Positions 1 to 64,000 of a DNA stretch of 64,000 nt are shown piece after piece (the stretch's first letter is position 1; each line of letters begins with the position of its first letter). Source of the stretch: Candidatus Kapaibacteriota bacterium. Lineage in GTDB: Bacteria > Bacteroidota > Ignavibacteria > Kapaibacteriales > UBA961. The DNA is taken from assembly GCA_049426725.1 (NCBI GenBank), contig JBMSYN010000012.1, positions 2,139-66,138 of the forward strand, in the 5' to 3' direction. The notes under the pieces were generated by a model. It saw only the letters and a program-made list of their open reading frames with translations, did not search any database and was not told where the DNA came from. The position numbers were made by a program, and so were the translations under genes.

Positions 1-3
1 ATA

Positions 4-34
4 GCGGCATAAATTTACAAAAAATTCATGCCGC
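4..34 (-). terminator. Hairpin downstream of tsf (possible terminator)
   Basis: Inverted repeat GCGGCAT...ATGCCGC; any U-tract would lie outside the window. Confidence 0.35.
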
Positions 35-61
35 CATAGATGTCATGGACATTTCAATCTA

Positions 62-913
62 TTATTCGCCAAGAAAATATCTACGGAAGCTAAGAACGTT
101 AGCTTGTTCACCAGTCAATTTTGCAATCTCATTGAGAATGTCATTGACTGTTTTCTTGCTATCCTTCACAAAGCTTTGCTCGAGCAAGCATTGTTCTTGG
201 TAGAATTTCTCTATTTGTCCTTTTGCAATGCGATCAGCGATTTCAGGATTTTTACCTTCTTGAATTGCTTTATCGCGATAGATCTCAATTTCTTTTTCCA
301 ATGCACCGGTTTGTACATCTTCGCGCTTTACATAGCCGGGATTCATTGCAGCGATTTGCATAGCGATGTCACGGAGAAGAGCTTTTGCTTCTTCCACAGC
401 ATTCTTGATATTGGTTTCAACCAATACACCAAGGCGGCTTCCTGCATGAATATAATCTGCAACAAAACCTTCTGCCTTGATTACTTCAAAGCGCTTCACA
501 CCAATTTTCTCGCTGAATTTTGCAAGAATTTCATTGTGAAGATCAAGCAATGTTTTGCCACCGATATTCACTGCCATGAGTGATTCTTCATCTTTTACAT
601 CATTGTTGAGCAATGCATTTGCGATTTCTTCTGCGTATTTAACAAACTCTTCATTGCGTGCAACGAAGTCTGTTTCGCAATTGACTTCAACGATGACACT
701 CTTTGATCCATCGGCTGAGGTTTTTGCAATGATGATACCTTCATTTGCCGAACGATCTGCGCGCTTTGCAGCGGATGCAGCACCACGCTTGCGAAGAATC
801 TCAATCGCTTCTTCCATATTGCCTTGTGATTCATCAAGTGCTTTTTTACAATCTGCCATGCCGGCGCCAGTTTTATCGCGCAGGTCTTTAACCATTTGTG
901 GGGTGATTGACAT
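62..913 (-). CDS. tsf: Elongation factor Ts
   Basis: VKDLRDKTGAGMADCKKAL UBA-like N-terminus and EVNCETDFV motif; start moved to ATG 913 (MSITPQ) behind a CAGGA SD. Confidence 0.97.
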   Translation of the reverse strand: MSITPQMVKDLRDKTGAGMADCKKALDESQGNMEEAIEILRKRGAASAAKRADRSANEGIIIAKTSADGSKSVIVEVNCETDFVARNEEFVKYAEEIANALLNNDVKDEESLMAVNIGGKTLLDLHNEILAKFSEKIGVKRFEVIKAEGFVADYIHAGSRLGVLVETNIKNAVEEAKALLRDIAMQIAAMNPGYVKREDVQTGALEKEIEIYRDKAIQEGKNPEIADRIAKGQIEKFYQEQCLLEQSFVKDSKKTVNDILNEIAKLTGEQANVLSFRRYFLGE

Positions 914-948
914 AATTATTTCCTGTATTGATGATTGTTCGTTCGGAA

Positions 949-1794
949 TCAAGCTTCAGCCGGAGCATCTGAAGATTTGGATGATGCATCATCATCTTTT
1001 TTACGACGTGGACGCATTTTACGAGCGCCTTTTCCGCCATCTTCATCTGATTCATTTTCTTTTGCTAAACGATCGCCTGCAACTCCAGCTTCGGCTGCTT
1101 TTTGTTTTGCGATTTCACGACCTGAAAGCACTGACTCTGCAAGTGTTTCAGCAATGAGTTCAATCGTACGAATTGAATCATCATTTGATGGAATTGGATA
1201 ATTCACTGTATCAGGATCGCAATTGGTATCAACCATTCCGATTACAGGAATGCCAAGCTTATGTGCCTCTTGAATCGCGATATGTTCTTTGCGAACATCA
1301 ACAACAAAGATTGCACCGGGAATGCGAGTCATTTCCTCGATACCACCGAATACGCGACGCAAGCGCTCGCGCTCACGATTGAGCATCAAACGCTCTTTCT
1401 TTGTAAACTTTTCAAATGTTCCATCTGCTTCCATTTTGTCAATGGATGCAAGGCGCTTGATAGATTTACGAATGGTAGAAAAATTGGTGAGCATTCCACC
1501 CAACCAACGCTCTGAAACATAATATGCGCCACAACGCTTTGCTGCATTTTGAATGGCTTCTTTTGCTTGATTTTTTGTTCCGACAAACAATACCACTTTG
1601 CCATGGCTCGCTGCTTCATGTGCTGCTTCAGCTGCTATGTCCAAAAGTACTTTTGTTTTACGAAGATCAATGATGTGGATTCCATTGCGCTCTGTATAAA
1701 TGAACTTGCGCATTTTTGGATTCCAACGGCGGGTAAGGTGACCAAAATGGGCACCAGATTCGAGAAGGGCCTCGACTGTTGTTTCCTTTGCCAT
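949..1794 (-). CDS. rpsB: 30S ribosomal protein S2
   Basis: GAHFGH, WNPKM, RWLGGMLTN and DTNCDP motifs; start at ATG 1794 behind AGGAG; charged C-terminal tail. Confidence 0.97.
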   Translation of the reverse strand: MAKETTVEALLESGAHFGHLTRRWNPKMRKFIYTERNGIHIIDLRKTKVLLDIAAEAAHEAASHGKVVLFVGTKNQAKEAIQNAAKRCGAYYVSERWLGGMLTNFSTIRKSIKRLASIDKMEADGTFEKFTKKERLMLNRERERLRRVFGGIEEMTRIPGAIFVVDVRKEHIAIQEAHKLGIPVIGMVDTNCDPDTVNYPIPSNDDSIRTIELIAETLAESVLSGREIAKQKAAEAGVAGDRLAKENESDEDGGKGARKMRPRRKKDDDASSKSSDAPAEA

Positions 1795-1978
1795 TAGGCA
1801 ATCTCCTATTGTATTGGTTGATACTACTGCTTTGATCATCTCGATATTCCAACCGCATTTGCGGCCACGAGGACTATCAATCACAAAGCATGATTATTGG
1901 ATGATGTGACATCCTGAAGAATGCAAAGACCTCAGCCACATAAAGAGGTGAGGTCCGATGCATACATTTTCTGTTCGA
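1795..1978 (-). promoter_or_regulatory. Structured rpsB leader (candidate cis-regulatory RNA)
   Basis: 184-nt spacer holding several hairpins, e.g. GACCTCA/TGAGGTC at 1928-1955 inside ATGCA/TGCAT, GGATG/CATCC, AATCA/TGATT and CCGCA/TGCGG. Confidence 0.45.
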
Positions 1979-2365
1979 TTAACGCTTCGAGAATTGGAAA
2001 CGCTTACGAGCTTTCTTCTGTCCATATTTTTTACGCTCAACCATTCTTGGATCTCTTGTGAGAAAACCTGCTGAGTGTAATTGTGTGCGAAGCTCGCCAT
2101 CGAAATCTACAAGAGCACGGGCAACGCCAAGGCGAATCGCACCGGCTTGACCACTCTTTCCTCCGCCTGTCGCTTTGATGAAGATATCAAACTTGCCTTC
2201 AAGATTTGATGTCTCCAATGGACGCATTGCCTCGCGACGATAAAATTCAACGGGAAAATAGTCTTCGATTGGACTTTTGTTAACAGTAACCTTACCGGAG
2301 CCAGGCAATAATCTTACCTGGGCAACTGCTGTCTTACGACGACCGGTAGCTGTAATATTCTTCAT
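1979..2365 (-). CDS. rpsI: 30S ribosomal protein S9
   Basis: GRRKTAVA, GGGKSGQAGA and RDPRMVERKKYG...RFQFSKR. Confidence 0.98.
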   Translation of the reverse strand: MKNITATGRRKTAVAQVRLLPGSGKVTVNKSPIEDYFPVEFYRREAMRPLETSNLEGKFDIFIKATGGGKSGQAGAIRLGVARALVDFDGELRTQLHSAGFLTRDPRMVERKKYGQKKARKRFQFSKR

Positions 2366-2376
2366 GGATTACTCCG

Positions 2377-2835
2377 TTATTCTGCGCTGTATGTAAGTTT
2401 CAATTCTGTGGGCTCTTGTGCTGCATGCGGATGATCAGGTCCGGCATAGACTTTCAACTTCTTGCCCATTTTGCGACCAAGAGAATTCTTCGGAAGCATC
2501 CCTTTCACAGCAAGCTCGATAATTTCTTCCGGCTTGTTCTTGACAAGATCTTTGAAAGTGCGGAAACGATCTCCACCGGGATAGCCGGTATAATGGAAAT
2601 ACTCTTTCTGCTCTTCACGCTTACCTTTAATGCGAATCTTGGATGCATTCACAACTATCACGAAATCACCACAATCAACATGCGGGGTGAAATCGGGCTT
2701 GTGCTTGCCTCTGATCAAATATGCAACTTGAGATGCCAAACGACCAAGTGTCATGCCATCGGCATTAACAACATGCCATTTCGCCTGAACATCTTGTTCG
2801 CGTACTGATTTCGTGATTTTGGCGGATGATACCAC
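2377..2835 (-). CDS. rplM: 50S ribosomal protein L13
   Basis: LGRLAS, GKHKPDFTPHVDCGD and GMLPKN; GTG at 2835 is best spaced from the GAGGA SD (ORF track starts at 2841). Confidence 0.97.
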   Translation of the reverse strand: MVSSAKITKSVREQDVQAKWHVVNADGMTLGRLASQVAYLIRGKHKPDFTPHVDCGDFVIVVNASKIRIKGKREEQKEYFHYTGYPGGDRFRTFKDLVKNKPEEIIELAVKGMLPKNSLGRKMGKKLKVYAGPDHPHAAQEPTELKLTYSAE

Positions 2836-2876
2836 TGTCAAATCCTCAAAGAAAAAAGGAATTCAAATAGAGCTTG

Positions 2877-2907
2877 CAAAGATAGGATTTCGGCAGTTTT
2901 CCACAAA
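2877..2907 (-). promoter_or_regulatory. Bacteroidota-type sigma70 promoter for rplM operon
   Basis: On the minus strand TTTG (2907-2904), 19-nt spacer, TATCTTTG (2884-2877), matching TTTG-N19-21-TAnnTTTG. Confidence 0.6.
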
Positions 2908-2934
2908 GAAAAATTTTGCACAGGCTTATCCACA
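2897..2934 (+). promoter_or_regulatory. Three tandem DnaA boxes
   Basis: TTTTCCACA 2897-2905, TTTTGCACA 2914-2922 and TTATCCACA 2926-2934 all fit TTWTNCACA in the same orientation. Confidence 0.6.
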
Positions 2935-2977
2935 AATGATAGAGTTAAGCTTATCATAGGCGCATTTCAGGTTTTTT

Positions 2978-3766
2978 TCAGTGGTTTTTCGTCATTGCAG
3001 TGTGCAATATTATTGCCGAGCTTGAAGAGACATTCAGCGATTTAATAAGTCCGGACATCGGAATATGGACAATAAAATCGGATATCGCCAAAATACCTTC
3101 ATCTATACCATATCCCTCACTTCCTAAGACGAGAATGAATTCTTTAGGAAATGCAACATTTGCCACATTCATGGAATTCGGAGTGATTTCTGCTGAAATG
3201 ATGGGGATACCTCGCGTTTTTCGTAGTGTTTGGAGATCTTCTATCAAATTATTGGAATGAGCGCATTGGGCAAATGCCACGGCACCCATGGATACACGAA
3301 CGGCTCTCCGGAGATATGGAGAGCTTGTGGAATTGTCCGTGATGATGGATTCATAACCCAAACCGACTGCATTTCTGATGATTCCCCCAACATTGTCTGA
3401 ATTAACAATTCCATTCAATGCGATGATAGGACCTTGTAATGATGAGATTGTGGGAATCGTGGGCTCATGCACGATTGACATCATCGGGCTATGTAGATCG
3501 AACCCTATCAATGCATCCATGTTTTGTTTGGACATGATAAAGCATTGATCAGAATTCACATTTGTTAGAATCATCGCATGATGTTTTTGGTATAAATCTT
3601 CGGTGAGCAAGACGGATTGTACATTCAAAGGACTTTGCAAAACTGTGACCGTGATTTTTTCACCATCGGTCAAAAAGACTTTTGAAGATGAATGTAGTTG
3701 TTGTGCATGACGCAAATCTCGATACAAATCAAGACGCGAATCATTCAATTCATGAACATGAATCAT
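2978..3766 (-). CDS. TrmH/SpoU-family RNA 2'-O-methyltransferase
   Basis: NVGGIIRNA, LVLGSEGYGI and IPM...SLNVS SPOUT motifs. Confidence 0.9.
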   Translation of the reverse strand: MIHVHELNDSRLDLYRDLRHAQQLHSSSKVFLTDGEKITVTVLQSPLNVQSVLLTEDLYQKHHAMILTNVNSDQCFIMSKQNMDALIGFDLHSPMMSIVHEPTIPTISSLQGPIIALNGIVNSDNVGGIIRNAVGLGYESIITDNSTSSPYLRRAVRVSMGAVAFAQCAHSNNLIEDLQTLRKTRGIPIISAEITPNSMNVANVAFPKEFILVLGSEGYGIDEGILAISDFIVHIPMSGLIKSLNVSSSSAIILHTAMTKNH

Positions 3767-3768
3767 GA

Positions 3769-5028
3769 TCAGATGCGATCAAATTTGCAATAGCTTTGTA
3801 GCGCTTTTGGCACATTGATATGTCCGTCCTCTGTTTGATAGTGTTCCAGAATCGCAACCATCAAGCGCGATGTTGCAAGACCACTTCCATTCAATGTGTG
3901 GAGAAATTCCGGCTTCCCTTGATCATTTCGAAATCTAATATTGGCTCTTCTGGCTTGATACGATTCAAAATTGGAACAACTTGAAACTTCCAGCCATTTT
4001 TGTTCACATGGTGACCAAGCTTCAAGGTCATATGTTTTGGCGCTGGAAAAACTTGTATCGCCACTGCATAATTGCAAAACTCGATATGGAATTTCAAGTG
4101 CATTCAAAATGTCTTCGACATCTTTCACGAGCAATTCTAATTCATCATAGGAGGTTTCAGGTTTGACGAATTTCACAAGTTCAACTTTATTGAATTGATG
4201 CACGCGCAAAAATCCCTTTGTGTCTTTCCCATAGCTTCCCGCCTCTCTTCTAAAGCAGGCTGAATACCCGCAATACTTCACCGGCAATTGATCATTGGGC
4301 AATACTTCATCACGATGAAAATTCGTGATTGGCACTTCTGCCGTTGGTATGGCATAGAGTCCGTCAAGCGGCATGGCATACATGTCTTCTTCCATTTTTG
4401 GCAATTGACCCGTTCCACGCATAGAGGCATAATTTGCAAGAAATGGAGGCATCATTTCTGTATAGCCATGTTTTTCAAGATGTAGATCAATCATGAAATT
4501 GATGAGTGCTCTTTCCAGACTTGCGCCTTTGCCAACATAAAAACCAAAACCACTTCCACTAACTTTTGCACCGCGCTCGAAGTCGAGAATGTTCAAGTGT
4601 TTCGCAATTTCAAGGTGATTCTTTCTGAATCCTTGTTCGATTGTATCACCAACTTTACGAACCTCTATATTCTCTGCGGCGCTTTTTCCAATTGGAACTG
4701 ATGCATGAACCATATTGGGAATGCGCAAGACAATCTCTTCCATTTGTTCTTCAATTGGTCGTAGAGATTCATCGAGCGATTTGATGGTATCAGAAACAAC
4801 ACGCATTTCTTCAATGTGCGAAGTTGCATCTTCTTTGTTTTTTTTGAGCGAAGCAATCAATTCAGAAACAGTATTTCTTTTGCTCTTCAACACTTCCACT
4901 TCTTGAATCAAAGAGCGTCTTTGTTCATCAAGTTTGAGCAGTGCATCAATGTCTGCAGATTCATTTTTATTGATCACATTTTGTTTGACCGCTTCTGCAT
5001 GTTCGCGAATGAATTTGATATCAAGCAT
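3769..5028 (-). CDS. serS: Serine--tRNA ligase
   Basis: MLDIKFIRE start, N-terminal coiled coil, PTAEVP, FRREAG, RVHQF, EVSSCSN and HTLNGSGLA. Confidence 0.97.
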   Translation of the reverse strand: MLDIKFIREHAEAVKQNVINKNESADIDALLKLDEQRRSLIQEVEVLKSKRNTVSELIASLKKNKEDATSHIEEMRVVSDTIKSLDESLRPIEEQMEEIVLRIPNMVHASVPIGKSAAENIEVRKVGDTIEQGFRKNHLEIAKHLNILDFERGAKVSGSGFGFYVGKGASLERALINFMIDLHLEKHGYTEMMPPFLANYASMRGTGQLPKMEEDMYAMPLDGLYAIPTAEVPITNFHRDEVLPNDQLPVKYCGYSACFRREAGSYGKDTKGFLRVHQFNKVELVKFVKPETSYDELELLVKDVEDILNALEIPYRVLQLCSGDTSFSSAKTYDLEAWSPCEQKWLEVSSCSNFESYQARRANIRFRNDQGKPEFLHTLNGSGLATSRLMVAILEHYQTEDGHINVPKALQSYCKFDRI

Positions 5029-5145
5029 AGGATGAGCCGTGTACTGTTTTGTCATAGATTATAGTGCAAATTACATATTTCCCATTGAAAGAACGGAATT
5101 GCATGTCATGACAAGACCGTATTTTCGTATCCACAGGAGATATCA

Positions 5146-6084
5146 ATGTCATTAACACGCAATCAAAGAGCTGATTTATTCATGCTCTTCATCACATTGA
5201 TTTGGAGCGGCACATTTGTCATCATCAAGAATGCACTTGATGATGTGCCTCCATTTCTTTATACCGCTTTGCGATTTGCATTGGCATCTTTGATTGGATA
5301 TGGTTTGTGGTTTCGATATATGAAGGGGATCACTTCAAAAGACATTATTCAAGGAAGTGTTTTGGGTTTCTTTTTTGGATTGGGATTTTTGTCGCAAACA
5401 TGGGGTCTTCAACATACCACCGTTGCCAATTCCTCTTTCATAACTGGATCCATGGCTATCTTCACCCCGATTGCAGCCTATTTTATAAATAGGAGGTCTG
5501 TATCAAAGATTCAAATGATCGGAATCTTCACTGTCTTAACCGGACTTGGATTTTTTTCTCAGCATGGTTCCGCAGAATGGAGTTTCAATAGCGGGGATCT
5601 CGCAACCCTCTTTTGTGCGATCATGTGGGGGATGTATATCACCTATACGGATCGCTTTATGAGCAAAGCTGGTGATGTTCCAACCATTTCCGCTCGATTG
5701 ACATTGATTCAATTTGTGGTGTCATGCATATTCGCATCTATTGGCTCTGTATTGTTTGAAGGAAATCCTGCCAATATGCCGGGATTGATTTCTCAAGCAT
5801 TTTCTTCCATGGACTTTCTTCTTGCGCTTCTTTATACTTCCATCTTGGCATCGATAGTTGCCACTTATGTACAAACTCGATATCAACATGAAACAACACC
5901 CGTGAAGGCAGCATTGATGTTTTCAACGGAACCGGTAACCGCAACTGCATTTGCGGTGATTGTTGGCATGGAAACAATTTCAATAGACAAATTTGCTTTG
6001 GGTGGAATTGTGATATTGGGAGTATTGATAGCGCAATCTGAAGATTTCATACCCGCACTTCACAGGAATACTCAGGATTCCTGA
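5146..6084 (+). CDS. EamA/DMT-family transporter
   Basis: About 10 hydrophobic segments with IWSGTF, RF and EPV motifs; AGGAG SD. Confidence 0.9.
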   Translation: MSLTRNQRADLFMLFITLIWSGTFVIIKNALDDVPPFLYTALRFALASLIGYGLWFRYMKGITSKDIIQGSVLGFFFGLGFLSQTWGLQHTTVANSSFITGSMAIFTPIAAYFINRRSVSKIQMIGIFTVLTGLGFFSQHGSAEWSFNSGDLATLFCAIMWGMYITYTDRFMSKAGDVPTISARLTLIQFVVSCIFASIGSVLFEGNPANMPGLISQAFSSMDFLLALLYTSILASIVATYVQTRYQHETTPVKAALMFSTEPVTATAFAVIVGMETISIDKFALGGIVILGVLIAQSEDFIPALHRNTQDS

Positions 6085-7406
6085 AAGAGAATTGTTTCTC
6101 CATAAGTCGAAAGAATAGACTCAAGCACTTCCTTTGATCCAGATGCAGAGATAATGCAATGCTTTGGATCAAAATACTGTTGTTGAATTTCGAATACCCT
6201 ATTTCTGTCTGCCTGGGCAATTGTTTCAAACAAATTCTTGTGATAATCTTCCGCGAGCTGGTTGAACTCAATCATTTTTAGTCTTGAAGAGATTTGCTGA
6301 TTTGTTTCCATTCCTTGCACCAATGTACCAAGCAAATAATTCATGACCGTTTCACATTCTTCTTCTTCAAGCATTGTTTCTTGCATTGTTTTCAATTCTT
6401 GAAAAATCAGCTGTATGCTATGTTCAGTGACTTCATTCCCAACTTGAGTCTGAATATTATATGTATTCGACCCCTTCCTTCCATAACTCTGAGCAAATGC
6501 ACCATAAGTATAGCCATGCACTTCTCGCAATACATGATTGATATGCGAAGCGAAGTATCCGCCAAATGCAGTTGAGGCAATGCGAAACAATGGAAAGTCA
6601 GGATGATTCATTCCAATTGATGGAAATGCAATATGCAAGGCGGTTTGCACGGCATCGGCTTTGGGGGCAATGATGCAGAGCATATCATTTGAATAACTAG
6701 CCTGTGGAATTGAGAGTGCATCCTCTTTTGGTTTCCAATGTCCGAATTTTTCTTCAAGTGCATTCATCATGTGATCGGGTGAACAATTCCCTGATATCGT
6801 AAAAAATGCATCGGGAGTTTGCAACATGTTCTGATGAAATGCTTTGCATGTGTCTTGATTGATAAGAGCAATGCTAGAAGGGGTGCCAATGCGAGATTTA
6901 CCATAAGGGTGATGTGAAAACATCCGAGCGCTTGAAGCACGAGCGGCCAAATATTCCGGGTCAACGGCATATTGTTCATGTTCAGCGATCATCAATTCTT
7001 TTTTGAGATGTATTTCATCCTCCGGGAATTGCGAATCGAATAAACATTCGCTCATCAAATCAAGGATGGAATCTGTGTGAATCGCCAAACCAATTGAAGA
7101 GCATTCACATGCATCCCATGAGGCATAGAATCCGAATGAAAGACCCAATCTGTCAATCAACATTGAGATGTCTTGAGCCCTTTTCGTGGAAGTACCCGCA
7201 ATCATGAGTCCTGCAACTGCTCGAGACAAACCACTAATTTGTTCATGCACAGCACCTATTCTCATCGTAAGCGAGATTGAAATGAGCGGACTACTCGGAT
7301 CATGCACGAATAATATCTTCATGCCATTGCTGAGAGTGCGTCGCTCAAATGCAGGAAAAATAAAAAGGGGTTGTTCTTTTGAAATTGGGGGAATTGATCT
7401 ATCCAT
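6072..7406 (-). CDS. M16 (insulinase) peptidase-like protein, probably non-catalytic subunit
   Basis: TLSNGMKI, HPYG and LREVHGYTYG motifs; HxxEH absent (GLSRAVAGLM); start at ATG 7406 behind AAAGGAG. Confidence 0.8.
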   Translation of the reverse strand: MDRSIPPISKEQPLFIFPAFERRTLSNGMKILFVHDPSSPLISISLTMRIGAVHEQISGLSRAVAGLMIAGTSTKRAQDISMLIDRLGLSFGFYASWDACECSSIGLAIHTDSILDLMSECLFDSQFPEDEIHLKKELMIAEHEQYAVDPEYLAARASSARMFSHHPYGKSRIGTPSSIALINQDTCKAFHQNMLQTPDAFFTISGNCSPDHMMNALEEKFGHWKPKEDALSIPQASYSNDMLCIIAPKADAVQTALHIAFPSIGMNHPDFPLFRIASTAFGGYFASHINHVLREVHGYTYGAFAQSYGRKGSNTYNIQTQVGNEVTEHSIQLIFQELKTMQETMLEEEECETVMNYLLGTLVQGMETNQQISSRLKMIEFNQLAEDYHKNLFETIAQADRNRVFEIQQQYFDPKHCIISASGSKEVLESILSTYGETILFQES

Positions 7407-7516
7407 GATTGCTCCTTTCATGCAATCTACGGATTTCATCACAGGCATTTCAAGTATCTTGTAACATTATGAGGGTAACTTCGTAATTCCCAAATATTTT
7501 ATGGAGATAGACTAAC

Positions 7517-8092
7517 ATGAAAAGGGCTTATCGCAATACTCAAGACAAAGTGATTGCAGGAGTGTGTACTGGTCTCGGTGAATATTTTTCCATAGACCCT
7601 TTGTTCATTCGAATCATTTTTCTGCTATTATTCTTCGAACCACCATTTGCCGTGATTGGATATCTGGCACTGTGGATTGCCTTGCCAAAAAAACCACTGG
7701 ATTTACCCAATATCACATTTGAAGAATTCCCGAATGCATCAAATGAAACAGCTCAGCAAGCGAATCCATCATTTGAACATAGAGCAGAAGAATTTGCCAA
7801 AGAAGCTGAGAAGATTGGAACAGAAGTTGGAAATAAGATAGAATCCATTGCCAAAGAATTTGAGGAATCATTTAAAAACAAGCAGCAAAATAAAAAGATC
7901 AATATTGAAATCAATGTTGAGAAATCCGGAAAGAAAAGTAAAGCATTTGCAATCATACTGATTTCCTTGGGTGCATTATTCCTTGCACATAATTTTATAC
8001 CAGACATGGATTTTGAAAAATATTGGCCATTGATTTTGATTGGAATCGGTATTTCTATTCTTTTCTCAGGTAAAAAGGAGAAGTCATCATGA
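7517..8092 (+). CDS. PspC-domain protein with C-terminal LiaF/DUF5668-like TM hairpin
   Basis: DKVIAGVCTGLGEYFSIDP PspC signature; YWPLILIGIG. Confidence 0.85.
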   Translation: MKRAYRNTQDKVIAGVCTGLGEYFSIDPLFIRIIFLLLFFEPPFAVIGYLALWIALPKKPLDLPNITFEEFPNASNETAQQANPSFEHRAEEFAKEAEKIGTEVGNKIESIAKEFEESFKNKQQNKKINIEINVEKSGKKSKAFAIILISLGALFLAHNFIPDMDFEKYWPLILIGIGISILFSGKKEKSS

Positions 8093-9129
8093 AAGGTGCA
8101 AAGTTTCTATTTGGATTCTTCTTCATTTCATTGGGATTATTAACGTTTATCGATAATTTCAATCACATTCATGGCACAGAAGAATTATGGCGTTTGTGGC
8201 CGGTCATTCTTATCCTATTGGGTGTCGCATCATTGATAAATTATGACAAACTAAAAAATACCATGATGGCCGGCATAGGGATAATATCTGCTTTGACAAT
8301 CTTTTCATCTATGCAAGATGCACCTGTTTATGTTGCTGATTATCACAATGAAAAAGCGTATTCAACAACTGACACAACATTGATAACATTCGATTCAACA
8401 CTTAGTGATACAACATTCTTATCAATTGGGGCCGGTGTCATGAATATCAATCTCATGGCATCAGATGATACTTCTTTGATGATGATTTCATCGCAAAACG
8501 AATTCTTCCAAAGAGATGATGAGGATTCTCAGACTGAATCTCTTTTTTCGATTGACAAAATCATTAAGAATGGAACAATGCATCTAGATGTTGACATGGG
8601 CGGAAACATCAAGGTGTTCAGAAATAACAAATTGAAAAAGGCGGATTTTCGCTTAAATAAGAAACCAATTTGGAATATTGCATTGGCAGGTGGAGTCAAC
8701 TCTTTCAATGCGGATGTGTCGAAACTCAGAATTTCGAATTTTTCTTTTGATATTGGTGTAAGTGACATTTCATTAAAGCTTGGGGATTTGATTGACTCCT
8801 CGCATGTGGAAGTCAACGGTGGTGCCGTTACAAAGTTTCACATTGAGATACCGGAAGGTGTCGGTTGTAAAATTGATCATGAATCTGTATTGACAAAACA
8901 TAATTTCCCGGGTTTCATTCAAAAGGATGATCTATCATATGAAACTCCGAATTATCAATCATCAAGAAAGAAAATCACCATCAATTTAGAAACCGGTATC
9001 AGCTCAATCATGGTGAAAACATATAAGCAAAATCCTCCCATATCACCCTCAAATCAAAAGGATGAAAAAACTGATACATTGCTTAAGAAGCTAGACATAA
9101 AGCCAAATAAACAATCAAAACAATTGTGA
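8089..9129 (+). CDS. LiaF/DUF5668-like membrane protein with beta-rich (toast-rack-like) extracytoplasmic domain
   Basis: LWPVILILLG TM motif and repeated GA/GV beta-turn motifs; ATGA overlap with the pspC-like gene. Confidence 0.65.
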   Translation: MKGAKFLFGFFFISLGLLTFIDNFNHIHGTEELWRLWPVILILLGVASLINYDKLKNTMMAGIGIISALTIFSSMQDAPVYVADYHNEKAYSTTDTTLITFDSTLSDTTFLSIGAGVMNINLMASDDTSLMMISSQNEFFQRDDEDSQTESLFSIDKIIKNGTMHLDVDMGGNIKVFRNNKLKKADFRLNKKPIWNIALAGGVNSFNADVSKLRISNFSFDIGVSDISLKLGDLIDSSHVEVNGGAVTKFHIEIPEGVGCKIDHESVLTKHNFPGFIQKDDLSYETPNYQSSRKKITINLETGISSIMVKTYKQNPPISPSNQKDEKTDTLLKKLDIKPNKQSKQL

Positions 9130-9134
9130 CATAT

Positions 9135-9167
9135 AAACTCCGACATGATTTGTCGGAGTTTTTTTTT
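9135..9167 (+). terminator. Rho-independent terminator
   Basis: AAACTCCGACA/TGTCGGAGTTT stem followed by a T-run. Confidence 0.85.
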
Positions 9168-9212
9168 GCTTGTCCATTTTCTAAGTTGCGCATGAATTTT
9201 CCAGGGGACATC

Positions 9213-10754
9213 ATGTACGCTTCATTATTTTCTGCTTCTGTTTTTGGGATTGGAGCATTTCGTGTTCATATAGAAACGCATCTTGAAAATGCCGTTCCCA
9301 TGTTTCTTATGGTAGGTCTTCCGGATTCTGCTGTGCGTGAGTCAAAAGAGCGAGTATCAGCCGCAATAAAAAATTCCAATCTTCCCTTTCCTTTGAAACG
9401 CATTACTGTGAATCTTGCTCCGGCAGATATTCGTAAGGAAGGAAGCGGTTTTGATTTACCGATTGCACTTGGAATTATATCGGCTATGGGATATTTGGAG
9501 CATGAGAAATTAGAAAATGCTTTGTTTATTGGGGAACTTGCTTTGGATGGCGAACTCAGACCAATTCACGGTGCATTGTCGATCGCATTGATGGCAAAAG
9601 AAGAGCAGATACAGCGCATTTATCTCCCAAAGGAAAATGCTGAGGAAGCAGGTCTTGTGCAAGGGATTGACATCATACCATTGCTATCCCTTCAAGAAGC
9701 AATTGCTGTTCTGAATAATGAGATTTCCATTGAACCCCATCAGTCTTCCATTGATGGATTATTTCACCAAAAGCAAGATCGTGGAATTGATTTATCTGAT
9801 ATCAAGGGGCAAGAACAAGTAAAGCGTGCGATGGAAGTATCTGCTGCCGGCGGGCATAATTTGATTATGGTTGGTCCGCCTGGAAGTGGGAAAACTATGA
9901 TAGCAAAAAGATTACCTGGCATTTTACCACCAATGACAATGGAAGAGGCATTGGAGACTACAAAAATTCATTCTGTTGCAGGGCAATTACCCAAAGGAGT
10001 TCCGCTTGTTACGATGCGGCCATTTAGAAGTCCACATCATACCATTTCCGATGCAGCGCTTGTGGGTGGTGGAATGGGCGTCATTAAAGCCGGTGAGATA
10101 TCTTTGGCTCATCATGGTGTTTTATTCCTTGATGAATTACCGGAATTTGCAAGAAATGTATTGGAAGTACTTAGACAACCACTCGAGGATAGATCAATAT
10201 CTATATCTCGAACAAAAATGAGTGTGGAATATCCTGCGAATTTTATGCTTCTTTGTTCCATGAATCCTTGTCCATGCGGACATTTTGGGAATCCCCATCA
10301 GCAATGTACATGCAGCACTCAGCAGATTCAGCGATATATGGGAAGAATTTCCGGTCCATTGCTTGATCGTATTGATATTCATGTTGATGTACCGGCAGTG
10401 CGCTATCGAGATATCTCTGATGCAAGAAAAGGTGAGTCAACAGAAGTTGTGAGAGAGCGTGTGATTCATGCGAGAGAAAAACAAAGAATGCGATTTTCAG
10501 AGCGAAAGGATCTATTCAAAAATGCAGACATGTTAAGTGCAGACATCCGACATTGGTGCTCGCTGAATGATGCATCATCGGAATTGTTAAATAAGGCAAT
10601 GAATTCTTTGGGTCTATCAGCGAGAGCTTATGACAGAATATTGAAAGTATCCAGAACCATTGCAGATCTCGCTGATTCTGTGGATATACAAGTTGAGCAT
10701 GTGAGTGAAGCTGTGCAATATCGAAGCTTGGACAGACAATTCTGGAATGGTTGA
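9213..10754 (+). CDS. comM: YifB/ComM Mg-chelatase-like AAA+ ATPase
   Basis: VGLPDSAVRES, NLAPADIRKEG, GPPGSGKT, PFRSPHH, LFLDELPEF and NPCPCG; start moved past the terminator to ATG 9213. Confidence 0.9.
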   Translation: MYASLFSASVFGIGAFRVHIETHLENAVPMFLMVGLPDSAVRESKERVSAAIKNSNLPFPLKRITVNLAPADIRKEGSGFDLPIALGIISAMGYLEHEKLENALFIGELALDGELRPIHGALSIALMAKEEQIQRIYLPKENAEEAGLVQGIDIIPLLSLQEAIAVLNNEISIEPHQSSIDGLFHQKQDRGIDLSDIKGQEQVKRAMEVSAAGGHNLIMVGPPGSGKTMIAKRLPGILPPMTMEEALETTKIHSVAGQLPKGVPLVTMRPFRSPHHTISDAALVGGGMGVIKAGEISLAHHGVLFLDELPEFARNVLEVLRQPLEDRSISISRTKMSVEYPANFMLLCSMNPCPCGHFGNPHQQCTCSTQQIQRYMGRISGPLLDRIDIHVDVPAVRYRDISDARKGESTEVVRERVIHAREKQRMRFSERKDLFKNADMLSADIRHWCSLNDASSELLNKAMNSLGLSARAYDRILKVSRTIADLADSVDIQVEHVSEAVQYRSLDRQFWNG

Positions 10755-10755
10755 A

Positions 10756-12783
10756 TCAATTGTCAATTTTGGTATCAACAATCACATCAACCGTTCTTGT
10801 ATACAATCTTCCCTCGGGATAGCGATCATCATATAAAGCACTATTTCCTTTTCCAAGTACAGTGGCTCTTTGTTTGACTTGCAATGCATTCGCTGTGGCA
10901 TCGGCTCTGCCTTGAGCAAGACGTTGATTTGCATCTGCATCACCCAAGCGATCGGTGAAACCGGTTATGGAAATAGTTGAGGTGGGTTTGACAAAACCTT
11001 TGATGAAATCAATTATTTGCGCATTTGCTTCTGTTATCTCACTGGAACGAACATCAAATAACACAAGTGAAAATGTATTTACCTCGCGATCTTGAACGCG
11101 ATTGATTTTCTTTTTATGCAAAGTGATTTGCTCAATTGGAATCACTCCTTCAATTTCAGCGGAATCTTGCAGAGGTGTTTTGGCTTTGAATCTAAACATG
11201 ATTGATGAATCATTGACCAATTCTTCACTCATTTCTTCGGCAATATGCCAATCAATGAATGGTGGCACCTTCTCTTCGCCAGTAAACCTTCTCAATTCTT
11301 TATTCTTTTGTCCGGCAGTCAATTGCCATACATCAACAGTATCAACCTCAATCTCCGGTCTGAATCGAACAATCGGCGGATTCATAGTGCGAATCGTATC
11401 AAGCGTAATGATTGGAGAAATGATATATGGTTCATTCGTTGTTATCTCCACTCTTCGATTCTCTTGAGCTCCCATCACTGTTTGCGTATTCGCCGATTTT
11501 TCAGGTAGATTTCTGTTTTTGAGGAGAATCCTTTCATCTCCAATCTTCCAAACACTGGACAAATATGTTTTTACCGATTCCGCACGTCTCAATGACAATG
11601 CTTTATCTCCTTTTTCTTTTTGAATATCTGCATTGCATCCTGTGAGTGTTATTGTGGAATTTGGTTTTTCTGTCATGCGTTTTCCGATGATGTTCAGAAT
11701 ATGCAAATACGTTTCAACATGATTTGGAGTATGGATAAAGTCTATGTCGAAAAGAGGTGTATCTTCAGATGCAAGTCGAGCATATCGTTGTGGTATCTGA
11801 TCTTCGCCTTCTTCAAAGAACACAAAATTCAGAAGTGGTGTCATGGTAAGTGATGAATATTCTTGAATGATGATATTGACGATATTCTCTTCTTTGGACT
11901 GTTCATTTACACTATATGCGGCAAGTTTTGCATTGAGTCTGCGAGGAGCAAACGGTTTGATTGTATCAATCTCTATTGTTGGTAGAGGAGTTATCGGAAT
12001 TTCCATCAACCGTGCAGGACTTATTGATGTATAAGCCAGCATGATGCCTGCTCGCAATGCATTCAATGAAAGTGATTCATTAGTATTTGCAAATTCTATT
12101 GGTTGATTGAGTAAATGAATGTATGAGATCTCCGGAATCAATGAGATTGATTCGCTCAATGTAAAATCATAGAATATCCCAATTGAAGGACCATATATGA
12201 ATGAGGTTGGTGAAAATATGCTCGTTTTTTCATTGCGAATTGTACTCTTTGTGTCTGAAAACACAAGACCTTTAGGGTAAATCAATTCTTCTTTTCCATT
12301 TCCTTCTGCTTCGGATTGCAAACGCATGGTAAATCCTCCGCGAATCCCCAATCCTGCATCCAAGGGTTTCCAAGTGATGGATGGTGTGATGCTTATTGAA
12401 GGAATGCTGAATGACATTGTGAATTGAGATTGTGCTTCAACGATGTCATAACCCGAGCCATTGAAAGACAATGCATTACCAATGATATTGACAGCTGAAA
12501 ACTCAGCGTGAGATTTCACATAATCAACTGAAATATCCATTCCAACTGATGTATTCATTGCATATCGAATTGATGCTCCAAAGAATGGATCATATAATGA
12601 TGAGCTTCCATCAAACCCTTTGCAACAATTTTCAAGTCCTGGCAGAGCTTGGAAAACTCCATTGCTTTGAGTTCTTTGCATTCCACCAAATAGTCCATAG
12701 GACCAAGGAGAGCGATCAATTTGAGCAAAAGATGCAGCATTGAAGAAACACATCAATGCAAGGAAATTCAAAATCCTATTCAT
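10756..12783 (-). CDS. OmpA-family outer-membrane protein (N-terminal beta-barrel, two OmpA-like domains)
   Basis: Signal peptide; LSLRRAESVK...NRRVEI and GFTDRLG...NQRLAQGRA peptidoglycan-binding motifs. Confidence 0.8.
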   Translation of the reverse strand: MNRILNFLALMCFFNAASFAQIDRSPWSYGLFGGMQRTQSNGVFQALPGLENCCKGFDGSSSLYDPFFGASIRYAMNTSVGMDISVDYVKSHAEFSAVNIIGNALSFNGSGYDIVEAQSQFTMSFSIPSISITPSITWKPLDAGLGIRGGFTMRLQSEAEGNGKEELIYPKGLVFSDTKSTIRNEKTSIFSPTSFIYGPSIGIFYDFTLSESISLIPEISYIHLLNQPIEFANTNESLSLNALRAGIMLAYTSISPARLMEIPITPLPTIEIDTIKPFAPRRLNAKLAAYSVNEQSKEENIVNIIIQEYSSLTMTPLLNFVFFEEGEDQIPQRYARLASEDTPLFDIDFIHTPNHVETYLHILNIIGKRMTEKPNSTITLTGCNADIQKEKGDKALSLRRAESVKTYLSSVWKIGDERILLKNRNLPEKSANTQTVMGAQENRRVEITTNEPYIISPIITLDTIRTMNPPIVRFRPEIEVDTVDVWQLTAGQKNKELRRFTGEEKVPPFIDWHIAEEMSEELVNDSSIMFRFKAKTPLQDSAEIEGVIPIEQITLHKKKINRVQDREVNTFSLVLFDVRSSEITEANAQIIDFIKGFVKPTSTISITGFTDRLGDADANQRLAQGRADATANALQVKQRATVLGKGNSALYDDRYPEGRLYTRTVDVIVDTKIDN

Positions 12784-12792
12784 GATCTATTC

Positions 12793-15700
12793 CTATCGAA
12801 TGATGATGCATTGTTGTGAATCTCTACCATATCGCGATTGCAGTATAAGTCTGTACATTCCTGCCGGAAAATCGGAATCAAAAACAAATGTTGCATGTTC
12901 GGGCATTGACATGTTTTGGGTTTGTTCATTCCATATCTTCATATCGACAATTGACCCTTTTGCATCAAACAATGTGAGTGTGACTTCTTCACCATGAAAT
13001 CGAATTGCATGTGCTGTGAATATGTCTTGAGCAGGAATAGGTTGTATGGACTGGAGGAATGGCATGCCCGAGAAATCGAACATGCGAATCGAAGAATCAG
13101 ACAATCTACAGAGTGAATCCAATTCAAAAACTCCATTTGCCGTATTCGATGTCAATCGAGAGCATGCCCAATTCAATGAATCGACTTTGATGATTGTTTT
13201 TCCTGGATCACCCATGATTGCAGCACCGGTAATCATAAGTAATGTATCACCCGATTGAAATGCAGGTGGATTGTCAATGATGATTTGAAGTGTTCGCAAT
13301 CTTCCATTCACACTATTCTTTACTATTCTACCACGACTGATTGTTGGATTTGGATCAAAGACCCATGGATCATAGTGCACTTGCAATGCAATAGATTGAG
13401 GAGGACAAGCAAGTGATACTGGATAGCGTTCAATCACAACTGGAATATTTGCTTTCTTTTCAAGCGGATGCGCTTTTGTATACGGTATCGTGAGCATGAC
13501 AGGATATACTGCATTATCATATTCAACCGAAACGCCTTTTGTAACCGAGCATCCATTCGCATCGATTGCAGTAAGCACATATTCTCTGCTTCTTGTGGTA
13601 ATGCAGATGGTTTTTGCAATTGTACTGTCTTGTAATTCAAGAGGTTTCAAACCATCAAGATCGCGCCATTCATATACATATGAAGGTTTTCCTCCATTTG
13701 CTTCACCTCCGATGATGACAGAATCACATGGACAAACAAAAACGCGATCGGGGAATGACAAATCAGGTCCATTCACCTTGACTGTTTTTTGTACTGAAAT
13801 TGAACATCCTGCTGAATCCGTCAATGTTGATCCAAGCACAAAGTCTTTATCAAAACCAGCAATCGTAAATATTGTGTCAGAATTTTGAATCGGCAAATTG
13901 TCAATTGTCCAATCTACTTTATATGGTGGCGTGCCACCTGAAGTCTGTAAAGTTGCTGTGATCGACCCACCTTTGCACATCAGCGAATCAACATTCATAT
14001 TCAATTTCAATTGTGGTCGAACATTGATCACCATGAATGCAGTCGTGGATTTTCCTCCATCATCGGTAACTGTCAAAGAATACACAGTTGAGGTATCCGG
14101 TGAGAAGCGTGGATTATACACTGTTGGATTGTCAACTCCTGCAGTGGGACTCCACTGATACGTGAATGGTGCTTTACCACATGTTGCTTCTTCTCCGCGC
14201 GGTGGAGTAACATCCCCATAACAAATGGTTGTATCTGATGCAGGTCGTGGATTCGGCACGGGTTCAACACAGACAGAAATTGTATCCATTGCAGAACAAC
14301 CTCTCGCATCCGTCACTATAACGCTGTACAATGTACTCAACAATGGATTTACGGTAATTGTTGAACTTGATGTTTTCAATCCAATCGGAATCCATTCATA
14401 GGAATATGGAGGTGTACCGCTTGTGACATTAACTTTGAAACCGACACTGTCTCCACGGCAAATACAATACGAATTGCTATACAATCTATCTATCTTGAGT
14501 GACATCGATTTTTCAGTTTCGAACACTACTGTATCCATTCCCATGCATCCTGAAGAAGTATATGCTGTCAATGTATATGTCATGGAAAATGTGCTATCCG
14601 GAAACGTCACCAAAGGTCGTGCATCATAGGGATTATCTAAAAATGTGGAAGGCGTCCACTCATATCGCAATGTATCGCTTGGATCAGCAATGACTGTTGG
14701 TGTAAAGCGGAATGGAGCGACGGGACTACAAATGTATTGAGATCTTCCTGCATCGACTTTAGGGCATGGATTCAATGTATAGAAAACAGTATCGCTTCTT
14801 GATACATTTTGTCCATCCGTAACAGTCAACACATAACCATATGTCTTTTTCATTGTGGGATTTTCATTCACTTTAACTGTCACCGGAACTGAGTTCAATG
14901 CACTGAGTGCAGAGAGCGGAGCATTATTGAGAGCAGACCACCGATATGTAAAGGGAATGACACCACATCGTGCTGCAATTCCGATTTCTCCTCCTTTTTG
15001 ATCGCATACACATTCCGTGATGTCTTGTCCTGCATTTGCATCCGGTATCAATCGAACATCAACGAATATTGTGTCCATACTAAAGCAATCATTTGAGTCC
15101 GTGACCATCAATTCATAATTACCGGGCATTGTTGGATGTATGAGTGCTTTTGCCTGATTTTGGTTCACGATATTTGCATTGCCGGGGGTCAATCTTCTCC
15201 ATTGATATCGAAATGGCGGTGTTCCACCTTTGACTGATGCATTATTTCCAATTTCAATTGTATCTCCGATGCACAATACTCGAGCATCACTTCCTGCATT
15301 GAGAATTGGTGAGTCTGCAATGCGAATTGAATATGTATATGTTGCCGTACAGCCAAGTTCATCTTTTACATTCACGGAATATGTATGAATACCGGGATCA
15401 GATCTCTTTACGGTGAGTGTCGAGGAAAAAACAGAACCAATCACCCCATCCATTGGTGTCCAGCTATAAGTCAATGAACCGGAACTGCTGTTGACATTTG
15501 GGGTAATCCTGATCACATCTCCTTTGCAACCAAGAATCATGGATTGCGGTTGGATTACGGGTAATGCCCGAACGGTCAATGTCATTGTGTCGCGCTTTTC
15601 ACATCCAAGAGCATCTCTAACCCACACTGAAAATCTATATTGTCCGGGGTTCAATGGTTTTGGGTTGATTATTGCAGTATCTCTATTTCCATCGATGGTA

Positions 15701-16791
15701 TTGCCATCAAGTGAAGACCACAAATATGTTAGGGCTCCTTGCGCGCCTTGCACCGAAACAGGTATGGCAATTGATGTTTGAGCGCAAATGATTGAATCTT
15801 TCAGATTCACTTCGAGCGGATTCTCAACTTTCACTGTCGTATTCAGCGTATCAATCAAAATACCCGAAGACCTACGAATGATTAATTGAACAGGATAGGT
15901 ACCTGTGATTGGTCTTGAGAACTGTACTATTTTTCCGGTTTTGGTTTCACCGGGAAGATTCCATGTCCAGGAAATCACATTGGCAGAATCAGATGTATAT
16001 CCTATCAGAGAGGCAGATTGATTTGGGCAAAGTGTTCCTCGCGGACTCAGCCCTTCAACGGATATTCTGGATGTGCTTTTATGTCCGAAAGATACGATGT
16101 CATGATTTGCAAAAGCACCCCCGGTAGATGAAGTAAATCCAAGCCATGCAGTTTGATTATCCAAATCGAGTAGTGAATCTAGTTTGACATAAGCCGTGAT
16201 TTTTGGTGTATTGAAGTCATCGAGATAGACTTTCATGATATTGTTGACATAATCAATGCGCATAACATGAACAGCTCCATCTTCCAGAAGTGGAATATTT
16301 CTTGAAGTACCCAATGTGATCGAATGATCGGGACTATTTGCATTCTTCCCGCGTGTTTGAATGCCTATGTGATTGTCATTGGGGTCCCTATACTCGGAAT
16401 TGGGATAGGTGTCAAATTCTATTGCAAGACTATTCGGTATTCCCATATACCCGATGCCTCCACCAAATACTCCGATTGCACTCGCACTATTGTTTTGAAT
16501 CACGAATGCAATGCCATCGGCTCCTGAATTGCCCGGCTGTGTAATCTGAAATCCAATCTGAATTGAAAAATCTCGTGCAACATTTCTTTTCTCTTTCAGC
16601 CATATTCCACCACCTTGATTATATGTTGCATCAGTGAGGCGAATGCGTTTGTTGAATAGTTTTGCTTTTCCAACAAAGTGGAACATGGAGGGATCAGTGA
16701 ATTCACTGATATACAAATCTCCCTGGGCATGCAGTATAGTTGTTGCGAACAATATGCAGTAAAGTAGTGTCAGATAGCGAATCATAGGCAT
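12793..16791 (-). CDS. Large surface protein: L-type (legume) lectin domain, PKD/SprB-like Ig repeats, T9SS-like CTD
   Basis: GADGIAFV, LAIEFDTY and GFTSSTG lectin motifs; repeated GxxPYxYxW / VTDxxGC units; IQPIPA...GMY C-terminus. Confidence 0.8.
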   Translation of the reverse strand: MPMIRYLTLLYCILFATTILHAQGDLYISEFTDPSMFHFVGKAKLFNKRIRLTDATYNQGGGIWLKEKRNVARDFSIQIGFQITQPGNSGADGIAFVIQNNSASAIGVFGGGIGYMGIPNSLAIEFDTYPNSEYRDPNDNHIGIQTRGKNANSPDHSITLGTSRNIPLLEDGAVHVMRIDYVNNIMKVYLDDFNTPKITAYVKLDSLLDLDNQTAWLGFTSSTGGAFANHDIVSFGHKSTSRISVEGLSPRGTLCPNQSASLIGYTSDSANVISWTWNLPGETKTGKIVQFSRPITGTYPVQLIIRRSSGILIDTLNTTVKVENPLEVNLKDSIICAQTSIAIPVSVQGAQGALTYLWSSLDGNTIDGNRDTAIINPKPLNPGQYRFSVWVRDALGCEKRDTMTLTVRALPVIQPQSMILGCKGDVIRITPNVNSSSGSLTYSWTPMDGVIGSVFSSTLTVKRSDPGIHTYSVNVKDELGCTATYTYSIRIADSPILNAGSDARVLCIGDTIEIGNNASVKGGTPPFRYQWRRLTPGNANIVNQNQAKALIHPTMPGNYELMVTDSNDCFSMDTIFVDVRLIPDANAGQDITECVCDQKGGEIGIAARCGVIPFTYRWSALNNAPLSALSALNSVPVTVKVNENPTMKKTYGYVLTVTDGQNVSRSDTVFYTLNPCPKVDAGRSQYICSPVAPFRFTPTVIADPSDTLRYEWTPSTFLDNPYDARPLVTFPDSTFSMTYTLTAYTSSGCMGMDTVVFETEKSMSLKIDRLYSNSYCICRGDSVGFKVNVTSGTPPYSYEWIPIGLKTSSSTITVNPLLSTLYSVIVTDARGCSAMDTISVCVEPVPNPRPASDTTICYGDVTPPRGEEATCGKAPFTYQWSPTAGVDNPTVYNPRFSPDTSTVYSLTVTDDGGKSTTAFMVINVRPQLKLNMNVDSLMCKGGSITATLQTSGGTPPYKVDWTIDNLPIQNSDTIFTIAGFDKDFVLGSTLTDSAGCSISVQKTVKVNGPDLSFPDRVFVCPCDSVIIGGEANGGKPSYVYEWRDLDGLKPLELQDSTIAKTICITTRSREYVLTAIDANGCSVTKGVSVEYDNAVYPVMLTIPYTKAHPLEKKANIPVVIERYPVSLACPPQSIALQVHYDPWVFDPNPTISRGRIVKNSVNGRLRTLQIIIDNPPAFQSGDTLLMITGAAIMGDPGKTIIKVDSLNWACSRLTSNTANGVFELDSLCRLSDSSIRMFDFSGMPFLQSIQPIPAQDIFTAHAIRFHGEEVTLTLFDAKGSIVDMKIWNEQTQNMSMPEHATFVFDSDFPAGMYRLILQSRYGRDSQQCIIIR

Positions 16792-16838
16792 TACATGAGA
16801 TTTATAATCATCACAAAATACAAATCAATCAATGAAGT

Positions 16839-17459
16839 TTAGTTGAATTCCTTTTCTATAATGGTGATTCTTCCGGGATATGTCATATTCCCCAGGAATG
16901 TTTCAATCACGGGTTTGGCATCCAATGTGACAGACACTTGACTTGACCCCGGATTTGCCAAGGCAAATGCCAATTTTGCCATACCGGCATAACCCCTCTC
17001 CTCAAATACAGAAAAGAGATTGAATTCTGTGGTGATTGGAATGGTTACTATTTCCCCACCTGCCGGCAATGTGATAGGTCCTTTAATAATCCCCGATAGA
17101 GTAGGAACATCATCTATCAATAATCTCCATTCCATCGATTGAAGCGTGGCAATTCCACTCATTGACATGCCATTTCCTTTTACGGTTTCATTCGGATTTC
17201 TTGCTTCCACATTCACGGTCAAAGATAGTGGAAGAGATCTACCTGCCACTTTTCCTGCAAGCGACATGGTTTCACCGACGGAAAAGTCTGTGACTTTTTG
17301 TTTTCCCATTACACTTACTCCTCCAATTGAAATACCACTGAGTGATCCAATTCTAAACTGAACCTGTTTCATGGAAGACAAATTTTGAAGGATGGAGCAT
17401 CCTTGAAATACCATGATCAATACACATGCGATACCAATAGAATAAAGAGATCTCTTCAT
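16839..17459 (-). CDS. LEA-2/WHy-like lipoprotein
   Basis: Lipobox FQGC, NPN motif and beta-rich fold. Confidence 0.55.
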   Translation of the reverse strand: MKRSLYSIGIACVLIMVFQGCSILQNLSSMKQVQFRIGSLSGISIGGVSVMGKQKVTDFSVGETMSLAGKVAGRSLPLSLTVNVEARNPNETVKGNGMSMSGIATLQSMEWRLLIDDVPTLSGIIKGPITLPAGGEIVTIPITTEFNLFSVFEERGYAGMAKLAFALANPGSSQVSVTLDAKPVIETFLGNMTYPGRITIIEKEFN

Positions 17460-17585
17460 GAATATTACCTTTTGTTTACATCTCGCTGATTAACAAATAT
17501 TTACATGAATCAACCAAGCGAATTCAGTTGATTGCACTCAAATTAACATTAAATCAGCACAACTTTTGCAAAGAAGGATTGAACA

Positions 17586-18758
17586 ATGGAACATAATCTT
17601 CTGATACTCTTGATTGTGATTTGTATTTCATTACTATTACTTCTGTTCAACACACTAAGAAATGCCATCCTTTTTCATCATGTGAAAAAAATCGATGAAA
17701 AGCTCGAAGAAATGCCGATGATCAGCATTCTTGTTCCGGCAAGAAATGAAGAAGACACAATTGAAGCTTGCATACGATCTTTATGCGAACAAGATTATGA
17801 CAATTATGAAGTGATTGTACTCAATGATCATTCTCAAGATGCAACAGGTGACATCTTACATCAATTACAATCCGAATATTGTGATCGACTATCTGTTATT
17901 GAGGGCACACTTCTTCCAAGTCATTGGATAGGAAAACCACATGCATGCCATCAATTGTCTTTGAAGGCAAGTGGAGAATATATACTGTTCACTGATGCAG
18001 ACACCATACATGATAGACATAGCATTTCTTCACTTATTACTTATGCACAAAAGCATCAGATAGATATGTTGAGTGCCGTACCCAAACAGCAATTGCATTT
18101 ATTCTGGGAGCATGTTGCGGTACCTTTCATTCATACACTGTATTTGACTTATCTTCCTCATGATTTGATCATGAACAATCCAAATCCACAATTTGCTGCA
18201 GCGAATGGACAAGCTTTATTGTTCAAGAGAGAGTCATATCTAGAAATTGGAGGTCACACTTCAGTGTCATCAAGCATCGCCGAAGATATTGATCTCGCAA
18301 TTCGCATGAAGTCATTTGGTAAACGGTTATGCCATTCTTCTGCATTAGAAATCATTTCCTGCAGAATGTATAGAACTTCACGAGATGTATTCACAGGATT
18401 CTCAAAGAATGCATTTGCCACAATGCATTTCGATATCTATAAGCTGCTCTTCTTTGTCACCCACCTTTTCTTCACCTATGTATTCCCTTTCATTGCATTG
18501 ATAATTGGAATCGTATTCAATGAATCATTGATCATGATATTTAGTGGGACATCCATTCTTCTGGGAATGTCATTGAGAACCATCATTGCCATGTATTTTG
18601 GTTATCCCATGTGGCATGCCTTTTTGCATGGATTGACAGCATTCACCTTTATCGTTTTTGCCATCAATTCAGCCATTTGGAGCATGAAGAAAAATGGTAC
18701 GGAATGGAAAGGAAGAACATACTCACTTTCAAAACAAGCAAAACCGATTATTTCATAA
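17586..18758 (+). CDS. GT2 glycosyltransferase, carotenoid glycosyltransferase (CruC/CrtQ)-like
   Basis: VPARNEE, DHSQD, WIGKPHAC, FTDAD, ANGQ and ED motifs; C-terminal TMs ending WKGR. Confidence 0.7.
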   Translation: MEHNLLILLIVICISLLLLLFNTLRNAILFHHVKKIDEKLEEMPMISILVPARNEEDTIEACIRSLCEQDYDNYEVIVLNDHSQDATGDILHQLQSEYCDRLSVIEGTLLPSHWIGKPHACHQLSLKASGEYILFTDADTIHDRHSISSLITYAQKHQIDMLSAVPKQQLHLFWEHVAVPFIHTLYLTYLPHDLIMNNPNPQFAAANGQALLFKRESYLEIGGHTSVSSSIAEDIDLAIRMKSFGKRLCHSSALEIISCRMYRTSRDVFTGFSKNAFATMHFDIYKLLFFVTHLFFTYVFPFIALIIGIVFNESLIMIFSGTSILLGMSLRTIIAMYFGYPMWHAFLHGLTAFTFIVFAINSAIWSMKKNGTEWKGRTYSLSKQAKPIIS

Positions 18759-18776
18759 GTCCATGAGGAATCAACA

Positions 18777-19019
18777 ATGAGAACAATACCTTTCTATGTT
18801 CACGGCATCATGTGGTTAACATTTTTAATCATTGGATGTATACAACTTGCGAAAGCACAAATGATCTCTGCTTCAGGAGCGATGGGAATGGGTATAGTAT
18901 TTTACAGATATTGCTTGTTTCACGTACAACAATTTCAATGGAGATGGCTCAAACCTATTCTCCTTGTGCAGATCTGTGTTTCGATCGTTCTTTGGTTCTT
19001 GGCATTATATGTTTTTTGA
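18777..19019 (+). CDS. Small hypothetical membrane protein
   Basis: GAGGA SD, 2-3 hydrophobic segments, fills the gap after the GT gene. Confidence 0.5.
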   Translation: MRTIPFYVHGIMWLTFLIIGCIQLAKAQMISASGAMGMGIVFYRYCLFHVQQFQWRWLKPILLVQICVSIVLWFLALYVF

Positions 19020-19025
19020 TTGAGC

Positions 19026-19985
19026 TCATTGCTCTCCCAATGCCTTCTCAATGCGATTGAACAATGCAGATTTGGATGCTCTATCTTCAATCGGAAATAA
19101 AATGATAATATCTTTTACACCTTTGATGTCAGCAGAACGAAGAATATCATAGTAGGTGTGCTCTTTGAGTGGAAAGATATCACCAAATTGTGTTGACACA
19201 TGCATGGACAATTTCATTGCATGGGGAAATCTTCTTTGTAATCCATCAAATTCTTCGTGCGTGGAACACATATGCAAATGTGCCTTTGGCGAATAATGTC
19301 GATATTTCATTCCGGGTGATTGAATGTTCTTTTCGCCTTTACTCACTATTTCCACTTTCTTCTTTAGCACTTCTTCTATTTGTTCGGCGGTAATCATTCC
19401 AGGTCGTAGAATCATTGGACCTGGACTCACCCGAATGACTGTTGATTCAATGCCAACCGTGCATTGTCCGCCATCAAGAACAGCATCTATCTTTCCATCA
19501 AGATCTTCCAGAACATGATATGCATTTGTTGGGCTGGGCCTTCCTGAAATATTTGCTGATGGCGCACAAAGTGGACCACTCAGTTTCAGCAATTGCAATG
19601 CTATGGCATGATTGGGCATGCGAATGGCAATAGTATCCAAACCACCTGTGGCTTCTCTTGGTATTGTTGCTTTTGCGGGCAATACAATAGTCAATGGTCC
19701 GGGAAAAAAAGCTGCTGCCAATTTCTTTGCATCTTCCGGAATCTCTGCTGCTAGCAATTCCAATTCATCTATTGAACAAACATGTGCAATCAATGGATTA
19801 TCTATAGGGCGACCCTTTGCCTGAAACACTTTCTTCAATGCTTCGGGATTGAACACTGATGCTCCAAGACCATACACAGTCTCAGTTGGAAAGGCAACCA
19901 ATTTTCCATCTTTCAACATTGCTGCGGCCTTCTGAATATCTTCTTCAGAATTGCCGAATAATCGAAGTGTTGTGAGTTCACTCAT
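19026..19985 (-). CDS. sua5: L-threonylcarbamoyladenylate synthase (Sua5-type TsaC)
   Basis: AFPTETVYGLGA, KGRP..NPLI, APSANISG and PGMKYRHYSP. Confidence 0.93.
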   Translation of the reverse strand: MSELTTLRLFGNSEEDIQKAAAMLKDGKLVAFPTETVYGLGASVFNPEALKKVFQAKGRPIDNPLIAHVCSIDELELLAAEIPEDAKKLAAAFFPGPLTIVLPAKATIPREATGGLDTIAIRMPNHAIALQLLKLSGPLCAPSANISGRPSPTNAYHVLEDLDGKIDAVLDGGQCTVGIESTVIRVSPGPMILRPGMITAEQIEEVLKKKVEIVSKGEKNIQSPGMKYRHYSPKAHLHMCSTHEEFDGLQRRFPHAMKLSMHVSTQFGDIFPLKEHTYYDILRSADIKGVKDIIILFPIEDRASKSALFNRIEKALGEQ

Positions 19986-19996
19986 TCTGAATGCCT

Positions 19997-21520
19997 TTAT
20001 TGTGACAATACATTCGCGTAAAATTGTTCGATGTCTTTTGTGAATTGAATCAAAGACTCTTTTTCGATATACATCATGTGTCCTGATCGATAATATTTCA
20101 TGGAAATATTCTTCCGTAATTCAGGCTCAAGTGACAAATGATTGATGGTATATTCTGAAGCAAAAAATGGTGTGGCTAAATCATACCAGCCATTGCCGAC
20201 ATAGACTTTTAAAAATCTGTTTTTGTTCATTGCTTTTCTCAGTGCTTCTCCTACATAAGGAAATCCTCTTTCTGCACTTCCCCAATTCCATGGCTGGACT
20301 TTACCTGTAAGAATTTCATAAGGCAAATCACTTTCAAAGCCAAGATTTGCACGCAGATAATGATTGACTGTCGAGGTGAAAGGACCATATATCACTGCAT
20401 TATAACTTGGATCATATTCGAAATTCTCGCCTGCGGCATCTCTGTCTGTTCCGGTGAAACGGCTATCCAAACGTCCAACTGTTTTTCTTTGATCGCGCAG
20501 CAATTCTTTTGTGAACCTGAATATGTCGGGTCTATTGTTTGTGGACGCTATGAATTCTTTCGACAAACCTGTATATCTACTCAATCGTTCAGAAATTGCA
20601 TTATGTTCTGCTTCAGTTGCCACATGACCTTTTGCGAGATACATCAAATATTCAGTCAATGACCAATCGCGAATCTCTTGCAATGTCTTTTCTTGATCGG
20701 CTCGCATAGTTGCATCAAGCTTTCCATGATACATCGCAGTTGCCGCATAGGTTGGTAGAAATAGAGCGCATGGTAGATCATTCGATGCACTAAAGCGCAA
20801 TGTTTGAAAATCCAATACCATCGAGATGAGCAATATTCCATTGACATACATGCCATGTCGATCCGCCAAATGATCTGCCAAATATGCGGCTCTCGTGGTA
20901 CCATAACTTTCGCCTGCAAGAAACTTGGGTGAAAGCCAACGTTTGTTTTGCGTTGTATATAAACGCACGAATGTTCCAACGGATGTCACATCCTCATCAA
21001 GACCATGAAATTGCTCTTTCTTTTCATCTTTTGCAGGACGACTATATCCTGTTCCAACCGGATCAATAAATACAAGATCTGTGAATTCGAGCCATGAAAA
21101 TTCATTGTCAATCATCGTGCCGGGTGGCTTCGTCATGTCTCCTTTGTCTGTCATCACAACTCTCTTCGGTCCAAGCGCACCCATATGCAACCACACCGAA
21201 GATGAACCAGGACCGCCATTGAAAGCAAATGTGATTGGTCTTTTTTCTGTTGCTCCATCAGTGCGCACATATGCAACATAAAACATCGTTGCTTTTACTA
21301 CTCCATTGTCATCGGTGATATTCATATACCCGGTAGTTGCAGTATAGGAAATAGACTTCCCTTTTATGCTTACTGTTCCTTTAGTAATGATAGGTGTTTG
21401 AGAATATTCTGTTGGAACCGACTTTTCAGGTTGAGTTTTTTTCTCATTTTGAGCTTCAGCATCAGCCATGGTACATAATCCAAGTAAGAAACAAATTGTA
21501 AGTAAGCGAAGGATCATCAT
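19997..21520 (-). CDS. Secreted serine carboxypeptidase (S10)
   Basis: FNGGPGSSS, IDPVGTGYS, GESYG nucleophile and GHM. Confidence 0.9.
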   Translation of the reverse strand: MMILRLLTICFLLGLCTMADAEAQNEKKTQPEKSVPTEYSQTPIITKGTVSIKGKSISYTATTGYMNITDDNGVVKATMFYVAYVRTDGATEKRPITFAFNGGPGSSSVWLHMGALGPKRVVMTDKGDMTKPPGTMIDNEFSWLEFTDLVFIDPVGTGYSRPAKDEKKEQFHGLDEDVTSVGTFVRLYTTQNKRWLSPKFLAGESYGTTRAAYLADHLADRHGMYVNGILLISMVLDFQTLRFSASNDLPCALFLPTYAATAMYHGKLDATMRADQEKTLQEIRDWSLTEYLMYLAKGHVATEAEHNAISERLSRYTGLSKEFIASTNNRPDIFRFTKELLRDQRKTVGRLDSRFTGTDRDAAGENFEYDPSYNAVIYGPFTSTVNHYLRANLGFESDLPYEILTGKVQPWNWGSAERGFPYVGEALRKAMNKNRFLKVYVGNGWYDLATPFFASEYTINHLSLEPELRKNISMKYYRSGHMMYIEKESLIQFTKDIEQFYANVLSQ

Positions 21521-21542
21521 ATCCTCGATGAAATTGAATGGT

Positions 21543-22319
21543 TTATTGTTCTCTATACACTGTTGTTGTATTTGCTTGTGCAGTTGGAAGAATCAAGACA
21601 TCTCCCATCGTGACATGTGATGGCCTATTGACAGCAAACAGAATGATCTCTGCAATATCATCTGCAGTGAGTGGTTGCATTCCTTTATACACTTGTTTTG
21701 CTCTCTCTTCATCACCATGAAAACGTACGAGAGAAAATTCTGTCTCAACCATTCCTGGATCAATGTTCATGACACGAATATTATTTCCATTCACATCAAT
21801 GCGCATTGCTTCAGAAAGAGTTCTGGCAGCTGACTTTGTGGCACAATACACATTTCCGGAAGGATATGTCTCCCTGCCTGCTATGGATGCGATATTTACC
21901 ACATTTCCCTTTTTTCTTTCAATCATTCCCGGGAGAATTGTTCTTGATACATACAGCAAACCTTTGATATTTGTATCAATCATCTCTTCCCAATTTTGGA
22001 TGATTCCATCTTGAATCTTTTCCAGTCCACGAGATAATCCTGCATTATTGATGAGTGTATCAATATGCTTCCATTCTTCGGGCATATTCAATAACTGTTG
22101 TTCAACGGATGCTCTATCCCGAACATCACAAACAATCGTCAAAATCTTAATGTCGGGATATTGTGCATGCAATTCTGTTTTGAATTTTTCTAAAGCTTCA
22201 CTTCTTCTTGCAAGTAAAATCAAATGAGAACCGGCAGCAGCGAAATGTCTTGCGCATGCTTCACCAATTCCGCTTGAAGCACCTGTGATGAGCGTTATTG
22301 TATGTTGTATTCTATTCAT
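21543..22319 (-). CDS. SDR oxidoreductase (YdfG-like)
   Basis: TGASSGIG, NNAG, YCATK and PGMVETEFS. Confidence 0.9.
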   Translation of the reverse strand: MNRIQHTITLITGASSGIGEACARHFAAAGSHLILLARRSEALEKFKTELHAQYPDIKILTIVCDVRDRASVEQQLLNMPEEWKHIDTLINNAGLSRGLEKIQDGIIQNWEEMIDTNIKGLLYVSRTILPGMIERKKGNVVNIASIAGRETYPSGNVYCATKSAARTLSEAMRIDVNGNNIRVMNIDPGMVETEFSLVRFHGDEERAKQVYKGMQPLTADDIAEIILFAVNRPSHVTMGDVLILPTAQANTTTVYREQ

Positions 22320-22800
22320 GTTTGCCAATGAATTGTTGCATGGATTCTTCAGTCAAACGAAAGGGATACCATTCTTTCATGTGAACTGCGCCGATGCTTT
22401 TATAAAATTCTTGCGCTGTCGTATTCCAGTCCAGCACAACCCATTCCATTCTTCCGCAACCTTCATCCAAAGCTTTTTCTACTAGCTTCTTCATAATCTG
22501 TTTTCCAATACCTTGATTCCGGAATTGTGGTTGAATATATATGTCTTCCAAATACAATGTTGGCTTCGCCAAAAAACTAGAATACGATCTGAAGGTAATC
22601 ACATAGCCACAAGCCACATGTTCCAAGCGAATAATATATGCCTGAATCATTGGATGTTCACCCGTACAATCACGGAAAAGTCGAGTTTTGGCTTCCTGAT
22701 TTGGACGTGGAAGTTCTTCATAATCAGCCAATTCTTCAATCAAAGCGAAGAATGTCTCAAATTCGGCATTTGAAACAGGAATCAAGGAAGGAATGACCAT
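22312..22800 (-). CDS. GNAT N-acetyltransferase (SSAT-like)
   Basis: ELADYE, LYLEDIYI, RNQGIG and VLDWN..A..FY. Confidence 0.85.
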   Translation of the reverse strand: MVIPSLIPVSNAEFETFFALIEELADYEELPRPNQEAKTRLFRDCTGEHPMIQAYIIRLEHVACGYVITFRSYSSFLAKPTLYLEDIYIQPQFRNQGIGKQIMKKLVEKALDEGCGRMEWVVLDWNTTAQEFYKSIGAVHMKEWYPFRLTEESMQQFIGKHE

Positions 22801-22827
22801 TTTAGAGTGAAGAGTGAGAAAAAATAT

Positions 22828-22859
22828 TTTGTCGAATATAATCAAATCAAGTATTTTTG
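22828..22859 (+). promoter_or_regulatory. Bacteroidota-type promoter for tRNA-Asn
   Basis: TTTG (22828-22831), 20-nt spacer, TATTTTTG (22852-22859). Confidence 0.6.
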
Positions 22860-22872
22860 TCGTCCATCGAGT

Positions 22873-22946
22873 TCCGACTTAGCTCAGCTGGTTAGAGCAT
22901 CTGACTGTTAATCAGAGGGTCCGCGGTTCAAGTCCGCGAGTCGGAG
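22873..22946 (+). tRNA. tRNA-Asn (GTT), CCA not encoded
   Basis: Acceptor stem TCCGACT/AGTCGGA, D-arm AGCTCAGCTGGTTAGAGC, anticodon arm TCTGA-CTGTTAA-TCAGA, T-loop GGTTCAAGTCC. Confidence 0.97.
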
Positions 22947-22953
22947 CACCTTC

Positions 22954-22980
22954 AAGGCCACTTTCCAGTGGCCTTTTTTT
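22954..22980 (+). terminator. Rho-independent terminator after tRNA
   Basis: AAGGCCACT/AGTGGCCTT stem followed by a T-run. Confidence 0.85.
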
Positions 22981-23042
22981 ATTCCCTCCAAAGAATTGGT
23001 TTTTCGTAAGTTGTTGCATATTCACAATGTACGAAGCATCCC

Positions 23043-23696
23043 ATGTGTTTTTCCGCAACAGCCAGTTTTGGTGCATCCGGTGTTATTGGCGCTATAGGAG
23101 TGGGTACAATCCGCAAAGCCAATCCCGCAGATAAGTTATTTGCCTTCATTCCTTTGATGTTTGCGACACAACAAATATTCGAGGGCATTATTTGGCTCGG
23201 CTTTGCCATGCCGCAATTCGAAGGATTGCGAACAGTAGCGACAATGGTCTTTTTACTATTCGCATGGGCTATCTGGCCAGCATATATTCCATTTGCAATT
23301 GCTTCATTGGAAACTGACTCAAAAAGAAAGGGAATTCTGAATTCTCTAAAAATACCGGGCATGATTGCAGGCATCGGAGCCATCATTCCAATTTTTATTG
23401 GTGGACCTCAGCCGCATATCATGGATTTTCACATTGATTATACATTACAAAGCAATATCCCAAATGATACAATCCTGATGGCATATAATGTCATGTATCT
23501 ACTCTGCACAATTGTACCAATGCTTATTTCTTCACGGAAAGGCATGACGGCTTATGGTTTGGCAAATCTTATCGGACTCATCATTGCAGGAATCTTTTAT
23601 CAAAGTTCGGTACCCAGCACATGGTGTTTTTTCTCAGCGATATTCAGTATCATGATTTTTCGCATCATCAAATATTCACCGGTGCTTGAACAATGA
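23043..23696 (+). CDS. DUF6629-like multi-pass membrane protein
   Basis: MCFSATASF start, QQIFEG and STWCFFSA; about 7 TMs. Confidence 0.65.
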   Translation: MCFSATASFGASGVIGAIGVGTIRKANPADKLFAFIPLMFATQQIFEGIIWLGFAMPQFEGLRTVATMVFLLFAWAIWPAYIPFAIASLETDSKRKGILNSLKIPGMIAGIGAIIPIFIGGPQPHIMDFHIDYTLQSNIPNDTILMAYNVMYLLCTIVPMLISSRKGMTAYGLANLIGLIIAGIFYQSSVPSTWCFFSAIFSIMIFRIIKYSPVLEQ

Positions 23697-25030
23697 AGCA
23701 TGCCTTGATAGTACTCATCATTCTTTTTGTTGCTGCTTGTAAAGAGCAGTCTACTCTCACACCAATTCAACCAAGTGATCCTCCATCTTGGAATGGTCAT
23801 CCCGAACTTGATGATATGGTGATGTATGAAGTCAATCTTCGTGCATTTAGCAATGATGGAAGCATCAATGGATTGATTGCAAGACTCGACTCGGTGAAAT
23901 CTCTAGGTGTGAATATGATTTGGGTGATGCCTCCATATCCGGTCGGGATATTGAAAGGAATCAATTCACCGTATTGTATAAAAGACTATACTTCTATTGG
24001 GGTTGAATATGGAACAATCAATGATTTCAAAAGACTGGTTGATTCAGCTCATGCAAAAGGCATGGGAATCATTCTTGATTGGGTTGCGAATCATACATCC
24101 TGGGATCATCCTTGGACAAAGATTCCAGGTTTTCACACAGTGAATTCTTCGGGTGCAATCATTCATCCTCCCGGTACAAATTGGACTGATGTTGCAGACT
24201 TAAATTTCGGAAATCCAAATTTGCGTGATTCAATGATTGCCGCTATGAAATGGTGGATTAAAGAATGCGATATTGATGGTTTTCGATGCGACTATGCAGA
24301 TGGAGTTCCCGCAGATTTTTGGTCACAAGCCATAAGACATCTCGATTCTACTTCAAGAAAATCTCTCTTATTCCTCGCAGAAGGAACCCGTGGAGATCAT
24401 TTCTCTTCAGGTTTTGATTTGATCTTTTCATGGAATTATTATTCTGCATTGAAAAGCACATTTTCAGGAGGAAGTGCAACATCTCTGATATCAACTCATG
24501 TATCTGAATATAATTCCGTACCAACTGGAAAACATCGTTTGCGCTTTACCACAAATCATGATGAATCCGCATGGGATAATTCGCCAATTGTATTATTCAA
24601 AGGAATGCAAGGCGCTTTGTCTGCATCGGTGATAACAATTTTTCTTGAAGGTGTGCCTTTATTTTATTCCGGACAAGAAATTGGTAGATCAAGCAAAACG
24701 CCATTCTTCACTCGTTCTCCAATCAATTGGAGTGAGAATCCCGCAATGCTGAAAGCGTATCAAGAGATGATAGGGATTTATAAGAAACATGAAGTGGCAA
24801 GAAAAGGAATGCTCGAACCATATCAATATCAACATGCAGTATGCTTCAAAAAAACATATCAGGGAAAAGAAATGCTGGTCTTGGCAAATGTGAGAAATCA
24901 ACAAACTATTGTTTCATTACCCGTGATTTTACAAAACACTGCATGGAATGATGCGCTAAAGCACATACCTGATACGCTTAAAAATTCAGTAACTCTTGCA
25001 CCTTATGAATATCGCATTTTCCTGAATTAA
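23693..25030 (+). CDS. GH13 alpha-amylase-family lipoprotein
   Basis: Lipobox VAAC; DWVANH, DGFRCDYA, LAE and NHD catalytic motifs. Confidence 0.9.
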   Translation: MKHALIVLIILFVAACKEQSTLTPIQPSDPPSWNGHPELDDMVMYEVNLRAFSNDGSINGLIARLDSVKSLGVNMIWVMPPYPVGILKGINSPYCIKDYTSIGVEYGTINDFKRLVDSAHAKGMGIILDWVANHTSWDHPWTKIPGFHTVNSSGAIIHPPGTNWTDVADLNFGNPNLRDSMIAAMKWWIKECDIDGFRCDYADGVPADFWSQAIRHLDSTSRKSLLFLAEGTRGDHFSSGFDLIFSWNYYSALKSTFSGGSATSLISTHVSEYNSVPTGKHRLRFTTNHDESAWDNSPIVLFKGMQGALSASVITIFLEGVPLFYSGQEIGRSSKTPFFTRSPINWSENPAMLKAYQEMIGIYKKHEVARKGMLEPYQYQHAVCFKKTYQGKEMLVLANVRNQQTIVSLPVILQNTAWNDALKHIPDTLKNSVTLAPYEYRIFLN

Positions 25031-26643
25031 ATTGGAATTTCGCGGACTGCAATTTCTTTTATGCGATATCTTTCATCTAGAGATTTAATGAATCTTCTGC
25101 TCATAAATGTCATCAGCCAAGTTCCCTTCTCATTTTGAATCGCAAATGCCCCGTATATGTCTTTGAATTGCGCTTCTTTGTGAATCTCATGAAATATGTT
25201 TGCATTGAACTGATGAATTTCCAATGAATTCGGCTCATTATCTGAAAACCCTCCACCCATCCAAAAGAGATCAGGTTGTTGATCATAAAATACACTAGGC
25301 ACGAAGGAAGCATGATTCTTCATGATACCAGGTCGCTTGATTGATTCCGCATGTGCCATTTCAACATTGTTCAAACCGAGAAGGTCTATCGTTTTACCTT
25401 TATAAACATATGCCATTCCACCGGCAGTCAATACACCCTGAACAGGTAATTCATTCTCTTGAAAAAATGCATTCAATTGTTGTGATTGCAATCTTCCTTC
25501 CATCGCTATCGACCATTCATGTATAAGTGGTGTTTGCGTAACTGCATAGATGACCCAGCGGGATGAGAACATTGCAATAATCACAATCCCAATCATGATA
25601 GATCTATGGAATGTCCATTGTGAGAGAATGAATATTCCGCCCATTAGTAATAGGGGAATTCCGGATTGAAAAAATCTTGACAATTGAAAATGATCTCCAC
25701 CTGTGAGAAGTGGGATGATGAACAATATTTTTGTAAATATCACTATTGTCCATTGCATTGAGGATATAGTTGAAACCGATGTTTTCAGTAGTTTTTGCAA
25801 GACATCATACGCAATCATTATCATGACAATCGCCATGATGGGGATTTGAATGAAGAGTTTTGCAATGTATTTCAATCCTACAAATGCATTTGAAAAGATG
25901 TCTGAAGACACTTTTGCATAATAGGTATTAGGAAGAGGAAAACCGAAATAGTTCATTCTCCATACAATCAAAGCAATCAATGAGATTGAAATCATGAAGA
26001 ATGGTATGCTTGTCTGATACTGAATTGTTTGTCTTAAACGATATTGCATTATCACATAAAGCATGCATGCCACATATCCCCAAAGCATTGCTTCCGGCCT
26101 GCACAAAATCAACAGTGAACCAAGAATTCCAATTATCCAAGGTGATGAATCTTCAATGATTGATAAGAATAGCAAACTTAGCAATGTGGTCCACAATCCG
26201 GTTTCGAGGAGCGATAGCACATTCCATTCGATGAATCCCGGTGTGCAAGCAAGAAGTGATAGAAAGAGTGCGGATTTCCATGAAATGTGTTGCTTACCAT
26301 CAATGAACTTCCATATTCTTGAAATTACATATGAGATCAATACAATGTTCACAATGAGAAGACTCATTTCCAATGGAAGATTCATTGCATGGAAACCCGC
26401 ACCAATCATCGTCCACAGAAGTGAAGTAAAACCTTCAACATGTTCCCCACCAATAGTATACACAAAACCATGTCCTTCAGCAATATGCTTCATGTACACA
26501 AAGTAAATATTGGCATCATCCACACCAATCAATGATCTACCATTTGCATTCCATGCGATGATGGTGCCAATGATGACGATGGAGAATGAAAGAATGAATC
26601 TATAGACTCTTTTGGGCACTGTATGCTCAATCGTTTTTGTCAA
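25027..26643 (-). CDS. GT-C-like integral membrane glycosyltransferase (AftB-like)
   Basis: DDANI, GEHVEGFTS, RPEA and PLPNTYYAK; many TMs. Confidence 0.65.
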   Translation of the reverse strand: MTKTIEHTVPKRVYRFILSFSIVIIGTIIAWNANGRSLIGVDDANIYFVYMKHIAEGHGFVYTIGGEHVEGFTSLLWTMIGAGFHAMNLPLEMSLLIVNIVLISYVISRIWKFIDGKQHISWKSALFLSLLACTPGFIEWNVLSLLETGLWTTLLSLLFLSIIEDSSPWIIGILGSLLILCRPEAMLWGYVACMLYVIMQYRLRQTIQYQTSIPFFMISISLIALIVWRMNYFGFPLPNTYYAKVSSDIFSNAFVGLKYIAKLFIQIPIMAIVMIMIAYDVLQKLLKTSVSTISSMQWTIVIFTKILFIIPLLTGGDHFQLSRFFQSGIPLLLMGGIFILSQWTFHRSIMIGIVIIAMFSSRWVIYAVTQTPLIHEWSIAMEGRLQSQQLNAFFQENELPVQGVLTAGGMAYVYKGKTIDLLGLNNVEMAHAESIKRPGIMKNHASFVPSVFYDQQPDLFWMGGGFSDNEPNSLEIHQFNANIFHEIHKEAQFKDIYGAFAIQNEKGTWLMTFMSRRFIKSLDERYRIKEIAVREIPI

Positions 26644-27016
26644 GAGAATATGCTCCGGGACCGGTCAGCATTATCATCAAGAAAGACAAAAAATACATGA
26701 GGGCCAATTCTTTCTCACCGAGTGGATCGGCTCCATGTACGATGAACGCTGCGACGCCCATAGTGAATGTCACAAAAAAAGCAGCATATCTGGTTTGATA
26801 TCCCACAATAATGAGGAGCGGAGCAAACAGTTCACCAATGACAGCAAGTGCGAGTGAAATTTCGGGTCCCATGCCCATGAAGTCATAAAACTTAATTTCT
26901 CCGCCTGCGGTCAATTTCATGAGTTTGGCCCAACCATGAGTGATCATCAAGAGAGAAGCACAAATACGAAATATCGGTAGACCGAGATGTGAATAGCGAT
27001 TCAAAATGGAATCCAT
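26627..27016 (-). CDS. DoxX-family membrane protein
   Basis: HGWAKL, GE...G..TR and GPGAYSLD. Confidence 0.85.
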   Translation of the reverse strand: MDSILNRYSHLGLPIFRICASLLMITHGWAKLMKLTAGGEIKFYDFMGMGPEISLALAVIGELFAPLLIIVGYQTRYAAFFVTFTMGVAAFIVHGADPLGEKELALMYFLSFLMIMLTGPGAYSLDKND

Positions 27017-27033
27017 ATACTTTCCTGTAGAAT

Positions 27034-27672
27034 TTAGAACCAAGGATTATTCGTAAAAATAGCAATCTGCAATTGATTCTGTGTCGTCTGTGAAGTGATT
27101 TGTGACATATATCCCAATTCGGTGCGAATATATGGTGACCATTGATATCCAACTGCTCCATAGATTCGATCTCTGTCGAATGCGCTACCGGACATATTCA
27201 TGAAAATCTCATTGAATGCAGAAGCATAGACTGCCCCTGTATTCATTACATTCATATTCAAGGGAAAGGTGGCACCAAGAAAATATCGCAACCGTACTGT
27301 CATGTCTTTCTCTTCCACAAAACGTTCTTCAAGTCGCACTCTTTGTTGAATTCCCAATGAGGAATATGTATGTCTATGAATGCCTTGTTGAAAGATGCGA
27401 TGTTCATACAATGAAGATTCTTCCGTATCAGCAATGATATATGCATATCCAAGCAACACCTGAGATTGATTACTCAATGAATAATTCAATCCTGTGCGTA
27501 TAATCAATTGAGTAAAGTCCCCAAATACCTTTTGATCTCGATATTGTATTTCATTCCAAATGGAATACTTCTCAGAAATAGGGTTATTTCCGATATACAT
27601 CATCCAATTGCCGATGGATTCAGCTTTGACGAGCATGGGAATGCAAGACAGCATGAAGAATACAATTCTCAT
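27034..27672 (-). CDS. DUF2490-like outer-membrane beta-barrel
   Basis: EIQYR, EHRIFQQ, RLEERF, NEIF and ELGY pattern. Confidence 0.75.
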   Translation of the reverse strand: MRIVFFMLSCIPMLVKAESIGNWMMYIGNNPISEKYSIWNEIQYRDQKVFGDFTQLIIRTGLNYSLSNQSQVLLGYAYIIADTEESSLYEHRIFQQGIHRHTYSSLGIQQRVRLEERFVEEKDMTVRLRYFLGATFPLNMNVMNTGAVYASAFNEIFMNMSGSAFDRDRIYGAVGYQWSPYIRTELGYMSQITSQTTQNQLQIAIFTNNPWF

Positions 27673-28763
27673 TTTTTAAGGATCTTTCTTGTATCATCAA
27701 AAAACACTTTCGCTTTCTTTGCTTCACCTACTGGAAGAATAGAGATTTTGGATTCAGGTATAATATAGAATCCATGAATACCTTTCACTTCTTTTGATGA
27801 TCCTTTCCACACCCAAAAAGGAATATCTTCAAAACCAACTATGCGTGGTTTTCCATTCACTTGTTTTATTGTTAGATGAATAAGTATTCCTCCATCTTTA
27901 TACCTGTCGCGCATATTTGCAACAACATTGCCAAGACTATATGCAACAGGAATGGAATCAGTTTTGGTTTTGATGTATTTGTTTGGTTGTACAACATGCG
28001 GATGCATTCCAATGATGGCATCAACACCTTTGGATACAAGAAACTCAGCAGTTTTTACTTGTGATGGATGTTCATACGTTTGATATTCAACGCCCCAATG
28101 AATGACGGGGATCACGATTTGCGCTCCAAGCGAACGGGCTTTATTGATATCTTTTTCCATTTGTGCATGATCAATCAGATTCACCACATTTGGTTTTGGA
28201 ACAGGTATTCCATTGGTTCCATAGGTATAACTTAGGATGGCAATTTTTACCCCTTTGATTTCTTGAATCAGCGGAGTGAAAGAATCCCGTTCTTTGTCTG
28301 TGCGAAATGATCCCGTATGTGCAATCTTAAGTGAGTCCAATACAGACAACGTTCTTTCCAAACCTTTTCTTCCTTTGTCAACAGTGTGATTATTAGCCGT
28401 GACAAGAATATCAAAACCCACTTTTTTTAAATCTTCAGCAAAAGAATCAGGTGCTGAGAACATCGGATATCCAGAATAGGGTTCACCGCCCAGTGGAGTT
28501 TCAAGATTTGCAATTGCTAGATCAGCAGACGCGATGGTATCTTTCAAAAATTGAAACCAATGCTCATATTCATGTCTTTTTGTTTGTGGGTTATAAGCCG
28601 CTTTCACCATCGGCATATGTGACATCATATCACCGGCGAAAATCAAAGTGATGGTTGAATCCACAGACAAAGAGTCTTGTGATGTTCCAGGATTAGAATC
28701 ATCCCCTTTACATGAATGAAACATAATCATGCATAGCATGATGAGTGGCATTAATAAGCGCAT
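27669..28763 (-). CDS. CapA/PGA_cap-family metallophosphatase lipoprotein
   Basis: GD, NLET, ANNH, HWGVEY, HPHV and YSLGN; lipobox FHSC. Confidence 0.88.
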   Translation of the reverse strand: MRLLMPLIMLCMIMFHSCKGDDSNPGTSQDSLSVDSTITLIFAGDMMSHMPMVKAAYNPQTKRHEYEHWFQFLKDTIASADLAIANLETPLGGEPYSGYPMFSAPDSFAEDLKKVGFDILVTANNHTVDKGRKGLERTLSVLDSLKIAHTGSFRTDKERDSFTPLIQEIKGVKIAILSYTYGTNGIPVPKPNVVNLIDHAQMEKDINKARSLGAQIVIPVIHWGVEYQTYEHPSQVKTAEFLVSKGVDAIIGMHPHVVQPNKYIKTKTDSIPVAYSLGNVVANMRDRYKDGGILIHLTIKQVNGKPRIVGFEDIPFWVWKGSSKEVKGIHGFYIIPESKISILPVGEAKKAKVFFDDTRKILKK

Positions 28764-28780
28764 GAATGCACCCTAAATCA

Positions 28781-30010
28781 TTATTCAAAAACTTGATTGC
28801 GTAAGATGTCGTCCAGACTTTCTCTTTTTCTTATAAGTTCGGCTTTTCCATTGATTACAAACACCTCTGCCGGACGAAATCTGCTATTGTAATTACTTGA
28901 CATTGTCATTCCATAAGCACCGGCATTGTTAAATGCGAGGATATCACCCTCTCGCACTTCATTCAATTTCCTATCCCAGCCGAAAGTATCTGTTTCGCAG
29001 ATATACCCAACAACGGTATAGAGGCGTAATGGGGCATCAGGATTGCTTACATTCGTGATATGATGATACCCATTATAGAGCATGGGTCGAATCAAATGAT
29101 TGAGTCCGCTATCAACACCTGCAAACATGGCAGAAGTGGTTTGTTTCAAGACATTTACCTTGACCAAAAATGTACCTGCTTCACTCACCAGAAATTTTCC
29201 GGGTTCAAACCATAATTCCAATTCTCTTCCATATTCATCACAAAATCTTTTGAAACGTTCAGTGAGTTTTATGCCAAGCTCTTCGATATCTGTTGAATAA
29301 TCATCAGGTTTATATGGCACTTTGAAGCCACTTCCAAAATCAATGAATGATAAATCGCGGAAACTTTCGGCTTGTTCAAAGAGGATGTCTGCAGCACGAA
29401 GGAAAATGTCAACATCTACGATATCGCTTCCGGTGTGCATGTGTAATCCTATGACATTCAAATGTGTATTCTCGACAATTCTCAGGACATGCCTCATTTG
29501 ATAAATCGAAATCCCAAACTTTGAATCAATGTGTCCGGTCGAGATATTGATATTGCCACCTGCCATCACATGAGGATTGATTCTTATGCAAATAGGAACA
29601 CTATTTCCATATTTCACTCCAAATTGCTCAAGTATGGAAATATTGTCAATATTGATCATTACTCCTTCTTTCACTGCAAGGTCGATTTCTTCCATCGAGA
29701 CGCAATTTGGCGTATAGATGATTTCATGTGGAGCATATCCGGCTTTAAGTCCAAGCCAAACCTCTTGAATTGAAACAGTATCAAGGCAGGCGCCCAAATC
29801 ATGAAGATGTCTCATGACTCTGATTGAATTCAATGCTTTGCATGCATAATTTATGCGGGTCTTACATGTTGAAAATGCTTGTTTAAGGCGATTGAATTGC
29901 CTTTCCATGATGTTTCCATCATAGACATAAAGTGGTGTATCAAATCGTTCGACAAGGTCAATGACAGGAATACCACCAATGGCATATCTTCCAGCTTGAA
30001 ATTCTATCAT
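28781..30010 (-). CDS. lysA: Diaminopimelate decarboxylase
   Basis: YACKA PLP lysine, SKFGI, HTGS, EPGK, GYICETD and GAYG..MSSNYN. Confidence 0.95.
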   Translation of the reverse strand: MIEFQAGRYAIGGIPVIDLVERFDTPLYVYDGNIMERQFNRLKQAFSTCKTRINYACKALNSIRVMRHLHDLGACLDTVSIQEVWLGLKAGYAPHEIIYTPNCVSMEEIDLAVKEGVMINIDNISILEQFGVKYGNSVPICIRINPHVMAGGNINISTGHIDSKFGISIYQMRHVLRIVENTHLNVIGLHMHTGSDIVDVDIFLRAADILFEQAESFRDLSFIDFGSGFKVPYKPDDYSTDIEELGIKLTERFKRFCDEYGRELELWFEPGKFLVSEAGTFLVKVNVLKQTTSAMFAGVDSGLNHLIRPMLYNGYHHITNVSNPDAPLRLYTVVGYICETDTFGWDRKLNEVREGDILAFNNAGAYGMTMSSNYNSRFRPAEVFVINGKAELIRKRESLDDILRNQVFE

Positions 30011-30106
30011 GAGAAATCTATTTTTTGGTTGTCAGGAATAAATAATGGGTTTATTTTACACGAGTTACAAATTTCGTCAATTTTTTGGACATTTTAGGGA
30101 AAGAGC

Positions 30107-30517
30107 ATGTCATCAATCACATTAAAGTCATCATTGATCAAAGGTTTGATTGCCGGTTTGGCAAGTGCATTCATCAATAGTATTCTCTATTATGCTTTCA
30201 AAAATTTAGGTGCAATCAATGATATTGTCCAAATCAAACCCGAGACAACCCTTGGTGTTCATCATGCCATATTTTCTTCGATTGTCTCTTCAGTCATTGC
30301 GGGTTTTGTTTTTTTTGTGATTTCGCTCTTTGCTCGTGATGCCTTCCGCATCTTTCAAAGAATCTCTCTTATCCTACTCATTTTGTCATTTTTCAATCCA
30401 TTTCTTTTCATCCCCGATGTACCTGTCGGTTTTGCCATTTCACTCAATATCATGCATATTGTTGTTGCAGCCGCTGTTATTTATGTGATGAAAAAACATA
30501 TCCCCTTTCTATCATGA
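30107..30517 (+). CDS. DUF6069-like 4-TM membrane protein
   Basis: Four TMs with LSF.NP and LNIMH motifs. Confidence 0.6.
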   Translation: MSSITLKSSLIKGLIAGLASAFINSILYYAFKNLGAINDIVQIKPETTLGVHHAIFSSIVSSVIAGFVFFVISLFARDAFRIFQRISLILLILSFFNPFLFIPDVPVGFAISLNIMHIVVAAAVIYVMKKHIPFLS

Positions 30518-33156
30518 ATCTTTTCATAGTCTTTCTTCTCTCCTGCTTTGCAACAATCCAAATGCAAAGTCAACAATACTGCAATGCCTCTCTTTCTCTC
30601 GATGGAATCAATGATTATGGTTCGATTTCAGAGTCTTTTTTTCCTGATCCAGAACAAAGAACATTTACAATTGAGTTTTATGTAAAAAGTTTGGGAAACA
30701 CAGATCCTATTCCGGGTATTTGGGGTCAATATGGAACATCTTGCTATTTGGCAGTTTTTAATATGAGTGGCATACGCTTTTCATACTTAATCAATGGGCA
30801 AACTTTTTCAACAGATTCAACGATCAACACGATTGGAGAATGGGAGCATATTGCCATAACAGGCAATGAGCAAACGGGCAAGTTATCCATATTCAAAAAT
30901 GGAGTCAAGATTGGCGAAAGAGATCATGGCACACCAAATTGGGACTTTATTGACAATAGTTCAAGAATTGGTGCCATTCTCGACATCTTTGGCATGCAAG
31001 AAACATATTATTATCATGGATTGATTGATGACTTTCATGTTTCCGATTCTGTTCTCTACACTCAGGATTTCATTCCACCAACTCAAATCACCCCTAATTC
31101 TCGAACAAGAGTGCTTTATAATTTCAATTCAGTTGATGGTTCTGTGATTCAAGATGTATCAATAAACAATAATGATTTGACTTTGCACAATGGAGCTCAA
31201 TTGTCACAAGATGTTCCATATCCGGGTGGTAGTTCAATCATTATACAAGAACCTGTGAATCAATATCCTGATTTCGGGGAGCAAGCCCAGTTCACTCTTT
31301 CTGCAAATGGACAAATACAATGTCAATGGTATGTGAATACAGGAAATGGTTTTCAAATCATGTCCGATAATGATGAATATTCAGGTACAGAAACTTCGCA
31401 ATTAACCATCAAACAAGCATCAGCACAGTATAATAGCTACTTCTATCGCTGTATCGTACAGCGCGATCAATGTTCTGACACTTCCAATCAAGTTCGCGTA
31501 TTTGTTTGCGGTAAGATTTTGCAACAACCCGTAAATATAAATGCAATATCTGTAGATACAGGATCATTCACATTGAATCATACAGATGCAAATGCCACAT
31601 ATCAATGGCAATATTCAAATGGTGGCACTTTTGTGAATCTTATTCCGGGAAGCAATTATTCCGGAGTGAATAAGGGTACGCTGCGTGTAGACAAACGCGG
31701 TCTTGGTAAAGGACCTCATCTATATAGATGCATTGTTCAATCAAGCGTATGTGCAGATACTTCGACTACAGCACTGCTTCTTGTTTGTGGTACAATTGTG
31801 AATCAACCTGTTGATGTAAAAGGTAAACAAAATATATCCTGCTCTTTCAGTGTTAGCAATACAGATCCACAAGCAACTTTTCAATGGATTGTCAATAAAA
31901 ATCAGAGATATGAAATACTGAATGATGGAAATGGCATATCAGGCTCCAAAACATCACGTATCATGATTGACACAGCACGATTTTCGATGAATAGGTGGTC
32001 TTTCAGATGCATCATGTCATCAGGAATATGCATTGATACCTCAATGGCAGCAACTTTAAATATATGCGGTAGCCTCATTGGTCAGCCAAGTGTTCCATCT
32101 CTTTCTCGTCCTGGTAGCACTGTTACACTCAGCATTGTACATACTGATCTAGAAGCTCGCTTCCAATGGCAGAAATATGAAGCCAATGGATGGGTCAATG
32201 TAAAAGATGATATTACGATCTCAGGATCAAAAGCAAGAGAGATGTTTATTTCTAATGTTTCAACAAAAGATCATGATTCACGATATCGTTGTATTACACA
32301 TAGTGTGATTTGTACAGATACATCTCTTCCTGTACAATTAAATATTTGTGGTAGTATCACTGAACAACCTAACGGAATACAAGTGCGATCTGGAGCCATG
32401 GGATCAGTGTCTGTTACACACAGTGATATCTATGCACTATATCAATGGCAATCTTGGAATGGTACAATATTTAACAATCTCATTGATGCTGGTACAATAT
32501 CCGGAAGCAATGCAAGTACTGTGCGCTTCAATACATTGAGTATGAGTGATAATAATCGGAAACTTAGATGCATCATTAAGACTGGTGGATGCATTGATAC
32601 TACAAATGATATAACTATTGCTGTATGCGGTTCATTGATTATGCATCCATTCAATCAATCTGTCAAAGAAGGAAAGCAAGCACTGTTTAGCATTAAACAT
32701 GAAGATCCTACTGCAACTTTTCAATGGCAGATGTTTTCAAACAATGCTTTTATGAATCTCTTGAACAATCAGCAATTTAATGGTGTGCGAAATGATACAT
32801 TATTGATTTTACAAACAACACGCATTGATAGTGGATCAGTATTTCGTTGTTTGATCAATACAAATGGTTGTTTGGATACAAGTAATTCCGCACAATTATT
32901 CGTTATAACAGAACCAATGAACATATTGGATGATGATAAACTTCCTTTGGGGATTTATCCGCATCCGGTACAAGATATTCTGTGGATTCAAGGCGTTCAA
33001 GATTATCCTATCATCATCAAAAATATATTGGGTCAAACAATGATGCATGGCATAATCACACCTCAAGGTTTAGACATATCTTTACTGCAATCCGGTATTT
33101 ATGTATTGCAAAGTATGACAATGCCCATCAAAACTGTAACCTTCATCAAAAAATAG
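30514..33156 (+). CDS. LamG-like domain, six Cys-containing Ig-like repeats, T9SS CTD
   Basis: FTIEFYVK, WEHIAIT and GLIDDF (LamG); roughly 93-aa repeats QP...QW...RC...C.DT; IYPHP...SGIY CTD. Confidence 0.8.
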   Translation: MNLFIVFLLSCFATIQMQSQQYCNASLSLDGINDYGSISESFFPDPEQRTFTIEFYVKSLGNTDPIPGIWGQYGTSCYLAVFNMSGIRFSYLINGQTFSTDSTINTIGEWEHIAITGNEQTGKLSIFKNGVKIGERDHGTPNWDFIDNSSRIGAILDIFGMQETYYYHGLIDDFHVSDSVLYTQDFIPPTQITPNSRTRVLYNFNSVDGSVIQDVSINNNDLTLHNGAQLSQDVPYPGGSSIIIQEPVNQYPDFGEQAQFTLSANGQIQCQWYVNTGNGFQIMSDNDEYSGTETSQLTIKQASAQYNSYFYRCIVQRDQCSDTSNQVRVFVCGKILQQPVNINAISVDTGSFTLNHTDANATYQWQYSNGGTFVNLIPGSNYSGVNKGTLRVDKRGLGKGPHLYRCIVQSSVCADTSTTALLLVCGTIVNQPVDVKGKQNISCSFSVSNTDPQATFQWIVNKNQRYEILNDGNGISGSKTSRIMIDTARFSMNRWSFRCIMSSGICIDTSMAATLNICGSLIGQPSVPSLSRPGSTVTLSIVHTDLEARFQWQKYEANGWVNVKDDITISGSKAREMFISNVSTKDHDSRYRCITHSVICTDTSLPVQLNICGSITEQPNGIQVRSGAMGSVSVTHSDIYALYQWQSWNGTIFNNLIDAGTISGSNASTVRFNTLSMSDNNRKLRCIIKTGGCIDTTNDITIAVCGSLIMHPFNQSVKEGKQALFSIKHEDPTATFQWQMFSNNAFMNLLNNQQFNGVRNDTLLILQTTRIDSGSVFRCLINTNGCLDTSNSAQLFVITEPMNILDDDKLPLGIYPHPVQDILWIQGVQDYPIIIKNILGQTMMHGIITPQGLDISLLQSGIYVLQSMTMPIKTVTFIKK

Positions 33157-33196
33157 TTGTCATTGTTTTACTCTTTGAAGCAGTCTAGATCACTCT

Positions 33197-33811
33197 ATGC
33201 AGATTTTGATCTTTTTTAGCCTGTTCTTGATTTATGGTTCATTGTCAGCTCGTGAAATAACAATAAAACCATTTATCAGTAATCAACCTTTGGTTTTGCA
33301 CAAAGCAATGCTAGATTCAGATCATACCGTGCAGATTTCCACTTTCAAAGTATATGTGTGCTCGATAACTGATATTGATACAAAAGTTCACTTATTGGAA
33401 TTGGAACAGAACTTCTCTTTCACAATTAGTGATGTTAAGCAAACACTGATGTTTGGAATTGACTCCAATCAAACTGTGAACACAACCTTCAGTGATGCAC
33501 TTGACCCCATTCATGGAATGTTCTGGACATGGAATGCTGGTTATATCAATTGTAAAATTGAAGGTATTTATACTCATGCAAACAATGTAATAACCGAGTT
33601 TCAGTTGCATCTTGGTGGATATCGGTTTCCTGATGCGACATCCCATGTGATAAATATACCCAAAGGTAAAAAAGACATTCAGATTGAAATAGACATAAAA
33701 CCTGCCTTGGATCAGATGATGAAAGAAGGCAAGCAGAGAATTATGATACCAGGCAAAGATGCCAAGGTATTATCAGATTTATTGTACTCATCGATAAGAA
33801 TATCAAATTGA
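33197..33811 (+). CDS. MbnP-family copper-binding protein
   Basis: LDPIHGMFWTWNAGYINCKIEG containing WxW (W110/W112), downstream HLGG, and an adjacent di-heme peroxidase gene. Confidence 0.75.
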   Translation: MQILIFFSLFLIYGSLSAREITIKPFISNQPLVLHKAMLDSDHTVQISTFKVYVCSITDIDTKVHLLELEQNFSFTISDVKQTLMFGIDSNQTVNTTFSDALDPIHGMFWTWNAGYINCKIEGIYTHANNVITEFQLHLGGYRFPDATSHVINIPKGKKDIQIEIDIKPALDQMMKEGKQRIMIPGKDAKVLSDLLYSSIRISN

Positions 33812-34812
33812 AATCTTTGATGCTCATATCATTTGGTATTATGCTTTTAATGGGTTTCAATAATGAAATCCCCAGTCATATTCCCAAACCCAAGAGAGCA
33901 TTACCGGATTCAAAGAAAGACTCTTCACGTATTGCATTGGGAAGAGCTTTATTTTATGATCCAATTCTCTCAAGAGATACAACCATTTCTTGTGCATCTT
34001 GTCATTCTCAGTATAATGGTTTTACACATTCAGATCATGCTTTGAGTCATGGCATTGAAGATAGAATCGGAAAGCGAAATGCTCCATCACTGGTCAATCT
34101 TGCTTGGAGCGATGCATTCATGTGGGATGGTGCAAGTTTTTCTTTGGAAGCACAAGTATTGACACCATTAACTGCACATCATGAAATGGACAATTCTTTG
34201 GATACAATCATCTATCGTTTAAAGATGCATGATAGATATCCATCAATGTTCTATGACGCATATAAAGATAGTACAATCACTATTGCACATATTGTCAAAT
34301 CAATTGCAAGTTTTGAATCGCAATTCATTTCTTTTCAATCACGATATGATTCTGTTCAAAAAGAGTTAACTGTGTTTACTGATCAAGAAAATACAGGATA
34401 TGCTTTGTTCAAGCAACATTGCAATAGTTGTCATCAAGAGCCACTGTTCACAAACAATGCATTTGCCGATAATGGTTTATCAATGAATAAAGCATTGCCC
34501 GATAGTGGAAGATATGCCATAACCAATGCCATGCAAGATATGCGTCATTTCAAGGTACCAACGCTTCGGAATATTGTATACACATTCCCGTATATGCATG
34601 ATGGCAGATTTTCGAGACTACGCGATGTACTCAATCATTATGCATACAATATTGACACAACTGATCTAAATCGAGACATAATAAAGCCAATGTATTTGAC
34701 TTCCAATCAGATAACTGATGTGATGGCATTTCTGTATACTCTGACCGATAAGTCTTTCCTTTTTAATCCACGTTTTGGTGACCCAATGTATTTGCAGCGA
34801 GTAAAACAATGA
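33808..34812 (+). CDS. MbnH/MauG-like di-heme cytochrome c peroxidase
   Basis: LGRALFYD, CASCH, RNAPSL, WDG, CNSCH, FKVPTLRNI and PYMHDG; TTG start overlaps the upstream stop. Confidence 0.9.
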   Translation: MKSLMLISFGIMLLMGFNNEIPSHIPKPKRALPDSKKDSSRIALGRALFYDPILSRDTTISCASCHSQYNGFTHSDHALSHGIEDRIGKRNAPSLVNLAWSDAFMWDGASFSLEAQVLTPLTAHHEMDNSLDTIIYRLKMHDRYPSMFYDAYKDSTITIAHIVKSIASFESQFISFQSRYDSVQKELTVFTDQENTGYALFKQHCNSCHQEPLFTNNAFADNGLSMNKALPDSGRYAITNAMQDMRHFKVPTLRNIVYTFPYMHDGRFSRLRDVLNHYAYNIDTTDLNRDIIKPMYLTSNQITDVMAFLYTLTDKSFLFNPRFGDPMYLQRVKQ

Positions 34813-37232
34813 TTAGACTTTTATGCTTTCTTCTAAGTGCTACAACAGCATTTTCTCAAACAAATCCCATCATTACTTCTTGGCTGCAGAACACTACCAT
34901 TGTGGGTAGTTATTATCAGAAGAATAATTCAACTGCAATAAGTAATAATATCATTGTCAATGTTCAAAAAGTTCAATATTCAACTACCAGTGTATATATA
35001 AATACCAATGGAATTCCAGCATATCCTACAGGACCTTTCCTTGATGGAAATCCGTCCCAGGCACAAAGTCAAAATACCATTTTTAAATTTCCTTTAAATC
35101 CACAACAGAACACGGGAAATCCGACTGCAACAACAGGTGGAAATATTGGAATATTCATCAATGGTGTTGCATTGTTTGATTATCGAGATGGTGTTTCGTG
35201 GAAGACATCGCAAAATAGATTACTGGGAGGTCCACTTGGAGGTCAAGGAGACAATGTATGGAATCGAGATGCTATCGTTGCAGAAAGAATAGGTTTTGAT
35301 TGTGCAAAAGGTCATCCGGCAATGGGAAATTACCATCATCATCAGAATCCCTCGGCTTTTAAATTGGATAAAACGGTTATCTCAACCATTTGTTCATTAT
35401 ATGATTCCGACGGTTTATATACAATCAATGCCAATGTTCATTCTCCATTGATTGGCTTTGCCTATGATGGATTCCCAATCTATGGCGCTTATGGTTATAA
35501 GAACAAGGATGGATCAGGTGGAATAGTACGAATGAAATCTTCATATCAATTACGAAACATATCTGTTCGAACTCATTATGCGGATGGGACTGATGTACTT
35601 GATGGTCCGGCAGTCAATTCTTCATATCCTCTTGGATATTTTCGCGAAGATTATGTGTATGTTTCTCACTCAGAGTCAGATTATTTGGACGATCACAATG
35701 GAAGATTTTGTGTTACACCCGAATATCCAAATGGCATCTATGCATATTTTAGTACTGTTGATGATAATTGGAATTCAGCATATCCTTATGTGGTTGGTCC
35801 GACATTTTACGGAATTAAAACAGCTACCAAAGTACCAAGCATATCTGAGCCAACAACCGTCTACACAATTCCGAACCCAACATTGGATATTTCTCCACCT
35901 TCAATAACAATTGCACCTGCAGCATTATCTGTCAATATTCAAGTCACTTCAAACACAGCCTGGAATGTTTCTAGTAATCAAGCATGGGCTATTCCATCCA
36001 TTTTGAATGGAACAGGAAATACAGTTGTAGGCATACAGTGTGCAGAAAACAAAGGCATTGGAAGCAGAAATGCAACTATAACATTTTCTGCAAATGGACT
36101 ACCCGCTAAAACAGCATTTATTACTCAAAGAGATAGTATTATCACTCTTTCTTTGAATAAACAAAGCGTATTGTTTCCCGCTTATGCATCAACAGATAGC
36201 GCAGTATCTATTTCTTCCAATGCAAATTGGACAATAACCACATCTGATCCTTGGATCCATTGTAGTCCTATGGAAGGATCCGGAAATGCAAGTATCATCA
36301 TCAATGCTGATGTGCATACAGATACAGTAAAGAGATATGGATCAGTCTCTGTACAAGCCGGAAACTCAATTATTAAAACAATTGCGATAACTCAACTTGA
36401 TTCAGTTCATGTTCCATCAGTCATGGCTGCTGATATTGATACAATTTTTCTGAATGCTGGAAAGAATAGTTCTTATTCGTTCAAATTGGTTTCAAATACC
36501 CCATGGAAAGTAATATCTCCAGCTACATGGCTTAATATTCAACCTGATTCTGGAAATACTACACAGATGATAATGGTTACTGCAAAGGAGAATATTTCAT
36601 CACCTAGAAAGTCGGTTATTCTCATCAAAGGGATCAATGTAAAAGATATAATGATACCCGTAATTCAAAAAGATAGCATAAAATTGTCACTTACTCTGTC
36701 GGCAGACACTTTATATGTACCTGCAAAAGAAAAAGACCATTTCATCATTCTCACTTCAAATACGCCTTGGAAGTGTCTTACTTATGATTCTTGGATTCAT
36801 ATTAAAAATGATACTGGAAATTCGAGTTCACTACTATCATTTACTACTACTCTGAATGATTCTAAATCAAAGAGATTAGGTACTATCCATGTTCAAGGAT
36901 TATCTGTTCCTCAACAATCTTTAACTATCATTCAGTCTGATACTGTTCTTACACCAAGCAATATATCAGAATCAGCTATTGATGATGTTGTAAGTCTCTT
37001 TCCAAACCCTGCCAATGATCTACTTGTGATACAAGCAAAGTCGCTGATAAGGGAATCCCTGACATTGAAACTTTTTGACATGATGGGAAGAGAAATAGAC
37101 ACAACGATGCTGTATCAAGGCAGCACCATTGCATTCTTTGATGTGTCCACCTTGTATGATGGAACATATCAACTCTCGATTATAGGAAGAGAGTATAATC
37201 TTCAACAAACAATTATTATTCAACATCAATGA
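34809..37232 (+). CDS. YHYH-domain protein with four BACON-like repeats and T9SS CTD
   Basis: GIFINGV, GHP..GNYHHH, HSPLIGFAYDGFPIYG and LDDHNGRF..TPEYP.G.YAYF; four SNx.W...W repeats; FPNP CTD. Confidence 0.8.
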   Translation: MIRLLCFLLSATTAFSQTNPIITSWLQNTTIVGSYYQKNNSTAISNNIIVNVQKVQYSTTSVYINTNGIPAYPTGPFLDGNPSQAQSQNTIFKFPLNPQQNTGNPTATTGGNIGIFINGVALFDYRDGVSWKTSQNRLLGGPLGGQGDNVWNRDAIVAERIGFDCAKGHPAMGNYHHHQNPSAFKLDKTVISTICSLYDSDGLYTINANVHSPLIGFAYDGFPIYGAYGYKNKDGSGGIVRMKSSYQLRNISVRTHYADGTDVLDGPAVNSSYPLGYFREDYVYVSHSESDYLDDHNGRFCVTPEYPNGIYAYFSTVDDNWNSAYPYVVGPTFYGIKTATKVPSISEPTTVYTIPNPTLDISPPSITIAPAALSVNIQVTSNTAWNVSSNQAWAIPSILNGTGNTVVGIQCAENKGIGSRNATITFSANGLPAKTAFITQRDSIITLSLNKQSVLFPAYASTDSAVSISSNANWTITTSDPWIHCSPMEGSGNASIIINADVHTDTVKRYGSVSVQAGNSIIKTIAITQLDSVHVPSVMAADIDTIFLNAGKNSSYSFKLVSNTPWKVISPATWLNIQPDSGNTTQMIMVTAKENISSPRKSVILIKGINVKDIMIPVIQKDSIKLSLTLSADTLYVPAKEKDHFIILTSNTPWKCLTYDSWIHIKNDTGNSSSLLSFTTTLNDSKSKRLGTIHVQGLSVPQQSLTIIQSDTVLTPSNISESAIDDVVSLFPNPANDLLVIQAKSLIRESLTLKLFDMMGREIDTTMLYQGSTIAFFDVSTLYDGTYQLSIIGREYNLQQTIIIQHQ
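34855..34894 (+). repeat. 40-bp exact direct repeat, copy 1 (copy 2 at 37284-37323)
   Basis: CTCAAACAAATCCCATCATTACTTCTTGGCTGCAGAACAC at the mature N-terminus of both YHYH paralogs. Confidence 0.85.
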
Positions 37233-38572
37233 ACAAAACAATGAAATTTGCATTGCTTTTGATGAGCATTGTTACAATACATGCTCAAACAAATCCCATC
37301 ATTACTTCTTGGCTGCAGAACACAAGCAAGCTTGGAAGTTATTACATGAAGAATAATTCAACGCCAATAAGTAATAATATCAAAGCGAATGTACAATTGG
37401 TGAGATATTCTTCGAACAATGTATATGTTTCCACAAATGGTATTCCCACCTATCCAACCGGCCCTTTTCAGGATGGTAATCCATCACAGGCACAAAGTCA
37501 AAACGGGATATTTCGATTCCCCTTAACTGCATCAAAAAACACAGGAAATCCTGTCAAGACCACCATGGGGAATATTGGATTATTCATCAATGGTGTTGCA
37601 TTATTTGATTCTCGTGATGGGGTATCATGGAATAATGCCCAACAAAGAGTTGTGGGTGGACCAATCATGGGGAAAGGTGATGGAATATGGAATCGCGATG
37701 CAATCGTAGCTGAAAGAGTTGGATTTGATTGTTCCAAGGGTCATCCTGCAATGGGGAATTATCATCATCATCAAAATCCATCAGCATTCAAATTAGATAA
37801 GAAAGTGATCTATGATGTATGTTCACTCTATGATGCTGAAGGACTTTATGCAATCAATCCTGCAATGCATTCACCACTCATTGGTTTTGCTTATGATGGC
37901 TTTCCTGTATATGGTGCTTATGCATTCAAAAATACTGATGGCACAGGTGACATTGTTCGCATGAAATCGGGTTATCAATTGAGATCAATCACAAATCGCA
38001 CTCATTTGGCTAATGGAACGGATGTAACTGATGGTCCTTCTGTCAATGGTACATTTCCTTTGGGGTATTTCATTGAAGATTATGAATTTATTTCTCATCC
38101 CGGAGAAAATGATTATTTGGATGAACATAATGGTCGTTTTTGCATCACTCCTGAGTATCCAAATGGCACCTATGCTTATTTCTGTACAGTTGATGAACAA
38201 TGGAATTCAACATTCCCTTATGCAGTTGGCCCAACCTTTTATGGTTCGATTGTTGCAGCCAAGGTAAATTCCGTTTCCGAACCGGTAGAAACATATACAT
38301 CCATAAGCTCAATTCAAGAAATACAGTCATCAGGTTTTTCCATGTTTTTTGGCGGTAATGATTTACTCATCATACAATCTCAAGACATCATCCGTAATCC
38401 TCTAGACATAAAGCTATATGATTTACAAGGAAGAATGATAGCCGGTACGGTTCTCGAACAAGGAAGTACGATTGCTCATATTGACTGTTCATTATTCCAT
38501 GATGGAGTATATGCTTTACATATCTCATCCGGAGTGAAAACCATAGAACAACAAGTTATTATCAAGCATTGA
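37229..38572 (+). CDS. YHYH-domain protein paralog with degenerate T9SS CTD
   Basis: Same motifs as the upstream paralog, no BACON repeats; LYDLQGR...GVY CTD; ATGA overlap. Confidence 0.8.
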   Translation: MNKTMKFALLLMSIVTIHAQTNPIITSWLQNTSKLGSYYMKNNSTPISNNIKANVQLVRYSSNNVYVSTNGIPTYPTGPFQDGNPSQAQSQNGIFRFPLTASKNTGNPVKTTMGNIGLFINGVALFDSRDGVSWNNAQQRVVGGPIMGKGDGIWNRDAIVAERVGFDCSKGHPAMGNYHHHQNPSAFKLDKKVIYDVCSLYDAEGLYAINPAMHSPLIGFAYDGFPVYGAYAFKNTDGTGDIVRMKSGYQLRSITNRTHLANGTDVTDGPSVNGTFPLGYFIEDYEFISHPGENDYLDEHNGRFCITPEYPNGTYAYFCTVDEQWNSTFPYAVGPTFYGSIVAAKVNSVSEPVETYTSISSIQEIQSSGFSMFFGGNDLLIIQSQDIIRNPLDIKLYDLQGRMIAGTVLEQGSTIAHIDCSLFHDGVYALHISSGVKTIEQQVIIKH

Positions 38573-38656
38573 TTACATTGGGGATAACTTAAAGTATTGA
38601 CCTCATGATTTCCTCGTATACTTGCACAAATACGTTTAACATGTACTCATTCTGAC

Positions 38657-39616
38657 ATGAATATCATTCTTGCTTTTTTGATATTGACTTCATTTGTTCA
38701 TCCTGCAATCCAAGCAAAACCCGATACGGTGAAAATTGGAATGTATCTCACTTCATTACATGATTTCAATCTATCAGATCATTCATTCAAATATGATGCA
38801 TATTATTGGTGTAGATATACCAATCCTTCATTTGATTTCGCAAATGAATTCGAGGTGATGAACTCTAATGATGTCACACTTGAATCGCCATATATTGAAA
38901 CCATTGGAAATGAATATCTTTTCTCAACAAAAACAAAAGCTACAGTAAGACAATTATGGAAAACGAAAGATTATCCATTTGACAAGCAAACGCTTGTAAT
39001 ATCAGTTGAATCCTCAAAGAATGATACAACCAAAATGGTTTTTGTATGTGATCATAAAAATTCTCGATATCAAGATTCCCTCCAAACATTACTTCCGGAG
39101 TGGAATATCAAAAACACAGATTTCACAATCACTTCATCAAAGTATTCAACAAATTTTGGCTCTGAGAATTTGGGGAATACAAGTTATAATTCATCATTTA
39201 ACATGGTGATTCAACTAGAACGAAAAGAGTCATTTCTCGTTCTTTTTAAACTGATAACCGGTGTGCTCGTGGCTTTTGTTATCTCATGTTGTGTGTTTTT
39301 CATCAAGCCCTTTAATATTGATCCCCGTTTTGGTCTTTGTGTTGGTGGTTTGTTTGCAACAATTGGAAATAAGTATATCATTGAAGGAATGGTCCCATCC
39401 ACGAATGAAGTAACAATGCTTGATGACATTCACAATGTCACGCTTGTGTTTATCTTTCTCATTATCACCATCTCAGTTATCTCTCTTCATTTATATGAGA
39501 AAGGTTCAACAAAATCATTGAAGCTTTCCAAGCTTATTGACAAAGTATCTTTCTATACCGTAGCCATTTCATATACTACATTACTTATCGGCATAATCGC
39601 AAGTCATATTTATTAA
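38657..39616 (+). CDS. Prokaryotic pentameric ligand-gated ion channel (Pro-loop/Cys-loop superfamily)
   Basis: Signal peptide, beta-sandwich with YPFDKQ Pro-loop and EW, R before M1, four C-terminal TMs, P..N..T.LD in the M2-M3 loop. Confidence 0.8.
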   Translation: MNIILAFLILTSFVHPAIQAKPDTVKIGMYLTSLHDFNLSDHSFKYDAYYWCRYTNPSFDFANEFEVMNSNDVTLESPYIETIGNEYLFSTKTKATVRQLWKTKDYPFDKQTLVISVESSKNDTTKMVFVCDHKNSRYQDSLQTLLPEWNIKNTDFTITSSKYSTNFGSENLGNTSYNSSFNMVIQLERKESFLVLFKLITGVLVAFVISCCVFFIKPFNIDPRFGLCVGGLFATIGNKYIIEGMVPSTNEVTMLDDIHNVTLVFIFLIITISVISLHLYEKGSTKSLKLSKLIDKVSFYTVAISYTTLLIGIIASHIY

Positions 39617-39641
39617 TGAAGATTGACTATCAATCGATGTT

Positions 39642-41240
39642 ATGAACATTTCAAAAATTATCATCCTTTTCCTTTGTAGCATTACATTTTCTTTTGCTCA
39701 GAAAAATGTTGTTTTAATCATTGCTGATGATCTTGGACTAGAGTATTGTGGCTTTTATGGAAATACCGGTGATACGGTCATAATGCCAAATGTACAGTCA
39801 CTTCTTTCAAAAGGTATTCGGTTTACAAATGCTTGGTCCAATCCATTGTGCTCTCCTACAAGGGCGGGTATACTTACTGGACGATATAGTTTTAGGACAG
39901 GTGTTGGTGATGCAGTTGGAGGTCAAACCTCTAATACGCTTGACACATCTGAATTGACCATTCCAAGAATGCTGAACATTTATAATCCGAATGGTATAGC
40001 CAAAGCCAATATTGGAAAATGGCATCTTCATACTCCTATGCCGCAAAGCAATTTTTCAATTCCAATGATTATGGGATATGATTATTATGAGGGAAGTTTT
40101 AGTGGCTCTTTGCCAAACTATTATGCTTGGAATAAAATTAAGGATAGTAAAATCACAGTTTGTAGCACATATGCAACCATTGAAACCACAAATAATGCAA
40201 TAGATTGGTGTAAGTCTATCCCCTCCAATAAACCTATTTTTTTATGGCTAGCATATAATGCGCCGCATACACCATTTAATCTACCACCGTCGAATTTACA
40301 TTCCTATTCGAACCTAAAGGGGAATGCTCAGGATACAGCAACAAGTGTTGTTCCTTATTACAAAGCTATGTGCGAAGCATTGGACAGAGAGATTGGAAGA
40401 TTGTTTGACTCTTTGAAAGCAGCCAATCGTTTTGATAGCACCGATTTCATTTTTATTGGTGACAATGGGAGTGACCCCCGTGTCTACAAAGGAAATGGAA
40501 GAGCCAAAGGAAGTGTATATCAAGATGGAATTTGTGTGCCATTCATTGTTTCTGGTCCTTCAGTAAAAAATCCAGGAAGAGTTTCATCCGCCCTAGTCAA
40601 CACACAAGATATTTTTGCCACCATTCTTGAACTATTTGGTTTTGTTGATTGGAAGAATCACTCTTTGCAAACTAAACCAATTGATTCCAAGAGTTTTCTC
40701 CCAATCATAAAAGCTGAAAATCAAATGACACGAGATTGGGTGTTTAGTGAAGTGTTTAGATCTACCCCAAATGCTTCTGACGGAAAAACGATGAGAAATC
40801 AAGAGTACAAATTGCTTGATTTTGACAATGGGACACAGAAGTTCTATAATCTTTCCTCAGATCCAGATGAACAGCAAAATCTATTATTACAATCTCTTAC
40901 TGAAACAGAAAAAAACAATTATGAATATCTCTGCCGAGAGATGACAAATCTTGTAGGTAAAAATGGTTTCTGTTCTATAACTAGCATTGAAGAATATTTA
41001 AGTAATAATTCAGGAGTCATCTTCGATTCCGAACATGACTTGCTTCAAATACGAAAACATTGCAGTGATAATGCTCGTTTTGCATGCATATCATCAAATG
41101 GAAAAATTATGATTCAGCAGAATTTTGAAGATGAGTCTGACTTTCAGATCAATACTTCATCGCTTCACTCTGGAATATATACCGTCACTGTGGATTGTAA
41201 TCACACTTCCATCAATCATCCCATTATCATTCAACGGTGA
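39642..41240 (+). CDS. Cys-type formylglycine sulfatase with T9SS-like CTD
   Basis: IADDLG, CSPTRAGILTG, GKWHL, APH, GDNG and KG motifs. Confidence 0.9.
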   Translation: MNISKIIILFLCSITFSFAQKNVVLIIADDLGLEYCGFYGNTGDTVIMPNVQSLLSKGIRFTNAWSNPLCSPTRAGILTGRYSFRTGVGDAVGGQTSNTLDTSELTIPRMLNIYNPNGIAKANIGKWHLHTPMPQSNFSIPMIMGYDYYEGSFSGSLPNYYAWNKIKDSKITVCSTYATIETTNNAIDWCKSIPSNKPIFLWLAYNAPHTPFNLPPSNLHSYSNLKGNAQDTATSVVPYYKAMCEALDREIGRLFDSLKAANRFDSTDFIFIGDNGSDPRVYKGNGRAKGSVYQDGICVPFIVSGPSVKNPGRVSSALVNTQDIFATILELFGFVDWKNHSLQTKPIDSKSFLPIIKAENQMTRDWVFSEVFRSTPNASDGKTMRNQEYKLLDFDNGTQKFYNLSSDPDEQQNLLLQSLTETEKNNYEYLCREMTNLVGKNGFCSITSIEEYLSNNSGVIFDSEHDLLQIRKHCSDNARFACISSNGKIMIQQNFEDESDFQINTSSLHSGIYTVTVDCNHTSINHPIIIQR

Positions 41241-42513
41241 TTCGAGATCGACTTTTTGTTATCATATAACCAAATGCCATTACGATCACAAACAATATAC
41301 TTCCATAAATTCCCGCATTGGTATCAAACATGAAGATGTTTATTCCCGTGAACAAACATGCTGCAATGAATAACAGAGCAACCAGATGAATCTTGATAGA
41401 TAGTTTCTCTCCTTTTAGTTTATATAATGTTGCCATTCCAACACCTAGTCCGATACTATCAATGAAGATTGTATAATTCAAAATCCTCTCGAATGATTCA
41501 CCAGCATAGACACTAATCAAACTGATCGCCGTAAATACAGTCAAGGCAGAAAAACTCACTCCTTTTGCTTCATCCGATTGTGCAAATATTTTTGGCAGTA
41601 CACCATCTTTTCCCATTGCTGAAATCACTCTGGGATTTGATAGCATTGATATATTCACATATCCAAATACTGAAATCATGATAATCATGCTGACAATCAA
41701 TGCGGCTGTGCTTCCAAACAATCGTTCCATCATGATGGCGGCAATAAATTTTGATTGCGCCAATTCATGAAATCCAATCACTTGCACATAAGCCAGATTT
41801 GCCAATAAATAAATGCCAATGATAATCAATACGCCTAGTATGATTGCTCTTGGCAGCATCTTCTCATTATTGTTCACCTCACCACCAAAATTGATCGTTT
41901 GTTGATATCCACCATAGGTGAATGAAACAGCAATAAGTGCAAGACCAAATGATTCCCAAATGCCTCCTGAATGTGACTGAATGGCAGTCACTGTTTCTGT
42001 CGGAGGTAGGATACCAAGTGCTGAAATAATTGCCCCAAGCATGAACAATTTGATACCCATGAGTATGTTCTGAACAGTGGCACTTGTTCGCAGGCCAAGC
42101 AGATTAAGTCCATATAAAACAAAAATGAATAACGACGCTATGACTGTACTTGGCAAACCCATTGCATAAGGCATCACATATTCGGCACCGATAATCGCAA
42201 CCCCTGCGATTGAAGCAGCATTGGAAACAAGTATGATAATATTGATTGCAAATGCTAGCGTTGGTGAATATGCCCTTGCAAAGATGGAATAATATGCTCC
42301 GCTCACGGGCATCCGCTTGCCAATTTCAGCATATCCGATTGCGCCACAAAGAGCAATCAATCCGCCGGTGATCCATGCGACATAGTAGATCAATTCACTT
42401 CCTGCTCTTTGGGCAACAGTAGCAGGGGCTCGAAAAATGCCCATGCCAATCACGAGTGAAATGACCATCATGGTGATGTCGAAGAAACGAAGTTGATGTT
42501 TTGCTCTATTCAT
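41227..42513 (-). CDS. APC-family amino acid permease
   Basis: IGMGIF, YAEIG..MP..G, FTYGGY and about 12 TMs. Confidence 0.9.
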   Translation of the reverse strand: MNRAKHQLRFFDITMMVISLVIGMGIFRAPATVAQRAGSELIYYVAWITGGLIALCGAIGYAEIGKRMPVSGAYYSIFARAYSPTLAFAINIIILVSNAASIAGVAIIGAEYVMPYAMGLPSTVIASLFIFVLYGLNLLGLRTSATVQNILMGIKLFMLGAIISALGILPPTETVTAIQSHSGGIWESFGLALIAVSFTYGGYQQTINFGGEVNNNEKMLPRAIILGVLIIIGIYLLANLAYVQVIGFHELAQSKFIAAIMMERLFGSTAALIVSMIIMISVFGYVNISMLSNPRVISAMGKDGVLPKIFAQSDEAKGVSFSALTVFTAISLISVYAGESFERILNYTIFIDSIGLGVGMATLYKLKGEKLSIKIHLVALLFIAACLFTGINIFMFDTNAGIYGSILFVIVMAFGYMITKSRSRITVE

Positions 42514-42590
42514 TTAGGTAAATCCTCGATTTCAGTTCGTAAAAATAGACAAATCGAACTTTTCCTATCACATTTCTATGTAAATTCAGT

Positions 42591-44600
42591 ATGCAAGATT
42601 CCGATTACATAGTAGATTATGTCTTTATTGGTTTGGGAGCGGCAAATTCCCTCATCATCCGCCAAATGCACGCTCATGGCATATTGGATGATGCAACATT
42701 GATGATCATCGATCCCGATGAAAAATTATTGAATGATAAAACCTTCTGCTTTTGGGCAACAGAACAAGAGATTCATGATCTTGGATTCACTTCGCTTATA
42801 AGCCATGATTGGTCTTTATTGGGAATTGGAGAACATATAACTCAATCTGTTCAACCCTATCGCTATTATCATGTTTCTAGTATCACGCTCTATGATGAAC
42901 TGCGAGATATTCTTTCACTACATAATGTACAATTCGTTCGTGAATATGCCGAAGAGATTATTTCTTCAGAAAGTGAAATCATATCCGTCCGGACTTCTCA
43001 TTCAAAAGTGAGTGCTAAGTATGTATTCGATTCCAGACCACCTCAATGGAATGAACCTGCTCGCAATGAAACATTTCTCCTGCAATCTTTTTTTGGTTGG
43101 AGAATTACGACTAAAGATCCAATCTTCGATGTACATACATTTACCATGATGGATTTTTCCGTTGATCAATCCATTGCTACGCAATTTGTGTATGTACTTC
43201 CATTCTCTCCAAATCATGCACTCATAGAATTGACACGCTTTGGAGCGAGTCCCATAGAATATACTTATGCTCAAGAACAATTGAATAGATATTGTCAACA
43301 AAAGCAATATGGTTCGTATACAATTGAGAGTGAAGAACAAGGCATCATTCCGATGTCCACATGTTCAATCAAAACTGAACCTTCAACAGATAACCACTTA
43401 AAGACAGGCAGTGCCGCAGGAAGAATTAAACCAAGCACAGGGTATGCATTCAAGGAAATGGCGTTTCATGCAGTTCACATTGTGGAGTCACTCAAAAGTG
43501 GATACAATCCACAAAGAGCTATGCAACGATCAGGGCGATTTGCTTTCTATGATAGACTTCTTCTGAAGATATTAGAGTCTCATCCAAATCGAGGAAAAGA
43601 ACTATTTGAGCGATTGTTTCAACAAGTTTCGGGCACAAGAGTACTTCGTTTTCTTGAAGAGCAAACTTCATTCATAGAAGATATATCGGTGTTCATGGCA
43701 CTACCCAAATACATGTTTGCCAAGCAAGCTGTGATTGATATGATGCATACCTTTTTCAGGAATGCTCATGGTATGTTTGCTTTGGGTATGGCACTGTTGT
43801 TTGTGCTGTTTCAATATCTTGATATGTCTATTATCAATTGGCTTATTCTTGGAATTGGACTTTTGCTGATAGGCATTCCCCATGGAGCTATGGATCATGT
43901 ATTGACCATTGGTGAAAGATCGGCAAAATCAGTTGGTTTGTTCATACTTGGATATGTGGCAAAAGGAATACTCATGTTGTCGATATGGATTATATCACCA
44001 CTTCTCGGACTCATCATTTTTTTGATTTATTCCATGTGGCATTTTGGTCAGACAGAGTATGAGCAAGAGAATGTCCATAATCCATGGCTTATTTTCCTAA
44101 GAGGTTTTGCGGTATTGTCATTCATACTTGCCACTCATATTCCCGAGACAAATACTATCATCAATGCATTGTCGATATCTTCAATTATTGACATGCAAGG
44201 AGTTATCACTTCATCATTCCTAACTGAACTCTCATTCACTCTATTGATATTGAGCACCATTGTAAAGCTAAGAAAGTCAATCATTCTTTGCACACTTTCA
44301 TTATTGGTCATGATGCAGTTGGATCTACTGCAGGTATTCGGTGTCTATTTTGTTTTTCATCACAGTTTTTTAGGATGGAATCATTTGAAGAAAGGACTCC
44401 GGAAGACAAACCTACAATTATGGGAATTATCGGCTCCATTTTCGATTTCAGCAATTGGAACTCTTTTTCTCTTTTTCATCAACACCGGTTACACACTTAT
44501 AGATTTTGCCCCCTTATTTTTTGTGTTTCTCTCATGTATTAGCTTCCCCCATGTGCTAGAGATGCACTCATTCTATGGTTCGATATTCAAGCGCAGGTGA
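42591..44600 (+). CDS. Fusion of lycopene beta-cyclase (CrtY-type) and Brp/Blh beta-carotene 15,15'-dioxygenase
   Basis: N-part: IGLGAA Rossmann, DKTFCFW, VFDSRP, FVYVLPFS and GSAAGRIKPSTGYAF; C-part: multi-TM with GIPHGAMDH, HFG, HHS and FPH; single uninterrupted ORF. Confidence 0.85.
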   Translation: MQDSDYIVDYVFIGLGAANSLIIRQMHAHGILDDATLMIIDPDEKLLNDKTFCFWATEQEIHDLGFTSLISHDWSLLGIGEHITQSVQPYRYYHVSSITLYDELRDILSLHNVQFVREYAEEIISSESEIISVRTSHSKVSAKYVFDSRPPQWNEPARNETFLLQSFFGWRITTKDPIFDVHTFTMMDFSVDQSIATQFVYVLPFSPNHALIELTRFGASPIEYTYAQEQLNRYCQQKQYGSYTIESEEQGIIPMSTCSIKTEPSTDNHLKTGSAAGRIKPSTGYAFKEMAFHAVHIVESLKSGYNPQRAMQRSGRFAFYDRLLLKILESHPNRGKELFERLFQQVSGTRVLRFLEEQTSFIEDISVFMALPKYMFAKQAVIDMMHTFFRNAHGMFALGMALLFVLFQYLDMSIINWLILGIGLLLIGIPHGAMDHVLTIGERSAKSVGLFILGYVAKGILMLSIWIISPLLGLIIFLIYSMWHFGQTEYEQENVHNPWLIFLRGFAVLSFILATHIPETNTIINALSISSIIDMQGVITSSFLTELSFTLLILSTIVKLRKSIILCTLSLLVMMQLDLLQVFGVYFVFHHSFLGWNHLKKGLRKTNLQLWELSAPFSISAIGTLFLFFINTGYTLIDFAPLFFVFLSCISFPHVLEMHSFYGSIFKRR

Positions 44601-44659
44601 GCACCAAGTCCATTATGTAGGATTCTTGAACATGTTATATATTGATGTATCAGTACTAT

Positions 44660-46081
44660 TTACCTCCCCATCACAAACTCATATCTTCCCAATGGAATGA
44701 ATGTGTACCCTTCAGTAACTGAAATCGTTTTGACAAATGCACCGCGAATGTCAAATACATCATAGTGCATTGGTAGTTGTTCTTGGGGAATGCTAAGCCA
44801 TATTCCTTCAGGTGTCCGTGTTATCTCAATGCCTTTTCGCTTGAGAATTTCATGAATACCTGAGATGCTTTGCGCTTCAAATGCTCCGATGGAAGGTGGA
44901 TTAGCATATGTTTTTCCTTCATGGTCTTTTAATGTATCACCAGTAATAAACCCATTTCCTTTTGCAGGACTGTCTGATTGTAGTCGATAATCCCCACCTG
45001 CATAATCACGCAGCATTGGATCGACTCCATAGATTCCATTGAATTCCATGAGTTGTGCTTCTTGCATTTTTGAAGCAGCTGGATTGTCTACATTATACCA
45101 GAGATTATTTCTCAGGAGAAATGATTGAGGTGCAGTATTTCCACCGATATTCACATGTCGCGAAATTGTTGAACGGAATACCACCAGATTATTTTGAAAG
45201 ATATTGTTTCCACATGGTTCAAATCTATTTGGATCGACTGTTTCTTGCAGTATGCGAAAGATCCAGCGTTCAGGGTTGATGATGGTATTATTAGTGACTG
45301 ATACTCTCACTGATCCAACATAAGCCATGGGTGTGACGGACCCAACAAATACATTACCCGTAACCATCAAGTCCGCTGCTTCATACTTTGCATCAAGTGG
45401 TCTAAAGAATTCAAGTCCAGTGGAACCACCAAGGTTTAATGCACGCTGGCCACCATTGATGAATGAATTACTTTCAATGCGAATAAAACTTGTCCCACCC
45501 TTTGCTTGAATACAATTAGAACCTGAATTTCGAAATATATTATTTCTGAATATTCCTTTATGGCATCCCACCATATCCGCTCCACTTCCACCGGGAGAAC
45601 CATTTTCAAAAAGACAATCTTCAATGATGAAATCATCCAATCCTGATAATTTTAATTGATCATTGTTTCCCGTGGCTCCCATTCCGGAAAATGTCAGATT
45701 TTTGAATGTCATGTGATGTGTTGGTGTATCATAAGTACCTGCATCATCACAATTCATTCCATTGCTTGTTTGACCATTAATAGTAAAATTCTCAATGATC
45801 ATATAAGAGCAATCAGAAAAATGAAATGATTCTGTTCCGCCTTTGAATATTACAGAATCTCTATCGATACCGCGAATGATGATCGGTGCTTGTGAAATAC
45901 CTTGAATATTCTCAATGAAAAATGCACCTTGATATTGTCCATTATGTATGAGTACTGTATCTCCGGGCTTAGCAGCCATACAAGCCAAACGTGGATTGAC
46001 ATATTGCTTTCCTACGCCAACATGGAGAGTGTTTGATACGGCAATTACATGAAGAGACAAAGCCAAAAGAACATATAGCAT
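44660..46081 (-). CDS. Right-handed parallel beta-helix secreted protein (pectate lyase-like fold)
   Basis: PGDTVLI, repeated N.F stacks and DYRL..DSPA...IGAFE; short CTD-like tail. Confidence 0.7.
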   Translation of the reverse strand: MLYVLLALSLHVIAVSNTLHVGVGKQYVNPRLACMAAKPGDTVLIHNGQYQGAFFIENIQGISQAPIIIRGIDRDSVIFKGGTESFHFSDCSYMIIENFTINGQTSNGMNCDDAGTYDTPTHHMTFKNLTFSGMGATGNNDQLKLSGLDDFIIEDCLFENGSPGGSGADMVGCHKGIFRNNIFRNSGSNCIQAKGGTSFIRIESNSFINGGQRALNLGGSTGLEFFRPLDAKYEAADLMVTGNVFVGSVTPMAYVGSVRVSVTNNTIINPERWIFRILQETVDPNRFEPCGNNIFQNNLVVFRSTISRHVNIGGNTAPQSFLLRNNLWYNVDNPAASKMQEAQLMEFNGIYGVDPMLRDYAGGDYRLQSDSPAKGNGFITGDTLKDHEGKTYANPPSIGAFEAQSISGIHEILKRKGIEITRTPEGIWLSIPQEQLPMHYDVFDIRGAFVKTISVTEGYTFIPLGRYEFVMGR

Positions 46082-46222
46082 TGTTAAGTGCCTTAAAATT
46101 ACTGAAGTAACTATATAGGTGGCAATTTACACATTCATCATAATCAAATATGAAGATCATTGATAAATCTTGTCAAAGACTTTGTATAATTGCCAAAATA
46201 ATTGACCATTAACGAGAAGAAT

Positions 46223-47947
46223 ATGTCAGAAGAATCAATCATACAGATAATACAACAGATTGAATTGTTGTTTAAAGATAAAAATATGATTGGTGTTCAA
46301 TCATTGGGAAAGAACTATACACACAATACAAATTTGCTCAAAGATCTAGACTCTTATTCAATCTATTTAGATTATATGGGAAAAGCGTCCTATCTTCTTT
46401 CCGATTATGTCGATTCATCTTATTTTTTTGAGGAAGGTATCAGAGTCAATACCATTACCAAAAATAAAGAAAAACTATCCGCAGCACTTGGCAACTTGGG
46501 ACTAACGAAATATCGAATGGCAGAATATTCTTCCGCTCTTGAATACTTGGCAAAAGCAATTCAAATCAATGAAGAGATTGGTAATAAGCAGTTTCTTGCA
46601 TCAAACCTGAATAATATTGGTAATGTATTTTCCAGTCTTAATGAATATGATAAAGCACTTGAGTATCATGAAAGGGCAATTGACATTAATAAAGAGATAC
46701 AGAATATTGCTGGTATAGGAGCAAATCTTGGAAATATTGGGCTTATCCTCAAACAACTTTCTAAACATGAAGAAGCTTTGCTCAATTTTCAGCAAGCTCT
46801 GGATATTCATCAAAGTATTAATGATAAAGAAGGTATATCGATTAGCTATCAAAATATTGGAAATGTATTCAATGAACTAGAAGATTATGACAAAGCACTA
46901 GAGTATTTTCATATGGCACTGAATGTATGCGAGGATATTCACAATAAGAATGGACTTGCTAATGCACATAGTTCAATTGGACTTACTTATTATAAACTTC
47001 ATCAATATGATAATGCCATACAGTCTATCAACCGAGGTTTAAATATTGCAAGAGAAATACAACACAGAGAATCATGTTTGACATCACTCGACATATTATC
47101 AAGTATTTATGAATCATTGGATGATTACAAAACTGCATTAGACTATTATAAAGAACATATTAACATCAAAGACAGTATTCAGTCGGATAACACAATGAAA
47201 AAAGCTCTTCTCTTCGATCAGCAGAGAAAGATTGATGCAGAAAACAAAGAGCGGCTATTACAAATTGCAAGAATGGAAGAACAGGAAAAGTTACTGTACA
47301 ATATACTACCAAACAATATTGCAGAGCGTATACTCAAGCATGAGTCTTCCATTGCGGATTATTATCCTTCAGTTTCTGTACTCTTCATGGATATAGTAGG
47401 GTTCACAGAGCTTTCTTCATATCTTAGTCCAAAACAATTAGTTTTTCTCCTTGACTTGATTTTCACCAAAGCAGATGAAATTCTCGATGTCTTTGGAATA
47501 GAGAAAATTAAAACGATTGGAGATGGATATTTAGCAGTGGCTAATTTGACAAAGCAAATCGACAATCATGAGTTTGTCGCTGCTTCTGCAGCGATACAAT
47601 TGCTTGATTCTTTAAGTAAGATGAAATACGAAATTCCTGCTGATAAGGATGATTTAAACCAAAATATGCTAAGCATACAGTTGAGAATAGGATTACACTC
47701 AGGTGAAGTTGTTGCTGGAATTGTGGGCAAAAATAAATTCATATTTGATCTTTGGGGTGATGTCGTCAATATTGCATCGAGGATGGAATCTGGCTCAGAG
47801 CCAGGAAAGATTCAAATCAGCGAAGTCATGGCCAAGCAAATTGAAGGTAATCCATCAATTCGTTTAGTACCGCGAGGTAGTATCGAGATAAAAGGGAAAG
47901 GTATGATGCAAACGTATTGGTTGGAGAGTAACATCATCACTTCTTGA
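46223..47947 (+). CDS. TPR-repeat class III adenylate/guanylate cyclase
   Basis: Multiple NIG.V...A..Y TPRs; LF.DIVGFT, KIKTIGD, RIGLHSG and DLWGD.VN.ASRMES; K/D specificity residues suggest ATP. Confidence 0.88.
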   Translation: MSEESIIQIIQQIELLFKDKNMIGVQSLGKNYTHNTNLLKDLDSYSIYLDYMGKASYLLSDYVDSSYFFEEGIRVNTITKNKEKLSAALGNLGLTKYRMAEYSSALEYLAKAIQINEEIGNKQFLASNLNNIGNVFSSLNEYDKALEYHERAIDINKEIQNIAGIGANLGNIGLILKQLSKHEEALLNFQQALDIHQSINDKEGISISYQNIGNVFNELEDYDKALEYFHMALNVCEDIHNKNGLANAHSSIGLTYYKLHQYDNAIQSINRGLNIAREIQHRESCLTSLDILSSIYESLDDYKTALDYYKEHINIKDSIQSDNTMKKALLFDQQRKIDAENKERLLQIARMEEQEKLLYNILPNNIAERILKHESSIADYYPSVSVLFMDIVGFTELSSYLSPKQLVFLLDLIFTKADEILDVFGIEKIKTIGDGYLAVANLTKQIDNHEFVAASAAIQLLDSLSKMKYEIPADKDDLNQNMLSIQLRIGLHSGEVVAGIVGKNKFIFDLWGDVVNIASRMESGSEPGKIQISEVMAKQIEGNPSIRLVPRGSIEIKGKGMMQTYWLESNIITS

Positions 47948-49070
47948 TAAAAGTCACATACTTCTCTCCTATAAGTACTTTGTATACGCCAATGGGCATA
48001 TCTCGAATGTCCATAAATTTATCATTTGTGCAAGCAATTAATCTACCGTATAAATCGTAAATCTTGGTTTGTTGGCCAAAATCACTATTCCATGAAATGA
48101 ATGTTTCTGCCGGATTGGGGTACAAAATTATATCATCACTCTGTTCATCAACAAAAGACAGGGAATTAGAAATTCCTGTTCTCTCATATGATGTCACTAC
48201 ATCCCATACCATCGATTGCACATATTCGGCAAATTCTTTTGAAGGGATTTTCACGCTTGCATTTGCATTTGGAAGGAGATTATGAGGTAAACCGAGTGGA
48301 CTCTTATTGTAAATGCATGCATAGTGCATCATGGCGATTGCATAAGCTCCCAATTCATTCGGATGAATTTGATCACTGAACAATTGATTCAATTGTGTTA
48401 TGCCGGGCACTTTTCCTTTTGGAATATCATCATGAAATCTTGCCATCATTTTATGTCCGGGGATTAGATATACAGGCGGCGCACCAATAGGTCTCTTGGC
48501 ATTTGCATGATCTTGCATTTTTTCCCATTCCAATCCTTGCACATCGAGCATTTCTCTGAAAGGTCCACTAGATCCATCGATACTTACCCATGTCGTCCAG
48601 AGCAAAGTGGGAGCTCCCTTTCCGCCATTCCCATTATTCCATGCATTATTCACGAATAATGAAAGTGCATTCCTTTGTGCAATGATTCCATCCAAGTACC
48701 ATTGTTGTGTACTACCACCATCATAGAGCAATGGAACTCGTTCAGTGATGCAGAGCAATTCCCAATTTGCTATGCCATGTCTTGCATCCGGCGAGCCATA
48801 TCCTGGTGGTTTATCCCATCTCCATGACATTGCTGAACCCGGTGATGTTGATTTCCCTATTGATTTATCAATCAATTGCCATGAGGAAACATTGGTTATA
48901 CCCGACATAAGATTTACATATTGTCCGGGCCAGTTTGGATAAAACAATGGATCAGTCAAACTATGTCCGCTGTGGATTTGCTTAATCGTCATTGGATACG
49001 CTTGCTTTGGTGGTAGTGGTTGTGCAGTGATCACACTCAGCATCAAAGACATCAAGGCAATAAGCATCAT
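47937..49070 (-). CDS. Secreted protein with SGNH-like domain and T9SS CTD
   Basis: GHSL and DQIHP motifs; YPNP CTD; start at ATG 49070 behind GGAGG. Confidence 0.6.
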   Translation of the reverse strand: MMLIALMSLMLSVITAQPLPPKQAYPMTIKQIHSGHSLTDPLFYPNWPGQYVNLMSGITNVSSWQLIDKSIGKSTSPGSAMSWRWDKPPGYGSPDARHGIANWELLCITERVPLLYDGGSTQQWYLDGIIAQRNALSLFVNNAWNNGNGGKGAPTLLWTTWVSIDGSSGPFREMLDVQGLEWEKMQDHANAKRPIGAPPVYLIPGHKMMARFHDDIPKGKVPGITQLNQLFSDQIHPNELGAYAIAMMHYACIYNKSPLGLPHNLLPNANASVKIPSKEFAEYVQSMVWDVVTSYERTGISNSLSFVDEQSDDIILYPNPAETFISWNSDFGQQTKIYDLYGRLIACTNDKFMDIRDMPIGVYKVLIGEKYVTFIKK

Positions 49071-49354
49071 TTTAGTCCTCCATTGAATACTACTTATAAT
49101 GTTGTATGCGCAACATGGATACAATTCATAAAATATGCCATAAAAGATTTTACACTTAAGTCGGAACAAAATACTCAATAATGTAGTTTTAACAATTGCA
49201 GAAGTCGATAATTCTCATTAAGTTAGAAAAGCATTGATTTCGCCCAAAAGATACCGATTCACCACATTTCACCACCAAAGGTATCCACTCATACTGACGA
49301 TATAAACGCTCCTCATTTGGGAGGTTTTCTATACACAATGTCAAGAGGTATGGC

Positions 49355-50083
49355 ATGGGACATGAATTAGCTACGATTGCTCCCGGTAATTATGTGGCCT
49401 TCACATTTTTTATCGGAACGATGGCAATGATGGCTGCTTCGGTATTTTTCTTCTTTGAATTAAATACCACGCCCTCACGTTGGAGAACGTCCGTTCTCGT
49501 TTCTGGTATCATCACATTTATTGCTGCGGTGCATTACTATTACATGCGCGGGTACAATTTGGAAACCGGTGCTTCACCGACTTTCTTCCGCTATGTTGAT
49601 TGGTTATTGACAGTGCCATTGATGTGTGTTGAGTTTTATCTCATCACAAAAAAGGCAGGTGCAACGATTGGACTTCTTTGGAAGTTGATCATCGCTTCAA
49701 TTTTCATGTTGGTGACAGGTTATATCGGCGAAGCAATGCATGGTCAAGATGCATCAAGCTGGGTATGGGGCACAATTTCATCCATCGGTTATGCATATAT
49801 CGTATGGTTGGTTTGGGCTGGTGATGTAGCCAAATTGGCGAAATCATCATCACCTGCAGTTGCTGCAGCCAATCGTTATCTCGGTTGGTTCGTGCTTGTA
49901 GGTTGGGCGATTTATCCATTAGGATATATTCTTGGAACAACAGGTGGATTGTTCGGAGCTCAGATGGTTGCAGATCCAAAAGCAGCACAATATTCCATGG
50001 ATATCGTGTATAATATCGGTGATGCAGTCAATAAAATCGGCTTTGGCTTGGTGATTTATATGCTGAGCAGAAAAGAAGATTAA
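49355..50083 (+). CDS. Proteorhodopsin-type light-driven proton pump (DTE motif, green-tuned)
   Basis: Seven TMs; H60; RYVDWLLTVPLMCVE (D82/T86/M90/E93); WAIYP; DAVNK227 retinal lysine. Confidence 0.95.
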   Translation: MGHELATIAPGNYVAFTFFIGTMAMMAASVFFFFELNTTPSRWRTSVLVSGIITFIAAVHYYYMRGYNLETGASPTFFRYVDWLLTVPLMCVEFYLITKKAGATIGLLWKLIIASIFMLVTGYIGEAMHGQDASSWVWGTISSIGYAYIVWLVWAGDVAKLAKSSSPAVAAANRYLGWFVLVGWAIYPLGYILGTTGGLFGAQMVADPKAAQYSMDIVYNIGDAVNKIGFGLVIYMLSRKED

Positions 50084-50105
50084 ATGAAAGTGTAAAACTT
50101 TATTG

Positions 50106-50139
50106 AACCCCATTATGTTTTCATGATGGGGTTTTTTTT
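50106..50139 (+). terminator. Rho-independent terminator after rhodopsin
   Basis: AACCCCATTATG/CATGATGGGGTT stem followed by a T-run. Confidence 0.85.
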
Positions 50140-50205
50140 GACTATATCGTTGTTGAAAAGGAAGCTATTTTCTAAGTTATGGAAATATTTATCGGGATAT
50201 AAACC

Positions 50206-51309
50206 ATGAAGATTGGCATATTGAAAGAACCTGATTTCGAAACAAGAGTTTCTCTTCTTCCGGAAGCTGTTTCAATCTTGATCCGAAATGGTCATGAAGT
50301 ATTTGTTGAATCAAATGCAGGCATTGATGCTTTTGCTTCAAATGATGAGTATACAAAAGCGGGAGCAAACATTACCGATGCACATTTGATAAAGCAAGAA
50401 TGTTATATAATTCTATCAATGCACCCCAATTCAGTCATGGATGTTCAATCCTCAATACTGATTGGTGTCTATTCTCCACTCTCAGAAACTTCCACACTCA
50501 ATATTTTTGCTTCCAATCGCAACACTGTATTTTCCATGGACATGCTACCAAGAACCACTCGTGCGCAAAGCATGGACATCCTAAGTTCTCAAGCCAATAT
50601 CGCAGGATATAAAGCAGTATTGCTTGCAGCTACAACGTACTCGCGCTATTTCCCAATGTTCATGACAGCTGCGGGAAGCATTGCACCGGCAAAAATGCTC
50701 ATACTTGGGGCAGGTGTCGCCGGACTCCAAGCCATTGCAACAGCAAGACGCTTGGGTGCGGTGGTTGAAGTATTTGATACAAGACCTGCAGTGAAAGAAG
50801 AAGTGATGAGTTTAGGAGCAAAATTCATCGAAGTGGAAGGTGCAGCTGATGCAAGTTCTGCTGGAGGATATGCAGTTGAACAAAGTGAAAACTTCAAATT
50901 GAGACAGCAAGCTCGCATTGCAGAGAGTGCCGCCAAAGCAGACATCATCATAACAACCGCTCAAATCCCCGGAAGAAAAGCTCCTATATTGATTACTCAA
51001 GAAATGTTGAATTCAATGCGCAAAGGGAGCATCATCATTGATTTGGCAGCATCGACAGGTGGAAATACACCTCTGACGAAAGACAATGAAACGGTTTCAT
51101 ATAATGGAATAACAATCATTGGAAATAGCAATCTCGCTCGCATGATGCCTGCTGATGCAAGTAAACTCTATGGAAAAAACATCATCAACTTTTTACAATT
51201 GATCACCGGAAATGATGCCACGCTTCATCTCAATCTTGAAGATGATCTCGTGAAGGGCACATGCATCATGAAAGAAGGATCAATCATTCATGAACGATTG
51301 AGTAAATAA
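50206..51309 (+). CDS. pntAA: NAD(P) transhydrogenase alpha subunit part 1 (dI)
   Basis: ETRVS, RAQSMDILSSQ, GAGVAGL, GGYA and IPGRKAP. Confidence 0.93.
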   Translation: MKIGILKEPDFETRVSLLPEAVSILIRNGHEVFVESNAGIDAFASNDEYTKAGANITDAHLIKQECYIILSMHPNSVMDVQSSILIGVYSPLSETSTLNIFASNRNTVFSMDMLPRTTRAQSMDILSSQANIAGYKAVLLAATTYSRYFPMFMTAAGSIAPAKMLILGAGVAGLQAIATARRLGAVVEVFDTRPAVKEEVMSLGAKFIEVEGAADASSAGGYAVEQSENFKLRQQARIAESAAKADIIITTAQIPGRKAPILITQEMLNSMRKGSIIIDLAASTGGNTPLTKDNETVSYNGITIIGNSNLARMMPADASKLYGKNIINFLQLITGNDATLHLNLEDDLVKGTCIMKEGSIIHERLSK

Positions 51310-51313
51310 GATT

Positions 51314-51622
51314 ATGGAACAAATCATGCAATGGTTTGCCGAACATCAAGACATGATATACATCGTGATACTCATGATTTTTGTTGGCATCGAAGTTATT
51401 GGACGGGTGCCAAGCGTTTTGCATACACCACTCATGAGTGGTGCCAATGCCATACACGGGGTGGTGATCATCGGCGCCATCATTGTGATGGGAAATGCAA
51501 GTCCCGATGACATGGTAGCACTCATATTGGGTTTTCTTGCAGTGATATTGGGAACGCTCAATGTTGTGGGTGGATTTGTTGTCACCGATAGAATGCTTGA
51601 AATGTTCAACAAGAAAAAGTAA
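51314..51622 (+). CDS. pntAB: NAD(P) transhydrogenase alpha subunit part 2
   Basis: LHTPLMSGANAI and NVVGGFVVTDRML. Confidence 0.93.
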   Translation: MEQIMQWFAEHQDMIYIVILMIFVGIEVIGRVPSVLHTPLMSGANAIHGVVIIGAIIVMGNASPDDMVALILGFLAVILGTLNVVGGFVVTDRMLEMFNKKK

Positions 51623-51627
51623 AAGAC

Positions 51628-53067
51628 ATGGATTCAATACTTCTTTTCATTTATTTGATTGCTTCAATCACATTCATTCTTGGATTGAAGATGCTCTCAA
51701 ATCCAAAATCAGCACGCAAAGGTAATACAGTAGCTTCTTTGGGAATGGGATTGGCAATCATCGGTACCATAGCGCTTTACAAAAATGAATTGGGCGATCA
51801 TCTTGGCAATCATGTTTGGATTATATGCGGTCTGGCAATAGGTGGAATCATTGGAACTATGTCTGCGAAGAAAGTGCAAATGACAGCCATGCCACAAATG
51901 GTGAGTTTATTCAATGGCATGGGTGGTGCATGCGCAGCACTGATTTCAATCATTGAATTCAAACATTTGGTGCATGATTTCAAACCTGAATTATATGCAG
52001 GAGGCGGATACACATATTTTTCAATGCTAGATGGTGCTTCCCTACTGGTCATCATGGCAGGATTGATCATTGGTTCGGTTTCTTTTACGGGTTCCATGAT
52101 TGCATGGGCAAAATTGGATGGCAGATTGAATGACTATGCTTTCAATGGACAACATATCGTGAATATCTGTCTTCTACTTGTCACCATTGGTCTTACATCC
52201 ATGATATTGTTTCTTCGTCCTGAAGAGACAATTGAATTTTTCTATGCAGTATTGGTTTTATCAGCTCTCTATGGCATCCTTTTCGTGCTACCGATTGGTG
52301 GCGCAGACATGCCTGTTGTTATTTCATTACTAAATTCATTCACAGGTATTGCTGCAGCATGTGGGGGATTTCTCTATGATAATTCAGCAATGCTCACCGG
52401 AGGAATTTTGGTTGGAGCAGCGGGAACATTACTCACGGTGCTCATGTGCAATGCAATGAATAGATCATTGTTGAATGTATTGATCGGTTCATTTGGTGCC
52501 GGTGCTCAAGGAAGTCAAAGCGCGGGAGTTCAAGGAACTTACAAAGAAATGTCAATCTCCGATGCCGCCGTTTTGATGTCATATTCATCAAAAGTTGTGA
52601 TTGTACCCGGATATGGTCTCGCGGTTGCACAAGCCCAACATGCATGTCATGAACTCGAAAAATTACTTGCAGAAAAAGGCGTTGATGTCATCTATGCTAT
52701 ACATCCGGTTGCCGGCAGAATGCCCGGTCACATGAATGTCCTACTCGCCGAAGCAGATGTTCCCTATGAAAAACTCAAAGAAATGGAAGAAATCAATGAT
52801 GACTTTCCATCTGTGGATGCAGTCTTGGTTTTGGGTGCCAATGATGTGGTAAATCCTGCCGCCAAGACAGATCCAAATTCTCCGATTTACGGAATGCCCA
52901 TACTCGATGTTGAATTGGCAAAACATGTCATAGTCAATAAGCGAAGCATGAAACCCGGATATGCAGGGATAGAGAATGAACTCTTTTTCCGACCCAAAAC
53001 CTCCATGCTCTTTGGCGATTCAAAAAAAGTTCTACAGGATTTAATAGCTGAAATCAAAAACTTGTAA
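51628..53067 (+). CDS. pntB: NAD(P) transhydrogenase beta subunit
   Basis: MTAMPQMV, GGADMPVVIS.LNS, PGYGLAVAQAQ, HPVAGRMPGHMNV and GANDVVNPAA. Confidence 0.95.
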   Translation: MDSILLFIYLIASITFILGLKMLSNPKSARKGNTVASLGMGLAIIGTIALYKNELGDHLGNHVWIICGLAIGGIIGTMSAKKVQMTAMPQMVSLFNGMGGACAALISIIEFKHLVHDFKPELYAGGGYTYFSMLDGASLLVIMAGLIIGSVSFTGSMIAWAKLDGRLNDYAFNGQHIVNICLLLVTIGLTSMILFLRPEETIEFFYAVLVLSALYGILFVLPIGGADMPVVISLLNSFTGIAAACGGFLYDNSAMLTGGILVGAAGTLLTVLMCNAMNRSLLNVLIGSFGAGAQGSQSAGVQGTYKEMSISDAAVLMSYSSKVVIVPGYGLAVAQAQHACHELEKLLAEKGVDVIYAIHPVAGRMPGHMNVLLAEADVPYEKLKEMEEINDDFPSVDAVLVLGANDVVNPAAKTDPNSPIYGMPILDVELAKHVIVNKRSMKPGYAGIENELFFRPKTSMLFGDSKKVLQDLIAEIKNL

Positions 53068-53069
53068 CT

Positions 53070-53348
53070 TTGCATATGCTTTTTAGAGCAATGCCAATGA
53101 AACGACATAACACATTTCAAAAGAATCTACTCATATTTGCCTCATCAATGATGGCAGCAATCATATTGTTTTTATATGGATCTATATTGCACACCATTCT
53201 GCTTCAAGGGAAACAATTTGAATGGATGGACATATTGAAACCATTTGCCTTGGATCAGGTGAAAGATATCACTGCATTTGTTCAATCATTCATTGTATTA
53301 ATCATTGAATTTTGTATCGAATTTTTAAAATCATTTTTTAATCGTTGA
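53070..53348 (+). CDS. Small hypothetical membrane protein
   Basis: Two hydrophobic segments, directly follows pntB; start uncertain. Confidence 0.4.
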   Translation: MHMLFRAMPMKRHNTFQKNLLIFASSMMAAIILFLYGSILHTILLQGKQFEWMDILKPFALDQVKDITAFVQSFIVLIIEFCIEFLKSFFNR

Positions 53349-53398
53349 CATATAGTGAAATCGTAACAAGGGTTTTTTTTCACAATCTCTTTTCTTTC

Positions 53399-54433
53399 AT
53401 GAGGGCTTTCTTACTTTCTGTGATTCTCATTGGTTACATACATGCAAAACCAACGTGGAAACTTCGAATTGCGTCGTCAAAATTTCCTACTCAAGATTTG
53501 CAATTCTCAACAAATGCATATGATCGAGATAAGAATATTGTATATGCTTTTGGTAGGAATCATCTATTTTCAATCCATCTAGATGATAGCCGCGTAGATA
53601 GTACTGCTTGGAAATCGCATATACAACTTGGGGACAAATTCACCTTGGACGCAAAAAGAAATCGAATTCTCTTTGGATTGGGTGGCAAAAAGGGGAAATA
53701 TGCTGTTGACTTACTATCGGGTGATGTCACACCATATTCTTTTCATAGGGAAGATGAAGAATCTCATTATGCAGCATTATACTGGAATGAAAAAAAAGAA
53801 TGCTTGGGATATTTCGGTGGTTATGGCTTTTATCAACTACGAAATTGGGCATTTGAATATGATGGGAATGGGAATTGGATTGCTGTTTCGCCGAATATAG
53901 ACAATTGCAATCCTCCAAAAAGAACGCATTCAAGGTTCATCCTTGGTCATCCTGATAAACCACATCTGTATATATTGTCCGGCTTTGGAAGTTGCTCAGG
54001 AAAACAACTCGAACAAACATGTGTAAATGGAATATCTGAAAAAAATGACTTGGGAAGTTGGTGTTGGCTTAGAGATCTATTTCTCTATGATTATCAACAA
54101 TACACTTTCACACAAATCATTGGACCCCATGAAGAAAGCATCAAGATGGAAGGAGTTGGTGTTTATGATTATCATACCAATTCATTCTATATCGTAGGTG
54201 GCCGCCTGCCTCATATAGAAGGAAGCAACATAATTGACGATTCTTTCCAAAACAAAGTACTCAAATTGAGAATTGGTAAAGACAAAACATTCAAGAACTT
54301 TGATACCAATACCAAAGGCATGAAACAGACAACTTGGTATGAACAATACAATTACTCTGCATACTATAATCCAAAACGTAAAAGCTTGATCTGGTTCAGA
54401 AGCGATGGAATGTGGGAATTGCAATTGAAGTAA
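53399..54433 (+). CDS. Secreted Kelch-like/beta-propeller protein
   Basis: Signal peptide; repeated YxFGG/YIxGG blade motifs. Confidence 0.55.
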   Translation: MRAFLLSVILIGYIHAKPTWKLRIASSKFPTQDLQFSTNAYDRDKNIVYAFGRNHLFSIHLDDSRVDSTAWKSHIQLGDKFTLDAKRNRILFGLGGKKGKYAVDLLSGDVTPYSFHREDEESHYAALYWNEKKECLGYFGGYGFYQLRNWAFEYDGNGNWIAVSPNIDNCNPPKRTHSRFILGHPDKPHLYILSGFGSCSGKQLEQTCVNGISEKNDLGSWCWLRDLFLYDYQQYTFTQIIGPHEESIKMEGVGVYDYHTNSFYIVGGRLPHIEGSNIIDDSFQNKVLKLRIGKDKTFKNFDTNTKGMKQTTWYEQYNYSAYYNPKRKSLIWFRSDGMWELQLK

Positions 54434-54434
54434 G

Positions 54435-54851
54435 TTATTTCTTCTTCAAAGTAACAGTACGCATCTTTGCAATATCAGTAAATGTAATCTCTTGCCCAGT
54501 CTTTGGAATGCCTAAATAGAACTTTCCCGACACGGTTGTATTTCCTTGTTTAGCAGACACAGAACATAATAAGTTGTAAGACTGACTATTCTCAGTTAAT
54601 ACTGAATATGTTCCCGTATATGCAAACATCTTGCCCGAGTTCAAATCATACATCAGCCATTTTACCTGCTTTTTGGACCCCAATTCAATCAAATCATCTT
54701 TTGAATTGGTGTTTTTTTGACTTTTTTGAGAAATCGTGATTTTCCCTTGATATTGTCCTAAATATGACTTGGGTAATTCTTGCTGTGTGCCTGCGAACAC
54801 AAGCATAAATGAACAGACAAGCATCAATGCTATAACAATATACGGCCTCAT
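54435..54851 (-). CDS. Hypothetical exported protein
   Basis: Signal peptide, AAGGAG SD and upstream TAGATTTG element. Confidence 0.6.
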   Translation of the reverse strand: MRPYIVIALMLVCSFMLVFAGTQQELPKSYLGQYQGKITISQKSQKNTNSKDDLIELGSKKQVKWLMYDLNSGKMFAYTGTYSVLTENSQSYNLLCSVSAKQGNTTVSGKFYLGIPKTGQEITFTDIAKMRTVTLKKK

Positions 54852-54956
54852 ATTCTTCTCCTTGTCAAACCAGTTTTACAAATCTAAAGTAGTTCAATAA
54901 GCCTAATTTACAAATTAGGCACAAATATTGCAGATGAATGCTTACATCTTTATTCT

Positions 54957-55442
54957 ATGAGGAAAGCGATGAAGTGGTTAGCATTATTCTTTGTTGTGAT
55001 GAGCATTCAGAATGTATCAGCACAGCAAGCATTTGTAGCAACCGGAGATGATGTCAGCACCGGCTTTGGGTCTGTATCATTTACAGTAGGACAATTGAGT
55101 GTTGAATCAGATGCAACAAAAAAAGGCGCTGTCATCTCAGGCATACAATTACCAATAGAATTATTCAAAAATCCGGTCAGCACCGATGAAACCGTAGAAG
55201 GTATCATTGTTGAACCATTTCCAAATCCAACTATGGATAATGTTAAAATTACTATCCCAACACAACGTGTGGGACCATTCGTGATATCACTTATTGATAT
55301 AACCGGAAGCATAAAGAAAAAGATGATTGTTGAAAATCACGAACATACAGTCATGCTTTCAAGCGAGCCTGCCGGACATTATTCAATATTGATATCAGAG
55401 CAAGATAAAGTCATTGCATCTTATTCCATAATCAAGCATTAA
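54957..55442 (+). CDS. Small T9SS CTD-bearing protein
   Basis: Signal peptide, GSVSFTVGQ...GIQLP, then FPNP...GHY CTD. Confidence 0.75.
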   Translation: MRKAMKWLALFFVVMSIQNVSAQQAFVATGDDVSTGFGSVSFTVGQLSVESDATKKGAVISGIQLPIELFKNPVSTDETVEGIIVEPFPNPTMDNVKITIPTQRVGPFVISLIDITGSIKKKMIVENHEHTVMLSSEPAGHYSILISEQDKVIASYSIIKH

Positions 55443-55451
55443 GAGGAAATC

Positions 55452-56477
55452 ATGAATTTAATTAGAATGTATATAGTACTATTGTTGATGGGTATAGTAT
55501 CATTTGCATCAATGATTTCAAATGAAATACCTAAATCCATTTCTTATCAAGCAATCATTAGAAATGGAAGTCAAGGTCTTATTGTGAATGGAACAGTTTC
55601 CGTTCGCCTTAGCATACTTAAAGATTCAGAATTTGGATCACCTGTTTATGTTGAGAGACATAGTGCAAAAACAAATGCAAATGGTTTACTGACTTTGCAG
55701 ATTGGAGCAGGTAATCCATTATTCGGAAGATTTCAAAGTGTGGAATGGGCAAATGGTCCCTTCTTTTTACGGACAGAAACAGATCCAAATGGCGGAACTG
55801 AATATGGAATCACTACAGTAAGTCAAATCCTTACTGTTCCCTATGCAATTCAATCACAATATGCAATAAAAGCAGATAGCGTAAAAGTTGAGAATGATCC
55901 AAAATTTACAAATTCACTTGCTGCTTCGATCACTACTCAAGACACAGCAAGATGGAATGCAAAAGTAATTGAAGAAGATCCTGTATTTAGTGCATCAGCA
56001 GCGGCTTTGTTGGACACATTTTACCTTGCAAAAATTGATTCAGCTTTGACTATTGAATCAGATCCGAAATTCATTGCTTGGGATAAAGATTATGCCGACT
56101 TGACAAATAAACCAACAATCGATGGTTCTGAAACAAAGTTGACAGGAAGAGGTGCTATTACCGTTACGGGTATTGGAACCGTAGACACGCCTTATACAAT
56201 TGGAATGACACCTGTTGTACTAAATTCAACAATCAATAATACCAACTCAATCGCACTTCAGGGTAATGCATCATTGTTCATCATTCAAAGTAATAATGAT
56301 GGCGTGGTAGACAAAATAACATTACCTCCCACAGGTGACCTCGGTCAGGTACTATATGTTCTCCATAAAAGAACCACACAAGGTGATAGCCCCGAGATCA
56401 ATCTCATTTCCCTTTCCGGAAATCATTTCACCTTTGTCTTTGCGGACGGAGAATGGAAATTATTCGGTGAACTTTAA
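55452..56477 (+). CDS. Secreted fibre-like protein (SYQAIIRN...VPYA N-terminal domain, ExDP repeats)
   Basis: Conserved Bacteroidota-type N-domain; ENDPKF, EEDPVF and ESDPKF repeats; DYADLTNKP; no CTD. Confidence 0.6.
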   Translation: MNLIRMYIVLLLMGIVSFASMISNEIPKSISYQAIIRNGSQGLIVNGTVSVRLSILKDSEFGSPVYVERHSAKTNANGLLTLQIGAGNPLFGRFQSVEWANGPFFLRTETDPNGGTEYGITTVSQILTVPYAIQSQYAIKADSVKVENDPKFTNSLAASITTQDTARWNAKVIEEDPVFSASAAALLDTFYLAKIDSALTIESDPKFIAWDKDYADLTNKPTIDGSETKLTGRGAITVTGIGTVDTPYTIGMTPVVLNSTINNTNSIALQGNASLFIIQSNNDGVVDKITLPPTGDLGQVLYVLHKRTTQGDSPEINLISLSGNHFTFVFADGEWKLFGEL

Positions 56478-56517
56478 AACCGGCATTCTATGCCAATATC
56501 GGACCGAGGAGTTCGAT

Positions 56518-56546
56518 AAAAAAAGCCTCTTTATGAGGCTTTTTTT
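56518..56546. terminator. Bidirectional terminator
   Basis: A7-GCCTC-TTTAT-GAGGC-T7 between convergent genes. Confidence 0.85.
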
Positions 56547-59500
56547 ATAGTAAAATGGATTTCTTTGCAAGCATTATGTGATTTTCAATTGCCTTTCTTA
56601 TCTCAGGCATTTCTTCTAACTTCCATGAGTATTCCCTAATCCAATCTGCTTGTACCCGATCCTTGATCATATTCGTAAAAAGCAATCGAGTAATGATGGT
56701 TTTCTGTTCGGGGTAGAGCAGGTGAAGAATATATGCATAATACTTCATCTGAATTTCATATCGTTTTGATAGGATGTCAACCTCGTGTTCATTTGAACAT
56801 GCATTGGTCTTCCAATCCCATATCTCAGCAGTTCCATCCTCTTTTTCGATTAAGACATCATAGATAACGACAAAGAAATCTTCATTCACAGGAATAGAAA
56901 GTGAATACTCGGTTTTAGCACCAGGTAAGTGAGCAATGTTCTCTTGAATCAATTCTGTTTGATGAATATTTCTGAAAAGCGTATTCAATGTAATCATCAC
57001 ATGATTCTTATCTTTTGAATTCATCATGATTGCATTCACTTCTGCATCAATCATTGATTCAAGAATATCAGAGTTGATTTCACCATCAGAGTTTATCCAT
57101 GTATTGATATGTTGCAAGATTCGATGTACCAAAACACCATATTGTGCAGCATTGATATCCTGATGAGTTTCATCATTCATGAAGCCGGCATGATGCTCAG
57201 ATTTAACATCAGGAAAACCAAATACATACTTTTTTCTGAATTCAGATTGATCTGTTTCAAGCATCATGAATTGTGAAGTTGAATACCATTCATCTTTATA
57301 TTCCTGCTTTGTTTGTTCAAACAATTGAAGGACATTCTCCTGTTTCGTTTCTCCATCAGATTGATTCAATTGTATCTCTATTGTCGAGGATTGTCTTGAA
57401 ACCGGAATCTTCACATTGATTTCTCTACGATTTTCCTGCTCTGAGTCAAGAATCTGTATCTCTGTTTCAAACAAAGACGAAGTCAAGGATTGACTCACTA
57501 TTTGATATGCACCCGAGTGTGTTGCAATCAATTGCATCATGCTTTTCTCAGCAAAATCTTTTCCTTCTTTATGTGATGTAGAAATGAAAAGATGATCTTT
57601 TGCTCTTGTCAATGCAACATAGAGAAGACGTTTTTTTTCTGCAAGTGCTCTTGCCTTTCTCTCCATAGACACAGCCATTGAAAGGAGGGATGGTTCTATG
57701 TCATGCGCACCGGATACACGATATTCCTTGATGATTGGCAAACCTATTCCGAATTGGTCTGATTCATACAGTGCAGGAGCTGTGCTTCGTTCTTTTGCAT
57801 TTGTATCGTACAAGAACACAATCGGAAATTCCAATCCTTTTGATGCATGGATTGTCATTAAATTGACTGCATTCTCGGTATTGACAATTGGTGCTTCAGA
57901 TTCATCATCGAATTCGGCTGCAAGATGTAATTCTTGTACAAATGCATGAATATGCCGAAATCCTCTTTGTTCAAATTCTCTAGCTATGGCAATCATCTTA
58001 TCTGCATTTGCCAACCATTGGGCGCCATCTTCCATTGTCTTCACAATATTACGCCAATGTGATGCTTCAAGCATTGTATGAATGAGAATTGGCAATGACA
58101 TTGTTTGTGCTTTATGTAATAAAGCTAAGAGTATCGTTCTCGCTTGTAGAACTTGTTCTGGCACATTTGATTTGGATTCAACAAATAGATTGATTCCTTC
58201 CCACAAGCTTTTTTGAGTATATGCAGACTTTATTGCATACAAATCATCATCTTCCACGCTAAAAAATGGTGACAAAAGAATTCCGGCAAGTGCTACATCA
58301 TCATTGCTATTACTTAAAAATGTTAAATAATTCCTGATGTCAACAATTGCTGGTGATGTATAAAAGCCCTTATTTCCCGTTGTAAAGTATGGTATGCCCT
58401 CTGCTCTCAATGCCGCCATGAGAAGATTCACCATGGTTCTTCTTTCATAAAGGATTGTGCAGTCTGAATATGTAACATCTCTCAGATAATCTTGTTTATC
58501 TCCTTGTTCAACTTTTTTTGTATCCCAGACTTTTTTGCTTTTGTTCACCACCATGTCTTTTATCGCAGAAGCAATCAAGCCTGCTTCATCGATCATTGCT
58601 TGTGATTCATCATCCTCGTTTTGTGTATGAATGAGAAATGTCACACTACCTATTTCTTGCGATTCCAATAGTTCATGTGTTACATTTCTCCCACCAATCA
58701 TTTCTTCATATCCCACTTCATAGCCATTGTCTGATCCTCTCATCAATGTTGAGAACAAATCATTAATGAAACCTATGATTCCGGGCAATAATCGGAAAGA
58801 TGTTGAGAGTGATAATTTTCCTGTGCTTTCTTCCTCACTCATGTGCTTGGATTGGTGAATCGTTCCATTGAGTTGATTCGCTTTTTGTATGTCTTTCGAT
58901 GCCTGACCAAAAACTCGAACATCTGCGGATCTGAATCCATAAATACTTTGCTTGGGATCACCCACGATATAGAGATTCACATCTGATTGACTTGATTCAC
59001 CTTTCAATGATCGCACTATTCGTGATGCCAATTCATATTGCATTGCATTTGTATCTTGAAACTCATCAATCATCAGAAATCTGATACGCGATCTGATTTT
59101 AGGACCTGCATCAGGATGATCCAATAATTCCATTGCAATGGATTGAACATCACTGAATTCCAATGTGCCTTCATTTCTTTTCTGTGTTTCAAAAAGAGAA
59201 CATGCATATATGGCGATATCGAGTATTAATCGTGAAAACTGCAAAGCTTCCTTTTCAGCGGAAAGTGAGTCTCCCGATAATTTCTTTCCGATGTCAGAAA
59301 CAATACATATTCCCTGGCATTGTGTTCTGGTTATATCTATCAAAGAATAGAATGAAGATATCCAGTCATCAAGTGGAATATCGGAGAACTTATGATAATT
59401 CGCTGTTGGTACTTTTTTTTGCGTCACATAACTTGAAACGATCGTCTTGCATAACGCATCGAATGATTGGAGATATTGAAACACTTCTTCATGTAACGGA

Positions 59501-60270
59501 CCCAAAAGCACTTTCTCACATTGCAATTGTAATGTTTTCCAAGCATCCACATGTTGTTTGCCAATATAACTTGCATCTGTAAACCCGGGTAATCTATGCA
59601 CTGCATCAAAGATGAGAATCATTTTTGAATGTAATTCATTTCTTATGGCATCCCAAGCATGTGCAATGATTGTTTCTTCATTCTGATTATGAATCTTATG
59701 CAATACCTGCAAAGCCATTGACCCCTTTTTTAGAAGATGATCGAGTGCATTAGTGATTGTAGAGTGATGGTGTTTATGAAAGAGGTTGTGTACCTTTTCA
59801 TGTTCCGGATTTTCTGAACTGAGGAAGTAGATCAATGCCTCTTCTATGCATTGCATTCGCATCGCAACTGCTTTGCTGGTAGGCAGAGGTGTGATTGTAT
59901 GAGGAACACCTGCTTCGATGGGGTATTCACGCACGATTTGATTACAAAAAGAATCAATTGTCGAAATTCTTGCCGAGCTAAGATGTTGTCGTATTCTCGA
60001 CCACATTTCAACATCAAGCATACGCTCTTGATTGATTGCATCTTGCAATTTTTCTTCCACTGCATCCATCACTCTTTTCATCATTTCTGCTGCAGCTTTG
60101 CGTGTGAATGTGATTGCAATGATGGATGATAAATCAATCCCCGGATATTGCTCCAAGATATGGATGAATCTCTGTACCAATACTCGTGTTTTTCCGCTTC
60201 CTGCCCCTGCGGAAACAGAGATGTGTCGGTCAATTGCCCTACCTAATTGTTGTTCTCTCGTTTCTTTCAT
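56545..60270 (-). CDS. addA: AddA/RecB-like UvrD helicase with C-terminal PD-(D/E)xK nuclease
   Basis: AGAGSGKT, ITFT.KAA, DEFQDT, VGDPKQSIYGFR, MTIHASKGLEF and LLYVALTRA; D...DWKT...Q..YY. Confidence 0.85.
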   Translation of the reverse strand: MKETREQQLGRAIDRHISVSAGAGSGKTRVLVQRFIHILEQYPGIDLSSIIAITFTRKAAAEMMKRVMDAVEEKLQDAINQERMLDVEMWSRIRQHLSSARISTIDSFCNQIVREYPIEAGVPHTITPLPTSKAVAMRMQCIEEALIYFLSSENPEHEKVHNLFHKHHHSTITNALDHLLKKGSMALQVLHKIHNQNEETIIAHAWDAIRNELHSKMILIFDAVHRLPGFTDASYIGKQHVDAWKTLQLQCEKVLLGPLHEEVFQYLQSFDALCKTIVSSYVTQKKVPTANYHKFSDIPLDDWISSFYSLIDITRTQCQGICIVSDIGKKLSGDSLSAEKEALQFSRLILDIAIYACSLFETQKRNEGTLEFSDVQSIAMELLDHPDAGPKIRSRIRFLMIDEFQDTNAMQYELASRIVRSLKGESSQSDVNLYIVGDPKQSIYGFRSADVRVFGQASKDIQKANQLNGTIHQSKHMSEEESTGKLSLSTSFRLLPGIIGFINDLFSTLMRGSDNGYEVGYEEMIGGRNVTHELLESQEIGSVTFLIHTQNEDDESQAMIDEAGLIASAIKDMVVNKSKKVWDTKKVEQGDKQDYLRDVTYSDCTILYERRTMVNLLMAALRAEGIPYFTTGNKGFYTSPAIVDIRNYLTFLSNSNDDVALAGILLSPFFSVEDDDLYAIKSAYTQKSLWEGINLFVESKSNVPEQVLQARTILLALLHKAQTMSLPILIHTMLEASHWRNIVKTMEDGAQWLANADKMIAIAREFEQRGFRHIHAFVQELHLAAEFDDESEAPIVNTENAVNLMTIHASKGLEFPIVFLYDTNAKERSTAPALYESDQFGIGLPIIKEYRVSGAHDIEPSLLSMAVSMERKARALAEKKRLLYVALTRAKDHLFISTSHKEGKDFAEKSMMQLIATHSGAYQIVSQSLTSSLFETEIQILDSEQENRREINVKIPVSRQSSTIEIQLNQSDGETKQENVLQLFEQTKQEYKDEWYSTSQFMMLETDQSEFRKKYVFGFPDVKSEHHAGFMNDETHQDINAAQYGVLVHRILQHINTWINSDGEINSDILESMIDAEVNAIMMNSKDKNHVMITLNTLFRNIHQTELIQENIAHLPGAKTEYSLSIPVNEDFFVVIYDVLIEKEDGTAEIWDWKTNACSNEHEVDILSKRYEIQMKYYAYILHLLYPEQKTIITRLLFTNMIKDRVQADWIREYSWKLEEMPEIRKAIENHIMLAKKSILL

Positions 60271-60285
60271 GGTTTTTAAACAGAG

Positions 60286-60321
60286 AAAAAAAGCCCGACA
60301 GTGTATTCACGGTCGGGCTTT
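60286..60321 (-). terminator. Rho-independent terminator after FKBP gene
   Basis: Minus strand AAAGCCCGAC...GTCGGGCTTTTTTT. Confidence 0.85.
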
Positions 60322-60340
60322 GAATATTCAAAACGTGAAT

Positions 60341-61051
60341 TTATTTCACGATTTCAAGCAATTCCACTTCGAATACCAATGTTTCATTTGGTCCGATTGC
60401 ATTCCCTGCACCTCGCTCACCATAAGCAAGTTCAGATGGAATATAGAATTTATACTTTGCACCTTTGTTCATAAGCTGAACACCTTCTGTCCAACCTTTG
60501 ATAACTCCATTGAGAGGAAATTCAACCGGCTCACCACGATCAACTGATGAATCGAATGTTGTGCCATCGATGAGTTTTCCGGTATAATGAACTTTTACAG
60601 TTGAAGAAGCAGTTGGCTTTGGACCTGTTCCTTCGCTGATCACTGAATATTGCAAACCACTAGCGGTTGTTTTTACACCTGGTTTGTTCTTATTGTCAGC
60701 AAGAAATTTTTCGCCTTTTGTTTTATTCTCGCCGCCTTTTTTGGCAGCTTCTTCTTGTGCTTTTGTCATCATTTCTTGTTGGAATTGAGTCAAAACATCA
60801 CCCATTTCCTTCTCTGTCAATTGAGTTTTTGCACCTGTATATGCATCAAGCAAACCCTTTATCAAAACATCTGTGGAGATTTCTACTTTTTGGTCTTTCA
60901 AGTTTTTACCGATGCTCACACCGATACTATAACTTGCTTTGTCTTTTTGGGTTTTGAGTTCCATTGATGCTCCTTTATCGGAAGATTGTGAACATGCTTG
61001 TACGGAAAATAGTCCGATGCATGCCATTGCAATGATTGCTGAACGGATCAT
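60341..61051 (-). CDS. fkpA: FKBP-type peptidyl-prolyl isomerase (Mip/FkpA-like) lipoprotein
   Basis: SYSIG, TASGLQY, VHYTG.L.DGT.FDSS, VIKGWTEG and LVFEVEL; lipobox VQAC. Confidence 0.92.
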   Translation of the reverse strand: MIRSAIIAMACIGLFSVQACSQSSDKGASMELKTQKDKASYSIGVSIGKNLKDQKVEISTDVLIKGLLDAYTGAKTQLTEKEMGDVLTQFQQEMMTKAQEEAAKKGGENKTKGEKFLADNKNKPGVKTTASGLQYSVISEGTGPKPTASSTVKVHYTGKLIDGTTFDSSVDRGEPVEFPLNGVIKGWTEGVQLMNKGAKYKFYIPSELAYGERGAGNAIGPNETLVFEVELLEIVK

Positions 61052-61125
61052 GTATTATCCTTGATGAATAGAATTAATGAAATAAGTGGCACAAAGATAA
61101 TGATTTATGCTCAAACCCTTGCTTA

Positions 61126-61842
61126 TCACTTTGATAATGCGATGGATTCCCAATCAGTAAACGGGGATAAAAACAATGTTTCGCCATGTGTGGAGTATCC
61201 GGGAATTGGAGTCATGAGGGCTCTGCCTTTTTTTCGCAATTCTAAAAACATCTTGAAATCATTTGGACAATGCCCTTTGTTCGTCCATTTTCTGAGAATC
61301 TTGATATCTTGTTTCAATGTTTTCACTTTACATGCAAAAGTCATTGTTGTGCTATTGGTAATCTTCCAATGAGAAGATCCGATGCAATAGATTTTGGTAC
61401 TTTCACCACCATCTGCATCTACAAATGGATTTCCACCAATAGCCGGAGACCTATATTTATCGGGATGATCATAGAGACTGCAATATGCACTTCCAAATTG
61501 GAGGACTTCTCGCATCAATGTCGGTGATCCCGGACGATGGAGATAATCATTTTCGAGATGATAGACGATATCATCATCGTGAAAGGTTAATGCTATATCC
61601 AATCCCAAATTGAATGTCCCCGCTCCATGTCCCACAGAAACTCTTTGAATATTTTCCGGTTTCACATACTTGCAAATCATTGCATAGGTTTCTTCGCTTA
61701 CATTATCTGCAATGACATGAAAGACTGCATCATGAAATACAGAGACTGCATTGCGCAGACAATTTTCATTGTTGATATAAGCAGGTTTCACTTTGGAATA
61801 TCCTGCATCTGAAATGCGATAGATGATATGAAGGTTCATCAC
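61126..61842 (-). CDS. Putative GT-A-fold glycosyltransferase
   Basis: IADN, VYHLENDYLH (DxD-like) and C-terminal STH; soluble. Confidence 0.5.
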   Translation of the reverse strand: MMNLHIIYRISDAGYSKVKPAYINNENCLRNAVSVFHDAVFHVIADNVSEETYAMICKYVKPENIQRVSVGHGAGTFNLGLDIALTFHDDDIVYHLENDYLHRPGSPTLMREVLQFGSAYCSLYDHPDKYRSPAIGGNPFVDADGGESTKIYCIGSSHWKITNSTTMTFACKVKTLKQDIKILRKWTNKGHCPNDFKMFLELRKKGRALMTPIPGYSTHGETLFLSPFTDWESIALSK

Positions 61843-62957
61843 ATCTTATGATCCTTTCCACCGAATCGCCAGGAAAAACCAAGATTGATCACATAATCTG
61901 CAAATGCGGCATCACCATTGGTAAATACACCATTCACTCTTGTCTTTTCCAAGTCATCATAACTTTGCACTCGATTACGATAAACCGCAAGTGGAAGACT
62001 TGCAAATACAGACATTCCATCAAATGCATAAGAAATACCGGGCTCAACGGCAACAGAGTAACCAGGTCTTCTAAATCCTCTGCTACCACCAAAAGCATCA
62101 TGCGATGGAACGCCTTCAATGCGACCTCCAAAATACCCGCTCAATCCTGATTCTGAATTGTAAAATGCTCCAATTCGAGCACCATATTGATCAGGTACAG
62201 AAAAATCAATGGTATTTCCAAAAGCATCTTTTCTGAGTGTTGGAATGCCATTTGTTTCACGAGGATTGAATAAATAAAATGCATTGGTGGCAATTGCAAT
62301 CTGATGGCTAATAGGATGATATCCTTGCAAGTCAATGGATATTCCCGTTCCGCCATCACCTAATTGAATGGATTGATCAACAAATTGCAGCATGTTCGTA
62401 TCGCGATTCGGACCTTGATTATAAAACAAATCTTTACAATCGTATTGTCCGCTTGCTAGCTTTACTCCTACTCCAATCGCATAATTGAAATCATGTTCAA
62501 ATGGTTCGAATAACCAATATCCAATACCAAAGCGAATATCGGACAATCCTGAAGAACCGGTGGAATGTCTTTGACCTAATCCACTCGGAGGATTTCCCCC
62601 ATGTTCATACATTGATGAACGATTATGATGCATATAAGGCAAAGTAGCCGTGGCGTAAAGTTGATCGGTAATCCCATAACTCAATGTGAGATCCAAAAAG
62701 CTCGACCAATTCCAAACCTCTGTACCATTAGCAACTCTCTGGGGCTCTTCATGATCACCACGGAAATGTCTGAATGATTCGAAATATCGAAAGCCTGTCA
62801 CGAAATTCCATTCTCCGGGAGAAAGATTAATCCCCATTCCCATTGTATTCGATCCACCACAAGAACTCATTCCTCTTGTGGCTACACAACCTTGAGAATT
62901 CATGTCCATGCTCATGGACAACACAAGTACAAAGCATAGTGCGATATATGTTTTCAT
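61839..62957 (-). CDS. Putative outer-membrane beta-barrel (MetA-pathway/transporter-like) with Cys/His-rich N-terminus
   Basis: Signal peptide, QGCVA...SC, GLSDI, QLGDG and amphipathic strands ending FSWRF. Confidence 0.6.
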   Translation of the reverse strand: MKTYIALCFVLVLSMSMDMNSQGCVATRGMSSCGGSNTMGMGINLSPGEWNFVTGFRYFESFRHFRGDHEEPQRVANGTEVWNWSSFLDLTLSYGITDQLYATATLPYMHHNRSSMYEHGGNPPSGLGQRHSTGSSGLSDIRFGIGYWLFEPFEHDFNYAIGVGVKLASGQYDCKDLFYNQGPNRDTNMLQFVDQSIQLGDGGTGISIDLQGYHPISHQIAIATNAFYLFNPRETNGIPTLRKDAFGNTIDFSVPDQYGARIGAFYNSESGLSGYFGGRIEGVPSHDAFGGSRGFRRPGYSVAVEPGISYAFDGMSVFASLPLAVYRNRVQSYDDLEKTRVNGVFTNGDAAFADYVINLGFSWRFGGKDHKM

Positions 62958-62970
62958 GGTATATATGAAG

Positions 62971-64000
62971 TTATTGTATGACAATACTGCAACGGAACAA
63001 TGCTCCATTGCTATGCTTTAACCGAATGTGATACATCCCGGTTCCCAATCCTGAACAGTCAATAGTGATATCTTCCATTCCAAATGGGATTGTAAAATTA
63101 CGAACTATTTTGCCACTAACATCAACTATATCAATGGATTGCATGTTTTCACCACTGATTGGAATAGTCACTATTCCAGATGTGGGATTAGGAAATACCG
63201 CAAGTGCTTGTATATCTTCTTTGACTGAACTTGGCTCTTGAGGTATGCATCCCTGTCCATAAAATTCGGCAACAGTGGTCCAGGGATTTCCATTTATTTC
63301 TTTCAATGATCTGAATTTCACATATCGTGCCGTAATGCCTCCTGTATCCAATAATAGCCATTGTATTGCACTGTTATTGTCAAATATTGCCGGATATGCC
63401 TTACCCCAATTCATGGTATCATTGGTAAAATAGAATTCTGCTTCTTTAACGCGACCATTAACTCCACCATCTCCTCTTCCTTGATAGGCAAACTTGAAGA
63501 GCTTGTAAGCAAACCCAAAATCAATTTGCATTTCATGCGGAATAGTATCATTACCAGTGCTCCATCTAGTATGCCAAATGGTATTTGGATCACCATCAAT
63601 TGCCATGCTTGCAAGACCCGGGTAATTTACTTCTTGACTATTGAATTTCATGATGCTCCAATCACCTTTGGGTAGCAAACCTGGATTGTCGCATGTTTCA
63701 ATCGATGGACATGGTCTAACAGTCACAGGAACAATCGATGATGTATATGTTTTTCCTTCCTGTTCCAATATGAGCGATACGCTATATGTTCCTTTTGCAC
63801 CATATACCACTTGTGGATTCATGGCATTCTTATCGCTAATCCATAACGGCTCTGGCTCAATCTTCCACGTGCGTTTTGCATTGCGATTGATGAACAAAGA
63901 ATGATCTGTCATAGACACCGTGTCTTCACCACATGATACCACTTGTGGTCCCACCCATGCTTTTGCAATCGGAGTAAAACTTGTGTCAATCAATGGAGAT
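62971..64000 (-). CDS. Partial T9SS protein with PKD-like and F5/8 type C (CBM32/discoidin) domains
   Basis: AIDGDPNTIWHTRW, PHEMQIDFG and ARYVKF; FPNP CTD; frame open to the window edge. Confidence 0.8.
   Translation of the reverse strand, partial: SPLIDTSFTPIAKAWVGPQVVSCGEDTVSMTDHSLFINRNAKRTWKIEPEPLWISDKNAMNPQVVYGAKGTYSVSLILEQEGKTYTSSIVPVTVRPCPSIETCDNPGLLPKGDWSIMKFNSQEVNYPGLASMAIDGDPNTIWHTRWSTGNDTIPHEMQIDFGFAYKLFKFAYQGRGDGGVNGRVKEAEFYFTNDTMNWGKAYPAIFDNNSAIQWLLLDTGGITARYVKFRSLKEINGNPWTTVAEFYGQGCIPQEPSSVKEDIQALAVFPNPTSGIVTIPISGENMQSIDIVDVSGKIVRNFTIPFGMEDITIDCSGLGTGMYHIRLKHSNGALFRCSIVIQ

Follow-up and report, generated by a model that had tools for sequence, protein, structure and literature searches.

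A YHYH-linked MbnP-MbnH gene block in a Kapaibacteriota genome as a candidate envelope module for secreted proteins

In a 64,000-nucleotide stretch of DNA from a Candidatus Kapaibacteriota bacterium (the window), genes for an MbnP-like protein and a MauG-type di-heme enzyme are followed directly by two genes for secreted proteins of the YHYH family. What could such a pair do for exported proteins, and does the arrangement recur elsewhere? The first-pass annotation had described positions 33197-38572 as four genes joined by overlapping stop and start codons. We found four adjoining, co-directional open reading frames (ORFs) there on the + strand, with the coordinates and junctions as described. 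These genes and the neighbors in their co-directional block are as follows.

30107-30517, + strand: DUF6069 protein; upstream in the block, outside the conserved module
30514-33156, + strand: LamG/Ig T9SS protein, 880 aa; upstream in the block, outside the conserved module
33197-33811, + strand: MbnP-like protein, 204 aa (PF20243)
33808-34812, + strand: MbnH-like (MauG-type) di-heme enzyme, 334 aa (PF03150, two CxxCH motifs)
34809-37232, + strand: YHYH1, 807 aa (PF14240, three BACON stretches, T9SS type A sorting domain)
37229-38572, + strand: YHYH2, 447 aa (PF14240, T9SS type A sorting domain)
38657-39616, + strand: ligand-gated-ion-channel-like protein; downstream in the block, context only
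39642-41240, + strand: Cys-type T9SS sulfatase; downstream in the block, context only

The three junctions are 4-base stop/start overlaps (TTGA, ATGA, and ATGA), with one caveat. The MbnH-like ORF starts either at TTG 33808 or at the in-frame ATG 33820, and from the latter it would begin after an 8-base gap behind the MbnP stop, with no overlap. With either start, the gene adjoins that of its MbnP partner. No terminator-like site was found on the + strand within 29900-41400, and promoter-like sites were no commoner than in shuffled sequences (48 versus 52.4). All four genes were partly covered by short contigs from four metatranscriptome runs (contig depth of about 2 to 7), and two RNA-library contigs span 33157-33196, from the upstream 880-aa gene into mbnP; such contigs carry neither strand nor level, may stem from DNA carry-over, and say nothing about the uncovered parts. 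The earlier remark that methanobactin genes and outer-membrane transporters are absent from the vicinity also held, as the 54 window ORFs scanned contained neither methanobactin-type genes (MbnA, MbnB, MbnC, or MbnT) nor a gene for a TonB-dependent receptor.

Profile matches and motifs backed the assignment of the four products as a WxW MbnP-like protein, a di-heme MauG-like enzyme, and two YHYH-domain T9SS cargos. The MbnP-like ORF matched PF20243 over residues 20-173 with 75.9 bits (cut-off, 27) and fell short of the equivalog TIGR04052 (20.9 bits; cut-off, 140). The canonical MbnP of this genome is a second one, on contig C28, with 164.7 Pfam bits. The N-terminal segment of the MbnP-like ORF resembles a signal peptide. 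Its WxW motif is W110-T-W112, and M108, W110, W112, and H138 are invariant in all 12 aligned MbnP sequences. A structural model (pLDDT 83.3) was compared to solved structures with Foldseek, and the top six matches were all chains of 7l6g, the solved MbnP (probability 1.00, E of 3.8e-4 to 2.4e-3, query TM of 0.41-0.51); the first match outside 7l6g had an E of 0.038. Identity to 7l6g is only 10-13%, and neither phmmer nor a 12-sequence profile reached the solved MbnP at E up to 1. The copper site of the solved protein is described as His, Met, water, and Kyn174 of the WxW motif, made by MbnH (accessible part of PMC11951088). The conserved Met, WxW, and His of the MbnP-like ORF agree with that site in residue type and are its candidate counterparts. 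Copper for this protein is a prediction drawn solely from homology at this low identity.

For the enzyme, CCP_MauG (PF03150) was matched with 178.4 bits, and two c-type heme motifs were present (CASCH at 62 and CNSCH at 205). The best NCBIfam model was TIGR04039, “MbnH family di-heme enzyme,” at 208.1 bits, which is below its cut-off of 362.85; the TTQ MauG model scored lower still (176.6 bits). The best solved relative was 6e1c (E of 2.4e-39), ahead of the best classical peroxidase (E of 6.7e-35). We take 6e1c to be the MbnH of Methylosinus trichosporium OB3b, its structure title being merely “Di-heme enzyme.”

Both YHYH proteins matched PF14240 well above the cut-off of 25 bits (YHYH1, 194.5; YHYH2, 182.0). 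YHYH1 consists of a signal peptide, a YHYH domain (residues 92-321), three BACON stretches, and a sorting domain (residues 730-804), while YHYH2 has a signal peptide, a YHYH domain (residues 95-325), and a sorting domain (residues 378-445). The two are 70.5% identical over the YHYH part. The closest related locus, L028, is syntenic and holds a single YHYH gene, YHYH1 being absent; its product is 80% identical to YHYH2, and in the tree YHYH1 is sister to the pair of YHYH2 and the L028 protein (support 91). The His-rich motifs reported earlier (GHP..GNYHHH, HS, and DxHNG) are present in both translations. Conserved residues in YHYH2 are D167, H172, H179, H180, H181, H214, D223, D284, D298, and H300, and the core shared by the family is a cluster of four His and three Asp (H172, H179, H181, H214, D223, D284, and D298). 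All three of H172, H179, and H181 are His in 147 of 157 YHYH domains, with H214, D223, D284, and D298 also conserved. The aromatic residues W154, Y178, Y228, Y315, and Y317 are invariant, and about fifty positions in all are very highly conserved. Members of the linked clade carry a YHHH variant of the motif together with H300 and a Cys pair.

The model of YHYH2 is confident (pLDDT 91.6, pTM 0.91), and the fold it predicts is one with no solved relative: phmmer found nothing among solved chains at E up to 1, the best Foldseek match had an E of 0.13, and the wide VIA search gave a Z of 2.7 at best. ESM Atlas models outside PF14240 gave no usable match. The family itself is large (a search at E up to 0.001 yielded 2231 clusters at 50% identity) and occurs in bacteria, phages, and giant viruses; 18 models of viral YHYH proteins (structural or baseplate) share the fold at E up to 0.001. 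We scanned 56 of 150 representatives for fusions; the others comprised 12 proteins of >1700 aa, a majority of <520 aa, and a remainder beyond the residue limit of the scan. Within these 56, YHYH was fused to sulfatase (3) or arylsulfotransferase (2) domains and also to adhesion modules, and none was fused to an MbnP or MauG-like domain. A weak search for longer MbnP-containing fusion proteins found none. In the accessible part of PMC7824862, the His-triad/Asp cluster is predicted to be the Zn site of a hydrolase. The first-pass statement that YHYH has no established function agrees with the N-Zinclopedia preprint, the accessible text of which calls the family a blank slate; no member is known to be characterized.

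Export of both proteins by the type IX secretion system (T9SS) is predicted from several features. Their N termini are hydrophobic, their C termini match Por_Secre_tail (PF18962; YHYH1, 34.9 bits; YHYH2, 28.6 bits; cut-off, 27) and TIGR04183 (32.3 and 27.0 bits; cut-off, 23), and the genome has a SprA_N match plus 72 CTD matches, of which 53 are above the cut-off. YHYH1 and YHYH2 thus have all the features expected of a predicted T9SS type A cargo.

The neighborhood check proposed with the first-pass annotation was run on two sets of genomes, and YHYH and the MbnP-MbnH pair were recurrently linked in both. The first set was a sample of the phylum, 401 evenly drawn genomes with 141 MbnP matches and 38 full-length YHYH genes in 37 genomes; a YHYH gene counted as linked if MbnP was encoded in the same direction at a distance of <4 kb, and all 38 loci were inspected. 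Thirteen of the 38 adjoin MbnP-MbnH, across 7 taxonomic families, compared to a chance expectation of <0.1 of 38 (a rough estimate for genomes of about 4 Mb). The second set comprised the 79 closest YHYH loci from other species, which the contig scan drew from close relatives within one phylum. Both MbnP and MbnH were present in 61 of these, MbnH alone in 5 (4 of them cut by a contig end), and neither in 7, while 6 were too short to tell; MbnP was thus found in 61 of the 66 close loci with MbnH. The order is MbnP-MbnH-YHYH in 58 of the 79 and YHYH-MbnP-MbnH in 3. All 82 linked YHYH sequences fall into one clade (SH-aLRT 99), inside which unlinked members are scattered, and the seven genomes with an unlinked YHYH of this close clade all carry 2-4 MbnP genes elsewhere. 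Since the linkage is so strongly recurrent, MbnP, MbnH, and YHYH very probably work together. We found no paper linking YHYH to the pair in a literature search that did not extend to the primary MbnP/MbnH papers.

The tie is looser on the YHYH side. The MbnH start can overlap the MbnP stop in 50 of 54 loci; MbnH and YHYH overlap in 6 of 54 and are separated by spacers in the other 48. In the linked loci, the median spacing between the two reading frames is 22 bases. Tree distances correlated most strongly for MbnH and MbnP (r of 0.81), compared to 0.35 for YHYH and MbnH and 0.24 for YHYH and MbnP, values that include any signal of the species tree. By median pairwise identity, YHYH (0.61) is better conserved than MbnH (0.53) or MbnP (0.31). 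Fifteen of the 37 genomes with a full-length YHYH gene have no MbnP match. At two loci, L023 and L102, MbnH precedes YHYH with no MbnP-like ORF even with filters off; the genome of L023 (G207) has three MbnP matches elsewhere, and the L102 pair lies downstream of a ZnuA/ABC-3 importer, an adjacency that points to Zn or Mn and was seen in 1 of 115 loci.

Regulatory genes often accompany the module in other genomes. Among the 51 linked loci that could be evaluated, 29 have an ECF sigma factor gene no more than 2.5 kb upstream, and about 30 loci contain Spy/LTXXQ-like ORFs. At L019, the cassette-type ECF sigma and Spy-like ORFs stand beside YHYH, and that genome has no MbnP match. Both genes are missing from the window locus and from L028; in the window genome as a whole, Spy-like ORFs are missing, and the best ECF match reaches 114 bits versus 136-257 for the cassette copies. 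Of the other neighbors, the DUF6069 gene is shared with L028 only, the 880-aa LamG/Ig gene occurs in none of 99 loci, and the ion-channel-like gene and the sulfatase downstream are both shared with L028. TonB-dependent-receptor-like ORFs were found in 7 of 99 loci, in a search that covered relatives of four local queries. The sulfatase in this block is the only one in the genome, and no FGE or anSME match was found in the window genome. We considered sulfatase maturation as the general role of the module and rejected it: sulfatase-family matches are lacking in 7 of 12 cassette genomes (99-100% complete), and a sulfatase neighbors only 6 of 99 loci. Copper-related neighbors are occasional: a T9SS multicopper oxidase gene adjoins a YHYH-like gene on contig C19 of this genome, and a homologue is present in 5 of 99 loci.

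Our preferred reading, held tentatively, is that the locus represents a local version, without the regulator genes, of an envelope module conserved in Bacteroidota and composed of MbnP, MbnH, and T9SS-exported YHYH, in which MbnH would mature MbnP and MbnP would serve YHYH. The metal of the module would probably be copper. All three proteins would enter the periplasm via Sec. By homology to the Methylosinus pair, MbnH would oxidize a Trp of the MbnP WxW motif to kynurenine and so complete a Met/His/Kyn copper site. Copper-bound MbnP may then serve periplasmic YHYH, most likely as a metal donor for its His/Asp cluster, and would act like the caddie protein of a secreted metalloenzyme. Folded YHYH would next travel through the T9SS to the cell surface or into the medium and could there act on extracellular material as a metalloenzyme or metal-binding module, an action that the BACON modules of YHYH1 might assist. 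Of this scheme, the genes and their conserved linkage, the conserved candidate ligands, the export signals, and a T9SS in the genome were observed, while copper, kynurenine, any MbnP-YHYH contact, and the direction in which metal moves are inferred. A precedent is offered by MopE/SACCP and CorA/CorB (PMC3621798, accessible part), where the copper protein, on the surface or secreted, has a di-heme peroxidase as its partner.

The first-pass annotation had proposed MbnP and MbnH as a dedicated copper-loading or cofactor-maturation module for YHYH. Among the findings named there as refuting this, a lack of recurrent linkage is contradicted by the data; the proposal has partial support, and a dedicated role is a hypothesis. 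Strict dependence is weakened by the 15 of 37 genomes without MbnP, by viral YHYH, by the two loci lacking MbnP, and by the rarity of MbnH-YHYH overlaps. Because so many genomes lack MbnP and viral proteins share the fold, the site of the YHYH family can be filled without the pair. The ligand set likewise weakens strict dependence, since four His and three Asp would suit a Zn, Mn, or Fe hydrolase as well as a copper site. In a bolder version, the exported clade would form a new class of secreted enzymes for copper or another redox metal, with an active site that only a dedicated kynurenine-copper chaperone, MbnP, itself made by MbnH, can complete in the periplasm; this seems to us improbable. 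If true, it would amount to a two-step metallation pathway for exported enzymes that depends on a protein-derived cofactor, and it would explain the purpose of the widespread “orphan” MbnP/MbnH pairs.

The three genes could also be co-regulated while chemically independent, with YHYH a secreted Zn/Mn/Fe hydrolase or binding module that needs no MbnP or MbnH and all of them part of one envelope or metal-stress regulon, mostly under a dedicated ECF sigma with a Spy-like protein. The Zn hydrolase prediction (PMC7824862, accessible part), the His/Asp core with its HxH motif, also typical of Zn, Mn, and Fe hydrolases, the viral relatives, the catalytic and adhesion fusions, and the genomes without MbnP all fit, as do the frequent ECF sigma and Spy-like neighbors, L019 with these genes and YHYH in place of the full set, and the spacers before YHYH. 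However, the linkage spans 7 families, occurs in two gene orders, and is kept by 61 of 79 close loci, which is beyond the usual persistence of a loose regulon, and the three genes adjoin in the window and in L028 without ECF and Spy-like genes at the locus; the window genome lacks both altogether. We regard independence as rather unlikely. Chance neighbors without shared function would be in keeping with the unrelated secreted-protein genes in the same co-directional block, but this is very improbable given how often the same-strand arrangement returns in independent loci (13 of 38 and 61 of 79) and how closely the MbnH and YHYH reading frames are spaced (median, 22 bases).

We considered two further readings. 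YHYH might bind scarce copper or another metal at the surface or after release and feed a periplasmic Kyn-Cu MbnP, a protein counterpart of methanobactin or of MopE/CorA. MopE and CorA are likewise surface or secreted copper proteins encoded beside a di-heme peroxidase and repressed by copper (PMC3621798, accessible part), copper-bound methanobactin stays outside cells in which mbnP or mbnH is deleted (PMC13729199, accessible part), YHYH combines a T9SS sorting domain with a His-rich site, and the L102 pair sits behind a ZnuA-type importer. Such uptake is unlikely, however: an outer-membrane transporter is not a conserved neighbor (7 of 99 loci with the four-query search), importer adjacency is confined to that one locus, and some fifty conserved positions with catalytic and adhesion fusions look more like an enzyme than a chelator. 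Alternatively, MbnH could act on YHYH itself and oxidize or cross-link an aromatic residue to a protein-derived cofactor, as MauG does on methylamine dehydrogenase, with MbnP as a second substrate or adaptor. MauG-type enzymes do act on protein residues (PMC11951088 and PMC11892367, accessible parts), YHYH offers five invariant aromatics, and L023 and L102 have MbnH directly upstream of YHYH. Against this, MbnP accompanies MbnH in 61 of 66 close loci and keeps its WxW, Met, and His, the two are tied to each other far more closely than either is to YHYH (overlaps in 50 of 54 loci, r of 0.81), and the L023 genome has MbnP elsewhere. Modification of YHYH by MbnH is distinctly unlikely.

From this arrangement, which recurs in many related bacteria, the orphan YHYH family gains a first functional lead. 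The three-gene module ties YHYH to MbnP/MbnH pairs outside methanobactin operons, called “mysterious partners” in the accessible part of PMC3621798, and both become testable. If MbnP loads the secreted enzyme or receives metal from it, this would be a new metalloprotein maturation route tied to T9SS export.

One known counterpart is the MbnP/MbnH pair of M. trichosporium OB3b, in which the gene for a WxW protein is likewise followed by an overlapping gene for a MauG-like di-heme enzyme. The Pfam MbnP match, the 7l6g fold match, and 6e1c as best sequence match speak for this likeness. Unlike that pair, the window has no methanobactin genes among the ORFs scanned, and related loci have no conserved TonB-dependent transporter. 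The MbnP of the window, at only 204 aa, shares 10-13% identity with the solved protein and scores far under the cut-off of TIGR04052, and the constant third partner is a YHYH protein with predicted T9SS export. MopE/SACCP of Methylococcus capsulatus and CorA/CorB of Methylomicrobium album also place the gene for a surface or secreted metal protein beside that for a di-heme cytochrome c peroxidase, with a kynurenine-copper site and repression by copper (PMC3621798 and PMC11951088, accessible parts). In contrast, YHYH matched no solved chain by sequence or fold in the searches above, a separate MbnP comes between the enzyme and its secreted partner, and export would be by the T9SS. YHYH resembles MopE and CorA by analogy only; a missing match is compatible with distant kinship. 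The YHYH proteins of phage tails or baseplates and of giant viruses belong to the same PF14240 family, with the same fold and His/Asp cluster; these and many cellular members lack MbnP and MbnH, unlike the linked clade of the window. A further counterpart is the ECF-sigma-controlled MbnP-MbnH-YHYH cassette of other Bacteroidota (L008-L017 and L028-L106), which has the same three core genes. The window and L028 differ from it in lacking the ECF sigma and Spy-like genes, and the window additionally carries an extra YHYH gene, the one with BACON modules, as well as the inserted 880-aa LamG/Ig gene.

The first-pass annotation described four genes joined by overlapping stop and start codons, and the open reading frames lie where it placed them:

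33197-33811, plus strand, MbnP
33808-34812, plus strand, MbnH-like di-haem protein
34809-37232, plus strand, first YHYH protein (YHYH1)
37229-38572, plus strand, second YHYH protein (YHYH2)

The junctions read TTGA, ATGA, and ATGA as claimed, with an alternative ATG start possible for the di-haem gene twelve bases 3' of the overlapping start. Pfam matched MbnP (75.9 bits), CCP_MauG (178.4 bits), and YHYH (194.5 and 182.0 bits), and it identified a T9SS sorting domain as the C-terminal end of both YHYH proteins and three BACON stretches in the longer one. T9SS export is credible because the window's genome encodes SprA and has 72 sorting-domain matches. The di-haem protein carries two CxxCH motifs, and its top NCBIfam model was the MbnH family (208 bits, under the strict cut-off). 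Its nearest solved relative was 6e1c (E 2.4e-39; returned title "Di-heme enzyme"), which we take to be MbnH.

The NCBIfam equivalog model for MbnP gave 20.9 bits against a cut-off of 140, and sequence searches of solved structures with MbnP, as a single sequence or a 12-sequence profile, found none. A model built from the 12-sequence alignment (pLDDT 83.3) matched six chains of 7l6g (MbnP) with probability 1.00 and E values from 3.8e-4; the next entry had an E value of 0.038, and there was no other convincing match. The W-T-W motif occupies residues 110 to 112, and M108, W110, W112, and H138 were invariant in all 12 aligned sequences. These residues would fit the His/Met/kynurenine site of the WxW motif that a review (PMC11951088) describes for solved MbnP.

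The proposed association of YHYH with MbnPH was looked for across genomes and does recur. One set of 401 genomes from the phylum was scanned with both YHYH and MbnP profiles, coordinates were then compared, and a YHYH match was called linked when it lay on the same strand as an MbnP match and less than 4 kb away. By this definition, 13 of 38 full-length YHYH matches (37 genomes) were linked, in 12 genomes from seven taxonomic families, as was 1 of 48 partial matches. All 38 full-length loci were retrieved. At the 11 other linked loci every ORF (140) was scanned with Pfam, and at nine unlinked loci the 65 of 102 ORFs closest to YHYH were; at the remaining 16 loci, our own HMMs found no MbnP, MbnH, or ECF sigma gene. 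In the final tally, MbnP and MbnH were both present at 13 loci, MbnH without MbnP at one (L023), and neither gene at 24. MbnH adjoined 14 of the 22 YHYH proteins classed as window type by score to an HMM of our own alignment and none of the other 16 (mainly short forms from one taxonomic family); this grouping is partly circular, as many of these sequences belonged to the HMM's training set, and is supported by the YHYH tree.

Among closer relatives, one genome per species was scanned, and genes were called with HMMs from our own alignments. At least 595 relatives exist, and the best 79 loci, all 60 to 86% identical, form a sample biased toward the window's own YHYH subfamily.

Neighbors of YHYH at the best 79 of 595 or more related loci
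MbnP and MbnH adjacent: 61 loci (58 upstream and 3 downstream of YHYH)
MbnH cut by the contig end: 4 loci
MbnH only: 1 locus (L102)
Neither MbnP nor MbnH, with at least 2.5 kb on both sides: 7 loci
Sequence too short for judgement: 6 loci

The genomes of the seven loci with neither gene had two to four MbnP genes elsewhere, a weak test given how widespread MbnP is in these lineages. Of 51 evaluable loci, 29 had an ECF sigma gene within 2.5 kb upstream, and a Spy/LTXXQ-like ORF family was found between it and MbnP at about 30 loci. At locus L019 (6839-9689, genome G199), a cassette-type ECF sigma gene (247 bits) and Spy-like ORFs precede a YHYH gene that lies outside the linked clade and lacks the CTD; this genome had no MbnP match. 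A link between regulator and YHYH can thus occur without MbnPH. Locus L102 (1757-8308) encodes, on one strand, a ZnuA-type binding protein, an ABC ATPase, two ABC-3 permeases, MbnH, and YHYH, with no MbnP. At locus L015 (4411-7464, genome G093), one MbnP carries a T9SS sorting domain of its own and precedes two tandem MauG-like genes; these genes lie 2 kb 5' of a YHYH-MbnP-MbnH set.

In a maximum likelihood tree of 102 YHYH domains, all 82 linked sequences fell in one clade (SH-aLRT 99), within which 11 unlinked and 6 unjudged sequences were dispersed; three divergent unlinked proteins formed a separate long-branch clade. An overlapping start was possible at 50 of 54 MbnP-to-MbnH junctions and at 6 of 54 MbnH-to-YHYH junctions, where short spacers were usual. 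Median pairwise identities at the same 54 loci were 0.61 for YHYH, 0.53 for MbnH, and 0.31 for MbnP. Tree distances of MbnH and MbnP were correlated (r 0.81), and those of YHYH correlated weakly with MbnH (r 0.35; Mantel p 0.001) and MbnP (r 0.24; p 0.006), with the species tree uncontrolled. Judged by these overlaps, identities, and distances, MbnP and MbnH are a tightly coupled pair, with the slow-evolving YHYH of one clade as their constant operon neighbor.

Relatives of the YHYH domain number 2231 among clusters at 50% identity. Its model, built from 60 aligned sequences, was of very high confidence (pLDDT 91.6, pTM 0.91) but had no match among solved structures (Foldseek top E 0.13; top Z 2.7 over 48,161 chains). 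It did match 18 viral models, including cyanophage structural and baseplate proteins, which agrees with PMC7824862. In YHYH2 numbering, H172, H179, and H181 were all His in 147 of 157 domains; H214, D223, D284, and D298 were general, and H180 and H300 were variable. In the linked clade, H180, H214, and H300 were present in 94 to 100% of members, together with a Cys pair. Because the canonical motif occurs twice in a distant 528-aa YHYH paralogue of the window's genome (contig C19), the domain resembles an internal repeat with a second half that has degenerated in the linked clade. Among 56 scanned representatives, YHYH was fused to adhesion-type modules, sulfatase (3), arylsulfotransferase (2), and beta-lactamase (1), and in none of the 56 to MbnP or a MauG-like domain.

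At the closest syntenic locus, L028, DUF6069 is followed by MbnP, MbnH, a single YHYH, a channel-like gene, and sulfatase, and the flanks are those seen in the window. The window has in addition an 880-aa LamG/Ig T9SS gene and the YHYH-BACON gene. YHYH2 shares 70.5% identity with YHYH1 and 80% with the L028 YHYH; in the tree, YHYH1 branches as the sister of YHYH2 plus the L028 protein. MbnP is 44% and MbnH 59% identical between the two loci, and flanking genes are 69 to 82% identical; outside a few invariant residues, MbnP has evolved unusually fast. Neither locus has an ECF sigma or Spy-like gene. Spy-like ORFs are absent from the window's genome, whose top ECF match scored 114 bits versus 136 to 257 for cassette copies. 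Directly 3' of YHYH2, 38657-39616 encodes a pentameric ligand-gated-ion-channel-like protein (NF033918, 46.8 bits, under cut-off; Neur_chan_LBD weak), 82% identical in L028. At 39642-41240 lies a Cys-type T9SS sulfatase (C-x-P-x-R at residue 70). The genome, which is 99% complete, holds no other gene of the sulfatase family, and FGE (PF03781) and the radical-SAM maturase anSME (TIGR03942) had no match in it. A general role of the module in sulfatase maturation, suggested by a sole sulfatase in the block without these enzymes, was rejected, since 7 of 12 cassette genomes had no sulfatase-family gene. In the 669-aa ORF at 42591-44600, a part of the lycopene cyclase family (TIGR01790) is fused to a Brp/Blh beta-carotene dioxygenase part (TIGR03753); this predicted fused retinal-synthesis gene is conserved in L028.

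Elsewhere in the genome, a second, canonical MbnP-MbnH pair lies at the end of contig C28 (L006:242-2245), adjoining an RsgA GTPase gene; its MbnP (316 aa, 164.7 bits) shares only 23% identity, and its MbnH 41%, with their counterparts in the window. On contig C19 (L007:7845-15375), an MFS transporter, a T9SS multicopper oxidase, an AhpC/TSA-type redoxin, a 399-aa family-less protein, the YHYH paralogue, and an Lcl_C protein probably make up a second secreted metal cluster. A YHYH-like/Lcl_C pair also occurs directly upstream of the YHYH cassette at L016. The stretch was present in twenty public runs. All four genes are touched by contigs from four metatranscriptome runs; two of these contigs bridge the upstream gene into mbnP, a weak hint of expression.

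The data show a conserved module, and its chemistry lies outside what they show. We tentatively favor an order in which MbnH would mature MbnP, MbnP would serve YHYH with metal in the periplasm, and YHYH would then be exported by the T9SS. We favor it because the trio persists without the regulators, because the putative MbnP site residues are conserved, and because cargo of the T9SS has to fold, and hence acquire its metal, while still in the periplasm. A shared regulon with no direct service to YHYH is possible, if rather unlikely; L019, with regulator and YHYH but no MbnPH, speaks for it, and the window and L028, which keep the trio and have neither the ECF sigma nor the Spy-like gene, speak against it. 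Surface metal capture for uptake is an unlikely reading of the module, and direct modification of YHYH by MbnH seems improbable to us.

Several observations count against metal service by MbnP. YHYH occurs without any MbnP match in 15 of 37 genomes and also in viruses, and MbnH and YHYH stand alone together at two loci (L023 and L102). One of these two loci (L102) lies behind a ZnuA-type importer, an arrangement seen at 1 of 115 loci. The YHYH ligand set could as well belong to a hydrolase that uses Zn, Mn, or Fe.

Kenney 2019, Manesis 2021, and Manesis 2023 reportedly describe MbnPH in other copper-related contexts. Full-text searches found no mention of MbnP, MbnH, or MauG in YHYH-domain papers and none of YHYH in the listed papers naming both MbnP and MbnH. 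The supplements of those three papers may bear on the novelty of the association. Taken together, this is an MbnPH module with a new, conserved, and exported partner, YHYH.

Follow-up and report, generated by a model that had tools for sequence, protein, structure and literature searches.

A single gene in the window, the whole 64,000-nucleotide stretch of a Candidatus Kapaibacteriota genome that was analysed here, encodes a 669-residue protein in which a CrtY-type, FAD-dependent lycopene cyclase is joined in frame to a Brp/Blh beta-carotene 15,15'-dioxygenase. The product is probably a bifunctional enzyme that makes retinal from lycopene for proteorhodopsin (PR), with a single origin from a crtY–blh gene pair and with its cyclase tethered to the membrane. 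The gene, its parts, its two neighbours and the rhodopsin gene of the same window are as follows.

42591..44600, + strand: crtY::blh fusion gene, 669 aa plus stop (ATG-start open reading frame with PF05834 and PF15461 matches)
42615..43712, + strand: CrtY-type FAD-dependent lycopene cyclase domain, aa 9–374 (PF05834 match)
43713..43826, + strand: junction, aa 375–412, with the last cyclase helix and then helix TM0 (AlphaFold2 model)
43827..44597, + strand: Brp/Blh beta-carotene 15,15'-dioxygenase domain, aa 413–669, with nine predicted membrane helices (PF15461, TIGR03753)
41227..42513, − strand: amino-acid permease gene, divergent neighbour of the fusion (open reading frame list)
44660..46081, − strand: beta-helix protein gene, convergent neighbour of the fusion (open reading frame list)
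49355..50083, + strand: proteorhodopsin gene, 242 aa (PF01036, E 3e-41)

A preliminary description of the sequence had reported one 669-aa open reading frame at 42591..44600 on the forward strand, with a complete flavin-type lycopene cyclase in frame with a complete Brp/Blh dioxygenase. The open reading frame list gives exactly this frame, with an ATG start, and the Pfam matches are near full-length for both halves. PF05834 (Lycopene_cycl) matches aa 9–374 (E 1e-49; 170.1 bits against a cut-off of 23.4) and spans model positions 1–373 of 380, PF15461 (BCD) matches aa 423–656 (E 7.6e-30; 104.9 bits against a cut-off of 28), and the NCBIfam model TIGR03753 (blh_monoox) matches aa 419–656 with 121.4 bits, above its cut-off of 95.25. 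For CrtY, the NCBIfam models align end to end yet score under their strict cut-offs (TIGR01790, 106.5 against 209.5; TIGR01789, 63.4 against 215.2), and the cyclase half is therefore a divergent CrtY whose exact product is not readable from the name; it may form either bicyclic beta-carotene or monocyclic gamma-carotene. The gene stands singly between the divergent permease gene and the convergent beta-helix protein gene, and a scan of 42300–44900 for promoters and terminators gives 9 hits where 9.4 are expected by chance.

The fusion is genuine and not an assembly artefact. The stretch is detected in sequencing runs of 15 studies, and contigs were compared from three DNA runs of three other studies and from one RNA-library run. 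Single contigs extend across the junction in X3 (42446–44087), X6 (42825–44150) and X7 (42825–43841), with zero inserted or deleted letters over it, and when all listed substitutions are applied there are no internal stops and between 2 and 6 amino-acid changes per run. The interval of about 43700–43800, which the preliminary description had singled out for a check of read support, is bridged by contigs of three other studies with neither indel nor stop. Five gene segments, 43729–43929 over the domain boundary among them, are covered by contigs of the RNA library; such contigs are no proof of transcription because DNA can occur in these libraries. Gaps in coverage of the gene, in X7 as in RNA run X15, carry no meaning.

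Relatives do have separate, adjacent crtY–blh pairs, some with overlapping frames, and these are the kind of neighbours that a mistake in sequencing or assembly might have merged into one at the junction. Both halves nevertheless lie in one stop-to-stop frame at 72 of 78 related loci, that is, at all 72 that are not cut by a contig end; at the remaining six (L010, L016, L029, L043, L045, L063) the match runs past the end of the contig. Among the top 150 representatives from protein clusters at 50% identity, moreover, 93 are at least 630 aa long and contain both halves. These one-frame loci and fused representatives, together with the stop-free bridging contigs, refute an artefactual merger, the probability of which is practically nil.

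Catalytic-type residues are conserved in both halves, as judged by alignment. Among 109 sequences (the query and 108 full-length homologues with identity down to 36%), 62 columns are invariant, with some in each half. In a more divergent set of 94 (the query and 93 full-length cluster representatives at 50% identity), the cyclase-half residues Q165, E213, T215 and G273 are kept in 94/94, and the dinucleotide-binding motif G14-x-G16 is nearly so (G14 in 90/94, G16 in 91/94). E213 and T215 lie in the motif ...LIE213LT215R..., which may be the counterpart of the 'FLEET'-like cyclase motif with its conserved acidic residue. In the Blh half, H431, D435, H484 and H591 are present in 94/94, H654 in 93/94 and H516 in 92/94, with H436 (67/94) and H598 (63/94) more loosely kept. 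In the nine-helix Blh of the uncultured marine bacterium 66A03 the candidate iron ligands are His21, 78, 188 and 192 and, newly, His256, according to a recent preprint (bioRxiv 10.64898/2026.08.06.743266), and by order and spacing only, H431, H484, H591 and H654 correspond to His21, 78, 188 and 256.

The residue patterns bear on whether both halves are enzymes. One half could be non-catalytic; for example, the cyclase half could act only in carotenoid binding or regulation. Alternatively, it could form gamma-carotene only, with cleavage then yielding one retinal and an acyclic aldehyde. The sub-threshold scores of the CrtY equivalog models are compatible with such a role, as is a report that Blh cleaves carotenoids besides beta-carotene (bioRxiv 10.64898/2026.08.06.743266). 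However, the dinucleotide-binding glycines and E213/T215 are kept family-wide, and proteorhodopsin is retained in a genome with no second cyclase found, such that neither a non-catalytic half nor a cyclase limited to gamma-carotene is likely.

That genome (2.24 Mb, 99% complete) has one rhodopsin match in all, the gene at 49355..50083, which lies 4.7 kb downstream of the fusion with three unrelated genes between. Among solved structures, its best relatives are proteorhodopsins (E 2e-76); their alignment shows RYVDWLLTVPLMCVEF (the D, T and E positions) and ...NKIGF...; these are presumably the DTE motif of a proton pump and, in NKIGF, the Schiff-base lysine. The fusion is the sole PF05834 match of the genome and the sole PF15461 match above cut-off, and there is no match to PF18916 (CrtYc/d). 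The genes for lycopene synthesis lie elsewhere, with CrtB (phytoene synthase) on contig C2 and CrtI (phytoene desaturase) on C7. With one cyclase, one Blh match, CrtB, CrtI and a single proteorhodopsin, the supply of retinal must run through the fusion.

Linkage to rhodopsin extends to the related loci. A PR gene is present within the analysed flank in 23/78, on the same strand every time, and is a direct neighbour of the fusion in 21/78 (directly upstream in 17, directly downstream in 4). Five genomes have the fusion but lack a PR gene within 8 kb of it, and in four of the five a rhodopsin is encoded at another site. Relatives of crtB, crtI and crtZ are absent within 8 kb of the fusion in all 78 loci, which places the fusion outside any full crt operon.

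Also scattered over other parts of the genome are genes for a CrtZ-like FA_hydroxylase protein of 146 aa, for two CrtD-like desaturases and for an HpnC/HpnD-like pair. Because the fusion contains the only cyclase, any other ring-bearing carotenoid must begin from its cyclase product, and the CrtZ-like hydroxylase and the two CrtD-like desaturases suggest that some of this product is probably released; this speaks against tight channelling. The preliminary description had proposed that the fusion insulates chromophore supply from the cell's other carotenoids; with a sole cyclase alongside these hydroxylase and desaturase genes, the proposal is doubtful, and insulation is unlikely in this genome.

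An AlphaFold2 model built from the 109-sequence alignment has a mean pLDDT of 87.2 and a pTM of 0.66, and its inter-domain geometry is thus only moderately confident. The modelled N-terminal half has a mixed alpha/beta, flavoprotein-like fold whose best solved Foldseek matches (E 4e-12) are flavoproteins, namely geranylgeranyl reductases and relatives of p-hydroxybenzoate hydroxylase (PHBH). From aa 373 the model is helical throughout, with a helix at 373–390, a hydrophobic helix at 392–409 and then nine more, giving ten hydrophobic helices between aa 392 and 668. The helix at 392–409 (TM0; 18 residues, mean hydropathy 1.85) precedes the first Blh helix, which bears a histidine. The junction region is gap-free among the 109 homologues, and in the 94 cluster representatives the segment aligned to aa 370–425 is 52–82 residues long, mostly 54–59.

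TM0 does not appear to be peculiar to the fusion. An equivalent N-terminal helix is also present in separate Bacteroidota Blh proteins, which rules out TM0 as an adaptor invented for the fusion; it belongs to Blh, and no new linker is involved. Family-wide, the segments predicted to be inside carry positive net charge (+2.2 before TM0, +1.7 in loop 5/6, +1.7 in the C-terminal tail) and the predicted outside loops are neutral or negative (−2.2 in loop 4/5). These charges point to a ten-helix topology with both termini in the cytoplasm, which would place the cyclase at the cytoplasmic face, as a flavoenzyme requires. The idea in the preliminary description that the cyclase is anchored to the membrane follows from this architecture, with ten predicted helices after the cyclase and an N-terminal half assigned to the cytoplasm by the loop charges.

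The fusion is very widespread in metagenome-assembled Bacteroidota, where it is named after either half, and its carriers include many uncultured aquatic members with a light-driven proton pump. Of 7999 candidates scored in a word-index protein search, 875 reach E ≤ 1e-3; in the best 120 of these 875, both Pfam families are present in 119 and a length of at least 640 aa in 108, down to 37% identity. An exhaustive search of representatives of 50%-identity clusters gave 4043 proteins with E ≤ 0.001, of which 895 have E ≤ 1e-30, and the best 150 comprise 109 with both halves (including the 93 of at least 630 aa) and 41 separate cyclases. The word-index search with the Blh half alone gave 23 proteins, mostly fragments of fused genes, and sister groups were sought by genome searches instead. 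Hundreds of fusion sequences are already in public databases.

Among the 159 candidate stretches from a species-level genome collection, a relative is encoded in 128, and 78 loci were kept. All 78 are from metagenome-assembled or single-cell genomes labelled Bacteroidota, with Flavobacteriales (including Crocinitomicaceae, Cryomorphaceae and Schleiferiaceae), Chitinophagaceae and Cytophagales represented, and no cultured strain is seen among them. The closest relatives, at 67–69% identity, are labelled 'Ignavibacteria', 'Bacteroidota' or 'Candidatus Kapaibacterium'. Organism labels of many metagenome-assembled genomes, such as 'Chitinophaga pinensis' and 'Akkermansia sp.', look unreliable and are not used here as an argument for transfer between taxa.

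The fusion is rare in evenly drawn genome samples. A single uninterrupted frame is present in 3/401 genomes of a phylum sample (G000, G195 and G264, the present genome included), of which 124/401 contain a match of any kind, and in an order sample the fusion is present in 6/101 genomes, every one from the window's own genus. The cyclase and Blh carry out consecutive steps, as the preliminary description states, and the 3/401 figure agrees with its statement that they are usually encoded by separate genes.

Separate crtY and blh genes in the same order and phylum indicate how the fusion could have formed. In genus g5, of the same order, a separate crtY is followed by an adjacent blh in 10 of 11 genomes, with stop-to-stop frames that overlap by some tens of bases, and further adjacent separate pairs are found elsewhere in the phylum (G393, G324, G466, G448 and G293). 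In G300 the crtY and blh frames are in phase, with one TGA between them.

Trees of both domains are consistent with one fusion event. A Blh-domain tree of 102 rows (74 fused and 28 separate; the fused L058 and L061 were dropped, with less than 80% of the domain model) has one clade containing all 74 fused and three separate rows, with SH-aLRT support of 99. In a CrtY-domain tree of 108 rows, made with the quicker LG+G4 model, the smallest clade to include every fused row (76 in total) comprises 82 rows, with support of 96; the six 'separate' rows within it are those cut by contig ends, and all intact separate CrtY sequences fall outside. Both trees are from 'quick' searches with long branches flagged, and a single origin of the fusion is well supported by them, not proven. 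The stand-alone Blh proteins of G062 and G077, two of the three separate rows inside the fused clade, look like secondary losses of the cyclase half; no trace of a cyclase was found upstream of either. The Blh half is evidently able to stand alone, as these two lack a cyclase half. Within the window's genus the version of the fusion is 67–69% identical to the query in three genomes and 39% in two, and two such divergent versions in one genus point to replacement by transfer.

The proposed mechanism may be set out as follows. The cytoplasmic, FAD-dependent CrtY domain at the N-terminus would convert lycopene to beta-carotene, and the C-terminal Blh domain, putatively an iron-dependent membrane enzyme of many helices, would cleave the 15,15' bond of beta-carotene to give two retinals, which would load the cell's proteorhodopsin. 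The fusion would have been born once from an adjacent crtY–blh pair by loss of the crtY stop codon, and no new linker would have been required because Bacteroidota Blh already starts with a helix whose N-terminus is predicted to face the cytoplasm. Its later spread would have been among planktonic Bacteroidota, in many cases together with proteorhodopsin as a unit of two genes. Joining the two domains would hold the cyclase at the membrane beside the cleavage site and fix the ratio of activities at 1:1. Substrate channelling between the halves is a plausible further consequence.

The fusion may instead bring no kinetic benefit and have been fixed for co-expression and co-inheritance, as a single-gene retinal module travelling with proteorhodopsin whose cyclase product equilibrates in the membrane. 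The 21/78 loci with PR and the fusion as direct same-strand neighbours fit such a history, as do the two fusion versions in one genus (67–69% against 39%), which indicate replacement by transfer, and a sole cyclase beside a CrtZ-like gene in one genome implies that product is released. Against this, the junction is gap-free in 109 homologues, mostly 54–59 residues long and helical, which suggests a fixed geometry and not a passive tether, and many marine members are not beside PR (55/78 loci). A fusion free of kinetic benefit is accordingly a real possibility, though it is rated below even chances.

PR with crtY::blh could constitute a minimal two-gene phototrophy cassette of ~2.8 kb, able to make a light-harvester of any lycopene-making Bacteroidota cell, in which the single-origin fusion has been kept as one transferable gene for the retinal branch and has moved repeatedly between orders of freshwater and marine Bacteroidota; the fixed helical junction would set the exit of the cyclase over the Blh cavity, and beta-carotene would be handed over in the cytoplasmic leaflet. 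This reading is put forward tentatively and may well not hold in full.

If both halves are active, the gene is a natural one-gene route from lycopene to retinal, and the fusion plus a rhodopsin is a two-gene light-energy module, useful both for engineering and for explaining the spread of rhodopsin phototrophy. The family also offers a natural test of whether a soluble flavoenzyme and a membrane dioxygenase, once fused, can channel a very hydrophobic intermediate. Database names for fusions of ~630–700 aa refer to one half only ('Brp/Blh family' at NCBI, 'lycopene beta-cyclase' at JGI), and surveys that rely on names could therefore overlook crtY or blh in many genomes of planktonic Bacteroidota. 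The practical value lies in a retinal module of one gene and in correcting such surveys of pathways.

The two halves belong to the same families as the separate CrtY (PF05834) and Blh/Brp (PF15461, TIGR03753) proteins of proteorhodopsin gene clusters, which carry out the same consecutive reactions, and the crtY-then-blh order is shared with the adjacent separate genes of relatives; here they form one polypeptide. The fusion appears to be unstudied: no description of a bacterial CrtY–Blh fusion was found in the full-text literature searched, which omits most subscription journals. A cyclase–Brp fusion may exist in Salinibacter. One account of Salinibacter lists crtYcd and blh as present and does not term them fused (PMC5877348).

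Several natural fusions of carotenoid enzymes are known, including fungal CrtYB, thraustochytrid CrtIBY and verrucomicrobial CrtIB (PMC10284914, PMC2889829), the last of which was new in a 2023 report and also sits in rhodopsin operons. As described in those sources they join consecutive carotenoid steps, as the present protein does, and none couples a cyclase to a cleavage enzyme; CrtY–Blh is absent from the list of known natural fusions given in 2023 (PMC10284914). The Blh of bacterium 66A03 is described as having nine membrane helices (bioRxiv 10.64898/2026.08.06.743266), as in the Blh domain here; the fused Blh has, like other Bacteroidota Blh proteins, one extra N-terminal helix, plus the cyclase ahead of it. 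A parallel in domain order is the four-domain CrtI-CrtB-CrtYc/d-Blh protein reported for Thecamonas trahens (PMC10016063), in which a lycopene cyclase is likewise directly N-terminal to Blh; unlike the present protein, it is eukaryotic, has an unrelated membrane cyclase of the CrtYc/d type and carries two further domains. What sets the present protein apart is a flavoprotein-type CrtY joined directly to Blh, in bacteria.

Within the window's own genus, the fused crtY::blh gene occurs in two very different versions, with 67–69% identity to the query in three genomes found by the genome search (G069, G054, and G042) and 39% in two others (G048 and G029). Two genomes (G062 contig C8 and G077 contig C61; stretches L134–L137) carry a stand-alone Blh that is placed within the clade of fused proteins in the Blh-domain tree. 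A search upstream of these stand-alone Blh genes for a cyclase remnant found none, and when both genomes were searched with the fusion as query the Blh half was matched and the cyclase half was without a match. The arrangement in these genomes looks like a secondary loss of the cyclase half.

A different organization is present in genome G300 (contig C45, 5000–8100; stretch L112), where the two genes are separate ORFs:

1420–2673, leftwards (-): crtY
484–1416, leftwards (-): blh

Both share a common reading frame with a single TGA between them, and the pair could stand one mutation short of becoming fused, result from a recent fission, or contain a read-through site.

Within the fusion ORF itself, a sigma-70-like site (window 43717..43744, +; 10/12 matches, with TG) is located just 5′ of the Blh half; such sites are no more numerous in the region than expected by chance. 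One protein record of 359 aa (P0121) is identical to the C-terminal part of the fusion and probably reflects gene prediction on a truncated contig.

Elsewhere in the window, consecutive genes at 33197..38572 may constitute a copper-related cluster: they code for an MbnP-like protein, a MauG/MbnH-like di-haem cytochrome c peroxidase, and two proteins that have a YHYH domain and a secretion-sorting tail. In another stretch of the same genome (L086; G000 contig C1, 133000–152000), two SQS_PSY genes lie side by side (9467..11310); because their best matches are HpnD and HpnC, the sequences suggest that squalene is made via the bacterial three-step route.

Two further features lie on either side of the proteorhodopsin gene:

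46202..47947, in the interval separating the fusion from the rhodopsin: TPR-repeat protein that ends in an adenylate/guanylate cyclase domain
50206..53067, same strand as and immediately 3′ of proteorhodopsin: proton-translocating NAD(P) transhydrogenase, encoded by genes for its alpha (AlaDh_PNT) and beta (PNTB) parts

The juxtaposition of a light-driven proton pump and a proton-driven NADPH generator is suggestive.
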